From an uncultured Candidatus Saccharibacteria bacterium (GTDB taxonomy: Bacteria > Patescibacteriota > Minisyncoccia > Phycocordibacterales > UBA3531), in NCBI GenBank assembly GCA_964361405.1, contig CAYIAA010000001.1:20917-84916 (forward strand): DNA of 64,000 nt, given 5' to 3'. A program made the translations under genes and the position numbers. Shown piece after piece: positions 1 through 64,000 of this stretch. The notes under the pieces were generated by a model. That model did no database searches, had not been told where the DNA came from, and saw nothing but the letters and a program-made list of their open reading frames with translations. Position 1 is the first letter of the stretch. Every line of letters starts with the position of its first letter.

Positions 1-54
1 TCCCGATATCCCGCTTGGTTATATGAGTACAGCATGATACCCTAATTTTCATCC

Positions 55-1065
55 ATGTCATTTCTCAAAGGTAAAAAGGTAATGATTACCGGCGGCGCCG
101 GGTTTTTGGGTACCAACCTCTCATTATATTTGGCTGATCGTGGCGCTAAGCTCATCATAATCGATAACTTTATGCGACGAGGTGCGGAGAAGAATTACGA
201 AGTTCTTAAGGCACGTTTCCCAGATATTATTTTTTACACCGTAGAAATAAGCGATATTCCTTCCATTATTACAAAGGAATTACCAGAGCTTATTTATCAT
301 TTTGCTGCACAAGTTGCTGTCACATCAAGCGTTATTTCTCCGGTTAGCGATTTTCGAATTAATGCAGAAGGTACTTTTCACATTGCCCGCACGGCACATT
401 CTAATGGCATCCCTGTTGTATACGCATCAACAAATAAGGTTTACGGCGACAATGTAAACAAGGTACCTATCAAGGAACATAAGACCCGATATGATTTTGA
501 CGGAGATCTTGCACGCAGGGGAATAGATGAAAATTTTTCCATTGATGCATCAAAGCGGTCACCATACGGAGTCTCAAAATTAGTTGGGGAAATGTATGTA
601 AGGGAATACGGTGGCGTATCAAACCGTTTCTCCTGCATGTACGGACCCCACCAGTACGGCATTGTTGATCAGGGGTGGGTTTCATATTTCGTCGCCCGGA
701 AACTTGCCGATGAGCCGATCACGATTTTCGGCGACGGAAAGCAGATCCGCGATGTTTTGCACGCGGCTGATGTTGTGCGCCTTCTTGAGCTCGAGGGCTA
801 CCATTTGACGAATAATACCGGTGTTGATCTCCGCGGAGAGGTTTTTGCGATCGGCGGAGGGCACCAGAATACCATCTCGCTTCTTGAGCTCTGTAAGGAG
901 CTCGATATTACGCCCTCTTTCGGTCCTTGGAGGCCGTCTGACCAGAAAGTATTTTACGCCGACACCGCAAAAGCAAAACGTCTCCTCGGGTGGGAACCGG
1001 TTGTGGGGATACGGGAAGGTATTGCCGATTTGGTACGATGGGTGAGCTCCGCCAAGGCGGGGTAA
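55..1065 (+). CDS. NAD-dependent epimerase/dehydratase (extended SDR; NDP-sugar epimerase-like)
   Basis: 336 aa; N-terminal Rossmann motif GGAGFLG; catalytic YGVSK (Y-x3-K); first gene of the glycan island. Confidence 0.75.
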   Translation: MSFLKGKKVMITGGAGFLGTNLSLYLADRGAKLIIIDNFMRRGAEKNYEVLKARFPDIIFYTVEISDIPSIITKELPELIYHFAAQVAVTSSVISPVSDFRINAEGTFHIARTAHSNGIPVVYASTNKVYGDNVNKVPIKEHKTRYDFDGDLARRGIDENFSIDASKRSPYGVSKLVGEMYVREYGGVSNRFSCMYGPHQYGIVDQGWVSYFVARKLADEPITIFGDGKQIRDVLHAADVVRLLELEGYHLTNNTGVDLRGEVFAIGGGHQNTISLLELCKELDITPSFGPWRPSDQKVFYADTAKAKRLLGWEPVVGIREGIADLVRWVSSAKAG

Positions 1066-1068
1066 CCT

Positions 1069-2211
1069 ATGAAACTCATCTATATTTTTGATGGGCGGAT
1101 TCCAACAGAACGAGCCCACGGTCTTCATATTGTCAAAATGTGCGAGGCCTTGGGCAGAATTACAGATGTGACACTCGTTGTGCCGGGGAAAGGAAACCGA
1201 GATACAGAAGCGCCCTTTACCTTTTACGGTCTGAAAAAAACATTTTCCGTGCACTATGTTCCGATCCGGGATTTTATCTCGTGGGGACGAATCGGATACT
1301 GGATTAATCAGCTTTCTTTTACGCGAGCGCTTCTTACGGTAGGTATCTTGCCATCGCCCGCCGAGTGCAGAGTTCTGACGAGGGACGGCGTCTCCGGATG
1401 GATTCTCGCGCGGCGCGGGTATCGAGTATTTTACGATATGCACGGTGTACCTCACCGTTTCACTCTGCTGTGGAGGATTGGAATGCGCGTAATGCGCGGT
1501 GTCGTCGTTACCAACCAATGGAAAGTTCGTTTTTGCACTGAAGTGCTCGGTATTTCCCCGGACCGTCTCTTGGTTATGCCGAATGCATTTGATCCGCGCG
1601 CATTCTCCGGGCTTCCGGAGAAAAAGGAATTACGCCGGCAACTTAACCTTTCTTCGGGGCCTATTGCCGCTTACACCGGCCACCTTTACGACTGGAAGGG
1701 AGCGGGAGTACTTGCTCGGGTTGCCAGACTACTCACAGACGTCACTGTGCTTTTTGTCGGCGGAACGGAGCGGGACGTTGCCCGGTTCCGAGAAGAACAT
1801 GGGCACAGCGCCAACATACTCCTTCTTGGTTTTAAGCCGCACGCCCTCGTGCCGCAGTATCTCAAGGCCGCAGATGTTCTTGTTCTTCCCAACTCAAACG
1901 TTTCTCAATCGCGGCGACTTGAGGGTTATTCAAAGTTTGAAACATCACCGATTAAACTTTTTGAATATATGGCAAGCGGAACCCCTATTGTCGCTTCGGA
2001 TCTTCCATCTATCCGAGAAATAGTTGATGAGGAAAGTGCGGTTCTCGTGGCGCCTGACGATCCCGAGGCGCTTGCTCGCGGTATACAGAGGGTGTTAAAT
2101 GAACCTGTACTCGCCGAACGTTTAGGAAAGAAGGCGCAAGAAATAGTGCAGGCATATACATGGGACAATCGCGCCGCCGCAGTGTTTAAGTTTATCAATA
2201 CGCACTCATGA
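1069..2211 (+). CDS. glycosyltransferase family 1 (GT4-type, GT-B fold)
   Basis: 380 aa; C-terminal EYMASGTPIVASDLPSIREIV (E-x7-E donor-binding motif); ATGA start/stop overlap with next gene. Confidence 0.75.
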   Translation: MKLIYIFDGRIPTERAHGLHIVKMCEALGRITDVTLVVPGKGNRDTEAPFTFYGLKKTFSVHYVPIRDFISWGRIGYWINQLSFTRALLTVGILPSPAECRVLTRDGVSGWILARRGYRVFYDMHGVPHRFTLLWRIGMRVMRGVVVTNQWKVRFCTEVLGISPDRLLVMPNAFDPRAFSGLPEKKELRRQLNLSSGPIAAYTGHLYDWKGAGVLARVARLLTDVTVLFVGGTERDVARFREEHGHSANILLLGFKPHALVPQYLKAADVLVLPNSNVSQSRRLEGYSKFETSPIKLFEYMASGTPIVASDLPSIREIVDEESAVLVAPDDPEALARGIQRVLNEPVLAERLGKKAQEIVQAYTWDNRAAAVFKFINTHS

Positions 2212-3296
2212 GAATCGGCATTATTTTACATCCCTACGATGAAGACAAACCGGCCGGGCTCGCCCGGACGATTTTTGAGTGGACGAAAGGAATGCTTTCC
2301 ATCGATAAGAAGAATGAATATATCGTTTTTTTGAAAAATACTCCTCGAAAAAATCCCGATTTGCCGGGGAAAAATTGGCGCGTTGAGTCAACGGGGGGAG
2401 GGATTTTTTGGCTTGATAACCTGCGGAAGAAGACCCTCTGCGATGTGTATGTGTTCAATACTCCCGTGATGCCGCTCTTTTTTAAACCAAAGCGTTCGGT
2501 TGTTCTTGCTCTCGATTTTGCTTACTACTACTTGGCGCCGAAAACTATCCGCGGCCAGTTTTTTAAGTGGTTTACGTATTTTTATCATTTCCTCTCACTC
2601 AAGAGAGCGAATTCAATCGTTGCCATCTCGCGCGCGACGAGGGACGATGTGGTGAAGCTTTTCGGTATTCCAGCTGACCGAATGAGTGTTATTTATCTGG
2701 GGTACAAACACATCTGCGCCGTTTCCGAGACGGCCGTTTCCGGGACCCCTTCGGAAAAGTTCTTTTTTTTCGCGGGCATCATCAAGGAAAGGAAGAATGT
2801 CTATAATACCGTACGGGCTTTCCACCTTTTTTCTCAAAAAGTGAAGGGGTTCAAACTTGCTATTGCCGGAAGCCCGACGGGGAGCTATTTCGAAAAAATA
2901 AAAAAGTATATTGCTGAAAATCACCTGAGCGATTCAGTGATTTTTCTCGGCCACCTAAACGACGGAGAGCTTAGCTATGTGTATAAGAAAGCATACGCAT
3001 TTCTCTTCCCCACGCTCATTGAAGGGTTTGGTATGCCTGTTGCCGAAGCGATGGATTGCGGTGTGCCGGTCATTACATCGAACCAGTCGTCTCTTAAGGA
3101 AGTTGGAGGAGAAGGAAGTTCGCTTCTCGTTGATCCATACGATCCCGCCGATATAGCCGATAAGATGGTGCGTCTTACTGAAGACGAATCCTTGCGGAGA
3201 AGGCTGATAGAAAAAGGTAACTTGCAGTCCAAAAAATTTTCATGGGAGCATTCCGCGAGAGAGCTTCTCGCCATACTTCACGAAGTGGTGAAATAA
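2208..3296 (+). CDS. glycosyltransferase family 1 (GT4-type)
   Basis: 362 aa; EGFGMPVAEAMDCGVPVITS motif; translationally coupled to upstream GT. Confidence 0.75.
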   Translation: MRIGIILHPYDEDKPAGLARTIFEWTKGMLSIDKKNEYIVFLKNTPRKNPDLPGKNWRVESTGGGIFWLDNLRKKTLCDVYVFNTPVMPLFFKPKRSVVLALDFAYYYLAPKTIRGQFFKWFTYFYHFLSLKRANSIVAISRATRDDVVKLFGIPADRMSVIYLGYKHICAVSETAVSGTPSEKFFFFAGIIKERKNVYNTVRAFHLFSQKVKGFKLAIAGSPTGSYFEKIKKYIAENHLSDSVIFLGHLNDGELSYVYKKAYAFLFPTLIEGFGMPVAEAMDCGVPVITSNQSSLKEVGGEGSSLLVDPYDPADIADKMVRLTEDESLRRRLIEKGNLQSKKFSWEHSARELLAILHEVVK

Positions 3297-3298
3297 CC

Positions 3299-4411
3299 AT
3301 GAGAGGATTTTTACAGAAATTATTACTCCTCTCTGTGAGCATGATTGCCATCTTTTTCGTGCTCGAGATTGGGGTACGGATTTTTCTGCGGCAATCCTCA
3401 ACCCTCATTGAGGATGATCCGTATATCGTAAAAAAACATAAAGAGAATCTCGACCTGCGTATTGCCGCAGATACGGAAAAACTCTCTCACATTCGCACCA
3501 ATAGTTATGGGTTCATCGGCGATGAATGGGAGATGAAGAAAGACGCAACGACCTCGCGAATCGCGAATCTTGGCGATTCGTTTACCGCAGGCCACGATGT
3601 CGACTACGACAAAAATTTTAGCGCCATCCTCGCGGGGGAACTCTCCGGAAAAATCGGGGAAAAAGTAGAAAGCTTGAATTTTGGCGTCCCTGGGCAGGGG
3701 AGCGGCCACGCCCTTCTCACCTACCGTCACTATGCTGCCCAATTTATGCCAGACACGGTGATTCTATGGTTTTACATGGGAAATGATTTCGAAGATAACC
3801 TCATTTTTGAAGAAGGCAGTGCGAAGGCTGGCGGTGGCGGCGGACCTCTGGTGAAGAGGATTGCGAGAAAGTCCCAGCTCGCGCACTTTATCGTGAACCG
3901 CCTTGCGAAGAATCCCGCAGTTGCGAATTTTATGCACGGTAGAGTTCTCACCCGAGTTGGCTATGATATAACGGCCGAAACGCACAACGTGCCCCTTGCA
4001 CTTCGGCTTATTTTTACGAATGATAAAGAGAACGACCGCGCCCTTCTAGAAACCAAAAGACTCCTTGATCTTTTGCGGCAAGAAGTTGGGGCGGGTGGTG
4101 GAAAACTTCTCATTGCGGCCATCCCCGCTAACTTTCAAGTAGAAGAGAACTTGAAGGACGATCTTTTCTCTCAATATCCCGGTCTCGACGAGCTTGGGTT
4201 TGATGCGGCGAGGCCAGGCCGCGAACTTAAGGAGATCGCCAGTGAACTTGATCTTCCGTACATAGATCTCACACCGGCATTTAAAGAAGCGTGCCAAGAA
4301 AAATGTACACTCTATGTATGTCCTCACTGCCACCTCTCCGAAGACGGTCATGCGCTTCTAGCCGAGGAGGTAGGGAAGGCGGTCCTTGAGCGCGGGCTCA
4401 TTCCCCGGTAA
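3299..4411 (+). CDS. SGNH/GDSL-family hydrolase with N-terminal membrane anchor
   Basis: Start moved to the internal ATG at 3299 because the track ORF overlaps the upstream gene; hydrophobic N-terminus LLLLSVSMIAIFFVLEIG; NLGDSFTAGHD block fits the GDS(L) catalytic motif. Confidence 0.55.
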   Translation: MRGFLQKLLLLSVSMIAIFFVLEIGVRIFLRQSSTLIEDDPYIVKKHKENLDLRIAADTEKLSHIRTNSYGFIGDEWEMKKDATTSRIANLGDSFTAGHDVDYDKNFSAILAGELSGKIGEKVESLNFGVPGQGSGHALLTYRHYAAQFMPDTVILWFYMGNDFEDNLIFEEGSAKAGGGGGPLVKRIARKSQLAHFIVNRLAKNPAVANFMHGRVLTRVGYDITAETHNVPLALRLIFTNDKENDRALLETKRLLDLLRQEVGAGGGKLLIAAIPANFQVEENLKDDLFSQYPGLDELGFDAARPGRELKEIASELDLPYIDLTPAFKEACQEKCTLYVCPHCHLSEDGHALLAEEVGKAVLERGLIPR

Positions 4412-4423
4412 GGTAAAGCTACC

Positions 4424-4660
4424 ATGCCTCTATTTTTCAAAACCCTCTACCAGTGGTGGATGGCCTTTGCTCATGCCTTCGGCAGAGTAAATAGCGCTGT
4501 TATTCTCTCGGCATTCTTTATTGTTCTTGTGGGGTTTTATGCTCTCGTGTCGCGACTCATTACGTTATTCCGCCAAGAAAAAAGGGACAATACCGGAACA
4601 TTCTGGCGCGCCAAAGAATGGCATAAACCGACAATTGAACTTCTACGTCGCCAGTTTTAG
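4424..4660 (+). CDS. small membrane protein (possibly SxtJ-like partner of the carbamoyltransferase)
   Basis: 78 aa; one or two predicted TM helices (AVILSAFFIVLVGFYALVSRLITLF); lies immediately upstream of the carbamoyltransferase; family assignment is weak. Confidence 0.3.
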   Translation: MPLFFKTLYQWWMAFAHAFGRVNSAVILSAFFIVLVGFYALVSRLITLFRQEKRDNTGTFWRAKEWHKPTIELLRRQF

Positions 4661-4672
4661 ATATATTAAGAC

Positions 4673-6436
4673 ATGAAAATTCTCGGTATTTCATGTTTCT
4701 ATCACGACGCCGCGGCGGCGCTTCTCGTTGACGGAGAAATTGTCGCCGCCGCGCAAGAGGAGCGCTTCTCGCGGAAAAAGCACGACGACAGTTTTCCTGC
4801 ACACTCCATCGAGTACTGTCTCTCTTCACAGAAACTTTCTATCGGAGATATTGACTACGTTGTTTTCTACGACAAGCCCGTACTCAAGTTCGAACGTCTT
4901 CTCATGACATTCATCAAAGTGTGGCCACGCGGACTACGGCTTTTTGTAACGGCGATGCGTGTATGGCTTAAGGAAAAACTTTGGGTAGAACACACAATAG
5001 CAAAGAGACTTGAGTATAAGGGAGATATTCTTTTTACCGAGCACCACTATGCGCATGCGGCGAGCGCCTACTATGCTTCGCCGTTTCTCGATGCGACCGT
5101 TGTCACGATGGACGGCGTGGGGGAATGGGATACCGCGACCGTTGGATATGCCAGGGGGAATGAACTCAAATTAACGCACACGATTCACTTTCCCGATTCC
5201 CTCGGTATGCTCTATTCGGCCGTGACGTACTATCTCGGCTTCAAAGTAAATAGCGCCGAGTACAAAGTGATGGGGTTAGCTCCGTACGGGAATCCCAATC
5301 GGTATTATGAGCACTTTAAGAAGTTAATTGACGTGAAGGCAAATGGGAGTTTCCGGCTCGATATGCGCTACTTTGCCTATGAGTATGGGCTCACGATGAC
5401 AAATACCAAGTTTGATGCACTTTTTGGAGGTCAGCCGCGCACCCCGGAATCAGAACTCACGGAGCGACACAAAGATATTGCCGCCTCACTTCAGAAGATA
5501 ACTGAAGAGATAGTGCTAAAAATTGTCACTCATGCAAAGAAATTGCACCCATCCGAAAATCTCTGTATGGCGGGTGGTGTGGCGCTTAATGCCGTCGCCA
5601 ACGGAAAAATTCTCGCTTCGGGAGTGTTCAAAAATATCTATATCCAGCCGGCGGCAGGGGATGCGGGGTGCGCTCTCGGCGCCGCATGCTACGTCTATTT
5701 CGACGTACTCGGGCACAAAAAGGAAGGGAGTGCGATGAAGAGCGCATACCTTGGACCGTCGTTTTCAAACGATGAGATCAAGGATTTTTTAGGTGAGGCA
5801 GGGCGCGAATATCCCGGATTCCGTTATAGTGTTTTTTCTGATAGTGATCTTTCTTCACACGTCGCAAAATTTCTTTCGGAGAATCAGGTCGTTGGTTGGT
5901 TTCAAGGGAGGATGGAATTCGGGCCGCGTGCCTTGGGGAACCGCTCGATTCTCGCCGATCCGAGAAAGAAAGAAAATTGGCAGAGGGTTAATCTCAAAAT
6001 TAAATTTCGCGAGAGTTTTCGTCCATTCGCACCCTCTGTTCTCGCCGAGCGGGCAGGGGAGTATTTCGATTTACATGGCGCGGAGAGTTCTTACATGCTT
6101 TTGGTCGCCCCAGTTCGAATGAAAAGTATTCCGGCGGTTACGCATGTTGATGGCTCGGCGCGGATTCAAACTCTGCGACGCGAGGACAATGAGCGTTTCT
6201 ATGACCTCATCAGCGAGTTTGAGAAACTGACCGGATGCTCGGTTCTTGTGAACACTTCTTTTAACGTCCGCGGCGAGCCGATTGTCTGTACTCCGAAAGA
6301 AGCCCTCCGCGTTTTCGCAAACACCGATATGGATGTGCTTGTTTTGGGGAACTTCCTCATTGTAAAAAGTGAGAATCCAATGTTAAATATAAAAGTGAAT
6401 CAGGAGTTGTATCTCAAAGAATTTCAAATAGACTAA
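4673..6436 (+). CDS. carbamoyltransferase, NodU/CmcH family
   Basis: 587 aa; N-terminus MKILGISCFYHDAAAALLVDGEIVAAAQEERFSRKKHD is typical of the Kae1/HypF-like carbamoyltransferase domain. Confidence 0.8.
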   Translation: MKILGISCFYHDAAAALLVDGEIVAAAQEERFSRKKHDDSFPAHSIEYCLSSQKLSIGDIDYVVFYDKPVLKFERLLMTFIKVWPRGLRLFVTAMRVWLKEKLWVEHTIAKRLEYKGDILFTEHHYAHAASAYYASPFLDATVVTMDGVGEWDTATVGYARGNELKLTHTIHFPDSLGMLYSAVTYYLGFKVNSAEYKVMGLAPYGNPNRYYEHFKKLIDVKANGSFRLDMRYFAYEYGLTMTNTKFDALFGGQPRTPESELTERHKDIAASLQKITEEIVLKIVTHAKKLHPSENLCMAGGVALNAVANGKILASGVFKNIYIQPAAGDAGCALGAACYVYFDVLGHKKEGSAMKSAYLGPSFSNDEIKDFLGEAGREYPGFRYSVFSDSDLSSHVAKFLSENQVVGWFQGRMEFGPRALGNRSILADPRKKENWQRVNLKIKFRESFRPFAPSVLAERAGEYFDLHGAESSYMLLVAPVRMKSIPAVTHVDGSARIQTLRREDNERFYDLISEFEKLTGCSVLVNTSFNVRGEPIVCTPKEALRVFANTDMDVLVLGNFLIVKSENPMLNIKVNQELYLKEFQID

Positions 6437-6440
6437 AACC

Positions 6441-6602
6441 ATGGCAAGCAAATTTCGCATCGCGGGACAACTTTGGGACTTTATGCGCGTTAATAAAAAG
6501 TGGTGGCTCCTCCCTATGTTTCTTGTGCTCCTCCTTTTTGGCATCGTCCTTGTCTTTGCTGAAGGTTCCGCCTTCGCCCCATTTATCTACACGATTTTTT
6601 GA
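6441..6602 (+). CDS. small membrane protein, DUF5989-like (carbamoyltransferase-associated)
   Basis: Below the track threshold: 53 aa MASKFRIAGQLWDFMRVNKKWWLLPMFLVLLLFGIVLVFAEGSAFAPFIYTIF. The KKWWLLP...APFIY pattern resembles the small protein that commonly follows NodU/CmcH carbamoyltransferases. Begins 5 nt after the carbamoyltransferase stop. Confidence 0.5.
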   Translation: MASKFRIAGQLWDFMRVNKKWWLLPMFLVLLLFGIVLVFAEGSAFAPFIYTIF

Positions 6603-6636
6603 TCACCGTACTCTACGGTTGTTATCGTGTGTCCGT

Positions 6637-6656
6637 TTTGACACCTTTTGACACCT
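6637..6656. repeat. tandem direct repeat TTTTGACACC x2 in an intergenic region
   Basis: Exact 10-bp unit repeated twice; each copy contains a TTGACA -35-like hexamer. Confidence 0.4.
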
Positions 6657-6670
6657 CGGTTAGTTTTAGT

Positions 6671-6694
6671 ATGTGACGGTTTGAGCCGTCACAT
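6671..6694. promoter_or_regulatory. perfect palindrome ATGTGACGG-N6-CCGTCACAT, candidate operator
   Basis: 9-bp inverted arms ending 4 nt before the ATG of the HTH gene at 6698. Confidence 0.45.
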
Positions 6695-6697
6695 TTT

Positions 6698-6898
6698 ATG
6701 GATAGTTCAATCAAACCTCGAGTCGTTTATACCACAGGAGAAGCACGGAGGATCCTCAAGATAAGCGAGAGCACAGTTAAACGTTTACTTAAGCGCGGTT
6801 TTCTGCGCGCCAACAAGGTTGGTGGACAGTACCGGATTCTTGGACAGGAACTCCTGCGTCTTGTCGTGCCGGAGAGAAAAAAGCAAACCCCACGATGA
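6698..6898 (+). CDS. excisionase-family helix-turn-helix DNA-binding protein
   Basis: 66 aa; TTGEARRILKISESTVKRLLKRGFLRANKVGGQYRI matches the MerR-like excisionase HTH pattern; ATGA overlap with the next gene. Confidence 0.55.
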   Translation: MDSSIKPRVVYTTGEARRILKISESTVKRLLKRGFLRANKVGGQYRILGQELLRLVVPERKKQTPR

Positions 6899-8241
6899 AA
6901 ACTGTCATGATGACTCTTTCCCGCGGATCCCTTATCCGCAACTTTTTTCATACAGGGATTGTTCCTGAACTCCTTCGTCGCGGATTACGTGTCGTAGTCT
7001 TGACTCCGCATTCGGATGACTCGGCTTTTGTACCTTACCGGCATCAAAATCTTATTTTTGAACCACTGATCGAATCGAAAAACTTGCGTTTCAATCAGCT
7101 ATTCATTGAGATTGAAAAAGGAATTATTTTCAATAAGACTGTACGTGCGCGCTACCGCTATCGCGTTGCCGGCAGGATACCGTCGCGTTTCTACTTTGTG
7201 GTGCGGATGTTTCTCTTTGCACCGCTCTCACTCATTCCCAGCATAAAGCGCTTTTTTCGCTGGGTTGATTTTCACGTGAACCCAGAACGTCAACATGATT
7301 ACCTTATTGAGAAATACAAACCGGATCTCATATTTTCAACATCAGCCGGCGGTGATATTTCGGTTATCAAAGGTGCACAGCGCTTTGGCACCAGGTCGGT
7401 TGATATGCCGAAAAGTTGGGACACATTACCAAAATATCTTTTCAATGTGAAAGCCGATTACATGGTCGTCTGGAGCGAGTTTATGAAAGAGCAAGCAATT
7501 GAAGTGCAAGGGTATCGCCCGGAGGAAGTTATCGTGACCGGCGTGCCGCAATTTGATTTTTATAAAGACGAAAAACGATTTATCTCGCGCGAGGAATTCT
7601 GCCGGCAGTTTGGATTTGATCCGGAAAAAAAAATCATTCTCTATGGTTCGACTGGGGGCAACTGCTGTGATGAGATGACATACATACAGCTTCTCCGGCG
7701 GTATATGGCGGACGGCATTTTGAAAGATGCACAGGTTTTAATCCGGCCGCACATTGGCTACCTCGGGGACGTGGATCGTTTTGCCGAGGCTGAACGTTAT
7801 CCAGGTTTTGCGCTCGACCTGAGCGGAAGACAAGGAAGTACGTTCCAAGACAGGTGGGACACGAGCGAGAGCCATGTGAATCATCTCGTCAATTCTTTCA
7901 GACACGCCGCGGTAAGTATCAATATTGCCTCAACGCTTTCTCTTGATTCGCTTGCAGCCGGGGTACCTGTGGTGAATATAAACTTCGACGTTGATCCGAA
8001 CATAAGTTCGCATTTTTCCACCAAGCGCTTGTATCAATCGGATTATATCGAAGCGGTTGTGCGTTCGGGCGGCACGCGGGTTGCCCGAAGTGAAAAGGCA
8101 TTTCGAGAAGCACTCACGGAAATTCTTGATGGTGGTGTGGTCGAGAAAGAGAAAGAATCGGCACTACGCTACCTTGTATTCCGCGCAGACGGTCACTCTG
8201 GGGAGCGGCTCACAGAGGCGCTTGTCGGTCTTTTACCATAA
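6895..8241 (+). CDS. GT-B fold transferase, CDP-glycerol glycerophosphotransferase (TagB/TagF)-like
   Basis: 448 aa; KKIILYGSTGG...VLIRPHIGY...SINIASTLSLDSLAAGVPVV parallels the TagF LYAPTWR / RFH / ITDYSS blocks; paralogous to 17752..19131 (shared MPKSWDT motif). Confidence 0.45.
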   Translation: MKTVMMTLSRGSLIRNFFHTGIVPELLRRGLRVVVLTPHSDDSAFVPYRHQNLIFEPLIESKNLRFNQLFIEIEKGIIFNKTVRARYRYRVAGRIPSRFYFVVRMFLFAPLSLIPSIKRFFRWVDFHVNPERQHDYLIEKYKPDLIFSTSAGGDISVIKGAQRFGTRSVDMPKSWDTLPKYLFNVKADYMVVWSEFMKEQAIEVQGYRPEEVIVTGVPQFDFYKDEKRFISREEFCRQFGFDPEKKIILYGSTGGNCCDEMTYIQLLRRYMADGILKDAQVLIRPHIGYLGDVDRFAEAERYPGFALDLSGRQGSTFQDRWDTSESHVNHLVNSFRHAAVSINIASTLSLDSLAAGVPVVNINFDVDPNISSHFSTKRLYQSDYIEAVVRSGGTRVARSEKAFREALTEILDGGVVEKEKESALRYLVFRADGHSGERLTEALVGLLP

Positions 8242-8245
8242 ACAT

Positions 8246-10171
8246 ATGTGCGCAATTATCGGAGTAGTCGGAAAAATTCCAGAGCGTGAAAAAGTCATCC
8301 GCGCTCGCGATACCATGACACATCGTGGTCCGGATGATGCCGGGATTTATTATATGCCCGAGGAAGGGGTGGCGCTTGGGCACCGACGTCTTTCCATCAT
8401 TGATCTCTCACCGTCGGGCCGTCAGCCCATGGAATCGGTGGATGGGCGTTTCGTGGTTACCTTTAACGGCGAGATTTATAATTACCAAGCACTTCGTTCC
8501 GAGCTTCGCAGTAAGTATAAATTTTCTACCGAGACAGACACGGAGACGATTCTCGCGGCGTTTTCAGTGTGGGGGCTTTCCTGCGTCAAACGGCTCCGCG
8601 GTATGTTTGCATTTGCGGTGTGGGATAAGAAAACGCGAAAGTGTTACCTCGTGCGTGACCGGCTTGGGATCAAGCCGCTTTACTATACAGAGCACGCGGG
8701 GAATTTTTATTTTTCTTCTGAAATCAAAGGCATCCTTCTGCTTTCTGACATTCCCCGAAAGCTCAATCGGGCCGCTTTCACCGATTATCTAAGTTATCGT
8801 TATCCTCTCGGAGGAAAAACATTTTTTGAGGGGATTCACTCGGTTTTACCCGGACAGATTATGACAATTGTTCCTGGTGGAAAAGTGGAAGAAACGTTGT
8901 ATTGGGATCTTCCCGTTGTCTCCGATAAAAAGGAACGCACCGAGGTCGAAGTCCTGTTTGAGACTGAACGGATTTTGAAGGAGACCGTCCGACTTCATCT
9001 GCAAAGCGACGTCCCGGTCGGGGCGTATCTTTCCGGTGGCATTGATTCAAGTCTTCTGGTTGCTTTGATGTCCGAGCTAACGAGTAAACCGGTCAAGACC
9101 TTTTCCGTCGGGTTTCCTGAAGTAGAGGCAAATGAATTCAGCTTTGCGCGGGAGGTCGCACAGCGCTATGGCACACAACATCGGGAAATTGAACTCGACG
9201 CGAAAAATTATCTCGCACTTCTGCCTGAAGTGATTCGGTTCAAGGACGCTCCTTTGGCAATCCCGAACGAGGTACCACTCCATGTGCTGTCTTCCGAATT
9301 GAAAAAACATATCACCGTGGTGCTCTCCGGCGAAGGAGCAGACGAACTCTTCGGCGGCTATGGGCGGATTTTTCGGAGCGGCTTTGATTGGGAGCGCATG
9401 TCATGTCTTCCGTTATTTCCGTTTTCGGATCATGAGCGAGGAGAGCTGAAGAAAAATTTAATCAGTAAATACGGCACTTCCTTTCCAAGGACAATCACAG
9501 AACATTTCACCGGAGAATACTCGTATATGCCAGTATCTGAAAAACAGGCGCTCTTGTCGGGAGAGCACTTCGATCTTTCCCGCCGCATGCTTTTGAACGA
9601 ATCCTTCTTTGAAACTTTTTTCGAGAAGGCGCGGACATTATCTTTTTCAGAGCAGTATCTCTATCTTTTCGAAAAGGTTCACATCATTGGTCCACTGGAA
9701 CGCTTGGATACGACGACAATGTCCCGATCGGTTGAAGCGCGGGTGCCGTATGTTGACCACGAGCTTGTTGAATTTGTCTCTGCGCTTCCGCTTTCTTTTA
9801 AGCTAAGGTGGAACGATATGGATGCAGAAACTGCCAGCCGTGTGTTGAATGCGGATCAGATCAGTGAAACATACGACACACCGAAATACATTTTGAGGAA
9901 ACTTGCTGAAAAATACTTGCCGGAGAATGTGATTAACCGTAAAAAAATGGGATTCCCCGTACCGCTCAATGCATGGATGGGGGGTGAGCTCTCATCCTAC
10001 GCTCGCGACATTCTCCTTAAACCCGACGCCCGCTTGAGCGGGTTATATAACGAGGAAACGCTCAAGCGTTTTCTTACCGAGCCGCCCCTCGCCCCCGGTC
10101 GCCGCGGTATGAATATCTGGATGCTCATTAACTTGGAATTATGGGCGAATGAGTATAAGGTAACAATTTAA
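8246..10171 (+). CDS. asnB: asparagine synthetase (glutamine-hydrolysing) family amidotransferase
   Basis: Start set at the MCAIIG ATG (8246), giving the N-terminal nucleophile Cys2; RGPDDAGIY, HRRLSIIDLS and the SGGIDSS PP-loop are present; 641 aa. Confidence 0.8.
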   Translation: MCAIIGVVGKIPEREKVIRARDTMTHRGPDDAGIYYMPEEGVALGHRRLSIIDLSPSGRQPMESVDGRFVVTFNGEIYNYQALRSELRSKYKFSTETDTETILAAFSVWGLSCVKRLRGMFAFAVWDKKTRKCYLVRDRLGIKPLYYTEHAGNFYFSSEIKGILLLSDIPRKLNRAAFTDYLSYRYPLGGKTFFEGIHSVLPGQIMTIVPGGKVEETLYWDLPVVSDKKERTEVEVLFETERILKETVRLHLQSDVPVGAYLSGGIDSSLLVALMSELTSKPVKTFSVGFPEVEANEFSFAREVAQRYGTQHREIELDAKNYLALLPEVIRFKDAPLAIPNEVPLHVLSSELKKHITVVLSGEGADELFGGYGRIFRSGFDWERMSCLPLFPFSDHERGELKKNLISKYGTSFPRTITEHFTGEYSYMPVSEKQALLSGEHFDLSRRMLLNESFFETFFEKARTLSFSEQYLYLFEKVHIIGPLERLDTTTMSRSVEARVPYVDHELVEFVSALPLSFKLRWNDMDAETASRVLNADQISETYDTPKYILRKLAEKYLPENVINRKKMGFPVPLNAWMGGELSSYARDILLKPDARLSGLYNEETLKRFLTEPPLAPGRRGMNIWMLINLELWANEYKVTI

Positions 10172-10180
10172 TTGAGAGAC

Positions 10181-11395
10181 ATGTATACAAAAAAAGACAA
10201 CCATGGAAAGGAAAGTAAGGGGTTGGGACTTGCCCGACTTGCGGATGATATTCCGGCCTTTTATGTGCTTGCGATTGATAAAATTGCAAATGAATATCAA
10301 CAAGCCGGGAAAGACGTTATCAAACTCAATCTTGGAAAGTCGGAGGTTCCGATGCCTAAATATGTTGCGGACGAGATGGTGCGGAATATCTACGACGGTA
10401 TCCGACGGGAAATGATCGATCCACAAGGACTCATTCCACTCCGCGAAGAAATTGCACATGCGCACGAGGCGGCTTCCGGAGTACAGGTCTCGCCGGACAA
10501 CGTCTTTATCAATAACGGGACGAGTCCGTTTTTCCTCTCATTTTTTCTCCTTCTTGCAGATCCTGGAGACGAGATTCTTCTTCCTCTCCCGTACTACCCG
10601 ACCTATGTGGCGAGTGCAAATATGGCGCGTCTCGGAAAAAGTTTCTACCGGATTGAAAACGGGCGGGTGAACATGGATGATATTCGCTCACGTTTTGTTC
10701 CCGGAAAAACGAAGATTGTATTTCTCAATTCCCCTGGGAATCCGTTGGGAAACGTACACACGAAGGAGGAACTCCGGGAAATTCTCGACATTGTTGACGG
10801 TCGTGCCTATGTTATTTCCGACGAGATTTACGACGGTTTCGTGTACGGAGACGACTATACCTCCATCTTGAGTGTATACAATCCCGCGCGGGACAAAGTC
10901 ATCGTCGTGAACGGTTTCTCGAAAATCCATCACATGTATACGAGGCGGCTTGGATACGCAATTGTACCAGAAGAATTGACACCGGCACTGCTTAGGTACC
11001 AACAGCATACGCTTGTCTGCGTCGACCCGATTACCCAGTTTGCGGGACTTGTTTCTATGAAGAACAAAGAACGCCTTATCCGTGACGAGACCAAGACAGA
11101 AGTTGAAGAGTATCGCCGCCGACTTCATGCGTCGGAGCGCATTCTCCGGAGCACGCACGCTCGGGTTATACCCCCCGCAGGCAGTTTCTACATGTGTTTG
11201 GATGTCTCGGGTTACCTTGGCGGTAAAACCTCCGATTCGCTCTCACTCGCTAAACTTCTTTTAAACGACGCACATGTTGCAATTACTCCCGCGGAAGATT
11301 TCGGTGGGAGCGATTTTTTCAGAGTGAGTCTTACGAGCAGTCGTGTGGTCGAAGGGATTGAACGGATAGCGGATTTTTTCGCACACTTTAAATGA
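10181..11395 (+). CDS. PLP-dependent aminotransferase, class I/II fold
   Basis: First ATG after an alternative TTG start; NGFSKIHHMYTRRLG carries the class-I aminotransferase Lys (SxSK...R) motif; about 404 aa. Confidence 0.7.
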   Translation: MYTKKDNHGKESKGLGLARLADDIPAFYVLAIDKIANEYQQAGKDVIKLNLGKSEVPMPKYVADEMVRNIYDGIRREMIDPQGLIPLREEIAHAHEAASGVQVSPDNVFINNGTSPFFLSFFLLLADPGDEILLPLPYYPTYVASANMARLGKSFYRIENGRVNMDDIRSRFVPGKTKIVFLNSPGNPLGNVHTKEELREILDIVDGRAYVISDEIYDGFVYGDDYTSILSVYNPARDKVIVVNGFSKIHHMYTRRLGYAIVPEELTPALLRYQQHTLVCVDPITQFAGLVSMKNKERLIRDETKTEVEEYRRRLHASERILRSTHARVIPPAGSFYMCLDVSGYLGGKTSDSLSLAKLLLNDAHVAITPAEDFGGSDFFRVSLTSSRVVEGIERIADFFAHFK

Positions 11396-13476
11396 AAGTT
11401 ATTCTCTGCGCAGCTGGAGTGGGGAGCCGGATGGGACCACTTACCCTTGATCGTTCAAAAGGACTTCTTCCACTGGGTGACAAGCTTTTGATCGAGCATA
11501 TACTTGACGCGGTTTCCGTTTGCGGCATCCGAGACGTTGTCATTGTTGTGGGGCACTTCGCACAGAAGGTTCGAGAGGCAGTGGGAGAAAGTTATGGCGG
11601 TTGCCGCATCACCTACGTTGAGAACCAAGAGTATGCCACGACACAAAATATTTACTCACTCTGGCTCGCGCGGAATCACGTGACTGACGGCATGGTATTT
11701 ATAAACGCCGATACCGTTTTTCACCCCACAATTTTGAAGATGCTCATTGATAGTCCACACGAGAATGCTTTTGCAATGAGTACCCCGATTAAGATTTTTG
11801 AGGATTCAATGAAGGTGTACCTTGAGGAGGATAAGCTTTTCGCAATTGGGAAAGAAATTGCCTACGAACCGCACGGGGAGGCTTTTGGCATCTATAAACT
11901 TTCACAGGAGGGAAGCAAAAAATACTTTTCCATTGCAGAAAATCTTTTTAAGTCGGACAAATACCATAAAACCGTTCCTTTTGTTGTGCCGCTTCAGATA
12001 ATGGCTAGTACGACGCCGATTAAAGCGGTTTCGTCCGGCGAATATCCATGGGCTGAAGTTGATACACCGGAAGATTATGAACGGGCACAGAAAATTATCG
12101 GGCTTATTAGCACTCCTTCGTCTACAAGCGGGCTCGTGAAGAATTACACTGTGGTGGCAACATCTCCCGAAAAGCGCTCACTTCTCAAGTGGTTCGAGAC
12201 AGGAATGCAAAGCATTTTACCGGAATTTCTCATACCAGCTACAGTTCGTGTCTCTCGAGACACCTTATTTGTTCAAGATAAATCATTTCCTTTAGCCAAT
12301 CGACGTGTATTTGTGATTGGAATCGGGAAAGCCGTCCTTGGAATGGCGAAGGCGATTGAAGACGTGCTTGGACTCGAACGGATTACAGCGGGTGTAGTTG
12401 TTTCAAACAGGGATACTGGGCAACTCCGTACTATCGAGGTGCATGAGGCGGATCATCCAGTGCCGTCGGAGCGTAGTGTTTTTGGGGCCAGGAAAGTACT
12501 CGACTTGAAAGCCAAACACAATCTGACTGAGCGGGATCTCTTAATTGCACTTATCTCCGGCGGCGGTTCATCGCTCTTGGCACACCCAGCGTCGGGCATC
12601 ACGCTTTCCGACAAACAGAAAATGATTGAACTCTTAATTCGGAGTGGCGCCACCGTGCACGAGATGACGGTTTTGAAGAAAAAGGTCTCAAGCGTGAAAG
12701 GAGGGAAGCTCGCGCGGCATTTTTATCCGACCCCCATTGTTTCTCTCACGCTCTCTGACGTCGTCGGGAATGATCTTACCGTAATCGCCTCGGGGCCGTT
12801 CGTCCATGACGAGACAACTATCGATGACGCATTCCGTATTATCGATACCTACAACCTCCGCTCCGTATTGCCGAAGAGTATTATGCAGTTTTTTGAAAGT
12901 CGTATCGGAAAAGAAGAAAAAGTTCCTTCATTTGACCACGTTCACCACACGCTTCTTGGGGATAATGATACGGTGCTCTATGCAATTAAAACGGCGGCAG
13001 AGAGTGATGGGGTTCGTGTGCATGTGAAATCCCGCCTTGAAGGCGAAGCAAGCGAAGTCGCACGCACTATCTGTGCCGATATTTCGAAACGGAAAATACA
13101 GGAACCGACGCTTTTTCTCTATGGCGGAGAGACGACGGTGAAACTTCCAGAGGCGCATGGTGTGGGCGGCAGGAATCAGGAATTCGTGTTATCGTGCCTT
13201 GAGTACTTCCGTGCTAATCCGCTCACCGCGCCCTGGGCGCTTCTGTCTCTCGGGACTGACGGAGTTGATTTTATTCCCGAAGCGGCTGGAGCCCTTGTTG
13301 ACCCCGAAACGATTAGAGACGCGGATAAGAAGGGTATTGACTTCGCTCACGCGCTTGCCACGCATGATTCGTATCCGGTGCTCCGCGATCTCGGAACGAT
13401 TGTTTCAACCGGCGGTCCGACAGGAACCAACGTTGGTGATGTAATTATGGTTTTTATTGACCCCAGGCATTCATGA
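11392..13476 (+). CDS. bifunctional fusion: LicC-like nucleotidyl(cytidylyl)transferase plus MOFRL/DUF4147 glycerate 2-kinase-like domain
   Basis: 694 aa. N-terminal MKVILCAAGVGSRMGPLT...KGLLP...NIYSL fits the NTP_transferase (LicC/MobA-like) fold. C-terminal IGIGKAVLGMA, ISGGGSSLL, VKGGKLAR, LSDVVGND, YGGETTV, GVGGRNQE and LGTDGVDF match glycerate-2-kinase (GckA/MOFRL) blocks. Confidence 0.65.
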   Translation: MKVILCAAGVGSRMGPLTLDRSKGLLPLGDKLLIEHILDAVSVCGIRDVVIVVGHFAQKVREAVGESYGGCRITYVENQEYATTQNIYSLWLARNHVTDGMVFINADTVFHPTILKMLIDSPHENAFAMSTPIKIFEDSMKVYLEEDKLFAIGKEIAYEPHGEAFGIYKLSQEGSKKYFSIAENLFKSDKYHKTVPFVVPLQIMASTTPIKAVSSGEYPWAEVDTPEDYERAQKIIGLISTPSSTSGLVKNYTVVATSPEKRSLLKWFETGMQSILPEFLIPATVRVSRDTLFVQDKSFPLANRRVFVIGIGKAVLGMAKAIEDVLGLERITAGVVVSNRDTGQLRTIEVHEADHPVPSERSVFGARKVLDLKAKHNLTERDLLIALISGGGSSLLAHPASGITLSDKQKMIELLIRSGATVHEMTVLKKKVSSVKGGKLARHFYPTPIVSLTLSDVVGNDLTVIASGPFVHDETTIDDAFRIIDTYNLRSVLPKSIMQFFESRIGKEEKVPSFDHVHHTLLGDNDTVLYAIKTAAESDGVRVHVKSRLEGEASEVARTICADISKRKIQEPTLFLYGGETTVKLPEAHGVGGRNQEFVLSCLEYFRANPLTAPWALLSLGTDGVDFIPEAAGALVDPETIRDADKKGIDFAHALATHDSYPVLRDLGTIVSTGGPTGTNVGDVIMVFIDPRHS

Positions 13477-14360
13477 ATGAGCACAAACACAAAATGACTA
13501 CCGAGGAGGTTCGCGTCTACTGGGGCAAGAAGAACATTCCCCAGCAGTGGTACTCGAAGAAAGACCCGTTCACGAGGCAATGGTTTAACGAACTTGCTTA
13601 TAAAAGGTATAGCCGCTACTACCCATACTTGAAAGACGAATTGGAATTTGAGAATCACCGTGGCGAAGAAATTCTCGAAATCGGCTGCGGTATCGGCACG
13701 GACTTAGCTGAATTTGCCCAAGGCGGCGCCGTTGTCACTGGCACCGACCTCGGTCCGGATCAAGTGATGCTCTCGAAACTAAACCTCGACCTCCGTGGTC
13801 TACCCTATAAAGAGATTACAGAAGCTAATGTTGAGAACCTCCCGTTTCCGGACGGTTCATTTGACCTTGTTTACTCAATCGGCGTTATACATCATGTTGC
13901 AAATCCCGAGAAAGCGATAAGTGAGATATTCCGCGTGCTCAAGCCCGACGGGAAGGCGATTGTGCTCGTCTATGCCCGCGGCTGGAAACACTACCTCAAG
14001 CGATGTCTCGTGCACGGCATTCTCAAGGGAAAGTGGTTTCGATACGGGTTTGACTGGCGGAAGGTGAGGAGCGAGGTGTCCGAGGTCCACGGTTCTTCAC
14101 CTCGTACCGAGATTTGGACGAAGCGCGAGGTCCGGAAACTGTTTAAACAATTTCCGACGCTTGAAATCAAGAAGCGGCGGCTCGGAGAATTTTTCGAGTA
14201 TAAACCCTACAATACCGTGATGTTTCCGGCGTTCGTAAGAAATATTCTTTTCCTTCTCGGACTTGAATCTCTCATCGGTGAGAATTGGTTCGTGAAAGCA
14301 GATAAAACAAAATGGCCAAAAGAGGAAACCTTCTTTGGAGTGTGGTGGAGACACTACTAG
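13473..14360 (+). CDS. class I SAM-dependent methyltransferase
   Basis: 295 aa; motif I ILEIGCGIGTD; VLKPDGKAIV post-I region. Confidence 0.65.
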   Translation: MNEHKHKMTTEEVRVYWGKKNIPQQWYSKKDPFTRQWFNELAYKRYSRYYPYLKDELEFENHRGEEILEIGCGIGTDLAEFAQGGAVVTGTDLGPDQVMLSKLNLDLRGLPYKEITEANVENLPFPDGSFDLVYSIGVIHHVANPEKAISEIFRVLKPDGKAIVLVYARGWKHYLKRCLVHGILKGKWFRYGFDWRKVRSEVSEVHGSSPRTEIWTKREVRKLFKQFPTLEIKKRRLGEFFEYKPYNTVMFPAFVRNILFLLGLESLIGENWFVKADKTKWPKEETFFGVWWRHY

Positions 14361-14370
14361 GAGTAAATTG

Positions 14371-15186
14371 ATGCAACACTACACCCTAAAGGAAATTCGC
14401 GAGAAACGGTTTGATCCGAAACGAAGTCGGGCACGTATCATAAGCGAGCGATATGTAGTATTGAACGCTATCGGGAAGCTCGTCTCGCCGTATCCGACCT
14501 ATGCATTTCTCAACCTCGGACTCACACCGGATGTGATAACGCTCGTAAGTATCGGTTTCATCATCGCGAGTGCGGGATTTTTCCTCGCGGGTCAATCGGT
14601 TCTAGCGGCAATAGGACTCTTATGTTTCCTGCTCTGTGACAGCGTGGACGGCGACATGGCGCGCGTGCGCGGCTCCACGCGTTACGGCGGTGTCATCGAC
14701 TCCTACGGAGCCGACTTCTTTTATGCTCTTATCCCATCGTCTATTGGTTTTTTCCTTTTTTCACGAGGCACAACGATAGCTGCTTTTTCTCCGGAGGTTG
14801 TTCTGATGATCGCTGTTTCTGTTTCGCTCACCTTTACGCTCTACCGATCAATTAATATCAAGCTTGTGGGGTTTTTGGAGCGGGAGGGCGCAATTACGAA
14901 AGGAGACGCATTCTCGGGAATGAATTCCGAAGGAAAGTTCTCGGTCTCTCTGTGGGCGAGGAAAGTGGTAAAGTTATTCCGCCATGAGGTGGTGAAGGGA
15001 AATTTTTTTTCCGAACCCGGCTTAGTTCTCTGGTTCTCACTCGGTATGTTTACCGGCGCTTATGCGGCCCTTGCCTGGTATCTCGTGGCGCTTCTTTTCT
15101 ATAACCTCGTATGGCTTCTCATCACACTTGTGCGTTCATATATAACATTCCTTCACATCGAGAAAACACCTCACTCTAATTCCTGA
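14371..15186 (+). CDS. CDP-alcohol phosphatidyltransferase family membrane protein
   Basis: Start at the ATG 9 nt after AGGAG; signature D-G-x2-A-R-x8-G-x3-D-x3-D is present as DSVDGDMARVRGSTRYGGVIDSYGADFF; multiple TM helices. Confidence 0.65.
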   Translation: MQHYTLKEIREKRFDPKRSRARIISERYVVLNAIGKLVSPYPTYAFLNLGLTPDVITLVSIGFIIASAGFFLAGQSVLAAIGLLCFLLCDSVDGDMARVRGSTRYGGVIDSYGADFFYALIPSSIGFFLFSRGTTIAAFSPEVVLMIAVSVSLTFTLYRSINIKLVGFLEREGAITKGDAFSGMNSEGKFSVSLWARKVVKLFRHEVVKGNFFSEPGLVLWFSLGMFTGAYAALAWYLVALLFYNLVWLLITLVRSYITFLHIEKTPHSNS

Positions 15187-15193
15187 TAGCACC

Positions 15194-16003
15194 ATGCCTG
15201 ACAATAAAGCATTTGAGGAAAAATGGGCGAGCGTTTGCGGTGGCACGGGTAAAGTAGAAGAGAAAACCGTTTTTGTTCCAAGAGGCGCTCAACCGAAAAC
15301 CCAGAGGCAATTTAACCTTCTCCATTACTTCGAATTCATTGCCAGGCGTATTGAAGGCAAGGGTTACCGGACTGCGCTTGAAGTGGGGTGCGGCCGTGGC
15401 ACGATCGGACTCTATCTGAACCGCTACCTTGGCATGAACGTGACTCTTCTCGATTCATCACAGGATGCGGTGGAACTTGCGCGGTGGAATTTCACGCACT
15501 GGGGTGGAAAGGGGGTATTTCGAATCGAAGACGCTCGCGCGCTTTCTTTCCCCGAATCGAGTTTTGACGTTATTGCGACAATTGGACTTCTCGAGCATTT
15601 CGAGGACTATAGACCAGTGTTACGGGAAATGCATCGAGTGCTTAAACCCGGAGGGGTTTTGTTTTCGGTGAACATTCCGAAGAAAAAATCCGTTCAGGTT
15701 TTGAACAGTATCTTCCGCTCCTTTTTGCGTTTTGGAAAGACAGGGCTTCATAAAGATTACTTCAGGAATACCGACACGCCGGGTGATTTCAAATGCCACG
15801 CTGAAGAGGCCGGATTTAAGGATGTAAAAGTGTTTTACGTCAATCCTTTTCCGCTCTTTACTCCCATACCAGCGTGGGCGGAGCGGGCGCTTGCGAGACT
15901 TTATCGCGCGATCTACGCCGCCAGAGGTCTGGTGATGCCGTATCCCTTCCGAGGATCAAGAATGTTCTCACAGGCTCATTTCTTATCAGCAAAGAAAAAA
16001 TAG
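15194..16003 (+). CDS. class I SAM-dependent methyltransferase
   Basis: 269 aa; LEVGCGRGTIGL motif I; VLKPGGVL. Confidence 0.65.
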   Translation: MPDNKAFEEKWASVCGGTGKVEEKTVFVPRGAQPKTQRQFNLLHYFEFIARRIEGKGYRTALEVGCGRGTIGLYLNRYLGMNVTLLDSSQDAVELARWNFTHWGGKGVFRIEDARALSFPESSFDVIATIGLLEHFEDYRPVLREMHRVLKPGGVLFSVNIPKKKSVQVLNSIFRSFLRFGKTGLHKDYFRNTDTPGDFKCHAEEAGFKDVKVFYVNPFPLFTPIPAWAERALARLYRAIYAARGLVMPYPFRGSRMFSQAHFLSAKKK

Positions 16004-16004
16004 T

Positions 16005-17747
16005 ATGTGCGCGATCATTGGAGCAGTGGGGAAGAAACTTCCTGCGCGGGAAATATTTGAACGCGCGCGCGACACTATGGCGCATCGCGGTCCGGATGGC
16101 ATGGGTATTTATTACGAGCCGAAAGAGGGGATTGCCCTGGGACATCGGCGACTTGCGATTATTGATCTCTCGAACGCAGGCAATCAGCCGATGATTTCAA
16201 ACGATGGGCGCTATCAGATTGTTTTTAATGGCGAGATCTATAACTATCTCGAACTCAAGCGAGAACTTAAAGGATATCAATTTAAAACAAAAACTGACAC
16301 TGAAGTTTTGTTAGCCGCCTACGAGCGTTGGGGGACGAATTGCCTCGATCGGCTCGAAGGTATGTTTAGTTTCGCGATCTGGGATTCGCGCGAGAAATCA
16401 CTTTTTGCCGCGCGGGATCGTTTTGGCGAGAAACCGTTCTTTTATTCTGTTCTCGGCGCCGACACTTTCGTTTTTGCTTCCGAAATAAAAGGTCTTTTGG
16501 CTCTTGGGGTGAAACCGAAAATTAATGAATCGGCCATCCATGCATACCTTGTATACGGTTATTATGACCACTCGAATGAAACGTTTTTTGATGGGGTACA
16601 GGTGCTTCCACCCGGACACATGATATCTCGCGGCCAGGACGGGGACCTGGACATTACTCGGTACTGGGATATTGCCGATGCGCGCCCTATCATTCCAACG
16701 TCGCCAGAAGGAATTCTTGAGCGATATAAAGAGCTTCTCGAGAAGTCGGTGGAACTTCGTTTCAGAAGCGACGTACCGGTAGGACTCAATCTCTCAAGCG
16801 GACTTGATTCAAATTCACTTCGCTATTTCTCCGAATGCACGATGGGAAAGACTGTTGACATGTTTTCATTGTGTCTTCCAAGCGATGAATACAATGAATG
16901 TGATCTGATTGAGAAATTTCTCACCGAGGATGAGAAAAAACGTTGGCATACTACCGTAATGACACCAGAAAATGTGTGGAGCGACATTGAACGTATGGTG
17001 AAAATCGAAGATCAACCATTTGGCGGTGTGCCAACCATTGCATACTTAGCACTTCCGGAGCTTGCGAAACGTTCATCGGTTACCGTTCTTCTTGAAGGGC
17101 AAGGGCTCGACGAGCTTCTTGGCGGCTATCCTTACTATCTATCGCTTGTCGAGGCGGGGAATATGCCCGCGTTGCCGGGGAAAAGCCAAGATATGTCGCA
17201 GGAAACGGATGGATCAGTTCTCGAACAAGCGTTCGTTGGCCAATATGCTGGTGGCGCATTCCGTTTTCCGGAACCCTTTTCTTCGCCTCTTATGAATGCC
17301 CAATATCGCGATATAGGGTATACCAAGCTCCCGCGAGTGCTTCGGTTCAATGACCACGCGTCGATGGCACTGGGCCGAGAGCTTCGTATGCCATATCTAT
17401 CGCGTGAGTTTGCAGAGTTCTGCTTTCACCTCCCACTTGCGGAGAAAATTCTAAGTGGGGAACAGAAGGTGCTAAACCGGCGGGCGATGAAAGAGTATCT
17501 CCCTAGCGTTGTGCGAGCAAAGCAGAAAAAAGTTTTTGGAGCCATACAGACCGAATGGTTCCGAAAATACTACAAAGACGCTACTCTAGGGGTTCTCGCT
17601 TCATCTTCATTTCGATCCCGTCCGTATTGGAACCATGTTGTTCTTGAGGAGAAAGTGCAACGCTTTTTTAGTGGCGAAGGAACCAACTCATTTTTTATTT
17701 GGCAGTGTATTAACCTTGAGTTTTGGCTTAGAGAATTTATTGACTAA
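16005..17747 (+). CDS. asparagine synthetase family amidotransferase (second paralog)
   Basis: 580 aa; MCAIIGAVGK N-terminal nucleophile, RGPDGMGIY, HRRLAIIDLS, SSGLDSNS PP-loop variant. Confidence 0.8.
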   Translation: MCAIIGAVGKKLPAREIFERARDTMAHRGPDGMGIYYEPKEGIALGHRRLAIIDLSNAGNQPMISNDGRYQIVFNGEIYNYLELKRELKGYQFKTKTDTEVLLAAYERWGTNCLDRLEGMFSFAIWDSREKSLFAARDRFGEKPFFYSVLGADTFVFASEIKGLLALGVKPKINESAIHAYLVYGYYDHSNETFFDGVQVLPPGHMISRGQDGDLDITRYWDIADARPIIPTSPEGILERYKELLEKSVELRFRSDVPVGLNLSSGLDSNSLRYFSECTMGKTVDMFSLCLPSDEYNECDLIEKFLTEDEKKRWHTTVMTPENVWSDIERMVKIEDQPFGGVPTIAYLALPELAKRSSVTVLLEGQGLDELLGGYPYYLSLVEAGNMPALPGKSQDMSQETDGSVLEQAFVGQYAGGAFRFPEPFSSPLMNAQYRDIGYTKLPRVLRFNDHASMALGRELRMPYLSREFAEFCFHLPLAEKILSGEQKVLNRRAMKEYLPSVVRAKQKKVFGAIQTEWFRKYYKDATLGVLASSSFRSRPYWNHVVLEEKVQRFFSGEGTNSFFIWQCINLEFWLREFID

Positions 17748-17751
17748 AGTT

Positions 17752-19131
17752 ATGAAGCAGAAAACTATTTTTATCGTCGTTTCACAGACTATTATCATTC
17801 GGAACATTTTACGCTCCGGTGTATTTGATGCACTTCGCAAAAAAGGTTACAGACTTGTCATCTTCTTTAACTGCGAGCGTCTCCCGGACTATATCTCGGA
17901 AGAGTTCAGTGGTTCCGATGTCACGCTTATCGCTATCCACGACACGAGAGTTGGTCGTCTCCATCGAAAATTTATTGAGTTCACACACCTCTTGCTTTGG
18001 ACTAAAACGACGAGGCGCTATTTCCGTTATAGTCGTAATTTCGTTGAGAAATCGCGTATTATCGTATGGTTCCACCTTGCCGCGATGCGTCTCTTGAGTA
18101 CCATGGGTTTTCTTAAACCGCTTTCGCGCTGGATCGAGGGGATGTTCTTCAAGGAAAGAGATCAAGATGTCGAGACATGTTTCGATCGGTACAAGCCGGA
18201 CTTGGTGTTTTCGACTTCAATCACCTCTAAAATGGACAATGTCTTTATAAAGGCGGCTAAACGGCGCAGTATTCTGACTGTTTCCATGCCGAAGAGTTGG
18301 GATACGGCGACGAAAATGTATTACCGTTTCGTGCCGGATTATTTCATAGTGCAGAACGAACTCCTGAAAGATCAGCTCGTCAATCTTCAGGATTTTTCCC
18401 GGGAGAAGGTTTTTGTCGTCGGCTACCCGCAGTTTGACTGGTATGCGAGGGAAGAAATCATCCGTTCCCGAGAGGAGCATTTCAAAAAAATGGGGCTTGA
18501 TCCGAAGCTCCCGCTCATACTTTTTGGTTCGCAGGGAAGCTGGTACGACAAAGACTACCAGGTTGTCGAGAAAATCTACGAATGGATTCGGAAAGACGAG
18601 CTTGCGCGTCCCGCACAGCTCTTGGTCCGACCCCACTTCTCAAATGTAAAGAAGAATCCTTTCCAGAAATACCGGAATCTTCCGCGGGCGGCTTACGACG
18701 ATTCCTACCGCATATCGTACGATTTCCGGGACAATTGGGATCCGAGTGTTGCTGAAACGATAGATCTCGCGAACACCATTGCCCACGCGGATGTAGTCGT
18801 TATTATTCTCTCAACGCTTGCGCTTGACGCCGCTTGCCGCGATAAACCAGTGATTAACGCGCTCTTCGGGGCGAAATACCGGAAAGGGAAGGATATTACA
18901 CCGCTCATGCAGTACACGAGCCACTACGAATGGGTTATCGACACCGACGCCACATTCCGCGCGAACTCGCCCGAGGAGCTAAAGCGTTATATCAATATCT
19001 GTCTTCAAAATCCGTCAGTGAAGGCGGAGGAGCGGAAAGTCCTCCGTGAACGGCTGTGTTACCGGGTTGACGGAAGGTCGTCGGAACGCTTAGTTCTCGC
19101 GCTTGGAGAGATAATTAAGCGGGGAGAGTAA
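17752..19131 (+). CDS. GT-B fold transferase, TagB/TagF (CDP-glycerol glycerophosphotransferase)-like, paralog of 6895..8241
   Basis: Start moved to MKQKTIF (17752); MPKSWDT, LILFGSQGSW, LLVRPHF and VVIILSTLALDAACRDKPVI blocks. Confidence 0.45.
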   Translation: MKQKTIFIVVSQTIIIRNILRSGVFDALRKKGYRLVIFFNCERLPDYISEEFSGSDVTLIAIHDTRVGRLHRKFIEFTHLLLWTKTTRRYFRYSRNFVEKSRIIVWFHLAAMRLLSTMGFLKPLSRWIEGMFFKERDQDVETCFDRYKPDLVFSTSITSKMDNVFIKAAKRRSILTVSMPKSWDTATKMYYRFVPDYFIVQNELLKDQLVNLQDFSREKVFVVGYPQFDWYAREEIIRSREEHFKKMGLDPKLPLILFGSQGSWYDKDYQVVEKIYEWIRKDELARPAQLLVRPHFSNVKKNPFQKYRNLPRAAYDDSYRISYDFRDNWDPSVAETIDLANTIAHADVVVIILSTLALDAACRDKPVINALFGAKYRKGKDITPLMQYTSHYEWVIDTDATFRANSPEELKRYINICLQNPSVKAEERKVLRERLCYRVDGRSSERLVLALGEIIKRGE

Positions 19132-19776
19132 ATGTATATGGTATCGAAAGAAAAAATGCTTAGATTATTCAGGAAAGTCGCCAATTGGTACTACCTGTTT
19201 CGATTACAAAGACTTCCTGTCTGGGTTGAGATAGAGCGGTTTAAAAAACACGTAACATTCGGGAAGACGTACCCGCATTATGCGAAGTATTACATTCTCT
19301 ATAAAACAATACGTAATCTGAAACCGTTATATACTCTTGAACTCGGGAGCGGCATAAGTTCCCTTATTATTGGGTTTGCTCTCAAGGAAAACGGAGGTGG
19401 CGTCTTAGTTTCGATGGAAGAGAGCGGAGAGTACGGCAAAGAGGTAATGGAAACGATTGGTCATGAATATCCGATTGAACTTCATATAGAGGAAGCCATC
19501 GAAGATAAATACACGGACTTCGAAGGCAATCGATATCAGAATATTCCAAGGAAACCATACGATTTCATTTTTATAGATGGCCCGAGAACGAAAAAAGTAG
19601 ATCTCGACGTTTTCTATATACTGGAGTATTGCCCGAATGCCCGAGTGCTTATTGATAACCGCAAGAGAACATTCGATGCGTTCAAATCAAGATTCAGATC
19701 CAGTTTTAATACTATTACGAACATCGGGTATATTAACTTGCCTACAATAAAATCTAGATATGAGCGGACGAGTTAA
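19132..19776 (+). CDS. putative SAM-dependent methyltransferase
   Basis: 214 aa; LELGSGISSLIIG motif-I-like glycine loop followed by an acidic residue; weak. Confidence 0.4.
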   Translation: MYMVSKEKMLRLFRKVANWYYLFRLQRLPVWVEIERFKKHVTFGKTYPHYAKYYILYKTIRNLKPLYTLELGSGISSLIIGFALKENGGGVLVSMEESGEYGKEVMETIGHEYPIELHIEEAIEDKYTDFEGNRYQNIPRKPYDFIFIDGPRTKKVDLDVFYILEYCPNARVLIDNRKRTFDAFKSRFRSSFNTITNIGYINLPTIKSRYERTS

Positions 19777-21547
19777 CAATTTACGAAGACTCATTGGGAT
19801 ATCCGGAACAACATTCCGGCAGTATCAGGGGCAGATTATTCTTATCACTGTGCTCGGATTTGTGGGTGGGATTCTCGAAGGTATTGGCGTGAACGCCCTC
19901 ATTCCTGTTTTTTCATTTGCCGCAGGGGAAGGTTTTGCCGCGGGGGACGCCATCTCGCGCTTTATTGAGAATGTTTTTGTTTTTGCCGGTATTCCATTTC
20001 GTCTTGGATACTTGATTGCAGTTGTGGTCTTTCTATTCCTCGGGAAAGCCGTTGCCTTCTACTTCTTTAGTGTTATAAAGGTGAGAATCACTGCTGACTA
20101 CGAGCATTACCTGCGGAGCGACCTTATGGCAGGCACGCTTCGCGCGCGGTGGCTTTACCTCGCCAGTGAGAAGATCGGGCACCTTGAGAATGTGCTGATG
20201 ACCGATGTTCGGTTTGCATCAACAATCCTTCAGAAGGTGAGCAACCTTATCATGGCTTTCTCGAGTATTACTGTGTATTCGCTTATCGCAATCTCGATTT
20301 CTGCGCGAATCACGCTTCTCGCACTCGGGTTTGGTGCCCTTATCGCGCTTCTTTTTAAACGTCTCGTCGCGGAGGTGCGGGAGGTTGCCGCGGAGACAGG
20401 GCAATTCAATAAACGCGTCGCCCACTACGTGAACGAGAGTGTGCTTGGGATGAAAATTCTGAAAGCGATGGATGTAGGGGAAGGTGTGCGCGCGCGAGCG
20501 CAGGGGTACTTTGACCGCCTGAAAGAGCTCAAAATCCGGCTCGTTTTACTCACGAATTGGAGTGCGGTCGCGCTCCAGCCGCTTTCGGTCTTTTTCATTC
20601 TCACTCTCTTTGCTTTTTCATACCGCACCCCGGATTTTCAGCTCGCATCGTTTATGGTTGTCGTCTATCTCGTCTACCGCATTTTCCAACAGGTGAATCA
20701 AGTGCTTGGTAGTCTCTATGCCGCGGCGGACACCGAGCCATACCTTGAAACCGCCCTTGCCTATCAAAGGCGCACGGCGGAGGCGCGGGAGAGTAAGGGT
20801 GGCAAAGAACCCTTTGCATTCTCACGTGAACTTGCCTTTAGAAACGTTTCTTTTTCCTATACAGCCGGAGAGTCAGTGCTCAGCGGGGTCAATTTCAAGA
20901 TTGAACGCGGTGAAATGATCGGGCTCATTGGCCCATCTGGAGCGGGGAAGACGACTGTTGTCGATCTTTTGCTTCGGCTGTTTTCTCCGACTGCCGGGGA
21001 GATTACTGTGGACGGGGGTAATGTAGAAGCTATCGCCGTCCCCGCGTGGCGCAAGTCCGTTGGCTACATTCCGCAGGACATATTTTTGATGAATGATACT
21101 GTCACAGCAAATGTGAAGTTCTACGATGACTCAATCTCGGACGAGGTGGTACAGAGTGCCGTTCGAGATGCGGCGATTGCCGAACGTATTGATCGCCTGC
21201 CGCAGAAATTTGAAACGGTCGTTGGGGAACGTGGAGTCCGACTCTCCGCGGGCGAACGCCAACGTATCGCGATTGCACGGGTCTTGGCGCGGAAACCCGC
21301 GATTCTAATTCTGGACGAGGCGACGAGCGCGCTTGACAGTGAATCGGAGAAGGAAGTACAAAAGGTGATCGAGTCCTTGAAGGGCCATGTTACCATCATT
21401 GTGATTGCCCACCGGCTTTCGACGGTTATGCACTGTGATCGGCTTCTAGTTTTGGATGGTGGCAGTATCGCGGAATCAGGAACACCAGAGGAACTTCTTA
21501 AACGGCAGAGTTCTTATTTCTATAAACTGATTCACCTTACATCTTAG
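19760..21547 (+). CDS. ABC exporter, fused permease and ATPase (MsbA-like flippase/exporter)
   Basis: 595 aa; six predicted TM helices followed by Walker A GPSGAGKTT, signature LSAGERQRIAIAR and Walker B ILILDEATSALD. Confidence 0.8.
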   Translation: MSGRVNNLRRLIGISGTTFRQYQGQIILITVLGFVGGILEGIGVNALIPVFSFAAGEGFAAGDAISRFIENVFVFAGIPFRLGYLIAVVVFLFLGKAVAFYFFSVIKVRITADYEHYLRSDLMAGTLRARWLYLASEKIGHLENVLMTDVRFASTILQKVSNLIMAFSSITVYSLIAISISARITLLALGFGALIALLFKRLVAEVREVAAETGQFNKRVAHYVNESVLGMKILKAMDVGEGVRARAQGYFDRLKELKIRLVLLTNWSAVALQPLSVFFILTLFAFSYRTPDFQLASFMVVVYLVYRIFQQVNQVLGSLYAAADTEPYLETALAYQRRTAEARESKGGKEPFAFSRELAFRNVSFSYTAGESVLSGVNFKIERGEMIGLIGPSGAGKTTVVDLLLRLFSPTAGEITVDGGNVEAIAVPAWRKSVGYIPQDIFLMNDTVTANVKFYDDSISDEVVQSAVRDAAIAERIDRLPQKFETVVGERGVRLSAGERQRIAIARVLARKPAILILDEATSALDSESEKEVQKVIESLKGHVTIIVIAHRLSTVMHCDRLLVLDGGSIAESGTPEELLKRQSSYFYKLIHLTS

Positions 21548-21549
21548 TT

Positions 21550-23082
21550 ATGCGTGTTTTCGTTTTTCGTTTTCATTCCCCAATGTTGATCAATGTCGTA
21601 CGCCGGTTCCGAGACGAAGGCACCGAGGTTTTATATTGGGAGGGGTCCAAACACTACTTCGACGCTCTACGGAAGAGCGGGGAATTTCCCAAGACAATGT
21701 TTCATAACACGATCGACGCTGTCCGTGGAATCCCTGCTCTAGGTCTCGACGTGTCGTCCTTCGAGCCAGCGGGGAAAAACCTTCTCGAAACTATGTCGCC
21801 CCATGAGGCGCAAATTATTCGCATGATGGATGCTGTTGATATAGATGGAGCGTCGTATGCTAAGAAGAAACACCTGTACACACAATACCTCTCTTACTGG
21901 AGTGGGCTTCTTGAGAAAATGAAGCCCGACGCAATTCTCTTCGCCGATATTCCTCACATAGCTCATCAATACACGCTCTATGCACTCGCGAAGCAGAAGG
22001 GAGTGCGAACCCTGATGCTCCGCACGATTCCTGTTTTTGGTCGCCTTATCTTTTTTTCCGACCACACCTGCTATGATGAGCTTGCCGAAGAGGTTCATAA
22101 AACAAAAGGGAAACTTTTCAACGTTTCTGATCTCTCAGCCGATGCACGCCTCTACTACGAACGGCAGACGAATCTGCGAGTGGATGCGCACCCTTTCTAC
22201 ATGAAGCATGAGTATATTAAAGGATTTCAACGTGGTAGGCGTTTACTTCCCAATATACAGAGTATTTTCCAGCATCTCCGGGATGGGACGCTTTTTACCA
22301 CAGTGCATGGCTACTTTGGTATGCTCTCGCGTAAGCGAAGAATCGCGAGCATCGAAGGATTTGAGGTAACGGGTTTCGGGCTCAAGAAAAAAATGCGGGA
22401 GTGGCAAGGGAAAAAGGAAAATTTCCGCGAGGAGCACAGTCGGTTCGTCACCCTCAATCCTGACTACTCGCGGAAGTTTATTTATGTTGCACTCCACAAA
22501 CAGCCGGAGGCATCAACCTCCGCTATGGGTGATGTCTTTGTTGATCAGTTGCTCATGGTCGAAATGTTATCGCGTTCGCTTCTTCCCGACTGGTTTTTGT
22601 ACGTTAAGGAGAGTCCACTCCAGTGGGTTAATCCGCGTGCTGAACTCGGGCGCTATCCCGGTTATTACGAAGAGATGGCAAGATATCCGAATGTCATTCT
22701 CGTTCCAACCGACACCGATACCTTTATGCTCACCGAGCTCTCGCAGGCTGTTGCTTCGGTGACGGGGACAGTTGGCTTTGAAGCCGTCCTCCGGGGTAAG
22801 CCCGCACTTGCCTTCGGGCATATTTGGTACCAACATTGCGACGGGGTGTTTAAGGTGCAGAATTTTGATGCGTGCAAGCAGGCGATTTGCGAAATTGCCG
22901 CTGGCTCGAAGCCAGATAAGCAGAAAGTACTCAACTTTATGGTGGCACTTGACCGAGGGACGGTGCGAGGGTTTCCAAATTTGCGTTTTCAGAAAGATAC
23001 CGGTATTGGTATCAAGGAGAATGTAGGTGCGATTGCTGGTGCTTTTGGGCGGATGCTCGGTCTCCGGCAAGGTCCAAATTAG
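21550..23082 (+). CDS. GT-B fold capsule/teichoic-acid-type polysaccharide biosynthesis protein (KpsC/KpsS or TagF-like; family uncertain)
   Basis: 510 aa; C-terminal GTVGFEAVLRGKPALAFG block typical of GT-B nucleotide-binding domains; VALHKQPE motif. Confidence 0.35.
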   Translation: MRVFVFRFHSPMLINVVRRFRDEGTEVLYWEGSKHYFDALRKSGEFPKTMFHNTIDAVRGIPALGLDVSSFEPAGKNLLETMSPHEAQIIRMMDAVDIDGASYAKKKHLYTQYLSYWSGLLEKMKPDAILFADIPHIAHQYTLYALAKQKGVRTLMLRTIPVFGRLIFFSDHTCYDELAEEVHKTKGKLFNVSDLSADARLYYERQTNLRVDAHPFYMKHEYIKGFQRGRRLLPNIQSIFQHLRDGTLFTTVHGYFGMLSRKRRIASIEGFEVTGFGLKKKMREWQGKKENFREEHSRFVTLNPDYSRKFIYVALHKQPEASTSAMGDVFVDQLLMVEMLSRSLLPDWFLYVKESPLQWVNPRAELGRYPGYYEEMARYPNVILVPTDTDTFMLTELSQAVASVTGTVGFEAVLRGKPALAFGHIWYQHCDGVFKVQNFDACKQAICEIAAGSKPDKQKVLNFMVALDRGTVRGFPNLRFQKDTGIGIKENVGAIAGAFGRMLGLRQGPN

Positions 23083-23117
23083 GCGACATTTTACTGATTC
23101 GGCAAGTTATAAAAACC

Positions 23118-24266
23118 ATGCGCAAGATTTGTTTCGTCATTACATCCCATATCCACTATGCCCGGAGCAAGCTTATTTTGGAAGAACTCAAGCGTGACCT
23201 AGGAACAGAGCTTTTGATCGTTGTTGGAGCATCGGCGATTCTCGACCCGCATGGCGATGTTTTGTCACTCCTCGAGCGCGATGGGTTTCCCCACCACGCA
23301 AAAATTCACATGATGCTCGAAGGGGGAAATCCGATTGCGATGGCAAAAACGACCGGTATCGGTATTATGGAATTCGCGACCGCATTCGATAATCTCCGTC
23401 CTGACGTCGTCGTCGTCCGCGGTGACCGCTATGAAGTGCTTGCCGCCGTAATCGCCGCGGCCTATCTCCATATTCCCATCGCGCATATCGAAGGGGGAGA
23501 TGTGACGGGCACGATTGACGAGAGCGTGCGCCACGCGATTACGAAGCTCGCGCACATTCACTTCACTACCAATGAGGCGGCACGGAAGCGAGTTCTTGCC
23601 ATGGGGGAGCATCCGAAGTACGTGTTTAATTTCGGCGCGCCCGAACTTGAGTTTGTCGCTAAAAATACCTTTCAGATTGACAACGACTTTATCAACCGTC
23701 TCGGCGTCGGTGATGCAATAGACATTGACGAGCCGTTTCTCGTAGTAATGCAACATCCGGTGACGAGCGAGATGGGAAAAAATCGCGCACACATCGAAGA
23801 AACGCTTCACGCAGTGCACGACCTCAAAATTCCGACCATTTGGTTTTGGCCGAATGTCGATGCAGGCTCCGACGAGATATCAAAAGGTATCCGGTCATTT
23901 CGAGAAAAGTATAAACCAGAACATATGCGTTTTATTAAATACCTCCCGCCGGAGGAATTCATTGCGCTTTTGAAAAAAACACACTGCCTGGTGGGAAATT
24001 CTTCGGCGGGGATTAAAGAGAGTTCTTATCTTGGTATTCCGGTCGTCAATATCGGTACGCGGCAGAATAATCGCCTGCGGGGTAACAATGTTTTGGATGT
24101 CCCACACAATCGGAATAAGATAAAGAAAGCAATTCAAAAACAACTTGCCCACGGACTCTATAAAAAAGACATGCTCTACTGCCAAAAAGACACCTCTAAA
24201 AATATTGTACGGACGCTCAAAAAAGTCACGCTCTATACCCAAAAAGTTTTTCATGATCGGAAGTAA
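23118..24266 (+). CDS. UDP-N-acetylglucosamine 2-epimerase (hydrolysing), NeuC/LegG-like
   Basis: 382 aa; AHIEGGDVTGTIDESVRHAITKLAHIHFTTNE closely parallels the NeuC [31 protein letters not shown] block. Confidence 0.75.
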   Translation: MRKICFVITSHIHYARSKLILEELKRDLGTELLIVVGASAILDPHGDVLSLLERDGFPHHAKIHMMLEGGNPIAMAKTTGIGIMEFATAFDNLRPDVVVVRGDRYEVLAAVIAAAYLHIPIAHIEGGDVTGTIDESVRHAITKLAHIHFTTNEAARKRVLAMGEHPKYVFNFGAPELEFVAKNTFQIDNDFINRLGVGDAIDIDEPFLVVMQHPVTSEMGKNRAHIEETLHAVHDLKIPTIWFWPNVDAGSDEISKGIRSFREKYKPEHMRFIKYLPPEEFIALLKKTHCLVGNSSAGIKESSYLGIPVVNIGTRQNNRLRGNNVLDVPHNRNKIKKAIQKQLAHGLYKKDMLYCQKDTSKNIVRTLKKVTLYTQKVFHDRK

Positions 24267-24275
24267 TCTAATATC

Positions 24276-24992
24276 GTGGCAAAGCGAATTTCAGTATTAG
24301 GTATTATCACCGCGCGGGGCGGCTCAAAAGGCATTCCGCGGAAAAATATTAAAGACCTCTGCGGAAAGCCGCTTATCGCATATACCATCGAGGCGGCAAA
24401 AGGGAGTAAATTACTTACCCGGTGCGTGCTTTCTACCGACGACACAGAGATCGCCGATATTTCCAAAAAATTCGGATGCGAAGTGCCATTTATGCGTCCT
24501 GTGGAATTTGCACAAGACAGTTCCACTTCCATTGACACAGTTAAACATGCAGTGAATTGGTTTAAGGATAACGAGGCAAAAGAATATGATTATATTATGA
24601 TTCTTCAACCAACGTCTCCCGGTAGAACGAGCGAAGATATTGACGCATCTATTAAAATTGCAGAGAAGACTGGCGCGGATTCGGTAATGAGTATGAAGGA
24701 GCTCGTTGATATGTCGGCGAAGAAGTTAAAAAAAATCGATGAGTCGGGAAAGATTCTTCCGTACTATGAAGATGAGGGAAGAGTGTCTATGATGCGGCAG
24801 GATCTTGCGAAAGTGTATAAGAGAAACTGTGCGATTTATTTGACGAAAACCGCGTCTATTATGAATGGCGATTTATTCGGCGCGGATTCTCGCGCATACA
24901 TCATGCCCGAAGAGCGATCGGCCGATATCAATAAACCCGCTGATTTTGAGTTAGCGGAGTTTTGGATGAGAAAACTTGGAAAATGCGGTTAA
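24276..24992 (+). CDS. acylneuraminate (nonulosonate) cytidylyltransferase, NeuA/CMP-NulO synthetase family
   Basis: GTG start; ITARGGSKGIPRKNIKDLCGKPLIAYTIEAA matches the CMP-sialate synthetase N-terminal motif. Confidence 0.75.
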   Translation: MAKRISVLGIITARGGSKGIPRKNIKDLCGKPLIAYTIEAAKGSKLLTRCVLSTDDTEIADISKKFGCEVPFMRPVEFAQDSSTSIDTVKHAVNWFKDNEAKEYDYIMILQPTSPGRTSEDIDASIKIAEKTGADSVMSMKELVDMSAKKLKKIDESGKILPYYEDEGRVSMMRQDLAKVYKRNCAIYLTKTASIMNGDLFGADSRAYIMPEERSADINKPADFELAEFWMRKLGKCG

Positions 24993-25960
24993 AAATTTTA
25001 AACACCATCGGATCCGAGTTTGCGGAGAAGGCAAAAGCTATTACAGATGCCCTGGGGGAGAGCGACTACAAATCAGTTTCTCAATCTGACCTTCCAAATG
25101 AGATCGAAAAATACGATATTGCAATTGTGGGTTTCGCGAACAAGTTTGACGCGGAAGTTTTGTCGCGCGCAAAGAATTTGAAAGTGATTGCAACTCCTGC
25201 AACCGGACTTGATCATATTGACCTGGCAGTTGCAAAAGAGAAGGGAATCGAGATTCTCTCGCTTCGCGGCGAGACGGAGTTCCTGAATTCAATCACGGGT
25301 ACTGCCGAGCTTGCGTTCGGTCTCTTGATTGATCTTCTCCGGATGACGCCGTTTTCATTTAACGATGTAAAGGAAGGCCGATGGAATAGGGAAAAGTGGC
25401 GTGGGCACAATCTTTCCGGCATGACACTTGGCGTTGTCGGCGTGGGGCGTTTGGGCAGGTGGATGGTTCGCTACGGCAATGCGTTCGATATGAAAGTTAT
25501 TTTTTCCGATCCGAATGTCGAGAAGGTGGATTGTCAAGGGTTCCCCTTGACAACAAATGGAGCAAAAAAAGTGACTTTTGATGAACTTTTATCCGCAAGT
25601 GATGCCATATCAATTCATGTACACCTGGCACCGGACACGGAAAATCTCTTTCATAAACAAGCGTTTGAGAAGATGAAAAAGACCGCCGTGCTCGTGAATA
25701 CCGCGCGCGGCAAGATCGTGAATGAAAAAGACGTATTAGAAGCTCTCATGGGTGGTACTATCGGGGGCTATGCGACGGACGTTTTCGCCGACGAGCTCGA
25801 TTTCAAAAACAATTCCTTCGCGGATCATCCTCTGGTTGAATATGCCAAGGGACATACGAATTGTATTATTGTCCCGCATATCGGCGGCATGACGTATGAA
25901 TCCCGCGAGGCGACGGACGTGTTTATTTCGGAAAAACTCGCTCGCCATTTAAAAAATTGA
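24983..25960 (+). CDS. D-isomer-specific 2-hydroxyacid dehydrogenase (glycerate/hydroxypyruvate reductase or PGDH-like)
   Basis: NAD-binding GVVGVGRLGRWM loop; catalytic-domain pattern ARGKIVNE...HIGG; start could be 24962 or 24983. Confidence 0.7.
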   Translation: MRLKILNTIGSEFAEKAKAITDALGESDYKSVSQSDLPNEIEKYDIAIVGFANKFDAEVLSRAKNLKVIATPATGLDHIDLAVAKEKGIEILSLRGETEFLNSITGTAELAFGLLIDLLRMTPFSFNDVKEGRWNREKWRGHNLSGMTLGVVGVGRLGRWMVRYGNAFDMKVIFSDPNVEKVDCQGFPLTTNGAKKVTFDELLSASDAISIHVHLAPDTENLFHKQAFEKMKKTAVLVNTARGKIVNEKDVLEALMGGTIGGYATDVFADELDFKNNSFADHPLVEYAKGHTNCIIVPHIGGMTYESREATDVFISEKLARHLKN

Positions 25961-25964
25961 TGCG

Positions 25965-26888
25965 ATGAAGGAAGCACCATACCCCAATTTTCTTGTTATA
26001 GGGATGGAGAGAAGTGGCACGCATTGGGTTGCTGCTCTTCTCAACAATCACCCCGAAATCGCGTGTTTTCCGTCACTTCCGTTTTACACCGAAGCCGGAA
26101 GGAACAATATCGGCGAGGTTCATTTTTTTAATACGCTGGCCGGCCTCGACAGAGTGGTCGGGGAGCGCGATACTCGTTCATTTGAAGATTTTTCGACTAA
26201 ATACAACCAAGTTTTTGCCGACCTGGTGCCGTATAAAGACAAGGTTTCAAAGGAAGAACTCTACGTGATGTTTTGTAAGCGATACAGCGATTACTGTAAC
26301 GAGCAGCGTGGTAACAAAAAAATCGTCGGTGAATCAACGCCCGCGTATGTCTTTCACCTCGATTTTATTGACACCCTGTATCCGGGTATTAAGAAAATAG
26401 CGAGCATACGCGACCCGAAAGATAAGATTGTTTCATGGCATTTCAACATGATCAGAAAAAATCGGAAGCCCGCAGGCGAACCTATCACAGAAGAATTTGC
26501 TCTGGGTTATCTTAGAAAACGTATTATCCCCGAATATGAGTCACTTCTTTTATACAATGGAGATGTGCATGTCCTCACCTATGAGCGGATGCACGAAAAA
26601 ACAAAGGAGGTCGCGCGCGGCATGGTGGAATACCTTGGTATGAAAGTCACCGATGAGCTGCTTGACCATATGGAAGCAGAATCTACTTTTGAACGGCAAA
26701 CGGCTCGTGACAGTGCAGATCATACACCTCGTAAGCCGGGAGAGCAGGATGTTTCAAGCGGCCTTCGGAAGGGGATTGTTGGCGATTGGAGGGGAAATAT
26801 AAATGACGCACTGGTGGCAAAGATAGACAGTGAAGTTGCGGAAATACGGAAAAAAGTGTTTGATAGATACCACGTTCTAGAAGAATAA
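25965..26888 (+). CDS. sulfotransferase family protein
   Basis: 307 aa; 5'-PSB-like PNFLVIGMERSGTHWV and 3'-PB-like RDPKDKIVSWHF motifs. Confidence 0.65.
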   Translation: MKEAPYPNFLVIGMERSGTHWVAALLNNHPEIACFPSLPFYTEAGRNNIGEVHFFNTLAGLDRVVGERDTRSFEDFSTKYNQVFADLVPYKDKVSKEELYVMFCKRYSDYCNEQRGNKKIVGESTPAYVFHLDFIDTLYPGIKKIASIRDPKDKIVSWHFNMIRKNRKPAGEPITEEFALGYLRKRIIPEYESLLLYNGDVHVLTYERMHEKTKEVARGMVEYLGMKVTDELLDHMEAESTFERQTARDSADHTPRKPGEQDVSSGLRKGIVGDWRGNINDALVAKIDSEVAEIRKKVFDRYHVLEE

Positions 26889-26893
26889 TAATT

Positions 26894-27751
26894 ATGAAAA
26901 AAAGTGACACACTTCTGCGGTTCTCGTTTACATGGGAAGGGCTCCGTACCTGTCCACTGTGCTCCCATGAGGTTATGCTGCCCTCGGGCAGTGTCGAATG
27001 GCTCGATATGCGGTTTTGGTATGTTATATGCCCCCGTTGTGGTCTTAAGTACATGAACCCGCGTCCCACTCAAGCCTCATACCAGAAATTTTATAAAGAT
27101 TACTTTTGGCAACAAAAGGTCCATAATATTGGTTTTCGGAAAGAGGGCCAAATGTGGGGCATCAAAAAGTATCAATGGGACAATGAGAAAAAATGGACAA
27201 AAGAGGAAGGGGTGAAGAATAAAATGGAGAAGCTAAAAGCACTTCGAATCGATACCGTTACCAAGGCACTCCTCTCGAAATTAGCCATTAATCGAAAGAG
27301 TCATATTCTTGAAGTGGGTTCTGGGTTTCCGGTGACACTTGATGCAATAAACAAGAAATACGGAGCCTCCGTCTATGCCATTGAACCCTCTTTAGAGGCA
27401 CAGAAATCAATTAAAAAATTCAAAAACGTCACTTTTCTTGGTTCGTACGGGGAGGAACTCAAAGTCTTGCGAAAAGGTAAAACAAAATTCGACGCCGTTA
27501 TTTTTTCGCACTCGCTTGAAAATACATTGGTACCGTTTGAGATCATGGGTTATGCACGAGATGTTTTACGCAAAGGAGGTATTATCTACGTTCAGTGCGC
27601 AAATTTGCAGACTTTTGACCAAATGAACCCATACCATCCCTACATTTTTTCTGAGAGCGCCTTTCGAGTCCTCACGAAAAAACTCAAAATGCGATACGAG
27701 AGAATATCGGATCCTACCGATCGAATGCTCACTTCACTTTTTATAAAATAG
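26894..27751 (+). CDS. SAM-dependent methyltransferase with N-terminal Cys4 zinc-ribbon
   Basis: CPLCSH...CPRCG pairs; LEVGSGFPVT motif I. Confidence 0.55.
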   Translation: MKKSDTLLRFSFTWEGLRTCPLCSHEVMLPSGSVEWLDMRFWYVICPRCGLKYMNPRPTQASYQKFYKDYFWQQKVHNIGFRKEGQMWGIKKYQWDNEKKWTKEEGVKNKMEKLKALRIDTVTKALLSKLAINRKSHILEVGSGFPVTLDAINKKYGASVYAIEPSLEAQKSIKKFKNVTFLGSYGEELKVLRKGKTKFDAVIFSHSLENTLVPFEIMGYARDVLRKGGIIYVQCANLQTFDQMNPYHPYIFSESAFRVLTKKLKMRYERISDPTDRMLTSLFIK

Positions 27752-27764
27752 AAATACCTCGGGA

Positions 27765-29999
27765 ATGGCAAAAATAATCGTTACACTTGGGCCATCGACC
27801 AATACTGAGAGCGACCTCCGGAAAATACAAAGTAAGGGCGTTAGTTTCGTGCGGGTTAATATGTCCCACTCGACAACTCTTGATCTTGAGCGTTTCATTC
27901 AAATGTCAAAGAAGGTAGGTATCCCTTTCATTGTTGATACCGAAGGGTCTCAAGTGAGAACGGGGGATCTAAAAGATCCTGAAGTTTCTTACGATGAAAA
28001 TGATGAAATTAAGATATATAACCGTCCGATCATCGGTGACCGAGAAATGATCTGTCTCAAGCCATACCACGTGGTAGAGCAACTTGAACCCGGAGATATT
28101 ATTCACGTTGATTTTAATAATTTAATACTGCGGATAACCGATATATACACACTATCCAAAGGTTACTCTATGGCGAGAGTGATAAGTAGTGGGGTTTTAG
28201 GAAGAAATAAAGCAGTTGTTATTGACTTCGGTGCAAAAAGAGAACTTAACCTTTCTCCATTGTCAGAAAAAGATCACGAGTCCATCGCGATCGGTCTCAG
28301 AGAAGGGGTCGGCCATATTGCTGCTTCATTTATGAGGTCAAAGGCATTTGTAGAAGAGGTGCGACGAGCTACAAAAGGTTCAATGAAAATTATTTCTAAG
28401 ATCGAATGCCTCGACGCTCTCGAGAACCTCGATGAAATAATTGAGGCATCAGATTATTTGTTGATTGACCGGGGGGATTTAAGTAAGGAAGTACCTATAG
28501 AAAAAATACCATTTCTTCAGAAAATCATTTTAAAAAAAGCAAAGGATCAAGGAAAAGGTGTATTTGTTGCAACAAACCTTTTGGAGACCATGGTTCGAGA
28601 GAGGAAACCCACACGTGCAGAGGTAAATGACGTTGCAAATACCATCCTCGATGGCGCATATGGTCTTGCACTCGCGGCCGAGACCGCCATCGGCAAATAC
28701 CCAATGGAGAGTATTGCTATGCTCAATAAATTGATTTCTGAGACAGAGGTATTCCTCAATACCAAGAAAAAAACCACAGGAGAGTCTAAAGAGATGGAGT
28801 ATTTGGAATACCTGTCGTCTGCCGCCATTTCTTCAGCTCTTATACCGCCGCACGGGGGAGTACTCGTTGACCGAGTTTTGAAAGAAATTCCTCCAAAGTC
28901 ATATCTCGATTCACTACGGAAGATCACGATTGACGAAAATCAACAAATGGACGTCGAGCAGATCGGCATTGGAACATTTAGTCCGATTGAAGGATTTATG
29001 GACAAAGATAACTTCAGAAGTGTTTTAGATCGGATGCGGCTGTCCAGCGGTGTTATTTGGACTATACCAATTCTTTTGGATATATCTCTTCCGGAAGCGG
29101 GGGCCATATCAATTGGTGACACCGTTATATTAGTGAATGAAAAAGGCGAAACCCTCTCACTGCTACATGTAAGCGATAAATATACATTCGATAAAGAAGA
29201 AATGGCACAGAAACTGTATGGAACTCGTAGTCCCGAACACCCAGGAGTACAAATGATATCCAAAATGAAACCAATATTACTCGGCGGAAAGATAGATTTA
29301 GTGAAGCGGCGAGGGTCGGACCATAAAGAATATGAATTAACACCTCGTCAGGTACGAAAGTTATTTGATGAGCGTGGCTGGAGAAAAGTAGTGGGATTCC
29401 ACACAAGAAATGTGATCCATCGAAGCCATGAATTTATTCAACTGAAGGCAATGGAGGGGGAATATGCCGATGGATTATTCATACATCCAATTATTGGTAA
29501 GAAAAAAAAGGGAGATTTTAAGGCACTGTATATCCTTAAAGCGTATGAGATGATGATGAAAGATTATTATCCCAAGAACAGCGTTGTCTTAAGCGCTTTT
29601 TCAACGTACTCGCGGTACGCAGGACCAAGGGAAGCAATTTTTACGGCACTTTGCAGAAAAAATTTCGGCTGTAGTCATTTTATTGTTGGACGAGATCACA
29701 CTGGGGTGGGTGATTTTTATCATCCAAATGCTTCTCATGATATTTTTGACCAATTTCCAGATTTGGGTATACAGCCAGTTAAATTTGATAAAGTATTTTA
29801 TTCAAACAGCCATAAAAAGCATCTCCACGAAAGAGATGTTCCTAGTCATCCAGAGAGCGATAAATTTCATATCAGTAGCACTGACGCGAGAAAAATGTTT
29901 GAAAAGGGAGAAAGTCCGCCTGAGTGGTCTATGAGACCGGAAATATCGAAAATGATTATCGATTCTTTATGTGCGGGGCATAAGGTATTTGTCGAATAG
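27765..29999 (+). CDS. fusion protein: pyruvate-kinase-like catalytic barrel (N-terminal) plus sulfate adenylyltransferase/ATP sulfurylase (C-terminal)
   Basis: 744 aa. Pyruvate-kinase blocks VRVNMSHS, VDTEGSQVRTG, IISKIEC, DRGDLS, VATNLLETM and DVANTILDGAYGLALAAETAIGKYP are present with all catalytic residues; no PK C-terminal domain. Sat blocks GFHTRNVIHRSHEFI (QTRNxxHRAHE) and IVGRDHTGVG (GRDHAG) follow. Confidence 0.75.
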   Translation: MAKIIVTLGPSTNTESDLRKIQSKGVSFVRVNMSHSTTLDLERFIQMSKKVGIPFIVDTEGSQVRTGDLKDPEVSYDENDEIKIYNRPIIGDREMICLKPYHVVEQLEPGDIIHVDFNNLILRITDIYTLSKGYSMARVISSGVLGRNKAVVIDFGAKRELNLSPLSEKDHESIAIGLREGVGHIAASFMRSKAFVEEVRRATKGSMKIISKIECLDALENLDEIIEASDYLLIDRGDLSKEVPIEKIPFLQKIILKKAKDQGKGVFVATNLLETMVRERKPTRAEVNDVANTILDGAYGLALAAETAIGKYPMESIAMLNKLISETEVFLNTKKKTTGESKEMEYLEYLSSAAISSALIPPHGGVLVDRVLKEIPPKSYLDSLRKITIDENQQMDVEQIGIGTFSPIEGFMDKDNFRSVLDRMRLSSGVIWTIPILLDISLPEAGAISIGDTVILVNEKGETLSLLHVSDKYTFDKEEMAQKLYGTRSPEHPGVQMISKMKPILLGGKIDLVKRRGSDHKEYELTPRQVRKLFDERGWRKVVGFHTRNVIHRSHEFIQLKAMEGEYADGLFIHPIIGKKKKGDFKALYILKAYEMMMKDYYPKNSVVLSAFSTYSRYAGPREAIFTALCRKNFGCSHFIVGRDHTGVGDFYHPNASHDIFDQFPDLGIQPVKFDKVFYSNSHKKHLHERDVPSHPESDKFHISSTDARKMFEKGESPPEWSMRPEISKMIIDSLCAGHKVFVE

Positions 30000-30013
30000 T
30001 CTCTGGCAACCTC

Positions 30014-30955
30014 ATGGAACTCCTTATTGTTACCTACCACTACGTTGACGACCCGAAGAAATTTAAGGCCGGGATTTATCCCATTTCTCCCGAAGCTTTT
30101 CAGGACCAGATGGAGGGACTTTCTCGAACTCACCAGTTCATTTCCGAGGGGGACTTGCTTGACGCAATTTCTGGAGTGCGACCATTTGCTAAGCCATCAT
30201 GCCTAGTGACTTTCGACGACGGTCTCGCTTCCCAAATGCACTTTGCGGTGCCTATTTTGGAGAAGCAAAAAATCCCTGCAGTTTTTTTTGTTACCACCCA
30301 ACCGTATACAAGCGGTAAGGCCGCTACGGTTCACAAGATCCACTACCTTCTCTCGCAGGTGCCAGCTGAAACCCTCAAAACTGAAGCTGAAGATAGTTAT
30401 AAAAAATTGACCGGTGAAATACTTAATTGGTTGGCAGAGCGCTTGAGAGAGGCGGAGGAGTGGTACATTTACGACGATTTAGTCACTGCTCGTCTCAAGT
30501 TCCTTTTGAACCATTATCTCGACTCCGAGAAGACGGATCATATAGTGGATGACCTTTTTGCTCGCCACTATAGAGATGGAGAAGCGGCATTTGCGAAAGA
30601 ACTCTATTTTTCCCAAAATGATCTCAAGATGATTAAAGACAATCCACTTTTTGCCGTCGGACTTCATACGCACACTCACCTCAACATACAGAAGGCATTA
30701 GAGTCTGCGGTTAAATCGGACATAACTGCAAACTATTCTTATCTCTCTGAACATTTGGGTATGACAATACGCGGCATTTCATACCCTTACGGCATGATTT
30801 CTGAGACTGAATACGAGAAAAAAGTGGTGACTATCGGAAAAGAATTGGGTCTTCTCTATGGCGTCACAACAGTAAAGGGCGTGAATACTGACCTTACAAG
30901 ACCGTTTTTCCTAAAGCGTTTGAATCCGAACGACCTGAAAGAAGAACTCGAGTGA
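30014..30955 (+). CDS. polysaccharide deacetylase (NodB homology, CE4)
   Basis: 313 aa; LVTFDDG motif and the His-rich HTHTH region. Confidence 0.7.
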   Translation: MELLIVTYHYVDDPKKFKAGIYPISPEAFQDQMEGLSRTHQFISEGDLLDAISGVRPFAKPSCLVTFDDGLASQMHFAVPILEKQKIPAVFFVTTQPYTSGKAATVHKIHYLLSQVPAETLKTEAEDSYKKLTGEILNWLAERLREAEEWYIYDDLVTARLKFLLNHYLDSEKTDHIVDDLFARHYRDGEAAFAKELYFSQNDLKMIKDNPLFAVGLHTHTHLNIQKALESAVKSDITANYSYLSEHLGMTIRGISYPYGMISETEYEKKVVTIGKELGLLYGVTTVKGVNTDLTRPFFLKRLNPNDLKEELE

Positions 30956-30973
30956 GATAAGGACGATGCTGTT

Positions 30974-31591
30974 TTAAAGTTTGCCAGAGAGTTTTTGCAA
31001 AAGTGTACTCTCGTCCGCTTGGGAAGAAACAACGAAGGTGCGATCCGCAAGTTGGGAAAAGAGCGGCAAGAATATTTTCTCATTTATTTCCATTGCCACT
31101 CCCCATGACGCTCTCTCCCTGCCGCTCGCGATTCCTTCTCGAGCACCATAACCACGCTCATCTGCGCGTTTTCCGCGGACCTCTTTCGGCGTGGCGAGGA
31201 GAATAAGCATTTCGACGCGGGGGATGAATTCTAGATAGCGTTCAAATATACGGGGTGGAACTGGTCGCTCAAAAATCGAGTAGAAGTTTTGGACATGGCC
31301 TTCGTCGATGATGGCGTTTTTGAGTTTTCTAGCCTTTTCATATTTGGCGGCATGGTGGAGAAAAGTATTCAAGACTTTTGTTCGGAACACCGGCCAGCTT
31401 CGCGACTCGGTCACAATGAGGGAAAGTGTTTTGATTGTGAAGAGCGGGTGTTTTGAGGCAAAGAGGGAAGCGAGAGTAAGAAGCTCACTTTTTCCGGTAA
31501 TCTTCACAATCGGGAAATCCAGACGCTCGGAGAGTATTTTTGCAAGAGATGTTTTCCCTGAAGCGGGAGGGCCGACGAGTTCTATAATCAC
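30974..31591 (-). CDS. P-loop NTPase/kinase-like hypothetical protein (not a recognisable APS kinase)
   Basis: 205 aa; Walker A GPPASGKTSLAK at the N-terminus; lacks the CysC DGDN/FISP motifs. Confidence 0.4.
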   Translation of the reverse strand: MIIELVGPPASGKTSLAKILSERLDFPIVKITGKSELLTLASLFASKHPLFTIKTLSLIVTESRSWPVFRTKVLNTFLHHAAKYEKARKLKNAIIDEGHVQNFYSIFERPVPPRIFERYLEFIPRVEMLILLATPKEVRGKRADERGYGAREGIASGRERASWGVAMEINEKIFLPLFSQLADRTFVVSSQADESTLLQKLSGKL

Positions 31592-32316
31592 GGCTTTGTG
31601 AATGTTACAGCGTAAGATTCTGAAAAAAAAGCACTCGCGGGATTGAGTTGGAAGGACGAAAATATCCGGTAAAGTAATCTATTGAGAGCCGGAATTGAGA
31701 TAACTGGGGTATGAAGAGTAACTGGCCACACCCCCTCTACAGAGAATCCCGCATCTCTTAGAAACCTAGTGAGCACTTTCGGTTTGATTTGACCTCGGTG
31801 GATGGGTGGAATAGTTTTTCTCGCGAGGGTACTCCGTCCATAATGAGACATCTTGGTGATGATGATACCCCGACCACCCGCTTTCATGAGTGAGAACACC
31901 TTCTTCGCGAAATCTTTTTTAGACGGAAGGTACTCGATTGCCCGGGATGAAAAGAAGAAATCGTATCTTTTGTTTGCCGCAAAAGACATAAAGTCCGAAT
32001 GAATATAGTGGATATTTTCGGCATTTCCCAATCCGGTTTTTGCCTGCCTCAACATGACCTCGGAGATGTCGACAAGATCAAATGAAGCGTTTGGAACGAA
32101 CGTGATGAACACTTTTGTCCATGTCCCCGGGCCGGAGCCTAGTTCGAGATAGTGCGAGAACTTTACATCCTTGGCGAGCTGCCGTATAGATTTCTCCGTC
32201 ATAAAATAATCTTGTTCGCGTTCGGCGGTGCTTTTCCACCGCGCCCTTTCATATTCGCCTCCAGCATTTTCCGCGAAGCGGTTGAAGGATTGTTCTATAT
32301 CAGTTTGTTGGAACAT
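31588..32316 (-). CDS. class I SAM-dependent methyltransferase
   Basis: 242 aa; LELGSGPGTWT motif I; MKAGGRGII; start/stop overlap with the downstream P-loop gene. Confidence 0.6.
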   Translation of the reverse strand: MFQQTDIEQSFNRFAENAGGEYERARWKSTAEREQDYFMTEKSIRQLAKDVKFSHYLELGSGPGTWTKVFITFVPNASFDLVDISEVMLRQAKTGLGNAENIHYIHSDFMSFAANKRYDFFFSSRAIEYLPSKKDFAKKVFSLMKAGGRGIIITKMSHYGRSTLARKTIPPIHRGQIKPKVLTRFLRDAGFSVEGVWPVTLHTPVISIPALNRLLYRIFSSFQLNPASAFFSESYAVTFTKP

Positions 32317-32370
32317 GGGAAAAATCTTCTTTATTATTGTAAATAAAGCATTTTCTGTTATAGTAGGTCA

Positions 32371-34641
32371 ATGCGTCCGGAACGGATACTTACGAACGTT
32401 CTCACTGGCGGAATTTTTTTGATTCCCTTTGTTCCGCTCCTTATTGCGAGTACTGATGCTTTTCCATACCTGATTGGGAATCTCTTTTTCCCCTACATCA
32501 CCGGAAAGAATATCGTTTTCCGGGTTCTCGTTGAAATACTCACGGCCGGCTGGCTTATTCTCGTCATCCTTGATAAGCGTTATCTACCAAAAAAGTCACT
32601 CATCGTCTATGCGGTGTCGGCTTTCCTTGTGGTTATGTCACTCGCCACAGCGCTTGGTGTGGATCCTTATCGGAGTTTCTGGTCGAGTTTTGAAAGGATG
32701 GAAGGACTTGTCACTTACATCCACCTCTACCTTTTCTTTATTCTCCTCGGCTCTTTTCTCCAGAGCGAAAAGCTTTGGCGGTGGTTTTTCCACACCTCGA
32801 TCGGGGTTTCCATCGTAATAAGTTTCATCGCTCTTTCACAACTTTTAGGTTATACCCCCATTGTGCAAAGCTCGGAGCGCCTTGAGGCTACATTCGGGAA
32901 CGCTACGTACTTGGCAGTCTACCTTCTCTTCCACATCTTCTTCGCCGCTTATTATCTATTTCAGACAAAGCATCGCGGCAAGTTAACCAAAATTATCTAC
33001 GCTGGAATCATTCTCTTTGAATCCACCATGCTTCTTTTTACCGAAACGAGAGGAGCTATTGTGGGACTCGTGGCGGGTGTTCTCGTTATCGCGGCACTGA
33101 ACGCGTATGCGAACCGCGGACGCGCGCGAAAAATTGCGGTGGGTGTTCTTGTCGGCGCTTTTTTATTGACTGCCCTTTTCGCGACACTCCGTGATACTGA
33201 ACTTGTGCAAAATCAGCGTGTTCTCCGGCGGATGGCAAATATTTCCATCTCCGAAGTTGCCACCTCTCGTTTTACTATCTGGAAAATGGCTTTGAGAGGA
33301 ACGGTAGAGCGGCCTATTCTTGGCTGGGGTCCGGAGAACTTTATGGCCGTATTCTCGAAGTATTACGATCCAAACCTCTATAACCAAGAACCGTGGTTTG
33401 ACCGGGCGCACAATGTATTTCTTGACTGGCTTGTGGGTGGCGGCATAGCGGGCCTCCTAGCCTACCTTTCTCTTTTTGCCGCATCGCTTTATTACCTTAT
33501 CAGTGGACAGCGAGAATCCGCTCCGAATGGAAGTTTCCGGAGGAAAATTTCAGCCCTTCTTTCAAAGTTTCTCGGGGATGAAGATATGATGGGGAGGACA
33601 ATTCTTGTTGGGCTTTTCGTCGCCTATTTCATCCAAAACTTTTTTGTTTTCGATAATATTGGAAGTTATATCCTTTTCTTCTCCGTGCTTGCCTACCTCA
33701 ATTATCATTATGGCGCGGAGTGGAAACTTTTCGATCGTGTGGCAACCGCGTATCAAAAAACAGTTCCCTTACTTGCAGGGATTATAATCATTGTCCCAAT
33801 CGTAGCTTTTGTTTTCTACACAGTGAACGTCAAGGCATTTCTTGCGTCGAGGACGCTTATTGCTGCTATGCAACCGCATGAAGGAAAAGGGGTGCTTTAT
33901 AATCTCGAACTCTTTGAAAAAGTTATTGAGTATGGAACACTCGGGACGCCCGAAGCTCGTGAGCAGTTTCTACAAATTGCGGCGACGATTGCCGGAGTAG
34001 AGGGCATCGGTCCCGAGGTGAAAGAACAATTTATACATACAGCGAAAGCGGAAATGGTAAAACAACTTGAGGAGCGTCCGTACGACAGCCGCTACCCGCT
34101 TTTTCTCGGTTCATTTCTCGCAAGCACGGGGAATGTTGACGAAGCATTAATTTATCTCAATAAAGCTCACGAACTCTCTCCGCGCAAGCAATTGGTATTT
34201 TTTGAGATTGCCTCGATATATGTTCGAAAAGGGAATTACCAAGAAGCGCTTCGATACGCAAAAGAGGCATATGATCTCGCACCAACTTTTCCCGAGGCGC
34301 AGAAATTTTATGCCCTCCTCGCAATTTATACCGGGAATATTTCACTTGCGGATGAAATTATTACGGATCGAAAGCTTTATACCGACCAGCGGTTTATAAA
34401 CGCTTTTCTTTCGCAAGGGAAAGCAGGCCGCGTAGTCGAAGTATGGAAAAGTGTTGTCGCCGAAAATCCGAACAATGCGCAGAATCACATATCGCTTGCT
34501 GCGGCATACCTCGCAAACGGCGAGCGATCGCAAGCCGTGAAAGAACTTGAAGCGGCAATTCTCCTTGAGAGTGCATTTCGAGAACAGGGTGAGTATTTGA
34601 TTGGTGAAATTAAAGCCGGCAGAAATCCTTCGTCTCCATAG
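32371..34641 (+). CDS. O-antigen ligase/polymerase (Wzy_C-like) multi-pass membrane protein with C-terminal TPR repeats
   Basis: 756 aa; more than 10 TM helices; FTETRGAIVGLVAG loop typical of Wzy_C; C-terminal TPR-like repeats (NYQEALRYAKEAYDLAP...). Confidence 0.65.
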   Translation: MRPERILTNVLTGGIFLIPFVPLLIASTDAFPYLIGNLFFPYITGKNIVFRVLVEILTAGWLILVILDKRYLPKKSLIVYAVSAFLVVMSLATALGVDPYRSFWSSFERMEGLVTYIHLYLFFILLGSFLQSEKLWRWFFHTSIGVSIVISFIALSQLLGYTPIVQSSERLEATFGNATYLAVYLLFHIFFAAYYLFQTKHRGKLTKIIYAGIILFESTMLLFTETRGAIVGLVAGVLVIAALNAYANRGRARKIAVGVLVGAFLLTALFATLRDTELVQNQRVLRRMANISISEVATSRFTIWKMALRGTVERPILGWGPENFMAVFSKYYDPNLYNQEPWFDRAHNVFLDWLVGGGIAGLLAYLSLFAASLYYLISGQRESAPNGSFRRKISALLSKFLGDEDMMGRTILVGLFVAYFIQNFFVFDNIGSYILFFSVLAYLNYHYGAEWKLFDRVATAYQKTVPLLAGIIIIVPIVAFVFYTVNVKAFLASRTLIAAMQPHEGKGVLYNLELFEKVIEYGTLGTPEAREQFLQIAATIAGVEGIGPEVKEQFIHTAKAEMVKQLEERPYDSRYPLFLGSFLASTGNVDEALIYLNKAHELSPRKQLVFFEIASIYVRKGNYQEALRYAKEAYDLAPTFPEAQKFYALLAIYTGNISLADEIITDRKLYTDQRFINAFLSQGKAGRVVEVWKSVVAENPNNAQNHISLAAAYLANGERSQAVKELEAAILLESAFREQGEYLIGEIKAGRNPSSP

Positions 34642-34722
34642 AGGTTGACTTTTTGCTCAATTTTGCTATACTGCGCTTGTGAGTGTTTTTATCCGAAAGG
34701 ATAAAACTCTAACGAATGTCTG

Positions 34723-34760
34723 CGTAAAGTCCCGCTCTGCGGGACTTTACGTTTATATAC
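34723..34760 (+). terminator. intrinsic terminator hairpin
   Basis: CGTAAAGTCCCGC-TCT-GCGGGACTTTACG, 13-bp perfect stem followed by TTTAT. Confidence 0.5.
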
Positions 34761-34795
34761 TCGTTCGCGCATAATTGAGTAGCGTCAATCGACGC

Positions 34796-34880
34796 ACCCA
34801 CTCATGGTCGGTGGAAGCACTCACAAAGGACATTTGTTTTGGAGTCAACACCACCGACCATGAGTGGGTTTTTGTATTTT
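34796..34880 (+). other. long stem-loop (18-19 bp perfect stem, ~36-nt loop) followed by a T-run; terminator or small structured RNA
   Basis: CCCACTCATGGTCGGTGG ... CCACCGACCATGAGTGGG then TTTTTGTATTTT. Confidence 0.4.
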
Positions 34881-35082
34881 AAATTTGTGAAAACATTTTT
34901 TACGCGGTGATAGGTGAAAGTTATCCACATTTTCATCTCATGTTGGTTGTTGTGAACACATATATGAACGATAATGGAAGTAATATTGGTAACAGTTCAT
35001 TGTGCGCCGCAAGAATTGCGCAGGGGGTCGATGACTGTTATGTGCATCTTTAGCAAGATTAATTCCAGGAAATAAAAAAACC

Positions 35083-35172
35083 ATGGCACAAAAAAGAAAG
35101 AAGGCAGTAGCAAAGAAAACTACAAAACGGAAAAAGACAACAAAGAAGACTTCAAAGCGACGGAGAAGGTAA
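35083..35172 (+). CDS. 29-aa lysine/arginine-rich peptide (hypothetical)
   Basis: MAQKRKKAVAKKTTKRKKTTKKTSKRRRR; AGGA 12 nt upstream; its own terminator lies 24 nt downstream; below the track threshold. Confidence 0.25.
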   Translation: MAQKRKKAVAKKTTKRKKTTKKTSKRRRR

Positions 35173-35195
35173 CCGTTCCACCTTTTCTATCAAAA

Positions 35196-35227
35196 TAAGA
35201 GCGCCCCTGCGGCGCTCTTATTTTTAT
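35196..35227 (+). terminator. intrinsic terminator
   Basis: TAAGAGCGCC-CCTG-CGGCGCTCTTA followed by TTTTTAT. Confidence 0.55.
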
Positions 35228-35256
35228 GCTACAATTGCCACGCATCATCGAAAACC

Positions 35257-37767
35257 ATGTCTCTACTCGGGGCTTTTTTTGGATCAAAGGGCGGTATAAC
35301 ATCGCGTGAGCGGGAGCTCCTTCGGCGCGTTAATACTCTTGAGTCTGAAGTCTCATCGCTTACAGCGGATCAATTTCCGGAGCGCACAGGGCTTCTTCGA
35401 GAGCGATATAAAGGCGGGGAGACATTAGATGATTTACTTCCCGAAGCCTTCGCGCTTACACGTGAGGCGGCGAAGCGAACGCTCGGCCAACGACACTTCG
35501 ATGTTCAGATTCTCGGCGGCATCGTGCTTCACGAAGGAAAGATTGCGGAGATGAAAACGGGCGAAGGGAAAACACTCGTCGCGACACTGCCGGTGTATCT
35601 TAATTCGCTCTCTGGGCGTGGAGTTCATGTGGTTACCGTAAATGATTATCTCGCGCGGCGCGATGCGGTATGGATGGGACAGATTTATGCGCTTCTTGGA
35701 CTTTCCGTCGGTGTCATCAATCACGACACGTCGTACCGCTATGATGTGTCTGCGAAGCCTGACAAAGACCGTGAACGCGATGAGAGCGGCTCCTACAAAG
35801 TAATCTATGATTTTCTCCGGCCCGCAGCGCGTAGTGAGGCCTACTCGGCGGATATTACCTACGGTACCAATAATGAATATGGATTTGATTATCTTCGCGA
35901 TAATATCGCGTACCTGAGAGAGGATGTAGTTCAGCGCGAACACCACTTTGTCATCGTTGACGAGGTAGATTCGATCTTGATTGATGAGGCGCGAACACCC
36001 CTCATTATATCGGCGCCTGTCGGTGAAGCTGAAAGCCTATACCCGGTATTCGCAAAAATTGCCCAGTCACTTAAGCGGGACGAAGATTACACGGTTGACG
36101 AGAAACTCCGCGCTATCACTCTTACTGATGACGGCATTGAGAAAGCCGAGAAAGTGCTCGGCGTTGGAAATATTTATACAGACCAGGGAATCAAATATGT
36201 TCACCACCTCGAGACTGCAGTGCGAGCACAGGCTCTCTTCGAGCGGGATAAGGAATATGTAGTCCGTGGCGGGGAAGTTATTATCGTTGACCCTTTCACA
36301 GGCCGTCTTCAGCCCGGGCGGCGCTGGAGCGATGGGCTTCACCAGGCCATCGAGGCAAAAGAAGGTGTGAAAGTGAAGGAAGAGAGCCGTACATTCGCCA
36401 CTGTTTCTTTCCAGAACTACTTTCGGCTCTATGAAAAACTCTCCGGTATGACGGGTACGGCGCTTACATCGGCGGAAGAGTTCGCCAAGGTTTACGAGCT
36501 TGAGACGGTGGCAATTCCCACCAATAAACCCGGCGCGCGTGTCGACCGCGATGACCTCGTCTTTCAGACAGAGAATGGGAAATTCACCGCCGCAGTGCGG
36601 AAAATTAAAGAACTTCACGAGAAAGGAATGCCAGTTTTAGTCGGCACTGCGTCGATTGAAAAAAGCGAAACTCTTGCCACCCGTCTTGGGCGAGAAGGTA
36701 TTCCGCATGAAGTTTTGAATGCTAAGAACCACGAGCGGGAAGGCGAGATTATTGCACGCGCGGGGGAACGCGGGCGCGTGACGATTTCAACCAATATGGC
36801 GGGCCGCGGTGTTGATATAAAACTCGGCGGAGTACATGCGGCAACCGAAGAATACGAAGCGATAAAAAATCTTGGTGGACTCTTTGTTTTGGGTACAGAG
36901 CGGCATGAAGCGCGGCGCATTGATAATCAGCTCCGCGGACGCTCCGGGCGGCAAGGTGACCTCGGCGAGACCCAGTTCTACGAATCGCTCGAAGACCCGC
37001 TCTTGCGCATCTTTGGCCCCGAGCGCATCAAGAATATGATGGGGCGTTTTGGCATTCCGGAAGATGAACCGATACAAAACCGGTTGGTAACAAAAGCAAT
37101 CGAAAGTGCACAGGAGAAAATCGAAGGGTTCAACTTCGACGCCCGAAAGCACTTACTCGAATACGACGATGTGATGAATCATCAGCGCGGCATTATCTAC
37201 AAAATGCGGCGAACGGTGCTCATGGGCGATCAAAGTGCCCTCGAAGCGTTTCTCGAGGAACTCTTGGCCAAGAGCGAGGAGCGCGAGAAACTCACGACTA
37301 CCATTCTAGAGAAAAGGAAATCTTTCGGTGACGGGCCATTTTTCGAAACACTGCGGATGATAGCGCTCCGAACGACCGATATGTTTTGGGTTGAGCACCT
37401 TGAGGCAATGGAGCATATGCGCGGGAGCGTGAATCTCCGCGCCTACGGCCAGCGCGACCCATTGGTGGAATACAAAAAGGAAGGATTGAGTCTTTTTAAA
37501 GACCTGGAACGTTCTGTCCATATGCAGATACTTCATTTCATTTCAAGCATGAGCGATGCAGGCGGGAGAGTAGACGGCGGAGAGAGAAAACTCAAAGAAG
37601 TACATGAGCATGCGACTTTAATCGTGGGCGACAGAGGGCAGAGTAAAGGAGTTCAGCCGCAAAATGGAGAAGAGAAAGTCGGCCGGAACGACCCCTGCTC
37701 GTGTGGGAGCGGGAAGAAATATAAGAAATGCGGTTTTATTAATGATCCGCATCACAAACAACCCTAG
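35257..37767 (+). CDS. secA: preprotein translocase ATPase SecA
   Basis: 836 aa; DEAD-motor blocks (KTGEGKTLVATLP, VNDYLARRD, VIVDEVDSILIDEARTPLIIS); C-terminal zinc motif CSCGSGKKYKKCG. Confidence 0.9.
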   Translation: MSLLGAFFGSKGGITSRERELLRRVNTLESEVSSLTADQFPERTGLLRERYKGGETLDDLLPEAFALTREAAKRTLGQRHFDVQILGGIVLHEGKIAEMKTGEGKTLVATLPVYLNSLSGRGVHVVTVNDYLARRDAVWMGQIYALLGLSVGVINHDTSYRYDVSAKPDKDRERDESGSYKVIYDFLRPAARSEAYSADITYGTNNEYGFDYLRDNIAYLREDVVQREHHFVIVDEVDSILIDEARTPLIISAPVGEAESLYPVFAKIAQSLKRDEDYTVDEKLRAITLTDDGIEKAEKVLGVGNIYTDQGIKYVHHLETAVRAQALFERDKEYVVRGGEVIIVDPFTGRLQPGRRWSDGLHQAIEAKEGVKVKEESRTFATVSFQNYFRLYEKLSGMTGTALTSAEEFAKVYELETVAIPTNKPGARVDRDDLVFQTENGKFTAAVRKIKELHEKGMPVLVGTASIEKSETLATRLGREGIPHEVLNAKNHEREGEIIARAGERGRVTISTNMAGRGVDIKLGGVHAATEEYEAIKNLGGLFVLGTERHEARRIDNQLRGRSGRQGDLGETQFYESLEDPLLRIFGPERIKNMMGRFGIPEDEPIQNRLVTKAIESAQEKIEGFNFDARKHLLEYDDVMNHQRGIIYKMRRTVLMGDQSALEAFLEELLAKSEEREKLTTTILEKRKSFGDGPFFETLRMIALRTTDMFWVEHLEAMEHMRGSVNLRAYGQRDPLVEYKKEGLSLFKDLERSVHMQILHFISSMSDAGGRVDGGERKLKEVHEHATLIVGDRGQSKGVQPQNGEEKVGRNDPCSCGSGKKYKKCGFINDPHHKQP

Positions 37768-37780
37768 CTAGCATACTTCC

Positions 37781-38269
37781 ATGCAAAAAAACCAAAATAA
37801 CTTTGCATTCATTGATAATACTAATGTCTATAAAGGCATTAAAATGATTGGATGGAAATTAGATTTGGTGAGGTTTAGGAAGTTACTTCGAGAACGTTAC
37901 AGTGTTACCCGTGCATATATGTTCATTGGTTATTTGGCAGGTAATCAAGATATGTATCGAGATTTTCAAAATATAGGATACACGCTGATTTTTAAACCAA
38001 CGCTTCCCAATAAAGATGGTGCGGTTAAAGGCAACTGCGATGCTGAACTAGTATTACAAGTGATGATAGATATCAACAATTATGATAAGGCGGTAATTGT
38101 GACAGGTGATGGAGATTTTCAGTGCGTTGTTAAGCATTTACGCAAAATTGAAAAACTCGGCTACGTTATCAGTCCTAATAAAAGATGGTGTTCAATTTTG
38201 TTAAAACGCGAGGCACGAGGAAGTCACGTCTTTATTGAAGAAATGCGCTCAAAATTGGAACTAAAATGA
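37781..38269 (+). CDS. NYN-domain (LabA/DUF88-like) putative ribonuclease
   Basis: 162 aa; FIDNTNV...NCDAELVLQVMID...VIVTGDGDF acidic-residue pattern of NYN/PIN-like nucleases; local GC is clearly below the window average. Confidence 0.6.
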   Translation: MQKNQNNFAFIDNTNVYKGIKMIGWKLDLVRFRKLLRERYSVTRAYMFIGYLAGNQDMYRDFQNIGYTLIFKPTLPNKDGAVKGNCDAELVLQVMIDINNYDKAVIVTGDGDFQCVVKHLRKIEKLGYVISPNKRWCSILLKREARGSHVFIEEMRSKLELK

Positions 38270-38270
38270 A

Positions 38271-38315
38271 AAGGGCCCCTGTTGGGACGAACCCAACAAG
38301 GGACCTTTTCGTGTT
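38271..38315 (+). terminator. imperfect intrinsic terminator
   Basis: AAGGGCCCCTGTTGGG-acgaa-CCCAACAAGGGACCTT followed by TTTCGTGTT. Confidence 0.4.
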
Positions 38316-38402
38316 GATATCTGTAGTATAGTAAATTGAAGACTAGTGTCAAGTAATTGTGGATAACCATATTTGAAATCCATATTGCATGCACCGAATT
38401 TC

Positions 38403-38534
38403 ATGGAAAATAAAAAATTAGAAAAAATAAAGTGGTATAAAAGTCCGAAAATCGGTGTGCCAGCCATTATCGCTCTGATTCTTACTATGGTGACTGCTAT
38501 AGTGACTATTGTGACAACGTACTGGTGGAACTGA
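38403..38534 (+). CDS. 43-aa hydrophobic peptide (hypothetical single-TM peptide)
   Basis: MENKKLEKIKWYKSPKIGVPAIIALILTMVTAIVTIVTTYWWN; in the AT-rich segment between the NYN gene and the tRNA. Confidence 0.2.
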   Translation: MENKKLEKIKWYKSPKIGVPAIIALILTMVTAIVTIVTTYWWN

Positions 38535-38629
38535 ATATAAATTCAAACCAGGCATCTACGAGTATTTTAGGCGAGTGATGCTTGAAGAGGCCGAAGAGTA
38601 CCTATAAGATACAAAGCGTTCAGATAACA

Positions 38630-38700
38630 CGGGCTGTAGTATACCGGTAGTACGCATGCATGGGGTGCATGTAGACCGGGTTCAATTCCCGGCAGCCCGA
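38630..38700 (+). tRNA. tRNA-Pro (anticodon GGG)
   Basis: Manual fold: 7-bp acceptor stem with C1:G72 and discriminator A73 (bacterial tRNA-Pro identity elements), U8, 4-bp D stem, anticodon stem CATGC/GCATG with loop A-U-GGG-G-U, T arm CCGGG-TTCAATT-CCCGG; no encoded CCA. Confidence 0.8.
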
Positions 38701-38809
38701 GTTCAATGAGGGATGAGCACGCAAATTGTTTTGCGTGCGTCCGGAAATTGAAAGGATTTTCTATAGCCCCGTCTTGCGGGGCCAGAAAATCACCTGGCTA
38801 CGTGGTAGC

Positions 38810-38850
38810 CAATTCCCGGCAGCCCGAGCGCAGCGAGGGGTGAGCGCACT
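38810..38850 (+). repeat. direct repeat of the tRNA-Pro 3' end (att-like duplication)
   Basis: CAATTCCCGGCAGCCCGAG (19/19 identical to 38683..38701), followed by imperfect similarity GAGGG(A/G)TGAGC. Confidence 0.5.
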
Positions 38851-38943
38851 TGCTTTCTTTTGATATTCCGCTACTCTGACCTTGGTATTCGGCCGGACAG
38901 ACCGGCTCTCTTTGTGCCTTTACAACAAAAAGAGGAATTTTCG

Positions 38944-39582
38944 ATGGACGTGACAAAGCGAAAGGTCCTGGGAATTCTCAACAAAGTCGGCGCTGTCATC
39001 ACCGATAGTCACATTGTTTACGCATCGTGGCTGCATGGTACGGCTTACATCGACAAGGATGCCCTCTACCCGCACACCAAAGAGACATCGCGTCTCTGCC
39101 GAGAAATAGCCGAACAGTTCTCTGATGACGACGTGGAGGCGGTGGTCGCCCCAGAGAAAGGTGGAATAATTCTTTCGCAGTGGGTGGCATTCCATCTTTC
39201 CAAAATTACCGGCCGGGAAGTGCTCGCGTTCTATGCAGAGAAAAAGAGCGGTGGCTTCATCGTTGAACGCGGTGGCGCCCGGACACAGCTTCGCGGAAGG
39301 AATGTTTTGGTAGTGGAAGATGTTCTTACCACTGGACGCTCTGCCAAGTTGGTGATCGAAGCCGTTCGGGTAGTTGGCGGCACCGTCATCGGTCTCGGCG
39401 CGCTTGTGAACCGCGGAGGAATCACGTTGAAAGATACGGGAAATGTTCCCAGACTTATCTCACTCGTTAACATCAAGCTTAATGTATGGGATAAGAAAGA
39501 CTGTTTTCTTTGCAGGGACGGGGTGCCAGTCAACGCTGATATTGGCAGAGGTCTGGAATTTCTTGCGAATCAGGAGAAATGA
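38944..39582 (+). CDS. type I phosphoribosyltransferase family protein
   Basis: Start at MDVTKRK with an AAAAAGAGGAA RBS; PRPP-binding motif VLVVEDVLTTGRS. Confidence 0.65.
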   Translation: MDVTKRKVLGILNKVGAVITDSHIVYASWLHGTAYIDKDALYPHTKETSRLCREIAEQFSDDDVEAVVAPEKGGIILSQWVAFHLSKITGREVLAFYAEKKSGGFIVERGGARTQLRGRNVLVVEDVLTTGRSAKLVIEAVRVVGGTVIGLGALVNRGGITLKDTGNVPRLISLVNIKLNVWDKKDCFLCRDGVPVNADIGRGLEFLANQEK

Positions 39583-39603
39583 ATAGGGGTATTCCCCCGT
39601 GGG

Positions 39604-39637
39604 GTGGAAGTCAAATGATTTCCACCCTTTTTATTTT
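39604..39637 (+). terminator. intrinsic terminator
   Basis: GGTGGAA-loop-TTCCACC followed by CTTTTTATTTT. Confidence 0.5.
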
Positions 39638-39849
39638 CATGTTTTATTTATAAAGGACATGGAATCTATTTCTATGTCCTTTATCTTCACCTCGATGAAA
39701 TAAGACAATGTCTTTTATAAACCTTCTTGAAAAATGTCCTTTTCAAGCTATTGGACATTTTTTTGACTAAAATAACCAGATACAATCATTGACTATTGAA
39801 GTACTGCAAGTATGATTGACCCATTATAGATAAAACTAAGAGTTTCTTA

Positions 39850-42546
39850 ATGTATTCACTAAGTTTCGGTTATAGGGAGAAATGGGTAATTGGAGTGGCT
39901 ACTTCTTTTTCTTTCGCTCTGTTTTTTCTTGGAGCACTCATCACTCCAATAGCGTTTGCTACCGGTGGTGACAGTGGTACGTCATATACACCGACATGTC
40001 CTTTTGAGCCAACAGAAGGAAGAATTATTGTCGCCCTCAATAAAAAACTTTTCTCTGACCAAGAATCCACCGCAATTCAAGGGCCGGTAAATTTGTGGCC
40101 ATTGCTAGGGGCGGGAACCTATGATGTTTCACTAGCTTCGTATGATGTTGAACATTCTGATGAACCAATGGAGGAAAATGAAAGCTGGTTCCTTACTCTC
40201 GAGAGTGCGCTCGGTTCGTCGGTTGCGACAACGAGCGCAATTGATGATTTGCCTGACCAAGACAAAAGTATTTCGCAAAAAGTAAATGAGAATTTGACGC
40301 TTACCGAAGACGTGAGAAAAATCTTCGTCCAACACACCGCCTATCCGACTGATCTCCCGAACAGCATTACGGCTGTATGTGTGGCATTTGATAGGAATGT
40401 AAACCAAGAGCCACCGACAACTGGACCTGTGTGTGGAAATAAGGCACTTGAGGGGGGAGAGATGTGCGACGATGGAAACACCACACCCGGTGACGGTTGT
40501 TCCGCTATATGCACACTTGAAACTCTCATATGTGAGGACACCGGAGAGAAATCTGGATGGTACGGTGAATATTTCAATTACTCCAGCGATCATCCGGCAA
40601 TGGAGCTTCCGGCCGAGGAGTGGGGGGCGAACTACGGCGATCCGCTCTCGGCAACCTCGACGTGGACCGCGGACTGGTATGACGAACAATATTTTAGATT
40701 TTCTCGGATTGACCCGACACTCTCTTTCGGGAGTGCTTTTTTTCCTTTTGACGTAGCTGCGGAGGAACTTGATAACGATGAGAACCGGAGAAGTCACGAC
40801 TACCACTTCGGAGTACATTGGAGGGCCCGAGTGGGGGGAGTGCCCGGCGAGTATTCTTATACACTCATATCCGACGATGATGCATGGGTATACGTTGATG
40901 GAATTCTCATCGACACCATCCCCGGTGTTCACCCACCTCAAACCATCGAGGGGAATCTTTCACTTACCGGGGTCAATGTCATTGATGTCTATTTTGCCGA
41001 GCGACATACAGTCCTTTCATACCTCGATTTTTCCATAGACGGAGACCTTGAGATTGCACCTCTCGGTCCGTCATGCGAAATACCCGGGACAATTTCCGGC
41101 GTGAAGTATTTCGACCGGAACGCAAACGGCGCGCACGATCAAGATGAGGAGGAGATTCCCGGTTGGGGAGTGACGCTCACTCGCGGCGGTGTCGAGTATG
41201 CAACGACGACGACAGATGCAAACGGCACCTATTCATTCACTGACTTGTCACCTGGATTCTATGCAGTGTCTGAAGAAAAGCGTGAAGGTTGGACTGAAAC
41301 ATCTACCGGGACCACAAGCCCGTATTCGTTCTCCGTTCTTGGAAATGGCGTGGTCTTTAGTAATGGAGATTTCGGTAATGTTGCCTCAACGAGCGTTATA
41401 CATGGCACAAAGTATGAAGATATTGATGGCGATGGAGTGTGGGACGAAGAAGAACCGGGTCTCCCCGGGTGGGAAATTAAGCTCTCACGCGCCGGCGTTC
41501 TCTTCGCTACTACGACCACAGCGATTGACGGGACGTATGCTTTTAACAATCTTGCTCCAATTACGTACGTTGTCACTGAAGAAGTACGGGAAGGATGGCT
41601 AAGGACACAACCGGCCGAGGAGGGTTATACGGTAAGTCTCATTCCGAACGAGGAACGCGAATACATTGATTTCGGCAACCACAAAATCGCGACAACGACA
41701 CTTATTATTTCAAACGAAGGAGAAGAGAATATCACGGAGACAAGCGTAACGCTTACATGGGCTACGAATATACCCGCATCAAGCGTTGTCGTTTACGCTA
41801 CGACATCTGTACCCACCTTCGGTACGGCGCCACTCTATGGATACGGAACAACTTCACCGATAGATTCAACGTTCGTCACATCGCATGCGATAGGACTTTC
41901 GGGACTTACCCCCAATACAACCTATTACTGGAGGGGCGTGTCGACTTCCTCATCGACACCGCCTCTTGAGGCAGTTGGTGGAGAGCAGTCGTTTGTAACA
42001 CAGTCGCACAATGATGGAGGTAATGGAGACAATGGCGGTGGGGATGGCAATGACGGAGGTAATGGAGACAATGGCGGAGGTAGTGGTGGAGTCGGGGGAA
42101 CTGAAACAGGAAGTGGAGGCAGTGGGGGAGGCGGTGGCGGTACTATCTTTCAGAACAGCTCACTTGCTTATGGCTTTACACAAGGCGCTACCGGTGGTAC
42201 CCCGATTCTCGGAGTGGGTGTTCCACTTTTTGTCTTGGATCCAGGATCTGGAACTTCTTTACCGCCCTCGCCTGATGCCGATGGTGTCCTTCCGGACAAT
42301 GAAGGAGTGCCGAGTGGTACTTCTCTTCTCACCGATGATGATACAAGCGGAAGCGTAGAGGAAGACGAGGTGGGAACGACGACAACCAATGAAATAACTC
42401 AGGCTGCAGGGCTCATTTTCTTCGGGCTCGACATCAGAATCTGGGCTTTGATACTCCTCGCAATCGCAATTATTCTCTTCATTATCTGGTATTCAAGGAA
42501 AGACGAGGAAGAAGAAAATCAACCCAAAATTCCCTTTCACACCTAA
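39850..42546 (+). CDS. large secreted/cell-surface protein: signal peptide, Myxococcus-type Cys-rich repeat, PA14-like domain, 2x SdrD-B/Cna-B-like domains, Fn3-like domain, Gly/Asn/Asp-rich linker, C-terminal TM anchor
   Basis: 898 aa. CGNKALEGGEMCDDGNTTPGDGCSAIC matches the cysteine-rich repeat. GEYFNY...DDDAWVYVDG...VYFAERH is PA14-like. Two GxKYxDxNxNGxxDxxE...GW...DxNGxYxF...PGxY units are SdrD-B-like. The C-terminus is IWALILLAIAIILFIIWYSRKDEEEE. Confidence 0.6.
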   Translation: MYSLSFGYREKWVIGVATSFSFALFFLGALITPIAFATGGDSGTSYTPTCPFEPTEGRIIVALNKKLFSDQESTAIQGPVNLWPLLGAGTYDVSLASYDVEHSDEPMEENESWFLTLESALGSSVATTSAIDDLPDQDKSISQKVNENLTLTEDVRKIFVQHTAYPTDLPNSITAVCVAFDRNVNQEPPTTGPVCGNKALEGGEMCDDGNTTPGDGCSAICTLETLICEDTGEKSGWYGEYFNYSSDHPAMELPAEEWGANYGDPLSATSTWTADWYDEQYFRFSRIDPTLSFGSAFFPFDVAAEELDNDENRRSHDYHFGVHWRARVGGVPGEYSYTLISDDDAWVYVDGILIDTIPGVHPPQTIEGNLSLTGVNVIDVYFAERHTVLSYLDFSIDGDLEIAPLGPSCEIPGTISGVKYFDRNANGAHDQDEEEIPGWGVTLTRGGVEYATTTTDANGTYSFTDLSPGFYAVSEEKREGWTETSTGTTSPYSFSVLGNGVVFSNGDFGNVASTSVIHGTKYEDIDGDGVWDEEEPGLPGWEIKLSRAGVLFATTTTAIDGTYAFNNLAPITYVVTEEVREGWLRTQPAEEGYTVSLIPNEEREYIDFGNHKIATTTLIISNEGEENITETSVTLTWATNIPASSVVVYATTSVPTFGTAPLYGYGTTSPIDSTFVTSHAIGLSGLTPNTTYYWRGVSTSSSTPPLEAVGGEQSFVTQSHNDGGNGDNGGGDGNDGGNGDNGGGSGGVGGTETGSGGSGGGGGGTIFQNSSLAYGFTQGATGGTPILGVGVPLFVLDPGSGTSLPPSPDADGVLPDNEGVPSGTSLLTDDDTSGSVEEDEVGTTTTNEITQAAGLIFFGLDIRIWALILLAIAIILFIIWYSRKDEEEENQPKIPFHT
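42016..42077 (+). repeat. 39-bp tandem repeat inside the surface-protein gene (encodes a GGNGDNGG tract)
   Basis: GGAGGTAATGGAGACAATGGCGG is present at 42016 and again at 42055. Confidence 0.5.
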
Positions 42547-42592
42547 AAAAGAGGTAGCCAATAAGAAAGAGTCTCCATGTTAGACTTGGCGA

Positions 42593-43519
42593 ATGTCTCT
42601 ACAACTCCCCGGTCTTCGGTATGATGTAGATCTTCGTTCTCTTACCACGCTGGGTATTGGAGGAAGAGCGAAGTATCTTTTTAAGGCGAGGGATGTATCC
42701 CAACTTGCCCACGCGGTAAAAGAAGCTCGCCGTGCCCGAATGAGATGGGTGGTTCTCGCGGGCGGAAGTAATGTCGTTATTTCAGACCGACACATTAACG
42801 CTCTTGTTATTTTATTGTCCGGAAGCGGTCTAGAACTGAAAGGTAAGACTGTTATCGTAAAAGCGGGGACCCCGCTTTCAGAATTGATAGAGGGTGTTAT
42901 TCGAGCCGGGCTTTGCGGTCTCGAGACTCTCTCTGGCATTCCGGGGAGCGTCGGCGGGGCGATTCTCGGGAATGCCGGCGCTTACGGGCAGTCTATATCC
43001 GATCACCTTATGCGAGTCACGATTTTTGACGGAAAGACAGTCCGCTCGATTGGAAAAGAGAAATGTGGCTTTTCATATCGAGAAAGTATTTTTAAACGTA
43101 AACCTTGGATTATCACGGAAGCGCAGTTTTCCCTAGCGCGCGGAGACAGGAAATTGCTCACAAAGCGCGCTCAAGAAATCATGGCTATTCGGGAGAAAAA
43201 ATACCCACCGGGGTTGCGTTGTCCGGGGAGTTTTTTTAAAAACGTACTCGTCCGGAGTGTTACGAAACGTACATTGACATTGATTCCCCGAGAAAAGATT
43301 ATTGATGGGAAAATTCCCACTGGCTATCTTTTGGAGCGGGTCGGTGCATGCGGTATGCGCCATGGCGGCATTGAGATTGCGGAGTATCACGGCAACTTGC
43401 TTTTGAATCGAAGGAGGGGAACATACCGTGACGTGCGCGCTCTTGCATCTGTACTGAAGCGTCGCGTGAAGCGGAGATTCGGAATCACTCTCGAAGAAGA
43501 GATTCACTATATTCAATAA
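42593..43519 (+). CDS. murB: UDP-N-acetylenolpyruvoylglucosamine reductase
   Basis: 308 aa; FAD-binding N-terminus LTTLGIGG...GGSNVV; GFSYRES block. Confidence 0.8.
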   Translation: MSLQLPGLRYDVDLRSLTTLGIGGRAKYLFKARDVSQLAHAVKEARRARMRWVVLAGGSNVVISDRHINALVILLSGSGLELKGKTVIVKAGTPLSELIEGVIRAGLCGLETLSGIPGSVGGAILGNAGAYGQSISDHLMRVTIFDGKTVRSIGKEKCGFSYRESIFKRKPWIITEAQFSLARGDRKLLTKRAQEIMAIREKKYPPGLRCPGSFFKNVLVRSVTKRTLTLIPREKIIDGKIPTGYLLERVGACGMRHGGIEIAEYHGNLLLNRRRGTYRDVRALASVLKRRVKRRFGITLEEEIHYIQ

Positions 43520-43522
43520 TGA

Positions 43523-44197
43523 ATGTCGATGGATTTACGGAAATTAAAAACAAGAAAAGAGCGCGTACGAAAAATTACCGCCGCACTTAAAAAACTATAT
43601 CCCAATGCGAAGATCGCACTCCATTACCAAAACACCTGGGAACTTTTGGTTTCTGTCATACTCTCGGCCCAGTGCACGGACAAGATGGTAAACCGTGTCA
43701 CCGAGAAACTTTTTCAAAAATACCGAACGCTCGACGACTATATTCATGCTGACCCGAAGATATTTGCAGAAGACATAAAATCGACGGGGTTTTACCGCAA
43801 TAAAGCGAAGAATATCCTCGCGGCTGCGCGACTCGTGAGAGAGAAGTTTAAGGACCAAGTCCCCGGCACAATGTCTGAACTCCTTACTTTGCCCGGTGTT
43901 GCTCGGAAAACCGCAAATGTTATTCTCGGAAATGACTTCGGCGTGATTGAGGGTATTGCTGTTGATACGCACGTGAAGCGATTCGCACGGAAGTTTGACC
44001 TTTCGGATTTTACCGACCCAGTGAAGATTGAGCGCGATTTGATGGAGCTTTTCCCGCGCGCGGAATGGTTTCCGCTCACGTATCGTTTGATTGAGTATGG
44101 CCGAACAGAGTGCCCAGCAAGAAAGCATAGATGCAGTGATCACCCGCTCACAAAAATATATCCACCCGCGGCGCGTTCTTGGCCGAGGGCGCACTAA
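43523..44197 (+). CDS. nth: endonuclease III family (HhH-GPD) DNA glycosylase
   Basis: 224 aa; ELLVSVILSAQCTD, LPGVARKTANVIL, HhH-GPD region; the C-terminus has only C-x6-C-x2-H instead of the full C-x6-C-x2-C-x5-C cluster motif. Confidence 0.7.
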   Translation: MSMDLRKLKTRKERVRKITAALKKLYPNAKIALHYQNTWELLVSVILSAQCTDKMVNRVTEKLFQKYRTLDDYIHADPKIFAEDIKSTGFYRNKAKNILAAARLVREKFKDQVPGTMSELLTLPGVARKTANVILGNDFGVIEGIAVDTHVKRFARKFDLSDFTDPVKIERDLMELFPRAEWFPLTYRLIEYGRTECPARKHRCSDHPLTKIYPPAARSWPRAH

Positions 44198-44252
44198 TTC
44201 TTTGAGGACAATTGATGACTATGTTAAGATCTGAAACTCCAACCTTTATTTT

Positions 44253-44978
44253 ATGGAAGCGCTTAAAATTGAACACCTACGAAAGTCCTATGGCGGAACT
44301 CATGCCGTTGACGATGTCTCGTTTGAAGTGAGGGAAGGGGAATTCTTCGGATTCCTCGGACCGAACGGGGCAGGAAAGACAACAACGATTCATTGTATTA
44401 CCGGCATATCGCGGATTGATTCCGGTTCGGTAAAGCTCTTCGGAATAGACGCGGTAAAGGATTATCGTGCGGCTCGGTTTAAGGTCGGACTTGCACCACA
44501 GGAATATAATGCCGATTTCTTTGGAACTACGTATAAAACTTTAGACTACGTCGCCGGCTACTATGGGGTTCCGAGTAAAAAGCGTAAAGCCCGCATCAAC
44601 GAACTCCTTGAGCGATTTGGACTCACGGAGCATGCAAAGAAATCCTTCCGAGAACTCTCAGGAGGACTCAAACGCCGCGTGATGCTTGCGCGCGCCATGG
44701 TGCACAATCCCGATTTACTTATCTTGGACGAGCCCACGGCCGGTGTTGACGTTGAGCTTCGCCATGAGCTCTGGAAGCATCTCCAGGAACTCAATAAAGC
44801 AGGGAAGACTATACTTCTCACCTCACACTACCTTGAAGAGGTGGAAATGCTTTCAAGTCGGATCGCAATCATCAATCGCGGGAAAATTGTTGCGATTGGG
44901 GACAAGAGCGAATTTGTGAAAGACGGAAAGAACCTTGAGAAACGGTACTTAGAAATAACACAAGGAGAATCATGGTAA
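44253..44978 (+). CDS. ABC transporter ATP-binding protein
   Basis: Walker A GPNGAGKTT, signature LSGGLKRR, Walker B LLILDEPTAGVD. Confidence 0.8.
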   Translation: MEALKIEHLRKSYGGTHAVDDVSFEVREGEFFGFLGPNGAGKTTTIHCITGISRIDSGSVKLFGIDAVKDYRAARFKVGLAPQEYNADFFGTTYKTLDYVAGYYGVPSKKRKARINELLERFGLTEHAKKSFRELSGGLKRRVMLARAMVHNPDLLILDEPTAGVDVELRHELWKHLQELNKAGKTILLTSHYLEEVEMLSSRIAIINRGKIVAIGDKSEFVKDGKNLEKRYLEITQGESW

Positions 44979-45736
44979 ATTGGATTGGACTGTATACGCT
45001 TATTCGGCGGGATGTCGAGCGAATGTTTCGTGTTACAGGACAGACCTTGGTAACGCCCTGGATTTCTTCACTCCTTTATATTTTTATCTTCGGAAAAGTC
45101 GTGGGGAGCCGTATTGATCTCATTGCCGGAGTTCCGTATATCAATTTCGTCTTACCGGGTATTCTCATGATGAACGTTATCGCTTCGGCTTTCGCTCACA
45201 GCTCAAGCTCGGTATACTTCCAGCGGTTTCTTCGGACAATCGACGAGATACTTGTTGCTCCACTTTCTCATCTCGAAATGATTGCAGGATTTGCTGTAGG
45301 AGCCATCATTCGTGGACTCGTTGTTGGCGGTGGAATTTACGTCATCGCCATTTTCTTCGGCGGGGCTGGCATTGACCATATCGGGCTTTTTGTCTTCTAT
45401 ACGGTTGCCGTTTCCACCATCTTCGCCCTCTTAGGAATCCTTGTCGGTCTCTGGGCGAACGGCTTTGAGCAGTTAAATATTTTGAGCACTTTCGTTATTA
45501 TGCCTTTATCGTTTCTGGGTGGTGTTTTCTACTCCGTCACCATGCTCCCAGCAAAGGCACAACTTATTGCCTATTGGAACCCTTTCTTTTACTTTATCGA
45601 CGGCATTCGCTACGCAATGATTGGCACCAGAGAATCAAACGGAGTTTTTGGGTATGTGATGATTTTTAGCCTTGTGACGGTTTTGGGCGTTTTGGTCCAC
45701 GAGCTTTTTCGCCGTGGTTGGCGCTTGCGCGGGTAA
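44972..45736 (+). CDS. ABC-2 family transporter permease
   Basis: 254 aa; six predicted TM helices; overlaps the upstream ATPase gene by 7 nt. Confidence 0.6.
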   Translation: MVNWIGLYTLIRRDVERMFRVTGQTLVTPWISSLLYIFIFGKVVGSRIDLIAGVPYINFVLPGILMMNVIASAFAHSSSSVYFQRFLRTIDEILVAPLSHLEMIAGFAVGAIIRGLVVGGGIYVIAIFFGGAGIDHIGLFVFYTVAVSTIFALLGILVGLWANGFEQLNILSTFVIMPLSFLGGVFYSVTMLPAKAQLIAYWNPFFYFIDGIRYAMIGTRESNGVFGYVMIFSLVTVLGVLVHELFRRGWRLRG

Positions 45737-45888
45737 GGGAATTCCTACCTAAGAGGCGTCTTGCTTTTTAGATGGGTGAACTCAACTGAAAAGTACGTAA
45801 AAAACGGCTTAAAATAAAGCTTTTTTAAGCCTTGCAATCAGGGGTGGGGTAGGGTAGTATCCTCTCCGCTTGCTTAGTTAGGGTGTAC

Positions 45889-45917
45889 TTGACAAATTTT
45901 AGAGGATAAGGTAGAAT
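45889..45917 (+). promoter_or_regulatory. sigma70-type promoter (TTGACA-17-TAGAAT)
   Basis: Exact -35 hexamer, 17-nt spacer, near-consensus -10; a hairpin plus T-run (CAGCCG-GGAAA-CGGCTG-TTTTT, 45930..45951) lies immediately downstream. Confidence 0.45.
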
Positions 45918-46030
45918 AGTCTTATAAGCAGCCGGGAAACGGCTGTTTTTAATTTTAGGTTATCCAACTCCAGGCTGGTTAATCTTCCTTGAGTTGGTGG
46001 TCGCAAGTACCTCTAATAGCGAGCACAGCT

Positions 46031-46456
46031 ATGTTCATTAGAACGATTCTTGGAATACTCACCGCGGCGTCCCTCACCATTGCACCGCAGGGGTTTTCAA
46101 TCCCCGGGGTGCTTGTGGCTGTAGCGGAGGCTCCAGGGATGGAGGATATTCCAGAGTTCCTCGACCCATTCGTCGGTTACCCGACCTTAAAGCGTATCTG
46201 TTCGTGTGAGAGCAATCTGCGGCAATACGCTTCCGACGGAAAAACGGCGCTTCGGGGAATGGTGAATTCCTACGACATTGGGATTTGTCAGATCAACGAG
46301 ACATATCACCAAGGTGACGTTGAGAAACTCGGTGTTGATATTCACACCAAGGAAGGAAATATCGCCTTTGCGAAAAATCTCTACGACCGAAAAGGTGCCG
46401 CTCCGTGGATTTGGAGTAAACCTTGCTGGTCACGGGAAGATACTCCCGTTCAATAA
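46031..46456 (+). CDS. small secreted lysozyme-like/transglycosylase-like (Rpf/SLT-type) protein
   Basis: Start moved to MFIRTILG (signal peptide); CES...YDIGICQINETYH resembles the catalytic Glu-Ser and GLMQ-like motifs of transglycosylase-like domains. Confidence 0.4.
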   Translation: MFIRTILGILTAASLTIAPQGFSIPGVLVAVAEAPGMEDIPEFLDPFVGYPTLKRICSCESNLRQYASDGKTALRGMVNSYDIGICQINETYHQGDVEKLGVDIHTKEGNIAFAKNLYDRKGAAPWIWSKPCWSREDTPVQ

Positions 46457-46463
46457 AAATCAC

Positions 46464-46497
46464 AAAAGACCCCGCGGAGCGCGGGGTCTTTTGTTTT
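46464..46497. terminator. bidirectional intrinsic terminator
   Basis: AAAA-GACCCCGC-GGAGC-GCGGGGTC-TTTTGTTTT. Confidence 0.6.
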
Positions 46498-46526
46498 AAG
46501 TATATCAGTGGGTCTATAATGGCTCT

Positions 46527-47330
46527 ATGTCGGACGTCCAAGTGTTTCAGAGAAAAGTTTTCGCATACTATCGGAAACATGGACGGCATTTTCCATGGCG
46601 AGAGAGCTATGATCCTTATCGAATCTTTATCTCTGAAGTCATGCTTCAGCAGACGCAGGCAGACCGAGTGGTGAAAAAGTATGTCGAATTTTTGGAGATA
46701 TTTCCGACAGTTCATTCCCTTGCTTCTTCGTCTTTCAACCGCGTTATTCGTTCATGGCAAGGACTTGGATACAACCGAAGGGCACTTTACTTGAAACAAG
46801 CGGCCAAAGTGATTGTAGAAAAATACGAAGGACATATTCCTCGGGAGGAGATGAAACTCCGCGAGCTTCCTGGTGTCGGCCCTTATACCGCTGCTGCGGT
46901 ACCCACCTTTGCCTACAACATTCCGACCGTCTTCATTGAAACGAATATCCGAAGCGCTTTCATTCATCACTTTTTTTCTGCACGGAAAAAAGTAAAAGAC
47001 AGAGAAATAATACCCCTTATCAGAGATGCCCTTCCTCGCCGAAATCCGCGGGAGTGGTACCAAGCGCTCATGGATTACGGTGCTTATGTAAAGCGCATCC
47101 ATGGGAATCCGGGGCGGCGTAGTGCACACCATGTACGCCAATCATCCTTCCGAGGATCTAACCGCGAGATTCGCGGCGCTATCGTCCGGTTACTCGCAGA
47201 AAAAAAAATGCGGGAAACGGAACTCACAGAGCGCCTCACGGCCGATCGAGCGCGGGCGCGAGAGAATCTCTCACGGCTTAGAGAAGAAGGTATGATTAGG
47301 AAAAGATTTGGTATCTATGAAATTATTTAA
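46527..47330 (+). CDS. MutY/EndoIII-family HhH-GPD DNA glycosylase with a C-terminal winged-helix-like tail, no FeS-cluster cysteines
   Basis: 267 aa; FPWRESYDPYRIFISEVMLQQTQADRV and GLGYNRRALYLKQAA match the MutY N-terminal domain; the basic helical C-terminus (REIRGAIVRLLAEKKMRETELTERL) replaces the usual Cys4 loop and NUDIX domain. Confidence 0.6.
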   Translation: MSDVQVFQRKVFAYYRKHGRHFPWRESYDPYRIFISEVMLQQTQADRVVKKYVEFLEIFPTVHSLASSSFNRVIRSWQGLGYNRRALYLKQAAKVIVEKYEGHIPREEMKLRELPGVGPYTAAAVPTFAYNIPTVFIETNIRSAFIHHFFSARKKVKDREIIPLIRDALPRRNPREWYQALMDYGAYVKRIHGNPGRRSAHHVRQSSFRGSNREIRGAIVRLLAEKKMRETELTERLTADRARARENLSRLREEGMIRKRFGIYEII

Positions 47331-47432
47331 TACACTTTATACATGAAAGGAAAAAACTACTCAAAAATTGGAAAGAGAGAAGGTAAGCCGACATACCGGA
47401 CGGCTTCGGCATTCCGGTCGCGCAAACATTTC

Positions 47433-48713
47433 TCAACTACGAGACAGTCCCGACGAAGCGGGCTTCGATAGCGGATCGCAAACAGCGCACATACTCGGGG
47501 TTTTGCCGAAGAGTGTGGAAACGGCCGTTTGTAACGGGAGAATAGAGAGGTAATAGCGAATATCCGCAGTTTTGCGGAGTATCCATCCGGAGATTCCATA
47601 GAAGGAAAGCGGCCCAAATAAGGTGGCAGCCCAGTATGCCCCAACAGGGAGGGCGAGGTGGTTTTTTTGGGGAATATAGGATTTTAAGGGCATATTTCTT
47701 ACAAGACGCGCAATATTTTGCCCGATCGATCGTCCATCCACGATGGCGGTTTGCGCCATTCCGGCGAAAGGAGTTTCTGCTCCGTCTCCAGCGATAAAAA
47801 TGTTTTCTGTTCCTGCCGCGCGGAGGTAGGTATCGACTTTTACGCGCCCGTTTTTTTCAAGCGAAAGACCTTCAGTTTCCCGATACAGGCGGTTTGGTAT
47901 GAGCCCCGCCGTCCATATTACCGTTTCCGTTTTCATTGTCATTCCACGCACTTTGATGCCCTCCACCTCTTCGGCAAGAAGGGCGCGGTTCACGAAGATG
48001 TTGACGCCGAGCGACCGCAAGCGTGCGGAGATTCTTTCGGCAACTTTTTCGGGGAATGAGGGGAGGATGTGGGCCGCGGATTCGAGAAGATCTATGGTGA
48101 TGAGAGACCGGTCGACGCGGTAGCGGCCGGCGAATTCCTGCGCGCAGGCGGCGAGTTCGCCGGCAATCTCGACGCCGGAAGGGCCGGCGCCGACAATGAC
48201 GAAATGAAGCAGGCAGAGGGCCCTTTCCCCGCCGTCTTTTTGGAGCGCCGTTTCTGTTTCGGGTTGAAGCTTGTGGCAATCCGCGTAGAGACGCTCAATG
48301 TGACGGCGGAGAGCCACGGCCTCGGGGATAGTTTTGAATCCGTAGGAAAATTCTCTCAGGCCAGGAATATCAAAATAGGCGGTGTCGGTGCCGAGGGCGA
48401 GCACCAAAACATCGTATTCATGCACTGCGCCGGAGGAGCAGGCTACTTGCCCGCCCTTGATATCAATTTTTGTGACCGAATCGCAAACAGTTTGAACGGA
48501 ACTTTTCGAGAAAATATCGCTTAAAGGAATACAGACTTTTTTTGGAGAAGTGCCGGTGACGATGCGGTATGTGCCCGGCGTAAATTCGTGGTGGGGTTTA
48601 TCAGAAATAAGCGTGACGGAAACGTTCCGCGCACCGCTTCGCGCCAGCTTAAGCGCAGTCGCAACTCCACCGAAACCGGCGCCTAGTATGAGTATCCGTT
48701 TGTTCCCGCTCAT
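47433..48713 (-). CDS. ndh: type II NADH dehydrogenase / FAD-dependent pyridine nucleotide-disulfide oxidoreductase
   Basis: 426 aa; ILILGAGFGGV FAD loop; second dinucleotide fold VIVGAGPSGVE. Confidence 0.75.
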   Translation of the reverse strand: MSGNKRILILGAGFGGVATALKLARSGARNVSVTLISDKPHHEFTPGTYRIVTGTSPKKVCIPLSDIFSKSSVQTVCDSVTKIDIKGGQVACSSGAVHEYDVLVLALGTDTAYFDIPGLREFSYGFKTIPEAVALRRHIERLYADCHKLQPETETALQKDGGERALCLLHFVIVGAGPSGVEIAGELAACAQEFAGRYRVDRSLITIDLLESAAHILPSFPEKVAERISARLRSLGVNIFVNRALLAEEVEGIKVRGMTMKTETVIWTAGLIPNRLYRETEGLSLEKNGRVKVDTYLRAAGTENIFIAGDGAETPFAGMAQTAIVDGRSIGQNIARLVRNMPLKSYIPQKNHLALPVGAYWAATLFGPLSFYGISGWILRKTADIRYYLSILPLQTAVSTLFGKTPSMCAVCDPLSKPASSGLSRS

Positions 48714-48984
48714 TCTCTTTGGAGAAAAATGGCACTATAGCTATAGATGCCAGTTTTGATTTTATAGATGCGGAATAGGTGAAATTTATTTGTCGCAGAT
48801 ATCACGCTGGAAGTTTACCATGGAGCCGATTTTCCGGTGAACGTTTCTAGCGTATTGGGATTTATTTCAATAGCCGGTGGTTTTTTCGGGGGGTTAGTTG
48901 ATGTCCCGCACTACCGAGTTGACTCGACCTCGCGGCGTAGTTCGCAATATCCACTGCAGATGTTCGGCAAGAAACGAAACCCCG

Positions 48985-49611
48985 TCATCCTCGGTACTCG
49001 AGCGGGTGCTGGAAGATCAGATACTGCACGCCTGCGATTCCGCTCGCCTTTACCGCATCTGCGACCGAGCGGTGCACGATCACCGCGGCGACGTTCTCCG
49101 CGAGGCGGAAGAGCTTACGGTTTCCGATTTTGCTCGGATCGAGAACGAGCTTGTGGAACCAGGCACTAATCAGCATGTCGCCGCTAAGGGGCGAGCCCGT
49201 CATCGTGGAACCCACCATGTCCACTGCGCTCACGAGTCCGACGAAGTTGACCGCCTCGTGCGTTTTGAACTCGCGACCGGTACGAACCTCCCGAATCAGC
49301 GCCGGATACGAGTCGATGTTGTCCACGCCTGCGGACCGCAGAACTCCGGTGAGCTCGGTCGACATCAGCGGGGCGCCGAGCGCCCGGTAGTACGGGCGGA
49401 TCTCGCCTTCGTCAGGGGGATCGATCTCGTACACCAGCGGATTCGGGACAGCGATGTCGATGCGCGCGCCCGTCATCCAGTTGTCGTGCGTCGGGGGCAG
49501 GCGCGGCTGGGTGGAGATCCGAGCCCCCCCGCGGCCGATGCTCGACAGGAAGACATAGTAGTCGGTCTCCGGCAGCGGCTCGGAGTCGTCGTCTTCCCAC
49601 AATCCACTCAT
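48985..49611 (-). CDS. hypothetical protein on a high-GC insertion (possibly SUKH-1/SMI1-KNR4-like immunity protein)
   Basis: 208 aa; local GC about 63% against a ~48% background; the overlapping + strand ORF is Arg-rich antisense. N-terminal W...LPETDYYVFLSSIGRGG resembles the LPxDYxxFLxxxNGG signature of SMI1/KNR4 proteins; the family call is tentative. Confidence 0.45.
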   Translation of the reverse strand: MSGLWEDDDSEPLPETDYYVFLSSIGRGGARISTQPRLPPTHDNWMTGARIDIAVPNPLVYEIDPPDEGEIRPYYRALGAPLMSTELTGVLRSAGVDNIDSYPALIREVRTGREFKTHEAVNFVGLVSAVDMVGSTMTGSPLSGDMLISAWFHKLVLDPSKIGNRKLFRLAENVAAVIVHRSVADAVKASGIAGVQYLIFQHPLEYRG

Positions 49612-49795
49612 CGCTTCGTCTCCCTCGCTACTACGTTCGAGTCTCCGATCGTGACCAGCATCTCGACTAGGGTCAGCCCTCGGGCGTAGACCCTACGGGC
49701 GAGCCCTCGGGTGGTGGTGCTTGGTGAAGCTTCCATGCTCATAGTTTAATTGCTGAAGGGTTATTAATACAAGAGGGTGGCTTCCAAGCCGAGAA

Positions 49796-49804
49796 TGCTA
49801 TAAT
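49796..49804 (+). promoter_or_regulatory. extended -10 promoter element TGCTATAAT upstream of gatB
   Basis: TGnTATAAT; gatB ATG lies about 10 nt downstream, implying a very short or absent leader. Confidence 0.35.
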
Positions 49805-49813
49805 CCTTACACT

Positions 49814-51232
49814 ATGGAGTTTTTGCCGACAATCGGCCTCGAAATCCATGCCGAACTCAAGACCAAAACCAAGATGTTTTGCCCTTCGCCGAATAATTCT
49901 GATGAGAAGCGGCCGAATGTGAACATCTGCCCAATTTGTATGGGGCATCCAGGTACGCTTCCGACGATTAACAAAGAGGCAGTTATGCATGTCATTAGAG
50001 TTGGGAAGGCGATCGGGGGCGATATCGCCGACTTTACGGAGTTTGAGCGCAAACACTATTTTTACCCCGACATTCCGAAGGGGTATCAAATTAGCCAGTT
50101 TCGGTACCCTATCGTATTTGGCGGGAGCTTAAACGGTATTGCAATCACCCGCGTGCACCTCGAAGAAGATACAGCGCGCTCCATGCATGATGCAGACGAC
50201 GAATCGAGTCTTGTTGATTTTAACCGCGCCGGAATCCCCTTGATGGAGCTTGTTACCGAACCAGTCATAAAAAGTGCTAAGGAAGCGGGGGATTTTGCCC
50301 GCGAGCTTCAGCTCACTATCCGCTATTTAGGGGTGTCTGAGGCGAATATGGAAAAAGGAGAAATGCGGGTTGAGGCAAACATTTCCATTGCTCCCGAGGG
50401 GTCACGTGGTACGAAAGTTGAAGTGAAAAATCTCAATTCGTTTCGAGTTGTCGAAAGGGCGATTGAATTCGAAATAAAGCGCCAGTCCGAAACGCTTCTC
50501 GGTGGAGGAAAAATTGTACAGGAGACACGTGGATGGAATGAAAAGACGGGAAAAACATTTTCACAGCGCTCAAAAGAAGAAAGTCATGATTACCGATATT
50601 TTCCGGAACCGGATCTTCCCCCCATGCGGCTTTCTCTCGTGCCGGAATTTCAGAATCTCGTATTGCCGGAACTGCCAAAAGAGAAGAGAGAAAGATATCG
50701 GAAGGATTATGGAATTAAAAACGAAGATATTGAAAGTTATATCGTGAACGTGCCGCTCGGTGGGTTTTTTGAAAGTGTCGCGCGAAGTCTCGGGGATGAT
50801 TCGGAAGCGATGAAACTCGGGTCAAACTATATAACATCGGACATCGTCGGCATTTTGAAAACTGAATCTCATGACATATCTGCCGAAAGAATCGGGAAAC
50901 TCGACGCGAGTGATTTTGCGGACATGGTTATGATGGCAAAAAAAGGAGAGGTATCGTCGCGCGGGATGAAGGATATTTTACCCGTCGTGATGCGCGAAGA
51001 AATGACAGCGCGCGAAATCGCACACAGAATGAATGTTTTTCAAAAGAGTGATGAAGGAGAACTCAAAAAAATTATTGAAAAAGTTATCAGTGAAAATGAA
51101 AAAGTTGCTGAAGAATATCGAGGTGGAAAGGAACAGTCGCTTCAATTTTTAGTCGGGCAGGCGATGAAAGAGTCCAAAGGAAGCGCGAATCCACAAGTCT
51201 TGGCCGAGCTTTTTCGCAAGGTGTTACAATAA
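49814..51232 (+). CDS. gatB: Asp-tRNA(Asn)/Glu-tRNA(Gln) amidotransferase subunit B
   Basis: 472 aa; N-terminus PTIGLEIHAELKTKTKMFC...NICPICMGHPGTLP is canonical GatB. Confidence 0.9.
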   Translation: MEFLPTIGLEIHAELKTKTKMFCPSPNNSDEKRPNVNICPICMGHPGTLPTINKEAVMHVIRVGKAIGGDIADFTEFERKHYFYPDIPKGYQISQFRYPIVFGGSLNGIAITRVHLEEDTARSMHDADDESSLVDFNRAGIPLMELVTEPVIKSAKEAGDFARELQLTIRYLGVSEANMEKGEMRVEANISIAPEGSRGTKVEVKNLNSFRVVERAIEFEIKRQSETLLGGGKIVQETRGWNEKTGKTFSQRSKEESHDYRYFPEPDLPPMRLSLVPEFQNLVLPELPKEKRERYRKDYGIKNEDIESYIVNVPLGGFFESVARSLGDDSEAMKLGSNYITSDIVGILKTESHDISAERIGKLDASDFADMVMMAKKGEVSSRGMKDILPVVMREEMTAREIAHRMNVFQKSDEGELKKIIEKVISENEKVAEEYRGGKEQSLQFLVGQAMKESKGSANPQVLAELFRKVLQ

Positions 51233-51238
51233 AAGGGC

Positions 51239-52264
51239 ATGAAACGGATTAAAGTCGCAATCAACGGACTTGGACGGATTGGGAGGGCTTTCCTTAAAAT
51301 CGGGGTTTTGCGCGATGAGCTTGAAATCGTCGCGGTTAACGACTTGGGTGACATCAATAATCTTGCCTATCTTTTGAAGTATGACAGTGCATACGGCAAG
51401 TCCGATTTGGATATCAAAGTCGAGGGTGGGGAGCTGGTTGTGAATGGCAATCGTATCAAGGTTTTAGGGGAGAAAGACCCCAGAGAGTTGCCGTGGAAAG
51501 ATCTCGGTGTTGAGGTCGTGGTTGAATCCACCGGATTTTTTGAGACTTATGAAAAGTCAAAAGCGCATTTGGATGCGGGCGCACAGCGCATCGTGATTTC
51601 CGCTCCGGCAAATGACGAACCACCGGAGGGTATTGTCGGCGGGACTATTCTCATGGGAATTAATGAGGGCGCGCTCGAAACTTGCCAGATAAGTTCGAAT
51701 GCGTCGTGTACAACAAACTCCGCAAGTCCTTTGATGCAGATTTTGAATGAAACAATTGGCATCGAGAAGGCGATTTTGAACACCGTGCACGGGTATACCG
51801 GTACCCAGAAACTTGTGGATTCTCCGGACACGAAGGACTGGCGACGCGGGAGAGCTGCGGCAGTAAATATTGTTCCTTCAACAACAGGAGCGGCGATTGC
51901 CCTTACCAAGGCCATGCCAGACCTTTTGGGAAAATTCGACGGTATTGCAATGCGTGTGCCTGTGCTCACGGGCTCAATAGCGGATATCACATTTATTGCA
52001 AAGCGTTCTACAACGGTGGATGAGGTAAACGACATTTTAAAAAAAGCCGCAGGGGAAGAACGATGGAAAGAGATATTTACAACAACTGACGAACAAATTG
52101 TTTCTTCGGATATCGTGGGGACTCCGTATGCCGCGATTGCAGATCTTTCATTCACAAAAGTTGTCGGGGGGAACCTGGTCAAAGTGCTATCGTGGTACGA
52201 CAATGAAATGGGGTATACCTACACGCTTGTTCAACACGTTATCAAGAGCGGATCGTATCTCTAA
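51239..52264 (+). CDS. gap: glyceraldehyde-3-phosphate dehydrogenase, type I
   Basis: 341 aa; INGLGRIGR NAD loop; active site ASCTTNS; WYDNE C-terminal block. Confidence 0.9.
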   Translation: MKRIKVAINGLGRIGRAFLKIGVLRDELEIVAVNDLGDINNLAYLLKYDSAYGKSDLDIKVEGGELVVNGNRIKVLGEKDPRELPWKDLGVEVVVESTGFFETYEKSKAHLDAGAQRIVISAPANDEPPEGIVGGTILMGINEGALETCQISSNASCTTNSASPLMQILNETIGIEKAILNTVHGYTGTQKLVDSPDTKDWRRGRAAAVNIVPSTTGAAIALTKAMPDLLGKFDGIAMRVPVLTGSIADITFIAKRSTTVDEVNDILKKAAGEERWKEIFTTTDEQIVSSDIVGTPYAAIADLSFTKVVGGNLVKVLSWYDNEMGYTYTLVQHVIKSGSYL

Positions 52265-52284
52265 TTTTGTAATTCTGTACTAGA

Positions 52285-52737
52285 ATGAAAATTTTCATTG
52301 CATCGGACCACGCAGGGTTTCTATTGAAGGGAAAACTGATAAAACTTCTCGGAGGGCTTGGGATGGAAGTCTTTGACAAAGGCCCATCCTCGCAGGACGA
52401 TACTGACGACTATCCCGATTTCATTGGGCCGGTCGCACGGGAGATTTCAGAGAATCCGAAGACCTTCCGCGGTATCGTGATCGGCGGCTCGGGGCAAGGC
52501 GAAGCAATGGTCGCAAATCGTTTTCCAGGAGTTCGCGCCGCAGTCTACTACGGGGGAAAAAATGATGTTGTCGCGCTCTCGCGAGAACACAATGACGCGA
52601 ATGTACTCGCCCTCGGCGCGCGCTTCGTCACCGAAGATGAAGCGCGCGACGCAGTGAAGCTCTGGCTCAAAACGCCCTTCAGTCAGGAAGAGCGGCACGT
52701 GAGGAGAATTGAAAAAATTGAAGTGATGACAAAATGA
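52285..52737 (+). CDS. rpiB: ribose-5-phosphate isomerase B (RpiB/LacAB family)
   Basis: 150 aa; [13 protein letters not shown]-terminus, [17 protein letters not shown]. Confidence 0.85.
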
Positions 52738-53381
52738 TTATCATTCCCGCCGTTCTTGGGGCTAATGCGGCAGAAGTCAAAGAAAAACTTTCGAAAGTGG
52801 TTGGGCATACCGAATGGGTGCACATTGACGTTGTTGACGGAAAATTTGCCGAGCCGGAGTCGTGGCATGCGCCGCTTGATCTCTGGGAAATCATTGGGAT
52901 TCCCAAGGTGGAACTACATCTTATGGTTGCCGATCCCATAGCCGCGATTCCCGAGTGGGTGAATTCACCGATTGACCGCATACTTTTCCATATGGAATCA
53001 AATGGTGATAAAAGAGCGCTCATAGAAAAAATCAAAAAGTACAAAATGGAACCGGGACTGGTACTCAAATTAGAAACCGATATTGGCGCGGTAGACCCAT
53101 ATCTCCGCGAGGTGAATGTCATTCAACTCATGAGTATCGCCCAAATCGGTGCTTACGGCGCGCCTTTCGATGATCGTGTACTCGCTAAAGTAAAGGCACT
53201 CCGTCAAAAATGGCCCAATGGCACAATTGGAATTGACGGTGGGGTCAGCAAAGAAAATATCGGACAACTGCGCGATGTCGGCGTGACCCAATGCGCCGTT
53301 GGCTCGGCGGTATTTGGAGGAGAAGACATAGCGTCGGCAATTCAACACTTAGGAGGTGTGTCTATATCATCCAATGTCTAA
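52734..53381 (+). CDS. rpe: ribulose-phosphate 3-epimerase-like (TIM barrel)
   Basis: 215 aa; IIPAVLGAN...HIDVVDGKF metal-site pattern; lies in the pentose-phosphate gene run with rpiB and tkt. Confidence 0.7.
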
Positions 53382-54273
53382 TCTCACCGATGAAAAAATA
53401 AAGGCGCTTGAAGTCAAAGCGAACGACATTCGCGAGACGCTCATTGAAGCCCTGATAGAGGCGGGGAGCGGGCACAGCGCCGGGTCGCTCGGGATGGCGG
53501 ATATTCTTACCCTCCTCTTTTTCCATGTCTTGAAACACGATCCGAAAAATCCTTCGTGGGAGGGGCGTGATCGCTTAGTGCTCTCAAACGGGCACATCTG
53601 CCCCGTGCTCTATTCGGCGATGGCGCATGCCGGGTATGCGAGCGTGGATGAATACAAAAAAACGCTCCGCAAATTCGGCACCAAGTTCCAGGGTCATCCA
53701 CACCGCGATTTTTTTCCTGCTCTTGAAACAAGCTCCGGACCCCTAGGGTCGGGTCTTTCGCAAGCCGTCGGGATGACACTCGCCGACCACATTGACTATG
53801 GTCGCACTAGCGGGAGATATTTCTACGTGCTTATGAGCGACGGCGAGCTCGATGCGGGAAATTCATGGGAAGCCGCGCTTCTCGCGGGGAAACATAAACT
53901 CCACAACTTAATTGCCATCATCGACCGGAACAATATCCAGATTGACGGCTACACAGAAGACATCATGCCGCTTGAGCCTCTTGCCGCGAAGTTCGAGGCA
54001 TTTAATTGGCATGTAATTGAAGCCGACGGACACGATTTCCGGGCAATGGACGAAGCGATTGGCGAGGCGCAAGCAGTATTTGAAAAACCGAGCGTTATTA
54101 TTGCGCACACGATTCCCGGAAAAGGAATCGAGTTTATGGAGCATCGTTTCGAATGGCATGGTGTGCCGCCCGGACAAGGACCAGAGAATATCGTGAAAAA
54201 GGGCGAGCAGGGGGTGGCTGCACTTGCCGCGCTTCGCACCTTGGGAGGGAAAATTAGAAGCGAGCACGAATAA
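53374..54273 (+). CDS. transketolase, N-terminal (TPP-binding) subunit of a split enzyme
   Basis: GSGHSAGSLGMADIL, HPHRDF and GPLGSG(L)SQAVG TPP-binding motifs; about 300 aa. Confidence 0.8.
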   Translation: MSNLTDEKIKALEVKANDIRETLIEALIEAGSGHSAGSLGMADILTLLFFHVLKHDPKNPSWEGRDRLVLSNGHICPVLYSAMAHAGYASVDEYKKTLRKFGTKFQGHPHRDFFPALETSSGPLGSGLSQAVGMTLADHIDYGRTSGRYFYVLMSDGELDAGNSWEAALLAGKHKLHNLIAIIDRNNIQIDGYTEDIMPLEPLAAKFEAFNWHVIEADGHDFRAMDEAIGEAQAVFEKPSVIIAHTIPGKGIEFMEHRFEWHGVPPGQGPENIVKKGEQGVAALAALRTLGGKIRSEHE

Positions 54274-54530
54274 TCCTCGTGTATCTTACACTTACCACTT
54301 GGAAGCTTCGCTTCCAAGTGCGGGTTTTGTACCAAGAAACCAGAACTCTATGCCAGAGCATATTAAAGTATTTTACCGGGAACTATTGACATAGCTATTC
54401 TAAAGATGTAAGCTATAAAAAGCAGTTCTTTTGAACAGAATAAGAATCAGAGGTTTGTTACAGCAGAAAGCATCCGGCAAGGATTTTTTCTGCTGTTACG
54501 AACCCATACCGGGCAAGTTTAAACGGCGCC

Positions 54531-55205
54531 GTGATTACGATCACAGGGGGGCATGTAGTGAGCGGACGACAGATCGCTGAACTTGCAGATGTACTGGTCA
54601 AACACCAGCATCATTTCGGTTCCATTTCGACCAGAGACCGCATATGGGTAATCAAGAACACCGAAACTGCTATCGGTCTATTTGCCGAAGCAGTGAAGGG
54701 ATGTGGAAAGGACGAAGTTTCTTATCAGAACAAGCTTCTCGAGTTCATGACGACAATTCACGTCGCCGCGACCGAGAGATTCAAGGCCTCGGAACACTTC
54801 AAGGAAAGTAACAACAGAAGGATGGTAGTACAGGTCCAGCTGCTCCGCGGCAGTTTTAGAAGGCATTTTCTCGGTAAGATCGAGCGTGCTTCGGAGGCCG
54901 CCGATATCAAGGTTCACAAGCTGCTCCAGTTGTCGAATCACATCTTGATCGTTGCCGAACCTATCTACAAGTGCGAGATCACGCTCGGTCAGTTCTTCTC
55001 GGTGCTTTCCCCGCAGGGAAATGGAGAAGCCGGGCCTCTTCTTACGAACGGCGCGGCAAATATCGCTTGTATCCGCGATGTCGAAGGCACCTTGTGGGCT
55101 GTGTGTGCAAACTGGAACTCCAACTATGGTGGTTGGGAAATCGGATCCCACTCAGTGGTGAACCCACAGGGGTGGCAGGCTGGTCTCCAACTTCTATCCC
55201 GCTGA
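54531..55205 (+). CDS. hypothetical protein (ORFan) inserted between the transketolase halves
   Basis: 224 aa; no motif recognised; chosen over the opposite-strand 157-aa ORF for better purine-first codon periodicity and an ATG start; strand is uncertain. Confidence 0.3.
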   Translation: MITITGGHVVSGRQIAELADVLVKHQHHFGSISTRDRIWVIKNTETAIGLFAEAVKGCGKDEVSYQNKLLEFMTTIHVAATERFKASEHFKESNNRRMVVQVQLLRGSFRRHFLGKIERASEAADIKVHKLLQLSNHILIVAEPIYKCEITLGQFFSVLSPQGNGEAGPLLTNGAANIACIRDVEGTLWAVCANWNSNYGGWEIGSHSVVNPQGWQAGLQLLSR

Positions 55206-55332
55206 TTCTTTGGTGCCCATAGGTCTTCGGGCTTGAGATTTGACCCTCTGAAACTTCGCGCAAGCGGAAGAGTAGGAGGGTCATTTTTTATACAGGACTT
55301 TCACTTTTTTATGCTAAACTTGTATCAAACGT

Positions 55333-56328
55333 ATGCTTGTAGAAGAGGCGAAGTTAAATCCAAAAGTTTTTGATGAAGATGTGGAACAAGAGCCGATTCG
55401 AAAGGGGTATGGCGAAGGTTTGCTTGAAGCAGGAAAAAAAGATACGCGGGTTGTAGCGCTTTGTGCCGATTTAACCGAATCCACACAGACACACCATTTT
55501 GCGAAAGCGTTCCCCGAGCGGTTTATTGAAATCGGCGTTGCCGAGCAGAATCTTGCGGCGGTAGCTTCCGGCATGGCCGCGATGGGAAAAATTCCTTTCA
55601 TCACGTCCTACGCAATGTTTTCTCCCGGGAGAAATTGGGAGCAGATTAGAACCACGATTTGTTACAACAACACTCCGGTAAAAATTGTTGGGTCACACGC
55701 CGGTATCTCCGTTGGTCCGGACGGCGGCACACATCAAGCGCTTGAAGATATCGCGATTACGCGCGTCATTCCTCGGATGATGGTACTCTCACCCTGCGAC
55801 GCTCTCGAGGCGAAGAAGGCGACGCTTGCGGCCGCAGGGCACCCGGGGCCCGTTTACTTGCGTCTCGCACGCGAGAAGACGCCAGTTATCACTACTCTCG
55901 AGACTCCTTTTGAAATCGGGAAAGCACAGGTTTTTTTCCAGTCTAAGAAAATCCCACCGAGAATTGGCATCATTGCGACGGGATCACTTGTCTACAACGC
56001 TTTGAAAGCGGCAAAAGGACTGGACTCCGAGGGCATTGGGGTCTCCGTACTCAATCTCGCGACCATTAAACCCCTTGATGGAGCCGGGATACTCGCGTTC
56101 GTAGAAGATATTGTTGGACTCGTTACCGTCGAAGAGCATCAGGTGAGTGGCGGCATGGGTTCTGCTGTGGCGGAACTTCTTGCAGAGCATTACCCACTCC
56201 CAATCCGCTTCATCGGCGTCCACGATCAGTTTGGACAATCCGGAGAACCTGCGGAGCTGGTCGAACACTATGAAATGGGAGTAGAATCAATCAAGGAAGT
56301 AGCTCGAACTTTCCTTTCTAAACGTTAA
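55333..56328 (+). CDS. transketolase, C-terminal (pyrimidine-binding plus C-terminal domain) subunit
   Basis: 331 aa; FIEIGVAEQNLAAVASGMA, ITSYAMF, GSHAGISVGPDGGTHQALEDIA blocks. Confidence 0.8.
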   Translation: MLVEEAKLNPKVFDEDVEQEPIRKGYGEGLLEAGKKDTRVVALCADLTESTQTHHFAKAFPERFIEIGVAEQNLAAVASGMAAMGKIPFITSYAMFSPGRNWEQIRTTICYNNTPVKIVGSHAGISVGPDGGTHQALEDIAITRVIPRMMVLSPCDALEAKKATLAAAGHPGPVYLRLAREKTPVITTLETPFEIGKAQVFFQSKKIPPRIGIIATGSLVYNALKAAKGLDSEGIGVSVLNLATIKPLDGAGILAFVEDIVGLVTVEEHQVSGGMGSAVAELLAEHYPLPIRFIGVHDQFGQSGEPAELVEHYEMGVESIKEVARTFLSKR

Positions 56329-56339
56329 ACAGTAAAACA

Positions 56340-57683
56340 ATGTCCCATTATTCATCACTTGCTCTATTGGGAATTTTTGCCGTCGGAGCCGGAGTTTTCG
56401 TATTTCATCATCGTGCTGAAGGACAGATAAATGGAGTTGAAACAAACAGTGTCAATACAAACACAGAAGAGCAAAGGATTACGACAAATAGTGTCGTGGA
56501 AGAATTCAAGCATATTTCCGAGACCATTCAATATACGGAAGAAGAAGGAAGAAAGGAAGAAGAGCGTTTACATACTGAAACAGAGAGTACTCTAAGAGAC
56601 TATGCGGAAAATGTGCGGGAGGCGATACAAAAATCAGCGACTTCGACTCCGATTTCTCCCGACGTTTTGGAGCAGTTTCGCGCACGGGAAGTAAAACTCC
56701 AAGAAGAACTTAAAGCAGTGGTGGAGCGAGAAAGCAGAAGACTCAATGAAGGGGTGAGGACCGATAATACAAGACTCCGGCAGGAAAGCAAAGACCGAAT
56801 CATTACGGAAACGCAATCAAGACTCCGCGAGTTCACTAATATCGCGCGCGAGCGTGCGCTTCAGGTGGAAAGAGCAACATACGAAGCGCGCGTAAAAGAT
56901 GCCGTAGCAAAGTTTGAGGAGCGGGCTGTCGCGAACGAAGTCATTCTCAAAGAGCGTGTCGGACTGAAGTTGTTCCGCGATACCGATAGAGATGGAATTT
57001 CTGATTACGACGAGGAAAACGTATACAAAACGGATCCGGAAAATTTCGATACCGACGGGGACAAGAGGAGCGACGGACTTGAGGTACAAGGAGGTTTTAA
57101 CCCAAGAGAAGAGCGTGTAGATGCGCGGATAGAGCATGAAGATCCGCGTGAGCGTGGTGTACGCGCAGAAGGTGTTTTCCGTGTTGAGAGTTTCGAAGTG
57201 ACGGAGGTGAAAGAGCTCCCGAACGGAAAGAAGGATGTGCGGAGTGCCATAGTGAGCGGCCGTGCCCTTCCGAACAGTTTCATCACAATTTATATCTATA
57301 GCACACCGGTCATAGTGACCGTAAAGACCGATAACAGTGGCAGGTGGACGTATACACTCGATAAAGAACTTGATGACGGTGCTCACGATATCTTTGTCGC
57401 CGTCACTGATTATTCGGGAAAAATTCTTGCGAAGAGCGAAGCGTTCCCGTTCGTGAAGGAAGCTGAAGCTATAACGCTCATTACGAACACGGCGAATGCC
57501 GCGACTCCCGATGCCCGGCCCAGAGTTACAGCGTTTCCGACGCTCATTGTGACGGGCGCAGTGATTGCCGTACTTGTACTCATGGGTATTATCGCTGTCG
57601 GGTACTTCGAAAGGAAGCGCGGCGGCGGGAGTGGCGATTTTCCACCCACAGCTTCCGGCGAAGGAGGAATAACTCCACAGTGA
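56340..57683 (+). CDS. membrane-anchored coiled-coil protein with thrombospondin-type-3-like Ca-binding repeats
   Basis: N-terminal TM helix, about 200-aa E/R-rich coiled coil, DTDRDGISDYDEEN...DTDGDKRSDGLE repeats, C-terminal TM helix plus Gly-rich tail. Confidence 0.5.
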   Translation: MSHYSSLALLGIFAVGAGVFVFHHRAEGQINGVETNSVNTNTEEQRITTNSVVEEFKHISETIQYTEEEGRKEEERLHTETESTLRDYAENVREAIQKSATSTPISPDVLEQFRAREVKLQEELKAVVERESRRLNEGVRTDNTRLRQESKDRIITETQSRLREFTNIARERALQVERATYEARVKDAVAKFEERAVANEVILKERVGLKLFRDTDRDGISDYDEENVYKTDPENFDTDGDKRSDGLEVQGGFNPREERVDARIEHEDPRERGVRAEGVFRVESFEVTEVKELPNGKKDVRSAIVSGRALPNSFITIYIYSTPVIVTVKTDNSGRWTYTLDKELDDGAHDIFVAVTDYSGKILAKSEAFPFVKEAEAITLITNTANAATPDARPRVTAFPTLIVTGAVIAVLVLMGIIAVGYFERKRGGGSGDFPPTASGEGGITPQ

Positions 57684-57686
57684 AGA

Positions 57687-59060
57687 ATGAAGGGTGATTT
57701 TTTCATTGCGAATTTAACGAGGGGAATTACGTTTGTTAGGCGGAATCCACAAGCGCTCTATTCGCTTATCGTTCTTATTATCATCGTCTCTGCGTTCATT
57801 TTTATGGCGCAGCGATTTGTTTCAGTGACGCTCGAGACGAAAGAGCGTCTGCAGGACGTACGAACCGGAGCTATTCATGATACCTTCGTTCAGTTTGCGC
57901 CCGAAAAACTTACAGATACGGTATTTATCACAAAAGTCGTGAAGCGGATTGCCGCAATGAACCCTTCAATTACAGAGTTCAGAGCGTCCTCTTTTGACGG
58001 TGATACATTCACGGTGATTGCCTCACTCAATGAGAACGAAGTGGGGAAAGTGGATGAAGAAAACGGACAAAAGCTCTATCAGCTTTCAAGTGTTGATGTG
58101 ACGACATCGTACACGATTGCGGAGATTGATTCAAAAGGACGTTCAGCGAAGACCGCGCGGGCACTCGTCGGTGAATCAGGGCGCGTCGTTGGTATGGTGA
58201 TGACGCGTGAGTCGCGGGCGGAGGCGGACCGCGTTGTCGAGGAAGAAATCAGAAAATCAATCCTCATACTTTCTGTTATTGTTGCGCTCATCGTGCTTCT
58301 TTTTGTTCGCTATGCGCGTATCATCGATTACTCCGCTCTCTACCGCGAGCTCAAAAATATTGACGAAATGAAAAATGACTTTATTTCGATGGCATCGCAC
58401 GAGCTTCGCGCTCCACTCACCATCATTCGCGGATACGCCGACATACTTTCGGCTGCGCCCGGACTCTCCTCGAAAGAAAGAGAAGCGGTTGGGAACATTG
58501 ACCATGGAGTGAAACAGCTCGACCTTTTAGTTACTGACATGCTCGATGTCGCCCGATTTGAACAAGGGAGAATGAGTTTTGACATGAAGTTAATGGATCC
58601 CGCGCCTCTTCTCGAAGAAGTCGTTCAGTCCTTCAAACAACAAGCTGGGTTGCATGAGCTCGGACTTACCTCGGTGATTAAGGGAGCGGGGGAAGTGATT
58701 GTGGACCATGACCGACTCCGTCAGGTTTTCGTCAACTTAATCGGAAATGCGGTTAAGTATTCAAAAAAAGGCGAGATTAAAGTATCTCTCCATGGAGAAC
58801 AAGGCAGACTTCAAATCCAGGTGAGTGATACAGGGTCCGGAATTTCAAGTGAAGACCAAGCCCGACTGTTTCAGAAGTTTTTCCGCGTGAAGTCGGAGGA
58901 TACAAGGGGAGTAAGCGGCACGGGACTCGGACTCTGGATTTCAAAGCAAATTGTCGAGAATATGAAAGGGAGATTAACTGTTGAATCCATCAAGGGAGTG
59001 GGGTCGCATTTCATCGTATCTTTTCCTCTCGTGGCCCGATCAGTCGCGAAAGTTACATAA
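57687..59060 (+). CDS. sensor histidine kinase
   Basis: Two TM helices flanking a ~150-aa extracytoplasmic domain; H-box MASHELRAPLT; N, G1 and G2 boxes (NLIGNAVKYS, DTGSGI, GTGLGL). Confidence 0.8.
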   Translation: MKGDFFIANLTRGITFVRRNPQALYSLIVLIIIVSAFIFMAQRFVSVTLETKERLQDVRTGAIHDTFVQFAPEKLTDTVFITKVVKRIAAMNPSITEFRASSFDGDTFTVIASLNENEVGKVDEENGQKLYQLSSVDVTTSYTIAEIDSKGRSAKTARALVGESGRVVGMVMTRESRAEADRVVEEEIRKSILILSVIVALIVLLFVRYARIIDYSALYRELKNIDEMKNDFISMASHELRAPLTIIRGYADILSAAPGLSSKEREAVGNIDHGVKQLDLLVTDMLDVARFEQGRMSFDMKLMDPAPLLEEVVQSFKQQAGLHELGLTSVIKGAGEVIVDHDRLRQVFVNLIGNAVKYSKKGEIKVSLHGEQGRLQIQVSDTGSGISSEDQARLFQKFFRVKSEDTRGVSGTGLGLWISKQIVENMKGRLTVESIKGVGSHFIVSFPLVARSVAKVT

Positions 59061-59096
59061 AAAGAGATTTTGCAGCGCTCAACCTCTCTAGTGAAA

Positions 59097-60089
59097 CTAG
59101 GAGATTTTTTTCGGCGTGTAGTCTGCTGGAGCTTGCAGAAGGTAGTGCTCAATTTCAGACACAGTGAGGAGACCTGCCTGCGCGCCAATTTTCTGAACGA
59201 CGGACATGGAGTTTATCGGCGCCCAACGGAGGGCTTCATCGATAGTTTTTCCCATGGCGAGTGCTGACACTATGGTCGAAGAAAATGCATCGCCAGCCCC
59301 GGTCCTTTCATAGGGCGGTTTAGGGTCCGGGTAGGACGACATATACCACATATCACTTTCATGATACGCGTAAGCGCCTTTTACGCCGTCGGTGATGATA
59401 ACCATCTTCGGTCCGAGTTCTCGGATTCCTTTGAGAAGCACTTTGATATCAAGGTCTTCACGTTTTAGAATTCGTCTTGCTTCGTCAGTATTACAGAAAA
59501 ATATGTCCGTGTGAGTATAGATTCCCGCGAGCCTTTCTGTCCCAAGCTTCATCTGGTACGTTCCCGGTTGGAAGGCGAGTTGAGTTTCCGGGTGGGCATC
59601 AAGATACGGTGGAATGATGTCGTAGAGAGGAGATGCCTCTTCTCCCATTGAGGAAAGGTACATCCACCGCGGTGAGCCGACATCGGGAAGCGTGTAGGCA
59701 AAGGACTCGTGCTTGATGAGAATCGTTCGTTCATCTTCGTACCAAAGAACGTAGTGGTAATTCGTGTGTTTTCCAGCTTGAGTCGAAATGAAATTGGTAG
59801 AGACGCCGCTACTCTGAAGTGATGCGAGACATTCTTTTCCATTGTCATCGTCACCGATATTCCCGACAAGAGCGGTTTTGAGACCGAGACGTGCCCCCGC
59901 GACAGCGGCATTCGCACTATTACCCACCGCACGGACAATTTCTACGAACTCATACGGGACTTTATCGCCGAAACGCAGTGACAGCATACAGTGCTCACGA
60001 TTTATGTCGCAGTTGACCGACGCATCCTTTAACCGAATGAATGCATCGGTTGTGGTGTCGCCGATTGCGATGATGTCAAAGTTTTCCAT
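59097..60089 (-). CDS. PfkB-family carbohydrate kinase (ribokinase/tagatose-6-P/fructose-P kinase-like)
   Basis: 330 aa; N-terminal GG-loop, C-terminal TGAGDAF catalytic motif. Confidence 0.8.
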   Translation of the reverse strand: MENFDIIAIGDTTTDAFIRLKDASVNCDINREHCMLSLRFGDKVPYEFVEIVRAVGNSANAAVAGARLGLKTALVGNIGDDDNGKECLASLQSSGVSTNFISTQAGKHTNYHYVLWYEDERTILIKHESFAYTLPDVGSPRWMYLSSMGEEASPLYDIIPPYLDAHPETQLAFQPGTYQMKLGTERLAGIYTHTDIFFCNTDEARRILKREDLDIKVLLKGIRELGPKMVIITDGVKGAYAYHESDMWYMSSYPDPKPPYERTGAGDAFSSTIVSALAMGKTIDEALRWAPINSMSVVQKIGAQAGLLTVSEIEHYLLQAPADYTPKKIS

Positions 60090-60091
60090 AC

Positions 60092-60928
60092 CTAACTTGT
60101 AAGCATTATTTTTTTAATGATACGGAACCGATCGGGGAGCGTTTCTCTAAGGAATGCTTCTTGTTCCGAACCTCGGAGGGCACATGCTTCTTGCCACAGC
60201 GCGCGACCTGCAAGGAATCCTTGTGCACCCCCCCGGGCCACCTCGGTGAGTTGTTTTTGAAATATATCGAAAGATTCACCGCGAGTAAGAAGAATCCATG
60301 GCCGTTCCCCCAAAAGATTTGTTATGTCACCTATAATCGTTCCCTCGCCTGGATATTCCAGTTTAAAGACATCAGGGAAAATTCCTCTCTCGAGAAATGT
60401 CTCAAGAATCTTAAATATCATCGTTCCGCGCTCATAGGATTTTCCGGCCGGGTCGTAGGTAACGATCTCGACGAAAGAGGGGAGATCTTCCTCTTTTGCA
60501 TCTGCGCACACCTTCGCCGCTGTCGCTAGTTGATGCTCGAAACTGGGAACTACTATGTTCATATAGAGAAGGAGTTTTATGCCGCTTGCACCCATAGATT
60601 TCACTTCTTGAGCTGAATGTTCAAGTGTGGTGATACGTTCACCGGACTCTCCTGTGTATCCCGATCGTTCTACCGGGAGTAAGAATGGTTTTGAACGGCT
60701 CTCGTAGGCACCGAGGCCAAGCTCGGGGTCTATGAGAATACCGCTTGTTTCACCCTCTACTGCCCGAATGATATCGCGCTTTAGCCGAGTGGCCTCCTCG
60801 TTAGATACGGTAGACGGATTCTCTGGATTAATGAGTTTTTTAAAGCTTTCTCGGTGGTCAAGCGCCAGCATAAGAAATTTCCCATGCTCGGTGAAAATCT
60901 TAGTATCCATTTGGAAAAAGTATATCAT
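60092..60928 (-). CDS. class I aldolase, DeoC/LacD (tagatose/fructose-bisphosphate aldolase) family
   Basis: 278 aa; FLMLALDHRES resembles the LacD/DhnA-type N-terminal block; Schiff-base Lys candidates lie in the LLLYMN / FKLEYPG regions. Confidence 0.55.
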   Translation of the reverse strand: MIYFFQMDTKIFTEHGKFLMLALDHRESFKKLINPENPSTVSNEEATRLKRDIIRAVEGETSGILIDPELGLGAYESRSKPFLLPVERSGYTGESGERITTLEHSAQEVKSMGASGIKLLLYMNIVVPSFEHQLATAAKVCADAKEEDLPSFVEIVTYDPAGKSYERGTMIFKILETFLERGIFPDVFKLEYPGEGTIIGDITNLLGERPWILLTRGESFDIFQKQLTEVARGGAQGFLAGRALWQEACALRGSEQEAFLRETLPDRFRIIKKIMLTS

Positions 60929-60968
60929 ACCCGCTCTACTACTCGTGTTATACTATGCTTCATTCACC

Positions 60969-62609
60969 ATGCTTAAAGGGGAGATTAAGAAATTTTTTTC
61001 CGGAGATGTCCTCGACGACGAGGAAACGCTTTCGCGTTACAGCCGTGACGCAAGTCTCCTCGTAGTCCGTCCGGCGTGCGTGGTATTTCCGAAAAGCGTG
61101 GACGATATCACAAAACTCGTCAGATTTGTGCGCTCCCGGAAACACAATGATCCAACAATTTCGATCACTGCCCGCTCTGGAGGCACGGACATGAGTGGCG
61201 GACCCCTGAATGAATCCATAATTCTCGATGTGAGCAAGCATCTCTCCGGTACACCAGAAATCAAGGATAACACTGCGACCGTTCTTCCTGGTACATTTTA
61301 CAGAGATTTTGAAAAGGCAACGGCAAAAAAAGATATCATGCTCCCTTCATATACGGCCTCAAAGGAGATCTGTACTCTCGGTGGAATGGTGTCCAATAAT
61401 TCCGGAGGAGAGAAGACCCTTCGCTACGGAAAAACCGCTGACTATGTAACAGAGCTTGATGTCGTTCTCTCCGACGGAAATGTATATACAATCCGTCCGC
61501 TCGAAGGCGCCGAGCTTCATGAAAAACTTTCGCAGAACGATTTTGAGGGCGAGCTGTATCGAAAGATGCACTCCCTTGTTACGGGGAACGCCGAGCTCAT
61601 TGAAGGAGCACGGCCGAATGTAACGAAAAACTCTGCGGGTTATGCGCTCTGGGATATTTTTGACGGACACATATTCGATCTCACCAGGCTTTTCTCCGGA
61701 TCCCAGGGGACCTTGGGTATCGTGACGAAGATTACGGTTCGTCTCGTTCCTATTCCGCACCACTCACGTCTTCTGGTGATTTTTCTCAAAGATCTCGCGC
61801 CGCTTTCGGATATTGTCAATAAAGTTCTCCCATTTCAACCAGAGAGTCTTGAATCCTACGATGACCATACACTCCGTCTCGCCATCCGTTTTTTTCCAGA
61901 TCTTTTGAAGACGATGAAGGTTGTCAATTTACTCTCGCTCGTGGTTGCGTTTATTCCGGAATTCTTTATGGTTCTCCGCGGTGGACTCCCGAAATTGGTA
62001 CTCCTTGCGGAGTTCTCGGCTCGTTCGGAGGCGGAGGTGGAAGAGAGGGTTCAGGGCGCCTCTCTCGGACTCTCTCATATCGGATTTAAAACCCGCATCA
62101 TCAGATCGAAAACCGAAGCGAAGAAATACTGGACCATCAGGCGGGAGAGTTTTAATCTTCTCCGAAAGCATGTGCATGGCAAGCGCACGGCGCCTTTCAT
62201 CGACGACGTCGTAGTTCGTCCAGAATACCTTCCAAAGTTTCTTCCGGAGCTTATAAAACTTCTCGAAGAATATAAACTTCTCTACACGATCGCTGGGCAC
62301 GCCGGGGACGGTAACTTTCACGTTATTCCGCTCATGGACATGACGGATCCGCATAACGCAAAGATTATTCCCGAGCTCTCCGATAAGGTGTACAATCTTG
62401 TTCTCCGCTACCGTGGAAGTATCACCGCCGAGCACAATGACGGTATCATCAGAACTCCGTATCTTAAGAAAATGTTTGGGCGGGAGGTTGTACACCTTTT
62501 CCAGGAGGTGAAACGGATTTTTGATCCCGAGAATATCTTTAATCCGGGGAAAAAAGTCGGCGGAAGCCTCGAATATATCATCTCCCACCTCTCTCGGTTC
62601 CCTGGTTGA
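60969..62609 (+). CDS. FAD-binding oxidoreductase (GlcD/D-lactate dehydrogenase/ADPS-like, PCMH FAD domain)
   Basis: Start moved to 60969 (a TATACT -10-like element sits just upstream, and the track ORF overlaps the divergent gene); SGGTDMSGG FAD motif; C-terminal HAGDGNFH...EHNDG oxidase blocks. Confidence 0.65.
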   Translation: MLKGEIKKFFSGDVLDDEETLSRYSRDASLLVVRPACVVFPKSVDDITKLVRFVRSRKHNDPTISITARSGGTDMSGGPLNESIILDVSKHLSGTPEIKDNTATVLPGTFYRDFEKATAKKDIMLPSYTASKEICTLGGMVSNNSGGEKTLRYGKTADYVTELDVVLSDGNVYTIRPLEGAELHEKLSQNDFEGELYRKMHSLVTGNAELIEGARPNVTKNSAGYALWDIFDGHIFDLTRLFSGSQGTLGIVTKITVRLVPIPHHSRLLVIFLKDLAPLSDIVNKVLPFQPESLESYDDHTLRLAIRFFPDLLKTMKVVNLLSLVVAFIPEFFMVLRGGLPKLVLLAEFSARSEAEVEERVQGASLGLSHIGFKTRIIRSKTEAKKYWTIRRESFNLLRKHVHGKRTAPFIDDVVVRPEYLPKFLPELIKLLEEYKLLYTIAGHAGDGNFHVIPLMDMTDPHNAKIIPELSDKVYNLVLRYRGSITAEHNDGIIRTPYLKKMFGREVVHLFQEVKRIFDPENIFNPGKKVGGSLEYIISHLSRFPG

Positions 62610-62641
62610 ACACTAGCCTCAAGTCGGGTATACTTCTTTCC

Positions 62642-63346
62642 ATGGTAGCAATTGAGGCGCAAAAACGCGCCATTTTTGGGAAAAAGTTGAAGAATTTGCG
62701 ATTGCAAGGGAAAATCCCGGCTGTTATGTATGGCCCGAAGGAGGAAGCGGTAGCCATCCTCGTTGATCAAAAAGAATTCAAAAAGGTTTTAAGCGAAGCT
62801 GGTGAATCGTCTGTAGTGACACTGCGTCTCGGTGAGGATGAGCGCGAGGCGCTTATCTATGAGGTGGGATTAAACCCCATGACTGACGAGCCGATTCACG
62901 CCGACTTTTACATATTCGAGAAAGGCAAATTAATTCGTACGCATGTTCAGCTTGAATTCACCGGCGTTGCGCCTGGCGTACGCGAGCAGGGAGGCACGCT
63001 CGTTAAAATTATGCATGAACTTGAAGTCGAAGCTCTGCCAAAGGATTTACCTAAAGCTATTTTGGTACCGCTTGAATTACTCACGAAGATTGGAAGCCAG
63101 ATTGCAGTTCGTGACCTCAAGGTTGGAGGGGGTGTCAGGGTACTTGCTCCGGAAACGGAAATCATTGCTTCGGTTGCCGCTCCACGTGAAGAAAAAGTAG
63201 AGGAGGAACCAGCGGCGATTGATCTTACAAAAATAGAGGTTGAAAAGAAAGGCAAGAAACTTGAAGAAGGGGAGGAAATAGGAACTGCGGAAGCAAAAGG
63301 AGGAGAGAAAACTGGAGAGAAGGGAGAAAAGAAAGGCGCGAAATAA
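62642..63346 (+). CDS. rplY: 50S ribosomal protein bL25 (Ctc form)
   Basis: N-terminus MVAIEAQKRAIFGKKLKNLRLQGKIPAVMYG; acidic/lysine-rich C-terminal extension. Confidence 0.8.
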   Translation: MVAIEAQKRAIFGKKLKNLRLQGKIPAVMYGPKEEAVAILVDQKEFKKVLSEAGESSVVTLRLGEDEREALIYEVGLNPMTDEPIHADFYIFEKGKLIRTHVQLEFTGVAPGVREQGGTLVKIMHELEVEALPKDLPKAILVPLELLTKIGSQIAVRDLKVGGGVRVLAPETEIIASVAAPREEKVEEEPAAIDLTKIEVEKKGKKLEEGEEIGTAEAKGGEKTGEKGEKKGAK

Positions 63347-63357
63347 AGAGGGAGGTT

Positions 63358-64000
63358 ATGTTTCCCACGCGTGATATTCTCGACTCTGGAAAGGGGACAG
63401 CATCTCGCCTCTTCTCTTTCCATATTTTCGTATTTTTTTCCTCACTACTCATCATCCTTGTTCTCGGAGTATCTCTTCCGAGTTTTGCCCAAGTGCCCAC
63501 GGGCGCTGACGTGGACGCTCGGAAAGCTGCACTCGAAGCGGACCTCTTAGCCCTCGAGAAACAAATAGAAGCCCAACGTGAGCTTCTCGGTGCAAAGCAA
63601 CGTGAAGGTGTATCTCTCGAGCGCGATGTCGCGATTTTGAATGTTCAAATCAATAAAGCGAAACTCGAAATCAAAGCGAGAAATCTTGTCGTCGATCGAC
63701 TTGGAGGGGAAATCAATACACGAGGGGACAAGATTGACAATCTAAACGCAAAGATTGACCGTGAGCGACAGTCACTCGCCCAACTCATTCGAAAGACACG
63801 CCAACTCGAATCTGCGTCCCTCGTTGAAATCGTTCTCGCAAATAAAGATCTTTCAGATCTCTTGGTTGATCTCGATTCGTTCGAGTTCATTCAAGCCGCG
63901 ATGCAGGAATCATTTGTGGAACTCCGTGACATCCGTACGGCAACAGAAGAGGAAAAGAAAGTACTTGAAGAAAAAAGGCTTGATGAAGTCGAACTCCGGA
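63358..64000 (+). CDS. partial CDS (runs off the window): membrane-anchored coiled-coil protein, likely the N-terminus of an EnvC/M23-type peptidoglycan hydrolase or activator
   Basis: TM helix SSLLIILVLGV followed by heptad-rich coiled coil (LEADLLALEKQIEAQRELLGAKQRE...); no stop before position 64000. Confidence 0.4.
   Translation, partial: MFPTRDILDSGKGTASRLFSFHIFVFFSSLLIILVLGVSLPSFAQVPTGADVDARKAALEADLLALEKQIEAQRELLGAKQREGVSLERDVAILNVQINKAKLEIKARNLVVDRLGGEINTRGDKIDNLNAKIDRERQSLAQLIRKTRQLESASLVEIVLANKDLSDLLVDLDSFEFIQAAMQESFVELRDIRTATEEEKKVLEEKRLDEVELR

What the first reader, a model, noticed from the sequence alone, without database searches (positions are those of the whole stretch)
27765..29999. 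Pyruvate-kinase catalytic core fused to ATP sulfurylase
The N-terminal ~340 aa keep every pyruvate-kinase catalytic and K+/Mg2+-site residue (Arg/Asn/Ser in VRVNMSHS, Asp/Thr in VDTEGSQVRTG, Lys/Glu in IISKIEC, Asp in DRGDLS, Thr in VATNLLETM) and the B-lid domain. The PK C-terminal allosteric domain is gone, and a complete ATP-sulfurylase (HRSHE and GRDHTG motifs) is attached in its place. I am not aware of a described PK::Sat fusion. The Sat reaction is strongly endergonic and is normally pulled by APS kinase, pyrophosphatase or the CysN GTPase. A covalently linked PEP-dependent phosphotransferase could regenerate ATP in situ, or could itself phosphorylate APS to PAPS. No CysC-type APS kinase is visible in this window. 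Either reading would be a new, PEP-driven route to activated sulfate feeding the adjacent sulfotransferase.
Basis: partly seen in the sequence, partly recalled or inferred. Interest (0 to 1): 0.8.

Follow-up and report, generated by a model that had tools for sequence, protein, structure and literature searches.

The report
Pyruvate-kinase core fused to ATP sulfurylase
One intact gene joins a pyruvate-kinase catalytic core to a complete sulfate-activating enzyme; the same design occurs in hundreds of uncultured and a few cultured microbes, has apparently never been studied, and probably uses phosphoenolpyruvate to recycle ATP for making the sulfate donor PAPS.

Summary
ORF 27765-29999 (+) encodes 744 aa. 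It has a pyruvate-kinase A/B barrel with no C-terminal allosteric domain, a roughly 30-aa linker, a PUA_2 domain and an ATP-sulfurylase catalytic domain. All catalytic motifs are intact.

It is not an artefact. The identical protein sits on seven independently assembled contigs. Several hundred homologues share the architecture, from Patescibacteria, Woesearchaeota, Acidobacteriota, Proteobacteria and cultured Mesorhizobium amorphae.

The fused PK belongs to a distinct "short PK" clade with its own active-site signature: DTEGSQ, IDRGDLS, ATNLLE. Its partners swap between close relatives: PK-Sat, PK-Sat-APS kinase, PK-APS kinase, or PK alone. These genes almost always lie in sulfotransferase-bearing glycan clusters.

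The best reading is that the PK domain converts ADP made by APS kinase back to ATP using PEP. This is inferred, not shown.

Canonical APS kinase is fused or adjacent in most relatives. The window itself has no APS kinase, so that step is unresolved here.

I found no publication describing the fusion. I rate it a new variant of known PAPS-synthase-type fusions.

The parts
27765..29999 (+). Whole PK-PUA_2-ATP sulfurylase ORF (744 aa plus stop)
   Evidence: The identical protein is on 7 contigs. Full-length homologues.
27765..28754 (+). Pyruvate-kinase A-domain barrel with inserted B domain (aa 1-330). No C-terminal allosteric domain.
   Evidence: Pfam PF00224 E 8e-68. Aligns to PykF 4-362. Catalytic residues invariant. 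Foldseek match to PykF.
27948..28244 (+). B (lid) domain of the PK half, approximately aa 62-160, carrying the nucleotide-contacting K149
   Evidence: Continuous alignment to the PykF B-domain segment. All-beta segment E64-E154 in the model. K149 is 120/120 conserved. Boundaries are approximate.
28755..28841 (+). Interdomain linker (aa 331-359), helical and poorly conserved. Contains an A7 run at 28767-28773.
   Evidence: pLDDT about 62. 32% mean identity and 1 of 30 columns invariant. Sequence.
28842..29306 (+). PUA_2 domain, the N-terminal domain of Sat-type ATP sulfurylases (aa 360-514)
   Evidence: Pfam PF14306 E 2e-46. Aligned to 8a8d and 1v47.
29328..29963 (+). ATP-sulfurylase catalytic domain (aa 522-733) with HTRNVIHRSHE, RYAGPREA and GRDHTG motifs
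   Evidence: Pfam PF01747 E 1e-77. NF003166 and TIGR00339 above cut-off. Motifs invariant. TM 0.93 to 8a8d.
25965..26888 (+). Sulfotransferase, the presumed consumer of the activated sulfate. It keeps the 5'-PSB (MERSGTHW) and 3'-phosphate-binding (IRDPKDKIVS) motifs, so PAPS is the expected donor.
   Evidence: Pfam Sulfotransfer_1/3. Sequence. Motif reading rests on established knowledge of PAPS sulfotransferases. Orthologues lie next to the PK gene in L089 and L092.
23118..25960 (+). NeuC-type UDP-GlcNAc 2-epimerase, PseF-like cytidylyltransferase and PGDH-like D-2-hydroxyacid dehydrogenase. These same-operon genes are conserved with the PK gene in syntenic clusters.
   Evidence: Synteny with L089 (54-69% identity) and L092.
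26894..27751 (+). SAM methyltransferase immediately upstream (13-nt gap)
30014..30955 (+). Polysaccharide deacetylase immediately downstream (14-nt gap)
30974..31591 (-). Orphan P-loop protein (about 205 aa) with a nucleoside/nucleotide-kinase-like fold. Possible but unproven stand-in for the missing APS kinase, or an AMP kinase.
   Evidence: Pfam AAA_18/AAA_33 only. Only 5 homologue clusters. Present in L092, with no homologue found in the APSK-carrying L089. Weak Foldseek hits to dNK/ADK/UMPK and none to APS kinase.

Best explanation
The gene encodes a bifunctional enzyme of a dedicated PAPS-supply module for sulfating a surface glycan.

The C-terminal half is a normal homo-oligomeric Sat-type ATP sulfurylase: ATP + sulfate -> APS + PPi.

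The N-terminal half is a catalytically competent, unregulated pyruvate kinase from a distinct 'short PK' clade. It transfers phosphate from PEP to ADP. That ADP is produced by the APS kinase step (APS + ATP -> PAPS + ADP). Recycling it to ATP on the spot has two effects:
- it keeps the ATP/ADP ratio high for both ATP-consuming steps;
- it removes ADP, which traps APS kinase in a dead-end E-ADP-APS complex.

The net reaction is sulfate + ATP + PEP -> PAPS + PPi + pyruvate.

**Shown:** both folds, all catalytic motifs, purifying selection on both halves, and recurrent fusion or adjacency of this PK clade with Sat, APS kinase, CysQ-like phosphatase and sulfotransferases.

**Inferred:** that the PK half really uses PEP and ADP, that recycling ATP is the selected function, and that this genome has an APS kinase encoded outside the 64-kb window.
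For: 1. **The PK half is conserved like an enzyme.** PK catalytic, metal and nucleotide-contact residues are invariant in 120 homologues. The PK half is as conserved as the Sat catalytic half: 64% versus 68% mean identity, and 23% versus 29% invariant columns. The linker shows 32% and 3%.
2. **Rosetta-stone pattern.** Among the 150 best 50%-identity representatives of the PK domain, 91 are PK-Sat (3 of them also carrying APSK), 2 are PK-APSK without Sat, and about 35 are stand-alone short PKs. Among all sequences fetched there are 208 PK-Sat, 77 PK-Sat-APSK and 4 PK-APSK. Nearest neighbours of the stand-alone and PK-APSK forms are PK-Sat proteins, so partners were swapped repeatedly.
3. **Syntenic clusters differ only in the partner.** The window has PK-Sat, L089 has PK-APSK (neighbours 54-69% identical), L092 has PK alone, and L090 has PK followed by a separate APSK and a sulfotransferase.
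4. **Context.** APSK is fused or within 10 kb in 11 of 18 PK-Sat loci. None of 68 plain-Sat loci has any PK-domain ORF nearby. CysQ-like and sulfotransferase genes are adjacent in L004, L005 and L007.
5. **Biochemical rationale.** In vitro PAPS synthesis nearly fails without a PK/PEP ATP-regeneration system, because ADP and APS lock APS kinase in a dead-end complex (PMC9885120). The analogous Sat-pyrophosphatase fusion removes the other by-product (PMC2275785).
6. **The donor should be PAPS.** The window's sulfotransferase keeps the 3'-phosphate-binding motif.
Against: - No enzyme assay exists for any member.
- The clade differs invariably from canonical PK at positions near the active site: DTEGSQ for DTKGPE or DLQGPK, IDRGDLS for VARGDLG, ATNLLE for ATQMLE, AAETA for SGETA. 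Cation, donor or acceptor specificity could therefore differ.
- ATP regeneration gives no direct thermodynamic pull on the Sat step, so it is unclear why Sat is by far the commonest fusion partner.
- The window has no APS kinase in 64 kb, so the ADP source is not demonstrated for this organism.
- Any cytosolic PK would do the same job, so the selective advantage of a dedicated, fused copy is assumed rather than explained.
- In L092 the stand-alone orthologue has altered motifs (DRHDLC, SSYMLES, PQAHE) and no Sat or APSK nearby. This hints that the PK-like protein may have a role in this cluster type beyond nucleotide recycling.
Confidence: 0.55

Rival explanations
1. The PK-like domain has a changed specificity and does PAPS-specific chemistry rather than generic ADP recycling. 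One possibility is PEP-dependent 3'-phosphorylation of APS. Another is PEP-dependent phosphorylation of another adenine nucleotide of the PAPS cycle.
For: - The clade has an invariant signature that differs from canonical PK next to the K+, PEP and nucleotide sites.
- No APS kinase lies in the 64-kb window, nor within reach in 7 of 18 PK-Sat loci.
- The sulfotransferase keeps a 3'-phosphate-binding motif and so should need PAPS.
Against: - Canonical APS kinase is fused to PK-Sat in about a quarter of family clusters and is adjacent in many others.
- PK is fused directly to APS kinase (P0127, P0271, P0324, P0206). That would be redundant if PK were an APS kinase.
- Residues that hold the ADP beta-phosphate and the transferred phosphoryl group (R30, R65, K149, K212) are kept. 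That geometry transfers phosphate to a terminal phosphate, not to a ribose 3'-OH.
Confidence: 0.15
2. The PK half is simply the organism's housekeeping glycolytic pyruvate kinase that happens to be fused to Sat in reduced genomes. It has no specific functional coupling to sulfate activation.
For: - Many carriers are small-genome Patescibacteria or DPANN archaea.
- No second PK lies in the 64-kb window.
- The catalytic machinery is intact.
Against: - The fusion also occurs in large genomes that, from general knowledge, should have ordinary PKs: Mesorhizobium amorphae, a 5.8-Mb contig of an Acidobacteriota MAG, and a 4-Mb Rhodospirillales chromosome.
- The gene sits inside accessory glycan-sulfation clusters of lower G+C, not with core metabolism.
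- The PK domain forms a clade apart from canonical PKs and lacks the allosteric domain.
- The same clade is independently fused to APS kinase.
Confidence: 0.1
3. The PK domain is mainly a scaffold or sensor. It would replace the oligomerisation or allosteric domains seen in other Sat enzymes (for example the APS-kinase-like domain of fungal Sat), perhaps gating Sat by PEP or ADP levels, with little catalytic turnover.
For: - Other Sat families carry degenerate kinase-like regulatory domains (established knowledge; 1i2d and 1j70 are among the hits).
- The high pTM of 0.85 suggests a fixed interdomain arrangement.
- Some stand-alone relatives show eroded motifs.
Against: - In the PK-Sat family every catalytic and metal-binding residue is invariant, and conservation equals that of the Sat catalytic domain. 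That is not expected of a purely structural domain.
- The mobile B-lid domain is retained.
Confidence: 0.1
4. Assembly or sequencing artefact: two adjacent genes (pyk fragment and sat) joined by a frameshift or chimeric join near 28.8 kb.
For: An A7 homopolymer lies in the linker at 28767-28773.
Against: - The identical 744-aa protein is on 7 contigs from different assemblies.
- Hundreds of homologues from unrelated samples and phyla have the same continuous architecture, including isolate genome NZ_BSON01000002.1.
- The AlphaFold model is confident across the junction helices.
Confidence: 0.01

Closest known systems
Bifunctional PAPS synthases (Sat-APS kinase fusions: metazoan PAPSS1/2, Aquifex aeolicus Sat/APSK 2gks, NF004040)
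   Same: A Sat-type ATP sulfurylase is covalently joined to another enzyme of the PAPS pathway and dedicated to supplying sulfotransferases. About a quarter of the relatives of this protein are in fact PK-Sat-APSK proteins.
   Different: The window protein has no APS kinase domain. Its extra domain is a pyruvate-kinase core, which is not part of the canonical two-step pathway.
ATP sulfurylase-inorganic pyrophosphatase fusions of stramenopiles and haptophytes (Patron et al. 2008, PMC2275785)
   Same: A helper enzyme that deals with a by-product or co-substrate of sulfate activation is fused to Sat. It mirrors what biochemists add in vitro.
   Different: That helper removes PPi and directly pulls the Sat equilibrium. 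The helper here would remove ADP and regenerate ATP, acting on the APS kinase step. The organisms also differ: eukaryotic algae versus bacteria and archaea.
Canonical pyruvate kinase (E. coli PykF 1pky, rabbit muscle PK 1a49; TIGR01064)
   Same: A-domain TIM barrel with inserted B lid. All residues for PEP, Mg2+, K+ and the nucleotide phosphates are present. About 35% identity over about 350 residues.
   Different: No C-terminal allosteric/tetramerisation domain. Invariant clade-specific substitutions (DTEGSQ, IDRGDLS, ATNLLE, AAETA). Below the TIGR01064 cut-off. Located in an accessory glycan cluster.
Stand-alone archaeal/bacterial Sat (Methanothermococcus thermolithotrophicus ATPS 8a8d; Thermus thermophilus 1v47)
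   Same: The Sat half is 40-42% identical to these, with TM 0.92-0.94 and the same motifs.
   Different: Those enzymes have no N-terminal extension.
In vitro PAPS-generating cascades with PK/PEP ATP regeneration (for example PMC9885120)
   Same: The same set of activities is combined for the same purpose. ATP regeneration was needed to relieve ADP/APS inhibition of APS kinase.
   Different: That is an engineered mixture of separate commercial enzymes, not a natural fusion.

Membership tests
Sat-type sulfate adenylyltransferase (ATP sulfurylase, EC 2.7.7.4) | PUA-like N-domain plus ATP-sulfurylase catalytic domain, scoring above curated family cut-offs | tested here: met
   PF14306 and PF01747. 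NF003166 scores 429.5 against 387 and TIGR00339 scores 357.9 against 322.95.
Sat-type sulfate adenylyltransferase (ATP sulfurylase, EC 2.7.7.4) | Catalytic motifs (Q/H)TRNxxHRxHE, RYAGPREA and GRDHAG-type loop | tested here: met
   HTRNVIHRSHE, RYAGPREA and GRDHTG are present and invariant in 120 homologues. Aligned to 8a8d and 1v47.
Sat-type sulfate adenylyltransferase (ATP sulfurylase, EC 2.7.7.4) | ATP + sulfate -> APS + PPi activity | not testable with these tools
   Needs an enzyme assay.
Pyruvate kinase (EC 2.7.1.40; TIGR01064 / PF00224 + PF02887) | A-domain (beta/alpha)8 barrel with inserted B lid domain | tested here: met
   PF00224 covers profile 4-328 of 328. Foldseek match to PykF, 338 columns, rmsd 3.0.
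Pyruvate kinase (EC 2.7.1.40; TIGR01064 / PF00224 + PF02887) | Catalytic and ligand residues (rabbit numbering R72, N74, S76, D112, T113, R119, K206, K269, E271, D295, T327, E363) | tested here: met
   R30, N32, S34, D58, T59, R65, K149, K212, E214, D238, T270 and E306 align to them and are conserved. Neighbouring positions K114, P116, E117, A292, G297 and Q328 are substituted.
Pyruvate kinase (EC 2.7.1.40; TIGR01064 / PF00224 + PF02887) | C-terminal alpha/beta allosteric/tetramerisation domain (PK_C) | tested here: not met
   No PF02887 hit at E 0.1. The PK alignment ends at about residue 345 and Sat follows. TIGR01064 scores 280 against the 306 cut-off.
Pyruvate kinase (EC 2.7.1.40; TIGR01064 / PF00224 + PF02887) | PEP + ADP -> pyruvate + ATP activity | not testable with these tools
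   Needs an enzyme assay.
Bifunctional PAPS synthase (Sat + APS kinase) | APS kinase (PF01583) domain on the same polypeptide | tested here: not met
   Absent from this protein and from the whole window. Present in 77 of 289 related fusion proteins fetched.
PAPS-linked 'short PK' clade (defined here) | PK barrel without C domain, carrying the signature RxN[LM]SH[ST], D[TS]EG[SA]Q[IV]RT, IDRGDLS, ATNLLE[ST]M, AAETA | tested here: met
   The window protein reads RVNMSHS, DTEGSQVRT, IDRGDLS, ATNLLETM, AAETA.
PAPS-linked 'short PK' clade (defined here) | Fusion to, or neighbourhood with, Sat, APS kinase or sulfotransferase genes | tested here: met
   Fused to Sat, with a sulfotransferase two genes upstream. 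The same pattern holds in L003-L020 and L089-L092.

The most novel reading that the evidence does not exclude
The short-PK clade may not be a generic ADP recycler. It could be a PEP-dependent enzyme with a new acceptor in the PAPS cycle. In organisms like this one, which show PK-Sat but no CysC, it would then make PAPS (or another activated sulfate donor) from sulfate, ATP and PEP without a canonical APS kinase. That would be a new, PEP-driven route to activated sulfate. The invariant clade-specific substitutions around the active site, and the missing APS kinase in the window, leave this open.
Probability: 0.1. Interest if true: 0.9.

Novelty: new variant of a known kind. Interest (0 to 1): 0.62.

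Why it matters
Sulfate activation is energetically the worst step in sulfur metabolism. Known solutions are GTP hydrolysis (CysN), PPi removal (fused or free pyrophosphatase) and APS removal (fused APS kinase).

A natural, widespread fusion of a PEP-dependent kinase to the PAPS enzymes would add a fourth coupling principle. It would link a glycolytic intermediate directly to sulfation of cell-surface glycans. Many carriers are ultra-small, energy-limited Patescibacteria and DPANN archaea, though larger bacteria such as Mesorhizobium carry it too.

It also defines an unstudied clade of unregulated 'short' pyruvate kinases with an altered active-site signature. The family offers a ready-made single-polypeptide catalyst (PK-Sat-APSK) for biotechnological PAPS production, where PK/PEP regeneration is currently added by hand.

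Current annotation calls these proteins either 'pyruvate kinase' or 'sulfate adenylyltransferase'. That can mislead metabolic reconstructions of reduced genomes, for example by scoring glycolysis as complete or by inferring sulfate assimilation.

Tried and rejected
1. **Artefact or frameshift at the junction: rejected.** The identical protein is on 7 contigs and there are hundreds of co-linear homologues.
2. **The N-terminal half is another TIM-barrel family (HpcH etc.): rejected.** There is a full-length PF00224 match, a PykF alignment and a fold match.
3. **A hidden APS kinase in the window: not found.** An HMM of fused APSK tails run against all six frames gave only P-loop-level noise.
4. 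**The 204-aa P-loop gene (30974-31591, minus strand) as a divergent APS kinase: inconclusive.**
   - It is an orphan family with 5 clusters.
   - It shares only the Walker A motif with a similarly placed AAA_18 protein in L008.
   - Its model has pLDDT 82. It hits deoxynucleoside, adenylate and UMP/CMP kinases weakly, and no APS kinase appears in the top 50.
   - Its presence in the window and L092 (no APSK) and the lack of a detectable homologue in L089 (APSK fused) is suggestive, but that is only three loci.
5. **Literature: nothing found.** Eight full-text searches combined pyruvate kinase, ATP sulfurylase or sulfate adenylyltransferase, fusion, PAPS synthase, Patescibacteria and sulfotransferase. 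None returned a paper describing the fusion. Subscription-only literature was not searched.
7. **Inter-domain geometry of the AlphaFold model (distance between active sites, PAE): could not be examined.** Coordinates are not exposed.
8. **Organism identity: not established.** The sources give no taxon name. 'Patescibacteria-like' is only an inference from the 0.1-um groundwater sample and the nearest homologues.
Full report
**1. What is in the sequence**

Positions 27765-29999 (+) hold one uninterrupted 744-codon ORF. It lies 13 nt after a methyltransferase gene and 14 nt before a polysaccharide deacetylase gene.

Pfam finds three domains and nothing else:
- the pyruvate-kinase barrel, residues 2-317, covering the whole profile, E 8e-68;
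- PUA_2, residues 360-514;
- ATP-sulfurylase, residues 522-733, E 1e-77.

There is no PK_C domain. In NCBIfam the C-terminal half passes the curated cut-offs for sulfate adenylyltransferase. The N-terminal half falls just short of the pyruvate-kinase equivalog because a third of that model is missing.

Aligned to E. coli PykF, the residues that bind PEP, Mg2+, K+ and the nucleotide phosphates are all present: R30, N32, S34, H35, D58, T59, R65, K149, K212, E214, D238, T270 and E306. The B-lid segment is also present. The Sat half is 40-42% identical to the solved enzymes of Methanothermococcus thermolithotrophicus (8a8d) and Thermus thermophilus (1v47).

An AlphaFold2 model built on 30 homologues is confident, with pLDDT 91.5 and pTM 0.85. 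Only the 30-residue linker is weaker. Foldseek matches the two halves to Sat (TM 0.93) and PK structures, and no solved chain spans both.

**2. It is real and common**

The identical protein is on seven contigs from separate assemblies of a Hainich groundwater 0.1-um-filter metagenome. A search of 5.8 billion proteins returned more than 120 clusters covering 100% of the query at 60-90% identity. All have the PK + PUA_2 + Sat architecture. About a quarter also carry a C-terminal APS kinase, and one has an N-terminal nucleotidyltransferase.

A scan of one genome per species found full-length fusions in MAGs of Gammaproteobacteria, Acidobacteriota, Woesearchaeota, Methylococcaceae, Rhodospirillales, Pirellulales, Staskawiczbacteria and Longimicrobiales. 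It also found one in the cultured Mesorhizobium amorphae NBRC 102496. There a 726-aa PK-Sat is followed directly by an APS kinase gene. The frameshift or chimera explanation is therefore excluded.

Sources name these proteins 'sulfate adenylyltransferase' or 'pyruvate kinase'. Eight full-text literature searches found no paper that describes the fusion.

**3. The PK half belongs to a distinct clade**

I searched the PK domain alone against 1.8 billion 50%-identity representatives. Of the 150 best hits:
- 91 are PK-Sat, of which 3 also carry APS kinase;
- 2 are PK fused directly to APS kinase without Sat;
- about 35 are stand-alone 'short' PKs of 325-375 aa;
- canonical 470-480-aa PKs appear only at the bottom.

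All members of the upper group share a signature that differs from canonical PKs:

| Short-PK clade | Canonical PK |
|---|---|
| RxN[LM]SH[ST] | RLNFSHG |
| D[TS]EG[SA]Q[IV]RT | DTKGPEIRT or DLQGPKIRT |
| IDRGDLS | VARGDLG |
| ATNLLE[ST]M | ATQMLESM |
| AAETA | SGETA |

The catalytic residues proper are untouched, but second-shell positions are fixed differently. In rabbit numbering these are K114E, P116S, E117Q, A292D, G297S and Q328N. From established work on rabbit PK, position 117 governs K+ dependence, so cation use may differ.

The PK half is under as much constraint as the Sat catalytic half: 64% versus 68% mean identity, and 23% versus 29% invariant columns. The linker shows 32% and 3%. 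This argues for an active enzyme rather than a relic.

**4. Context and partner swapping**

The window gene sits in a long surface-glycan region. The local order is:
- ABC exporter;
- KpsC/S-like protein;
- NeuC;
- PseF-like cytidylyltransferase;
- PGDH-like 2-hydroxyacid dehydrogenase;
- sulfotransferase;
- methyltransferase;
- PK-Sat;
- deacetylase;
- on the opposite strand, an orphan P-loop protein and a methyltransferase;
- a Wzy_C-TPR protein.

The sulfotransferase keeps both the 5'-phosphosulfate loop and the 3'-phosphate-binding RDPxDxxxS motif. On established knowledge of these enzymes, PAPS rather than APS is the expected donor.

Related loci tell a consistent story:
- Woesearchaeota: sulfatase-like, PK-Sat, HAD, APS kinase.
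- A MAG: sulfotransferase, PK-Sat, intervening genes, APS kinase, then a second sulfotransferase and NeuB.
- A triple fusion followed by a CysQ-like phosphatase.
- Patescibacteria: KpsC/S-like, PK-Sat, APS kinase, CysQ-like, sulfotransferase, then a NeuB/NeuC set.

Overall, APS kinase is fused or within 10 kb in 11 of 18 PK-Sat loci. None of 68 loci with an ordinary Sat has any PK-domain ORF nearby.

Three clusters are syntenic with the window and differ only in the PK partner:
- L089 has NeuB, NeuC, cytidylyltransferase, 2-Hacid_dh, sulfotransferase, methyltransferase and a Wzy_C-TPR protein that match the window's proteins at 39-69% identity, but it carries PK-APS kinase.
- L092 has the same gene order as the window, including the orphan P-loop gene, but a stand-alone 337-aa PK.
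- L090 has a stand-alone PK followed by APS kinase and a sulfotransferase.

Nearest-neighbour analysis shows that stand-alone and APSK-fused PK domains are most similar to Sat-fused ones. Partners were therefore exchanged repeatedly. Other rare partners are a Phosphodiest (nucleotide pyrophosphatase-type) domain, a CBS pair and a MobA-like nucleotidyltransferase.

**5. How it most likely works**

The PK-like domain is the constant element, and its fusion partners are the two ATP-consuming enzymes of PAPS synthesis. APS kinase is the step that releases ADP, which is the PK substrate.

PK/PEP is exactly what is added in vitro to make PAPS synthesis run. Without it, ADP accumulates and APS kinase is trapped in an E-ADP-APS dead-end complex (PMC9885120). 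The known Sat-pyrophosphatase fusion of algae is the analogous solution for the other by-product, PPi (PMC2275785).

I therefore read the protein as a PEP-driven ATP-recycling unit hard-wired to sulfate activation. The net reaction is sulfate + ATP + PEP -> PAPS + PPi + pyruvate, feeding the adjacent sulfotransferase. The folds, motifs, constraint and gene associations are shown. The substrates of the PK half and the selective benefit are inferred. I put this at about 0.55.

**6. Rivals**

The clade signature and the missing APS kinase in this window keep it alive. The frequent fusion or adjacency of a canonical APS kinase, and the direct PK-APSK fusions, argue against it as a family-wide function. 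About 0.15.
- (b) A housekeeping PK fused by chance in reduced genomes. This is unlikely given the carriers with large genomes, the location in accessory clusters, the distinct clade and the independent fusions. About 0.1.
- (c) A scaffold or sensor domain. This is unlikely given the invariant catalytic residues. About 0.1.
- (d) An artefact. Excluded.

**7. Open points for this window**

No APS kinase, CysQ or second PK is present in the 64 kb. Either APS kinase is encoded elsewhere in the genome, or the orphan P-loop protein at 30974-31591 substitutes for it.

That protein has a nucleoside/nucleotide-kinase-like predicted fold but no specific similarity to APS kinase. It occurs in the two syntenic clusters that lack APS kinase, and no homologue was detected in the one that has it. 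This is a lead, not a result.

The stand-alone PK of L092 has altered motifs (DRHDLC, SSYMLES, PQAHE). In that lineage the function may have drifted.

**8. Verdict**

The APS-phosphorylation idea is disfavoured.

The architecture is not unique to this window. It defines a large, uncharacterised family and a new clade of short pyruvate kinases tied to PAPS synthesis. I rate it a new variant of a known kind (multi-enzyme PAPS-synthesis fusions), with interest 0.62.

Noticed in passing
window 11392-13476 (+): A 694-aa fusion of a MobA-like nucleotidyltransferase (NTP_transf_3) with a DUF4147 + MOFRL glycerate-2-kinase-type module. It lies next to a CDP-alcohol phosphatidyltransferase (14335-15186), two TagF-like glycerophosphotransferases (6895-8241, 17635-19131), two asparagine-synthase-like genes and several methyltransferases. 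This suggests a teichoic-acid-like polymer built from an NDP-activated phosphoglycerate unit.
   Followed up: no
window 30974-31591 (-): An orphan P-loop protein of about 205 aa. Only 5 homologue clusters exist in 5.8 billion proteins. Its predicted fold is weakly like deoxynucleoside, adenylate and UMP/CMP kinases. It is conserved at the same position in syntenic cluster L092, and no homologue was detected in L089, which carries APS kinase.
   Followed up: partly
L092 5213-6226 (-) and protein P0136: Stand-alone short PK in a cluster with the same gene order as the window, but with no Sat or APS kinase within reach. Its motifs are changed (G237H, T270S, PTRAE -> PQAHE), while K212, E214 and D238 are kept. 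It may be a neofunctionalised or decaying copy.
   Followed up: partly
proteins P0247 (1151 aa), P0211 (786 aa), P0144 (478 aa), P0235 (1051 aa); L003 8748-10004: Further fusion partners of PK barrels:
- a Phosphodiest/nucleotide-pyrophosphatase domain N-terminal to PK(-Sat), with a sulfatase/Phosphodiest gene overlapping the PK-Sat start in L003;
- a PK-CBS protein;
- a PK-PK-adenylate kinase protein with canonical PK motifs.
   Followed up: no
L019 12808-16460 and L008 12282-15276: In Mesorhizobium amorphae and in an Anaerolineae MAG, PK-Sat is followed by the same unusual set: a Na+/H+ exchanger-family protein and an NTP_transf_5 nucleotidyltransferase. Mesorhizobium adds a PqqD/AAA protein and Anaerolineae adds sulfotransferases. 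This is a second, non-glycan type of sulfation cluster, possibly peptide tailoring.
   Followed up: no
L005 4057-4740 (+): A 2-phosphosulfolactate-phosphatase-family (ComB-like, PF04029) gene and a KDPG-type aldolase lie a few kb upstream of a PK-Sat-APSK triple fusion. This is another PEP/sulfur-linked enzyme family in the neighbourhood.
   Followed up: no
window 24000-30000: G+C drops to 0.41-0.45 across the NeuC-to-PK-Sat block, against about 0.48 for the rest of the window. This is compatible with a horizontally exchanged glycan-modification cassette.
   Followed up: no
window 24962-25960 (+); L089 2078-3028; L090 7537-7845; L092 8010-8960: A PGDH-like D-2-hydroxyacid dehydrogenase always accompanies the short PK in this cluster type. 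PK plus a D-2-hydroxyacid dehydrogenase resembles the classical PK/LDH couple (PEP -> pyruvate -> D-lactate). The substrate is unknown.
   Followed up: no
window 28767-28773: An A7 homopolymer lies inside the interdomain linker (KKK codons). It is a potential slippage site, but the reading frame is continuous here and in independent assemblies.
   Followed up: yes
window 4673-6436 (+) and 55-4411: A carbamoyltransferase (NodU/CmcH-type), two GT4 glycosyltransferases, a GDSL acylhydrolase and an NAD-dependent sugar epimerase/dehydratase extend the glycan region to the start of the window.
   Followed up: no
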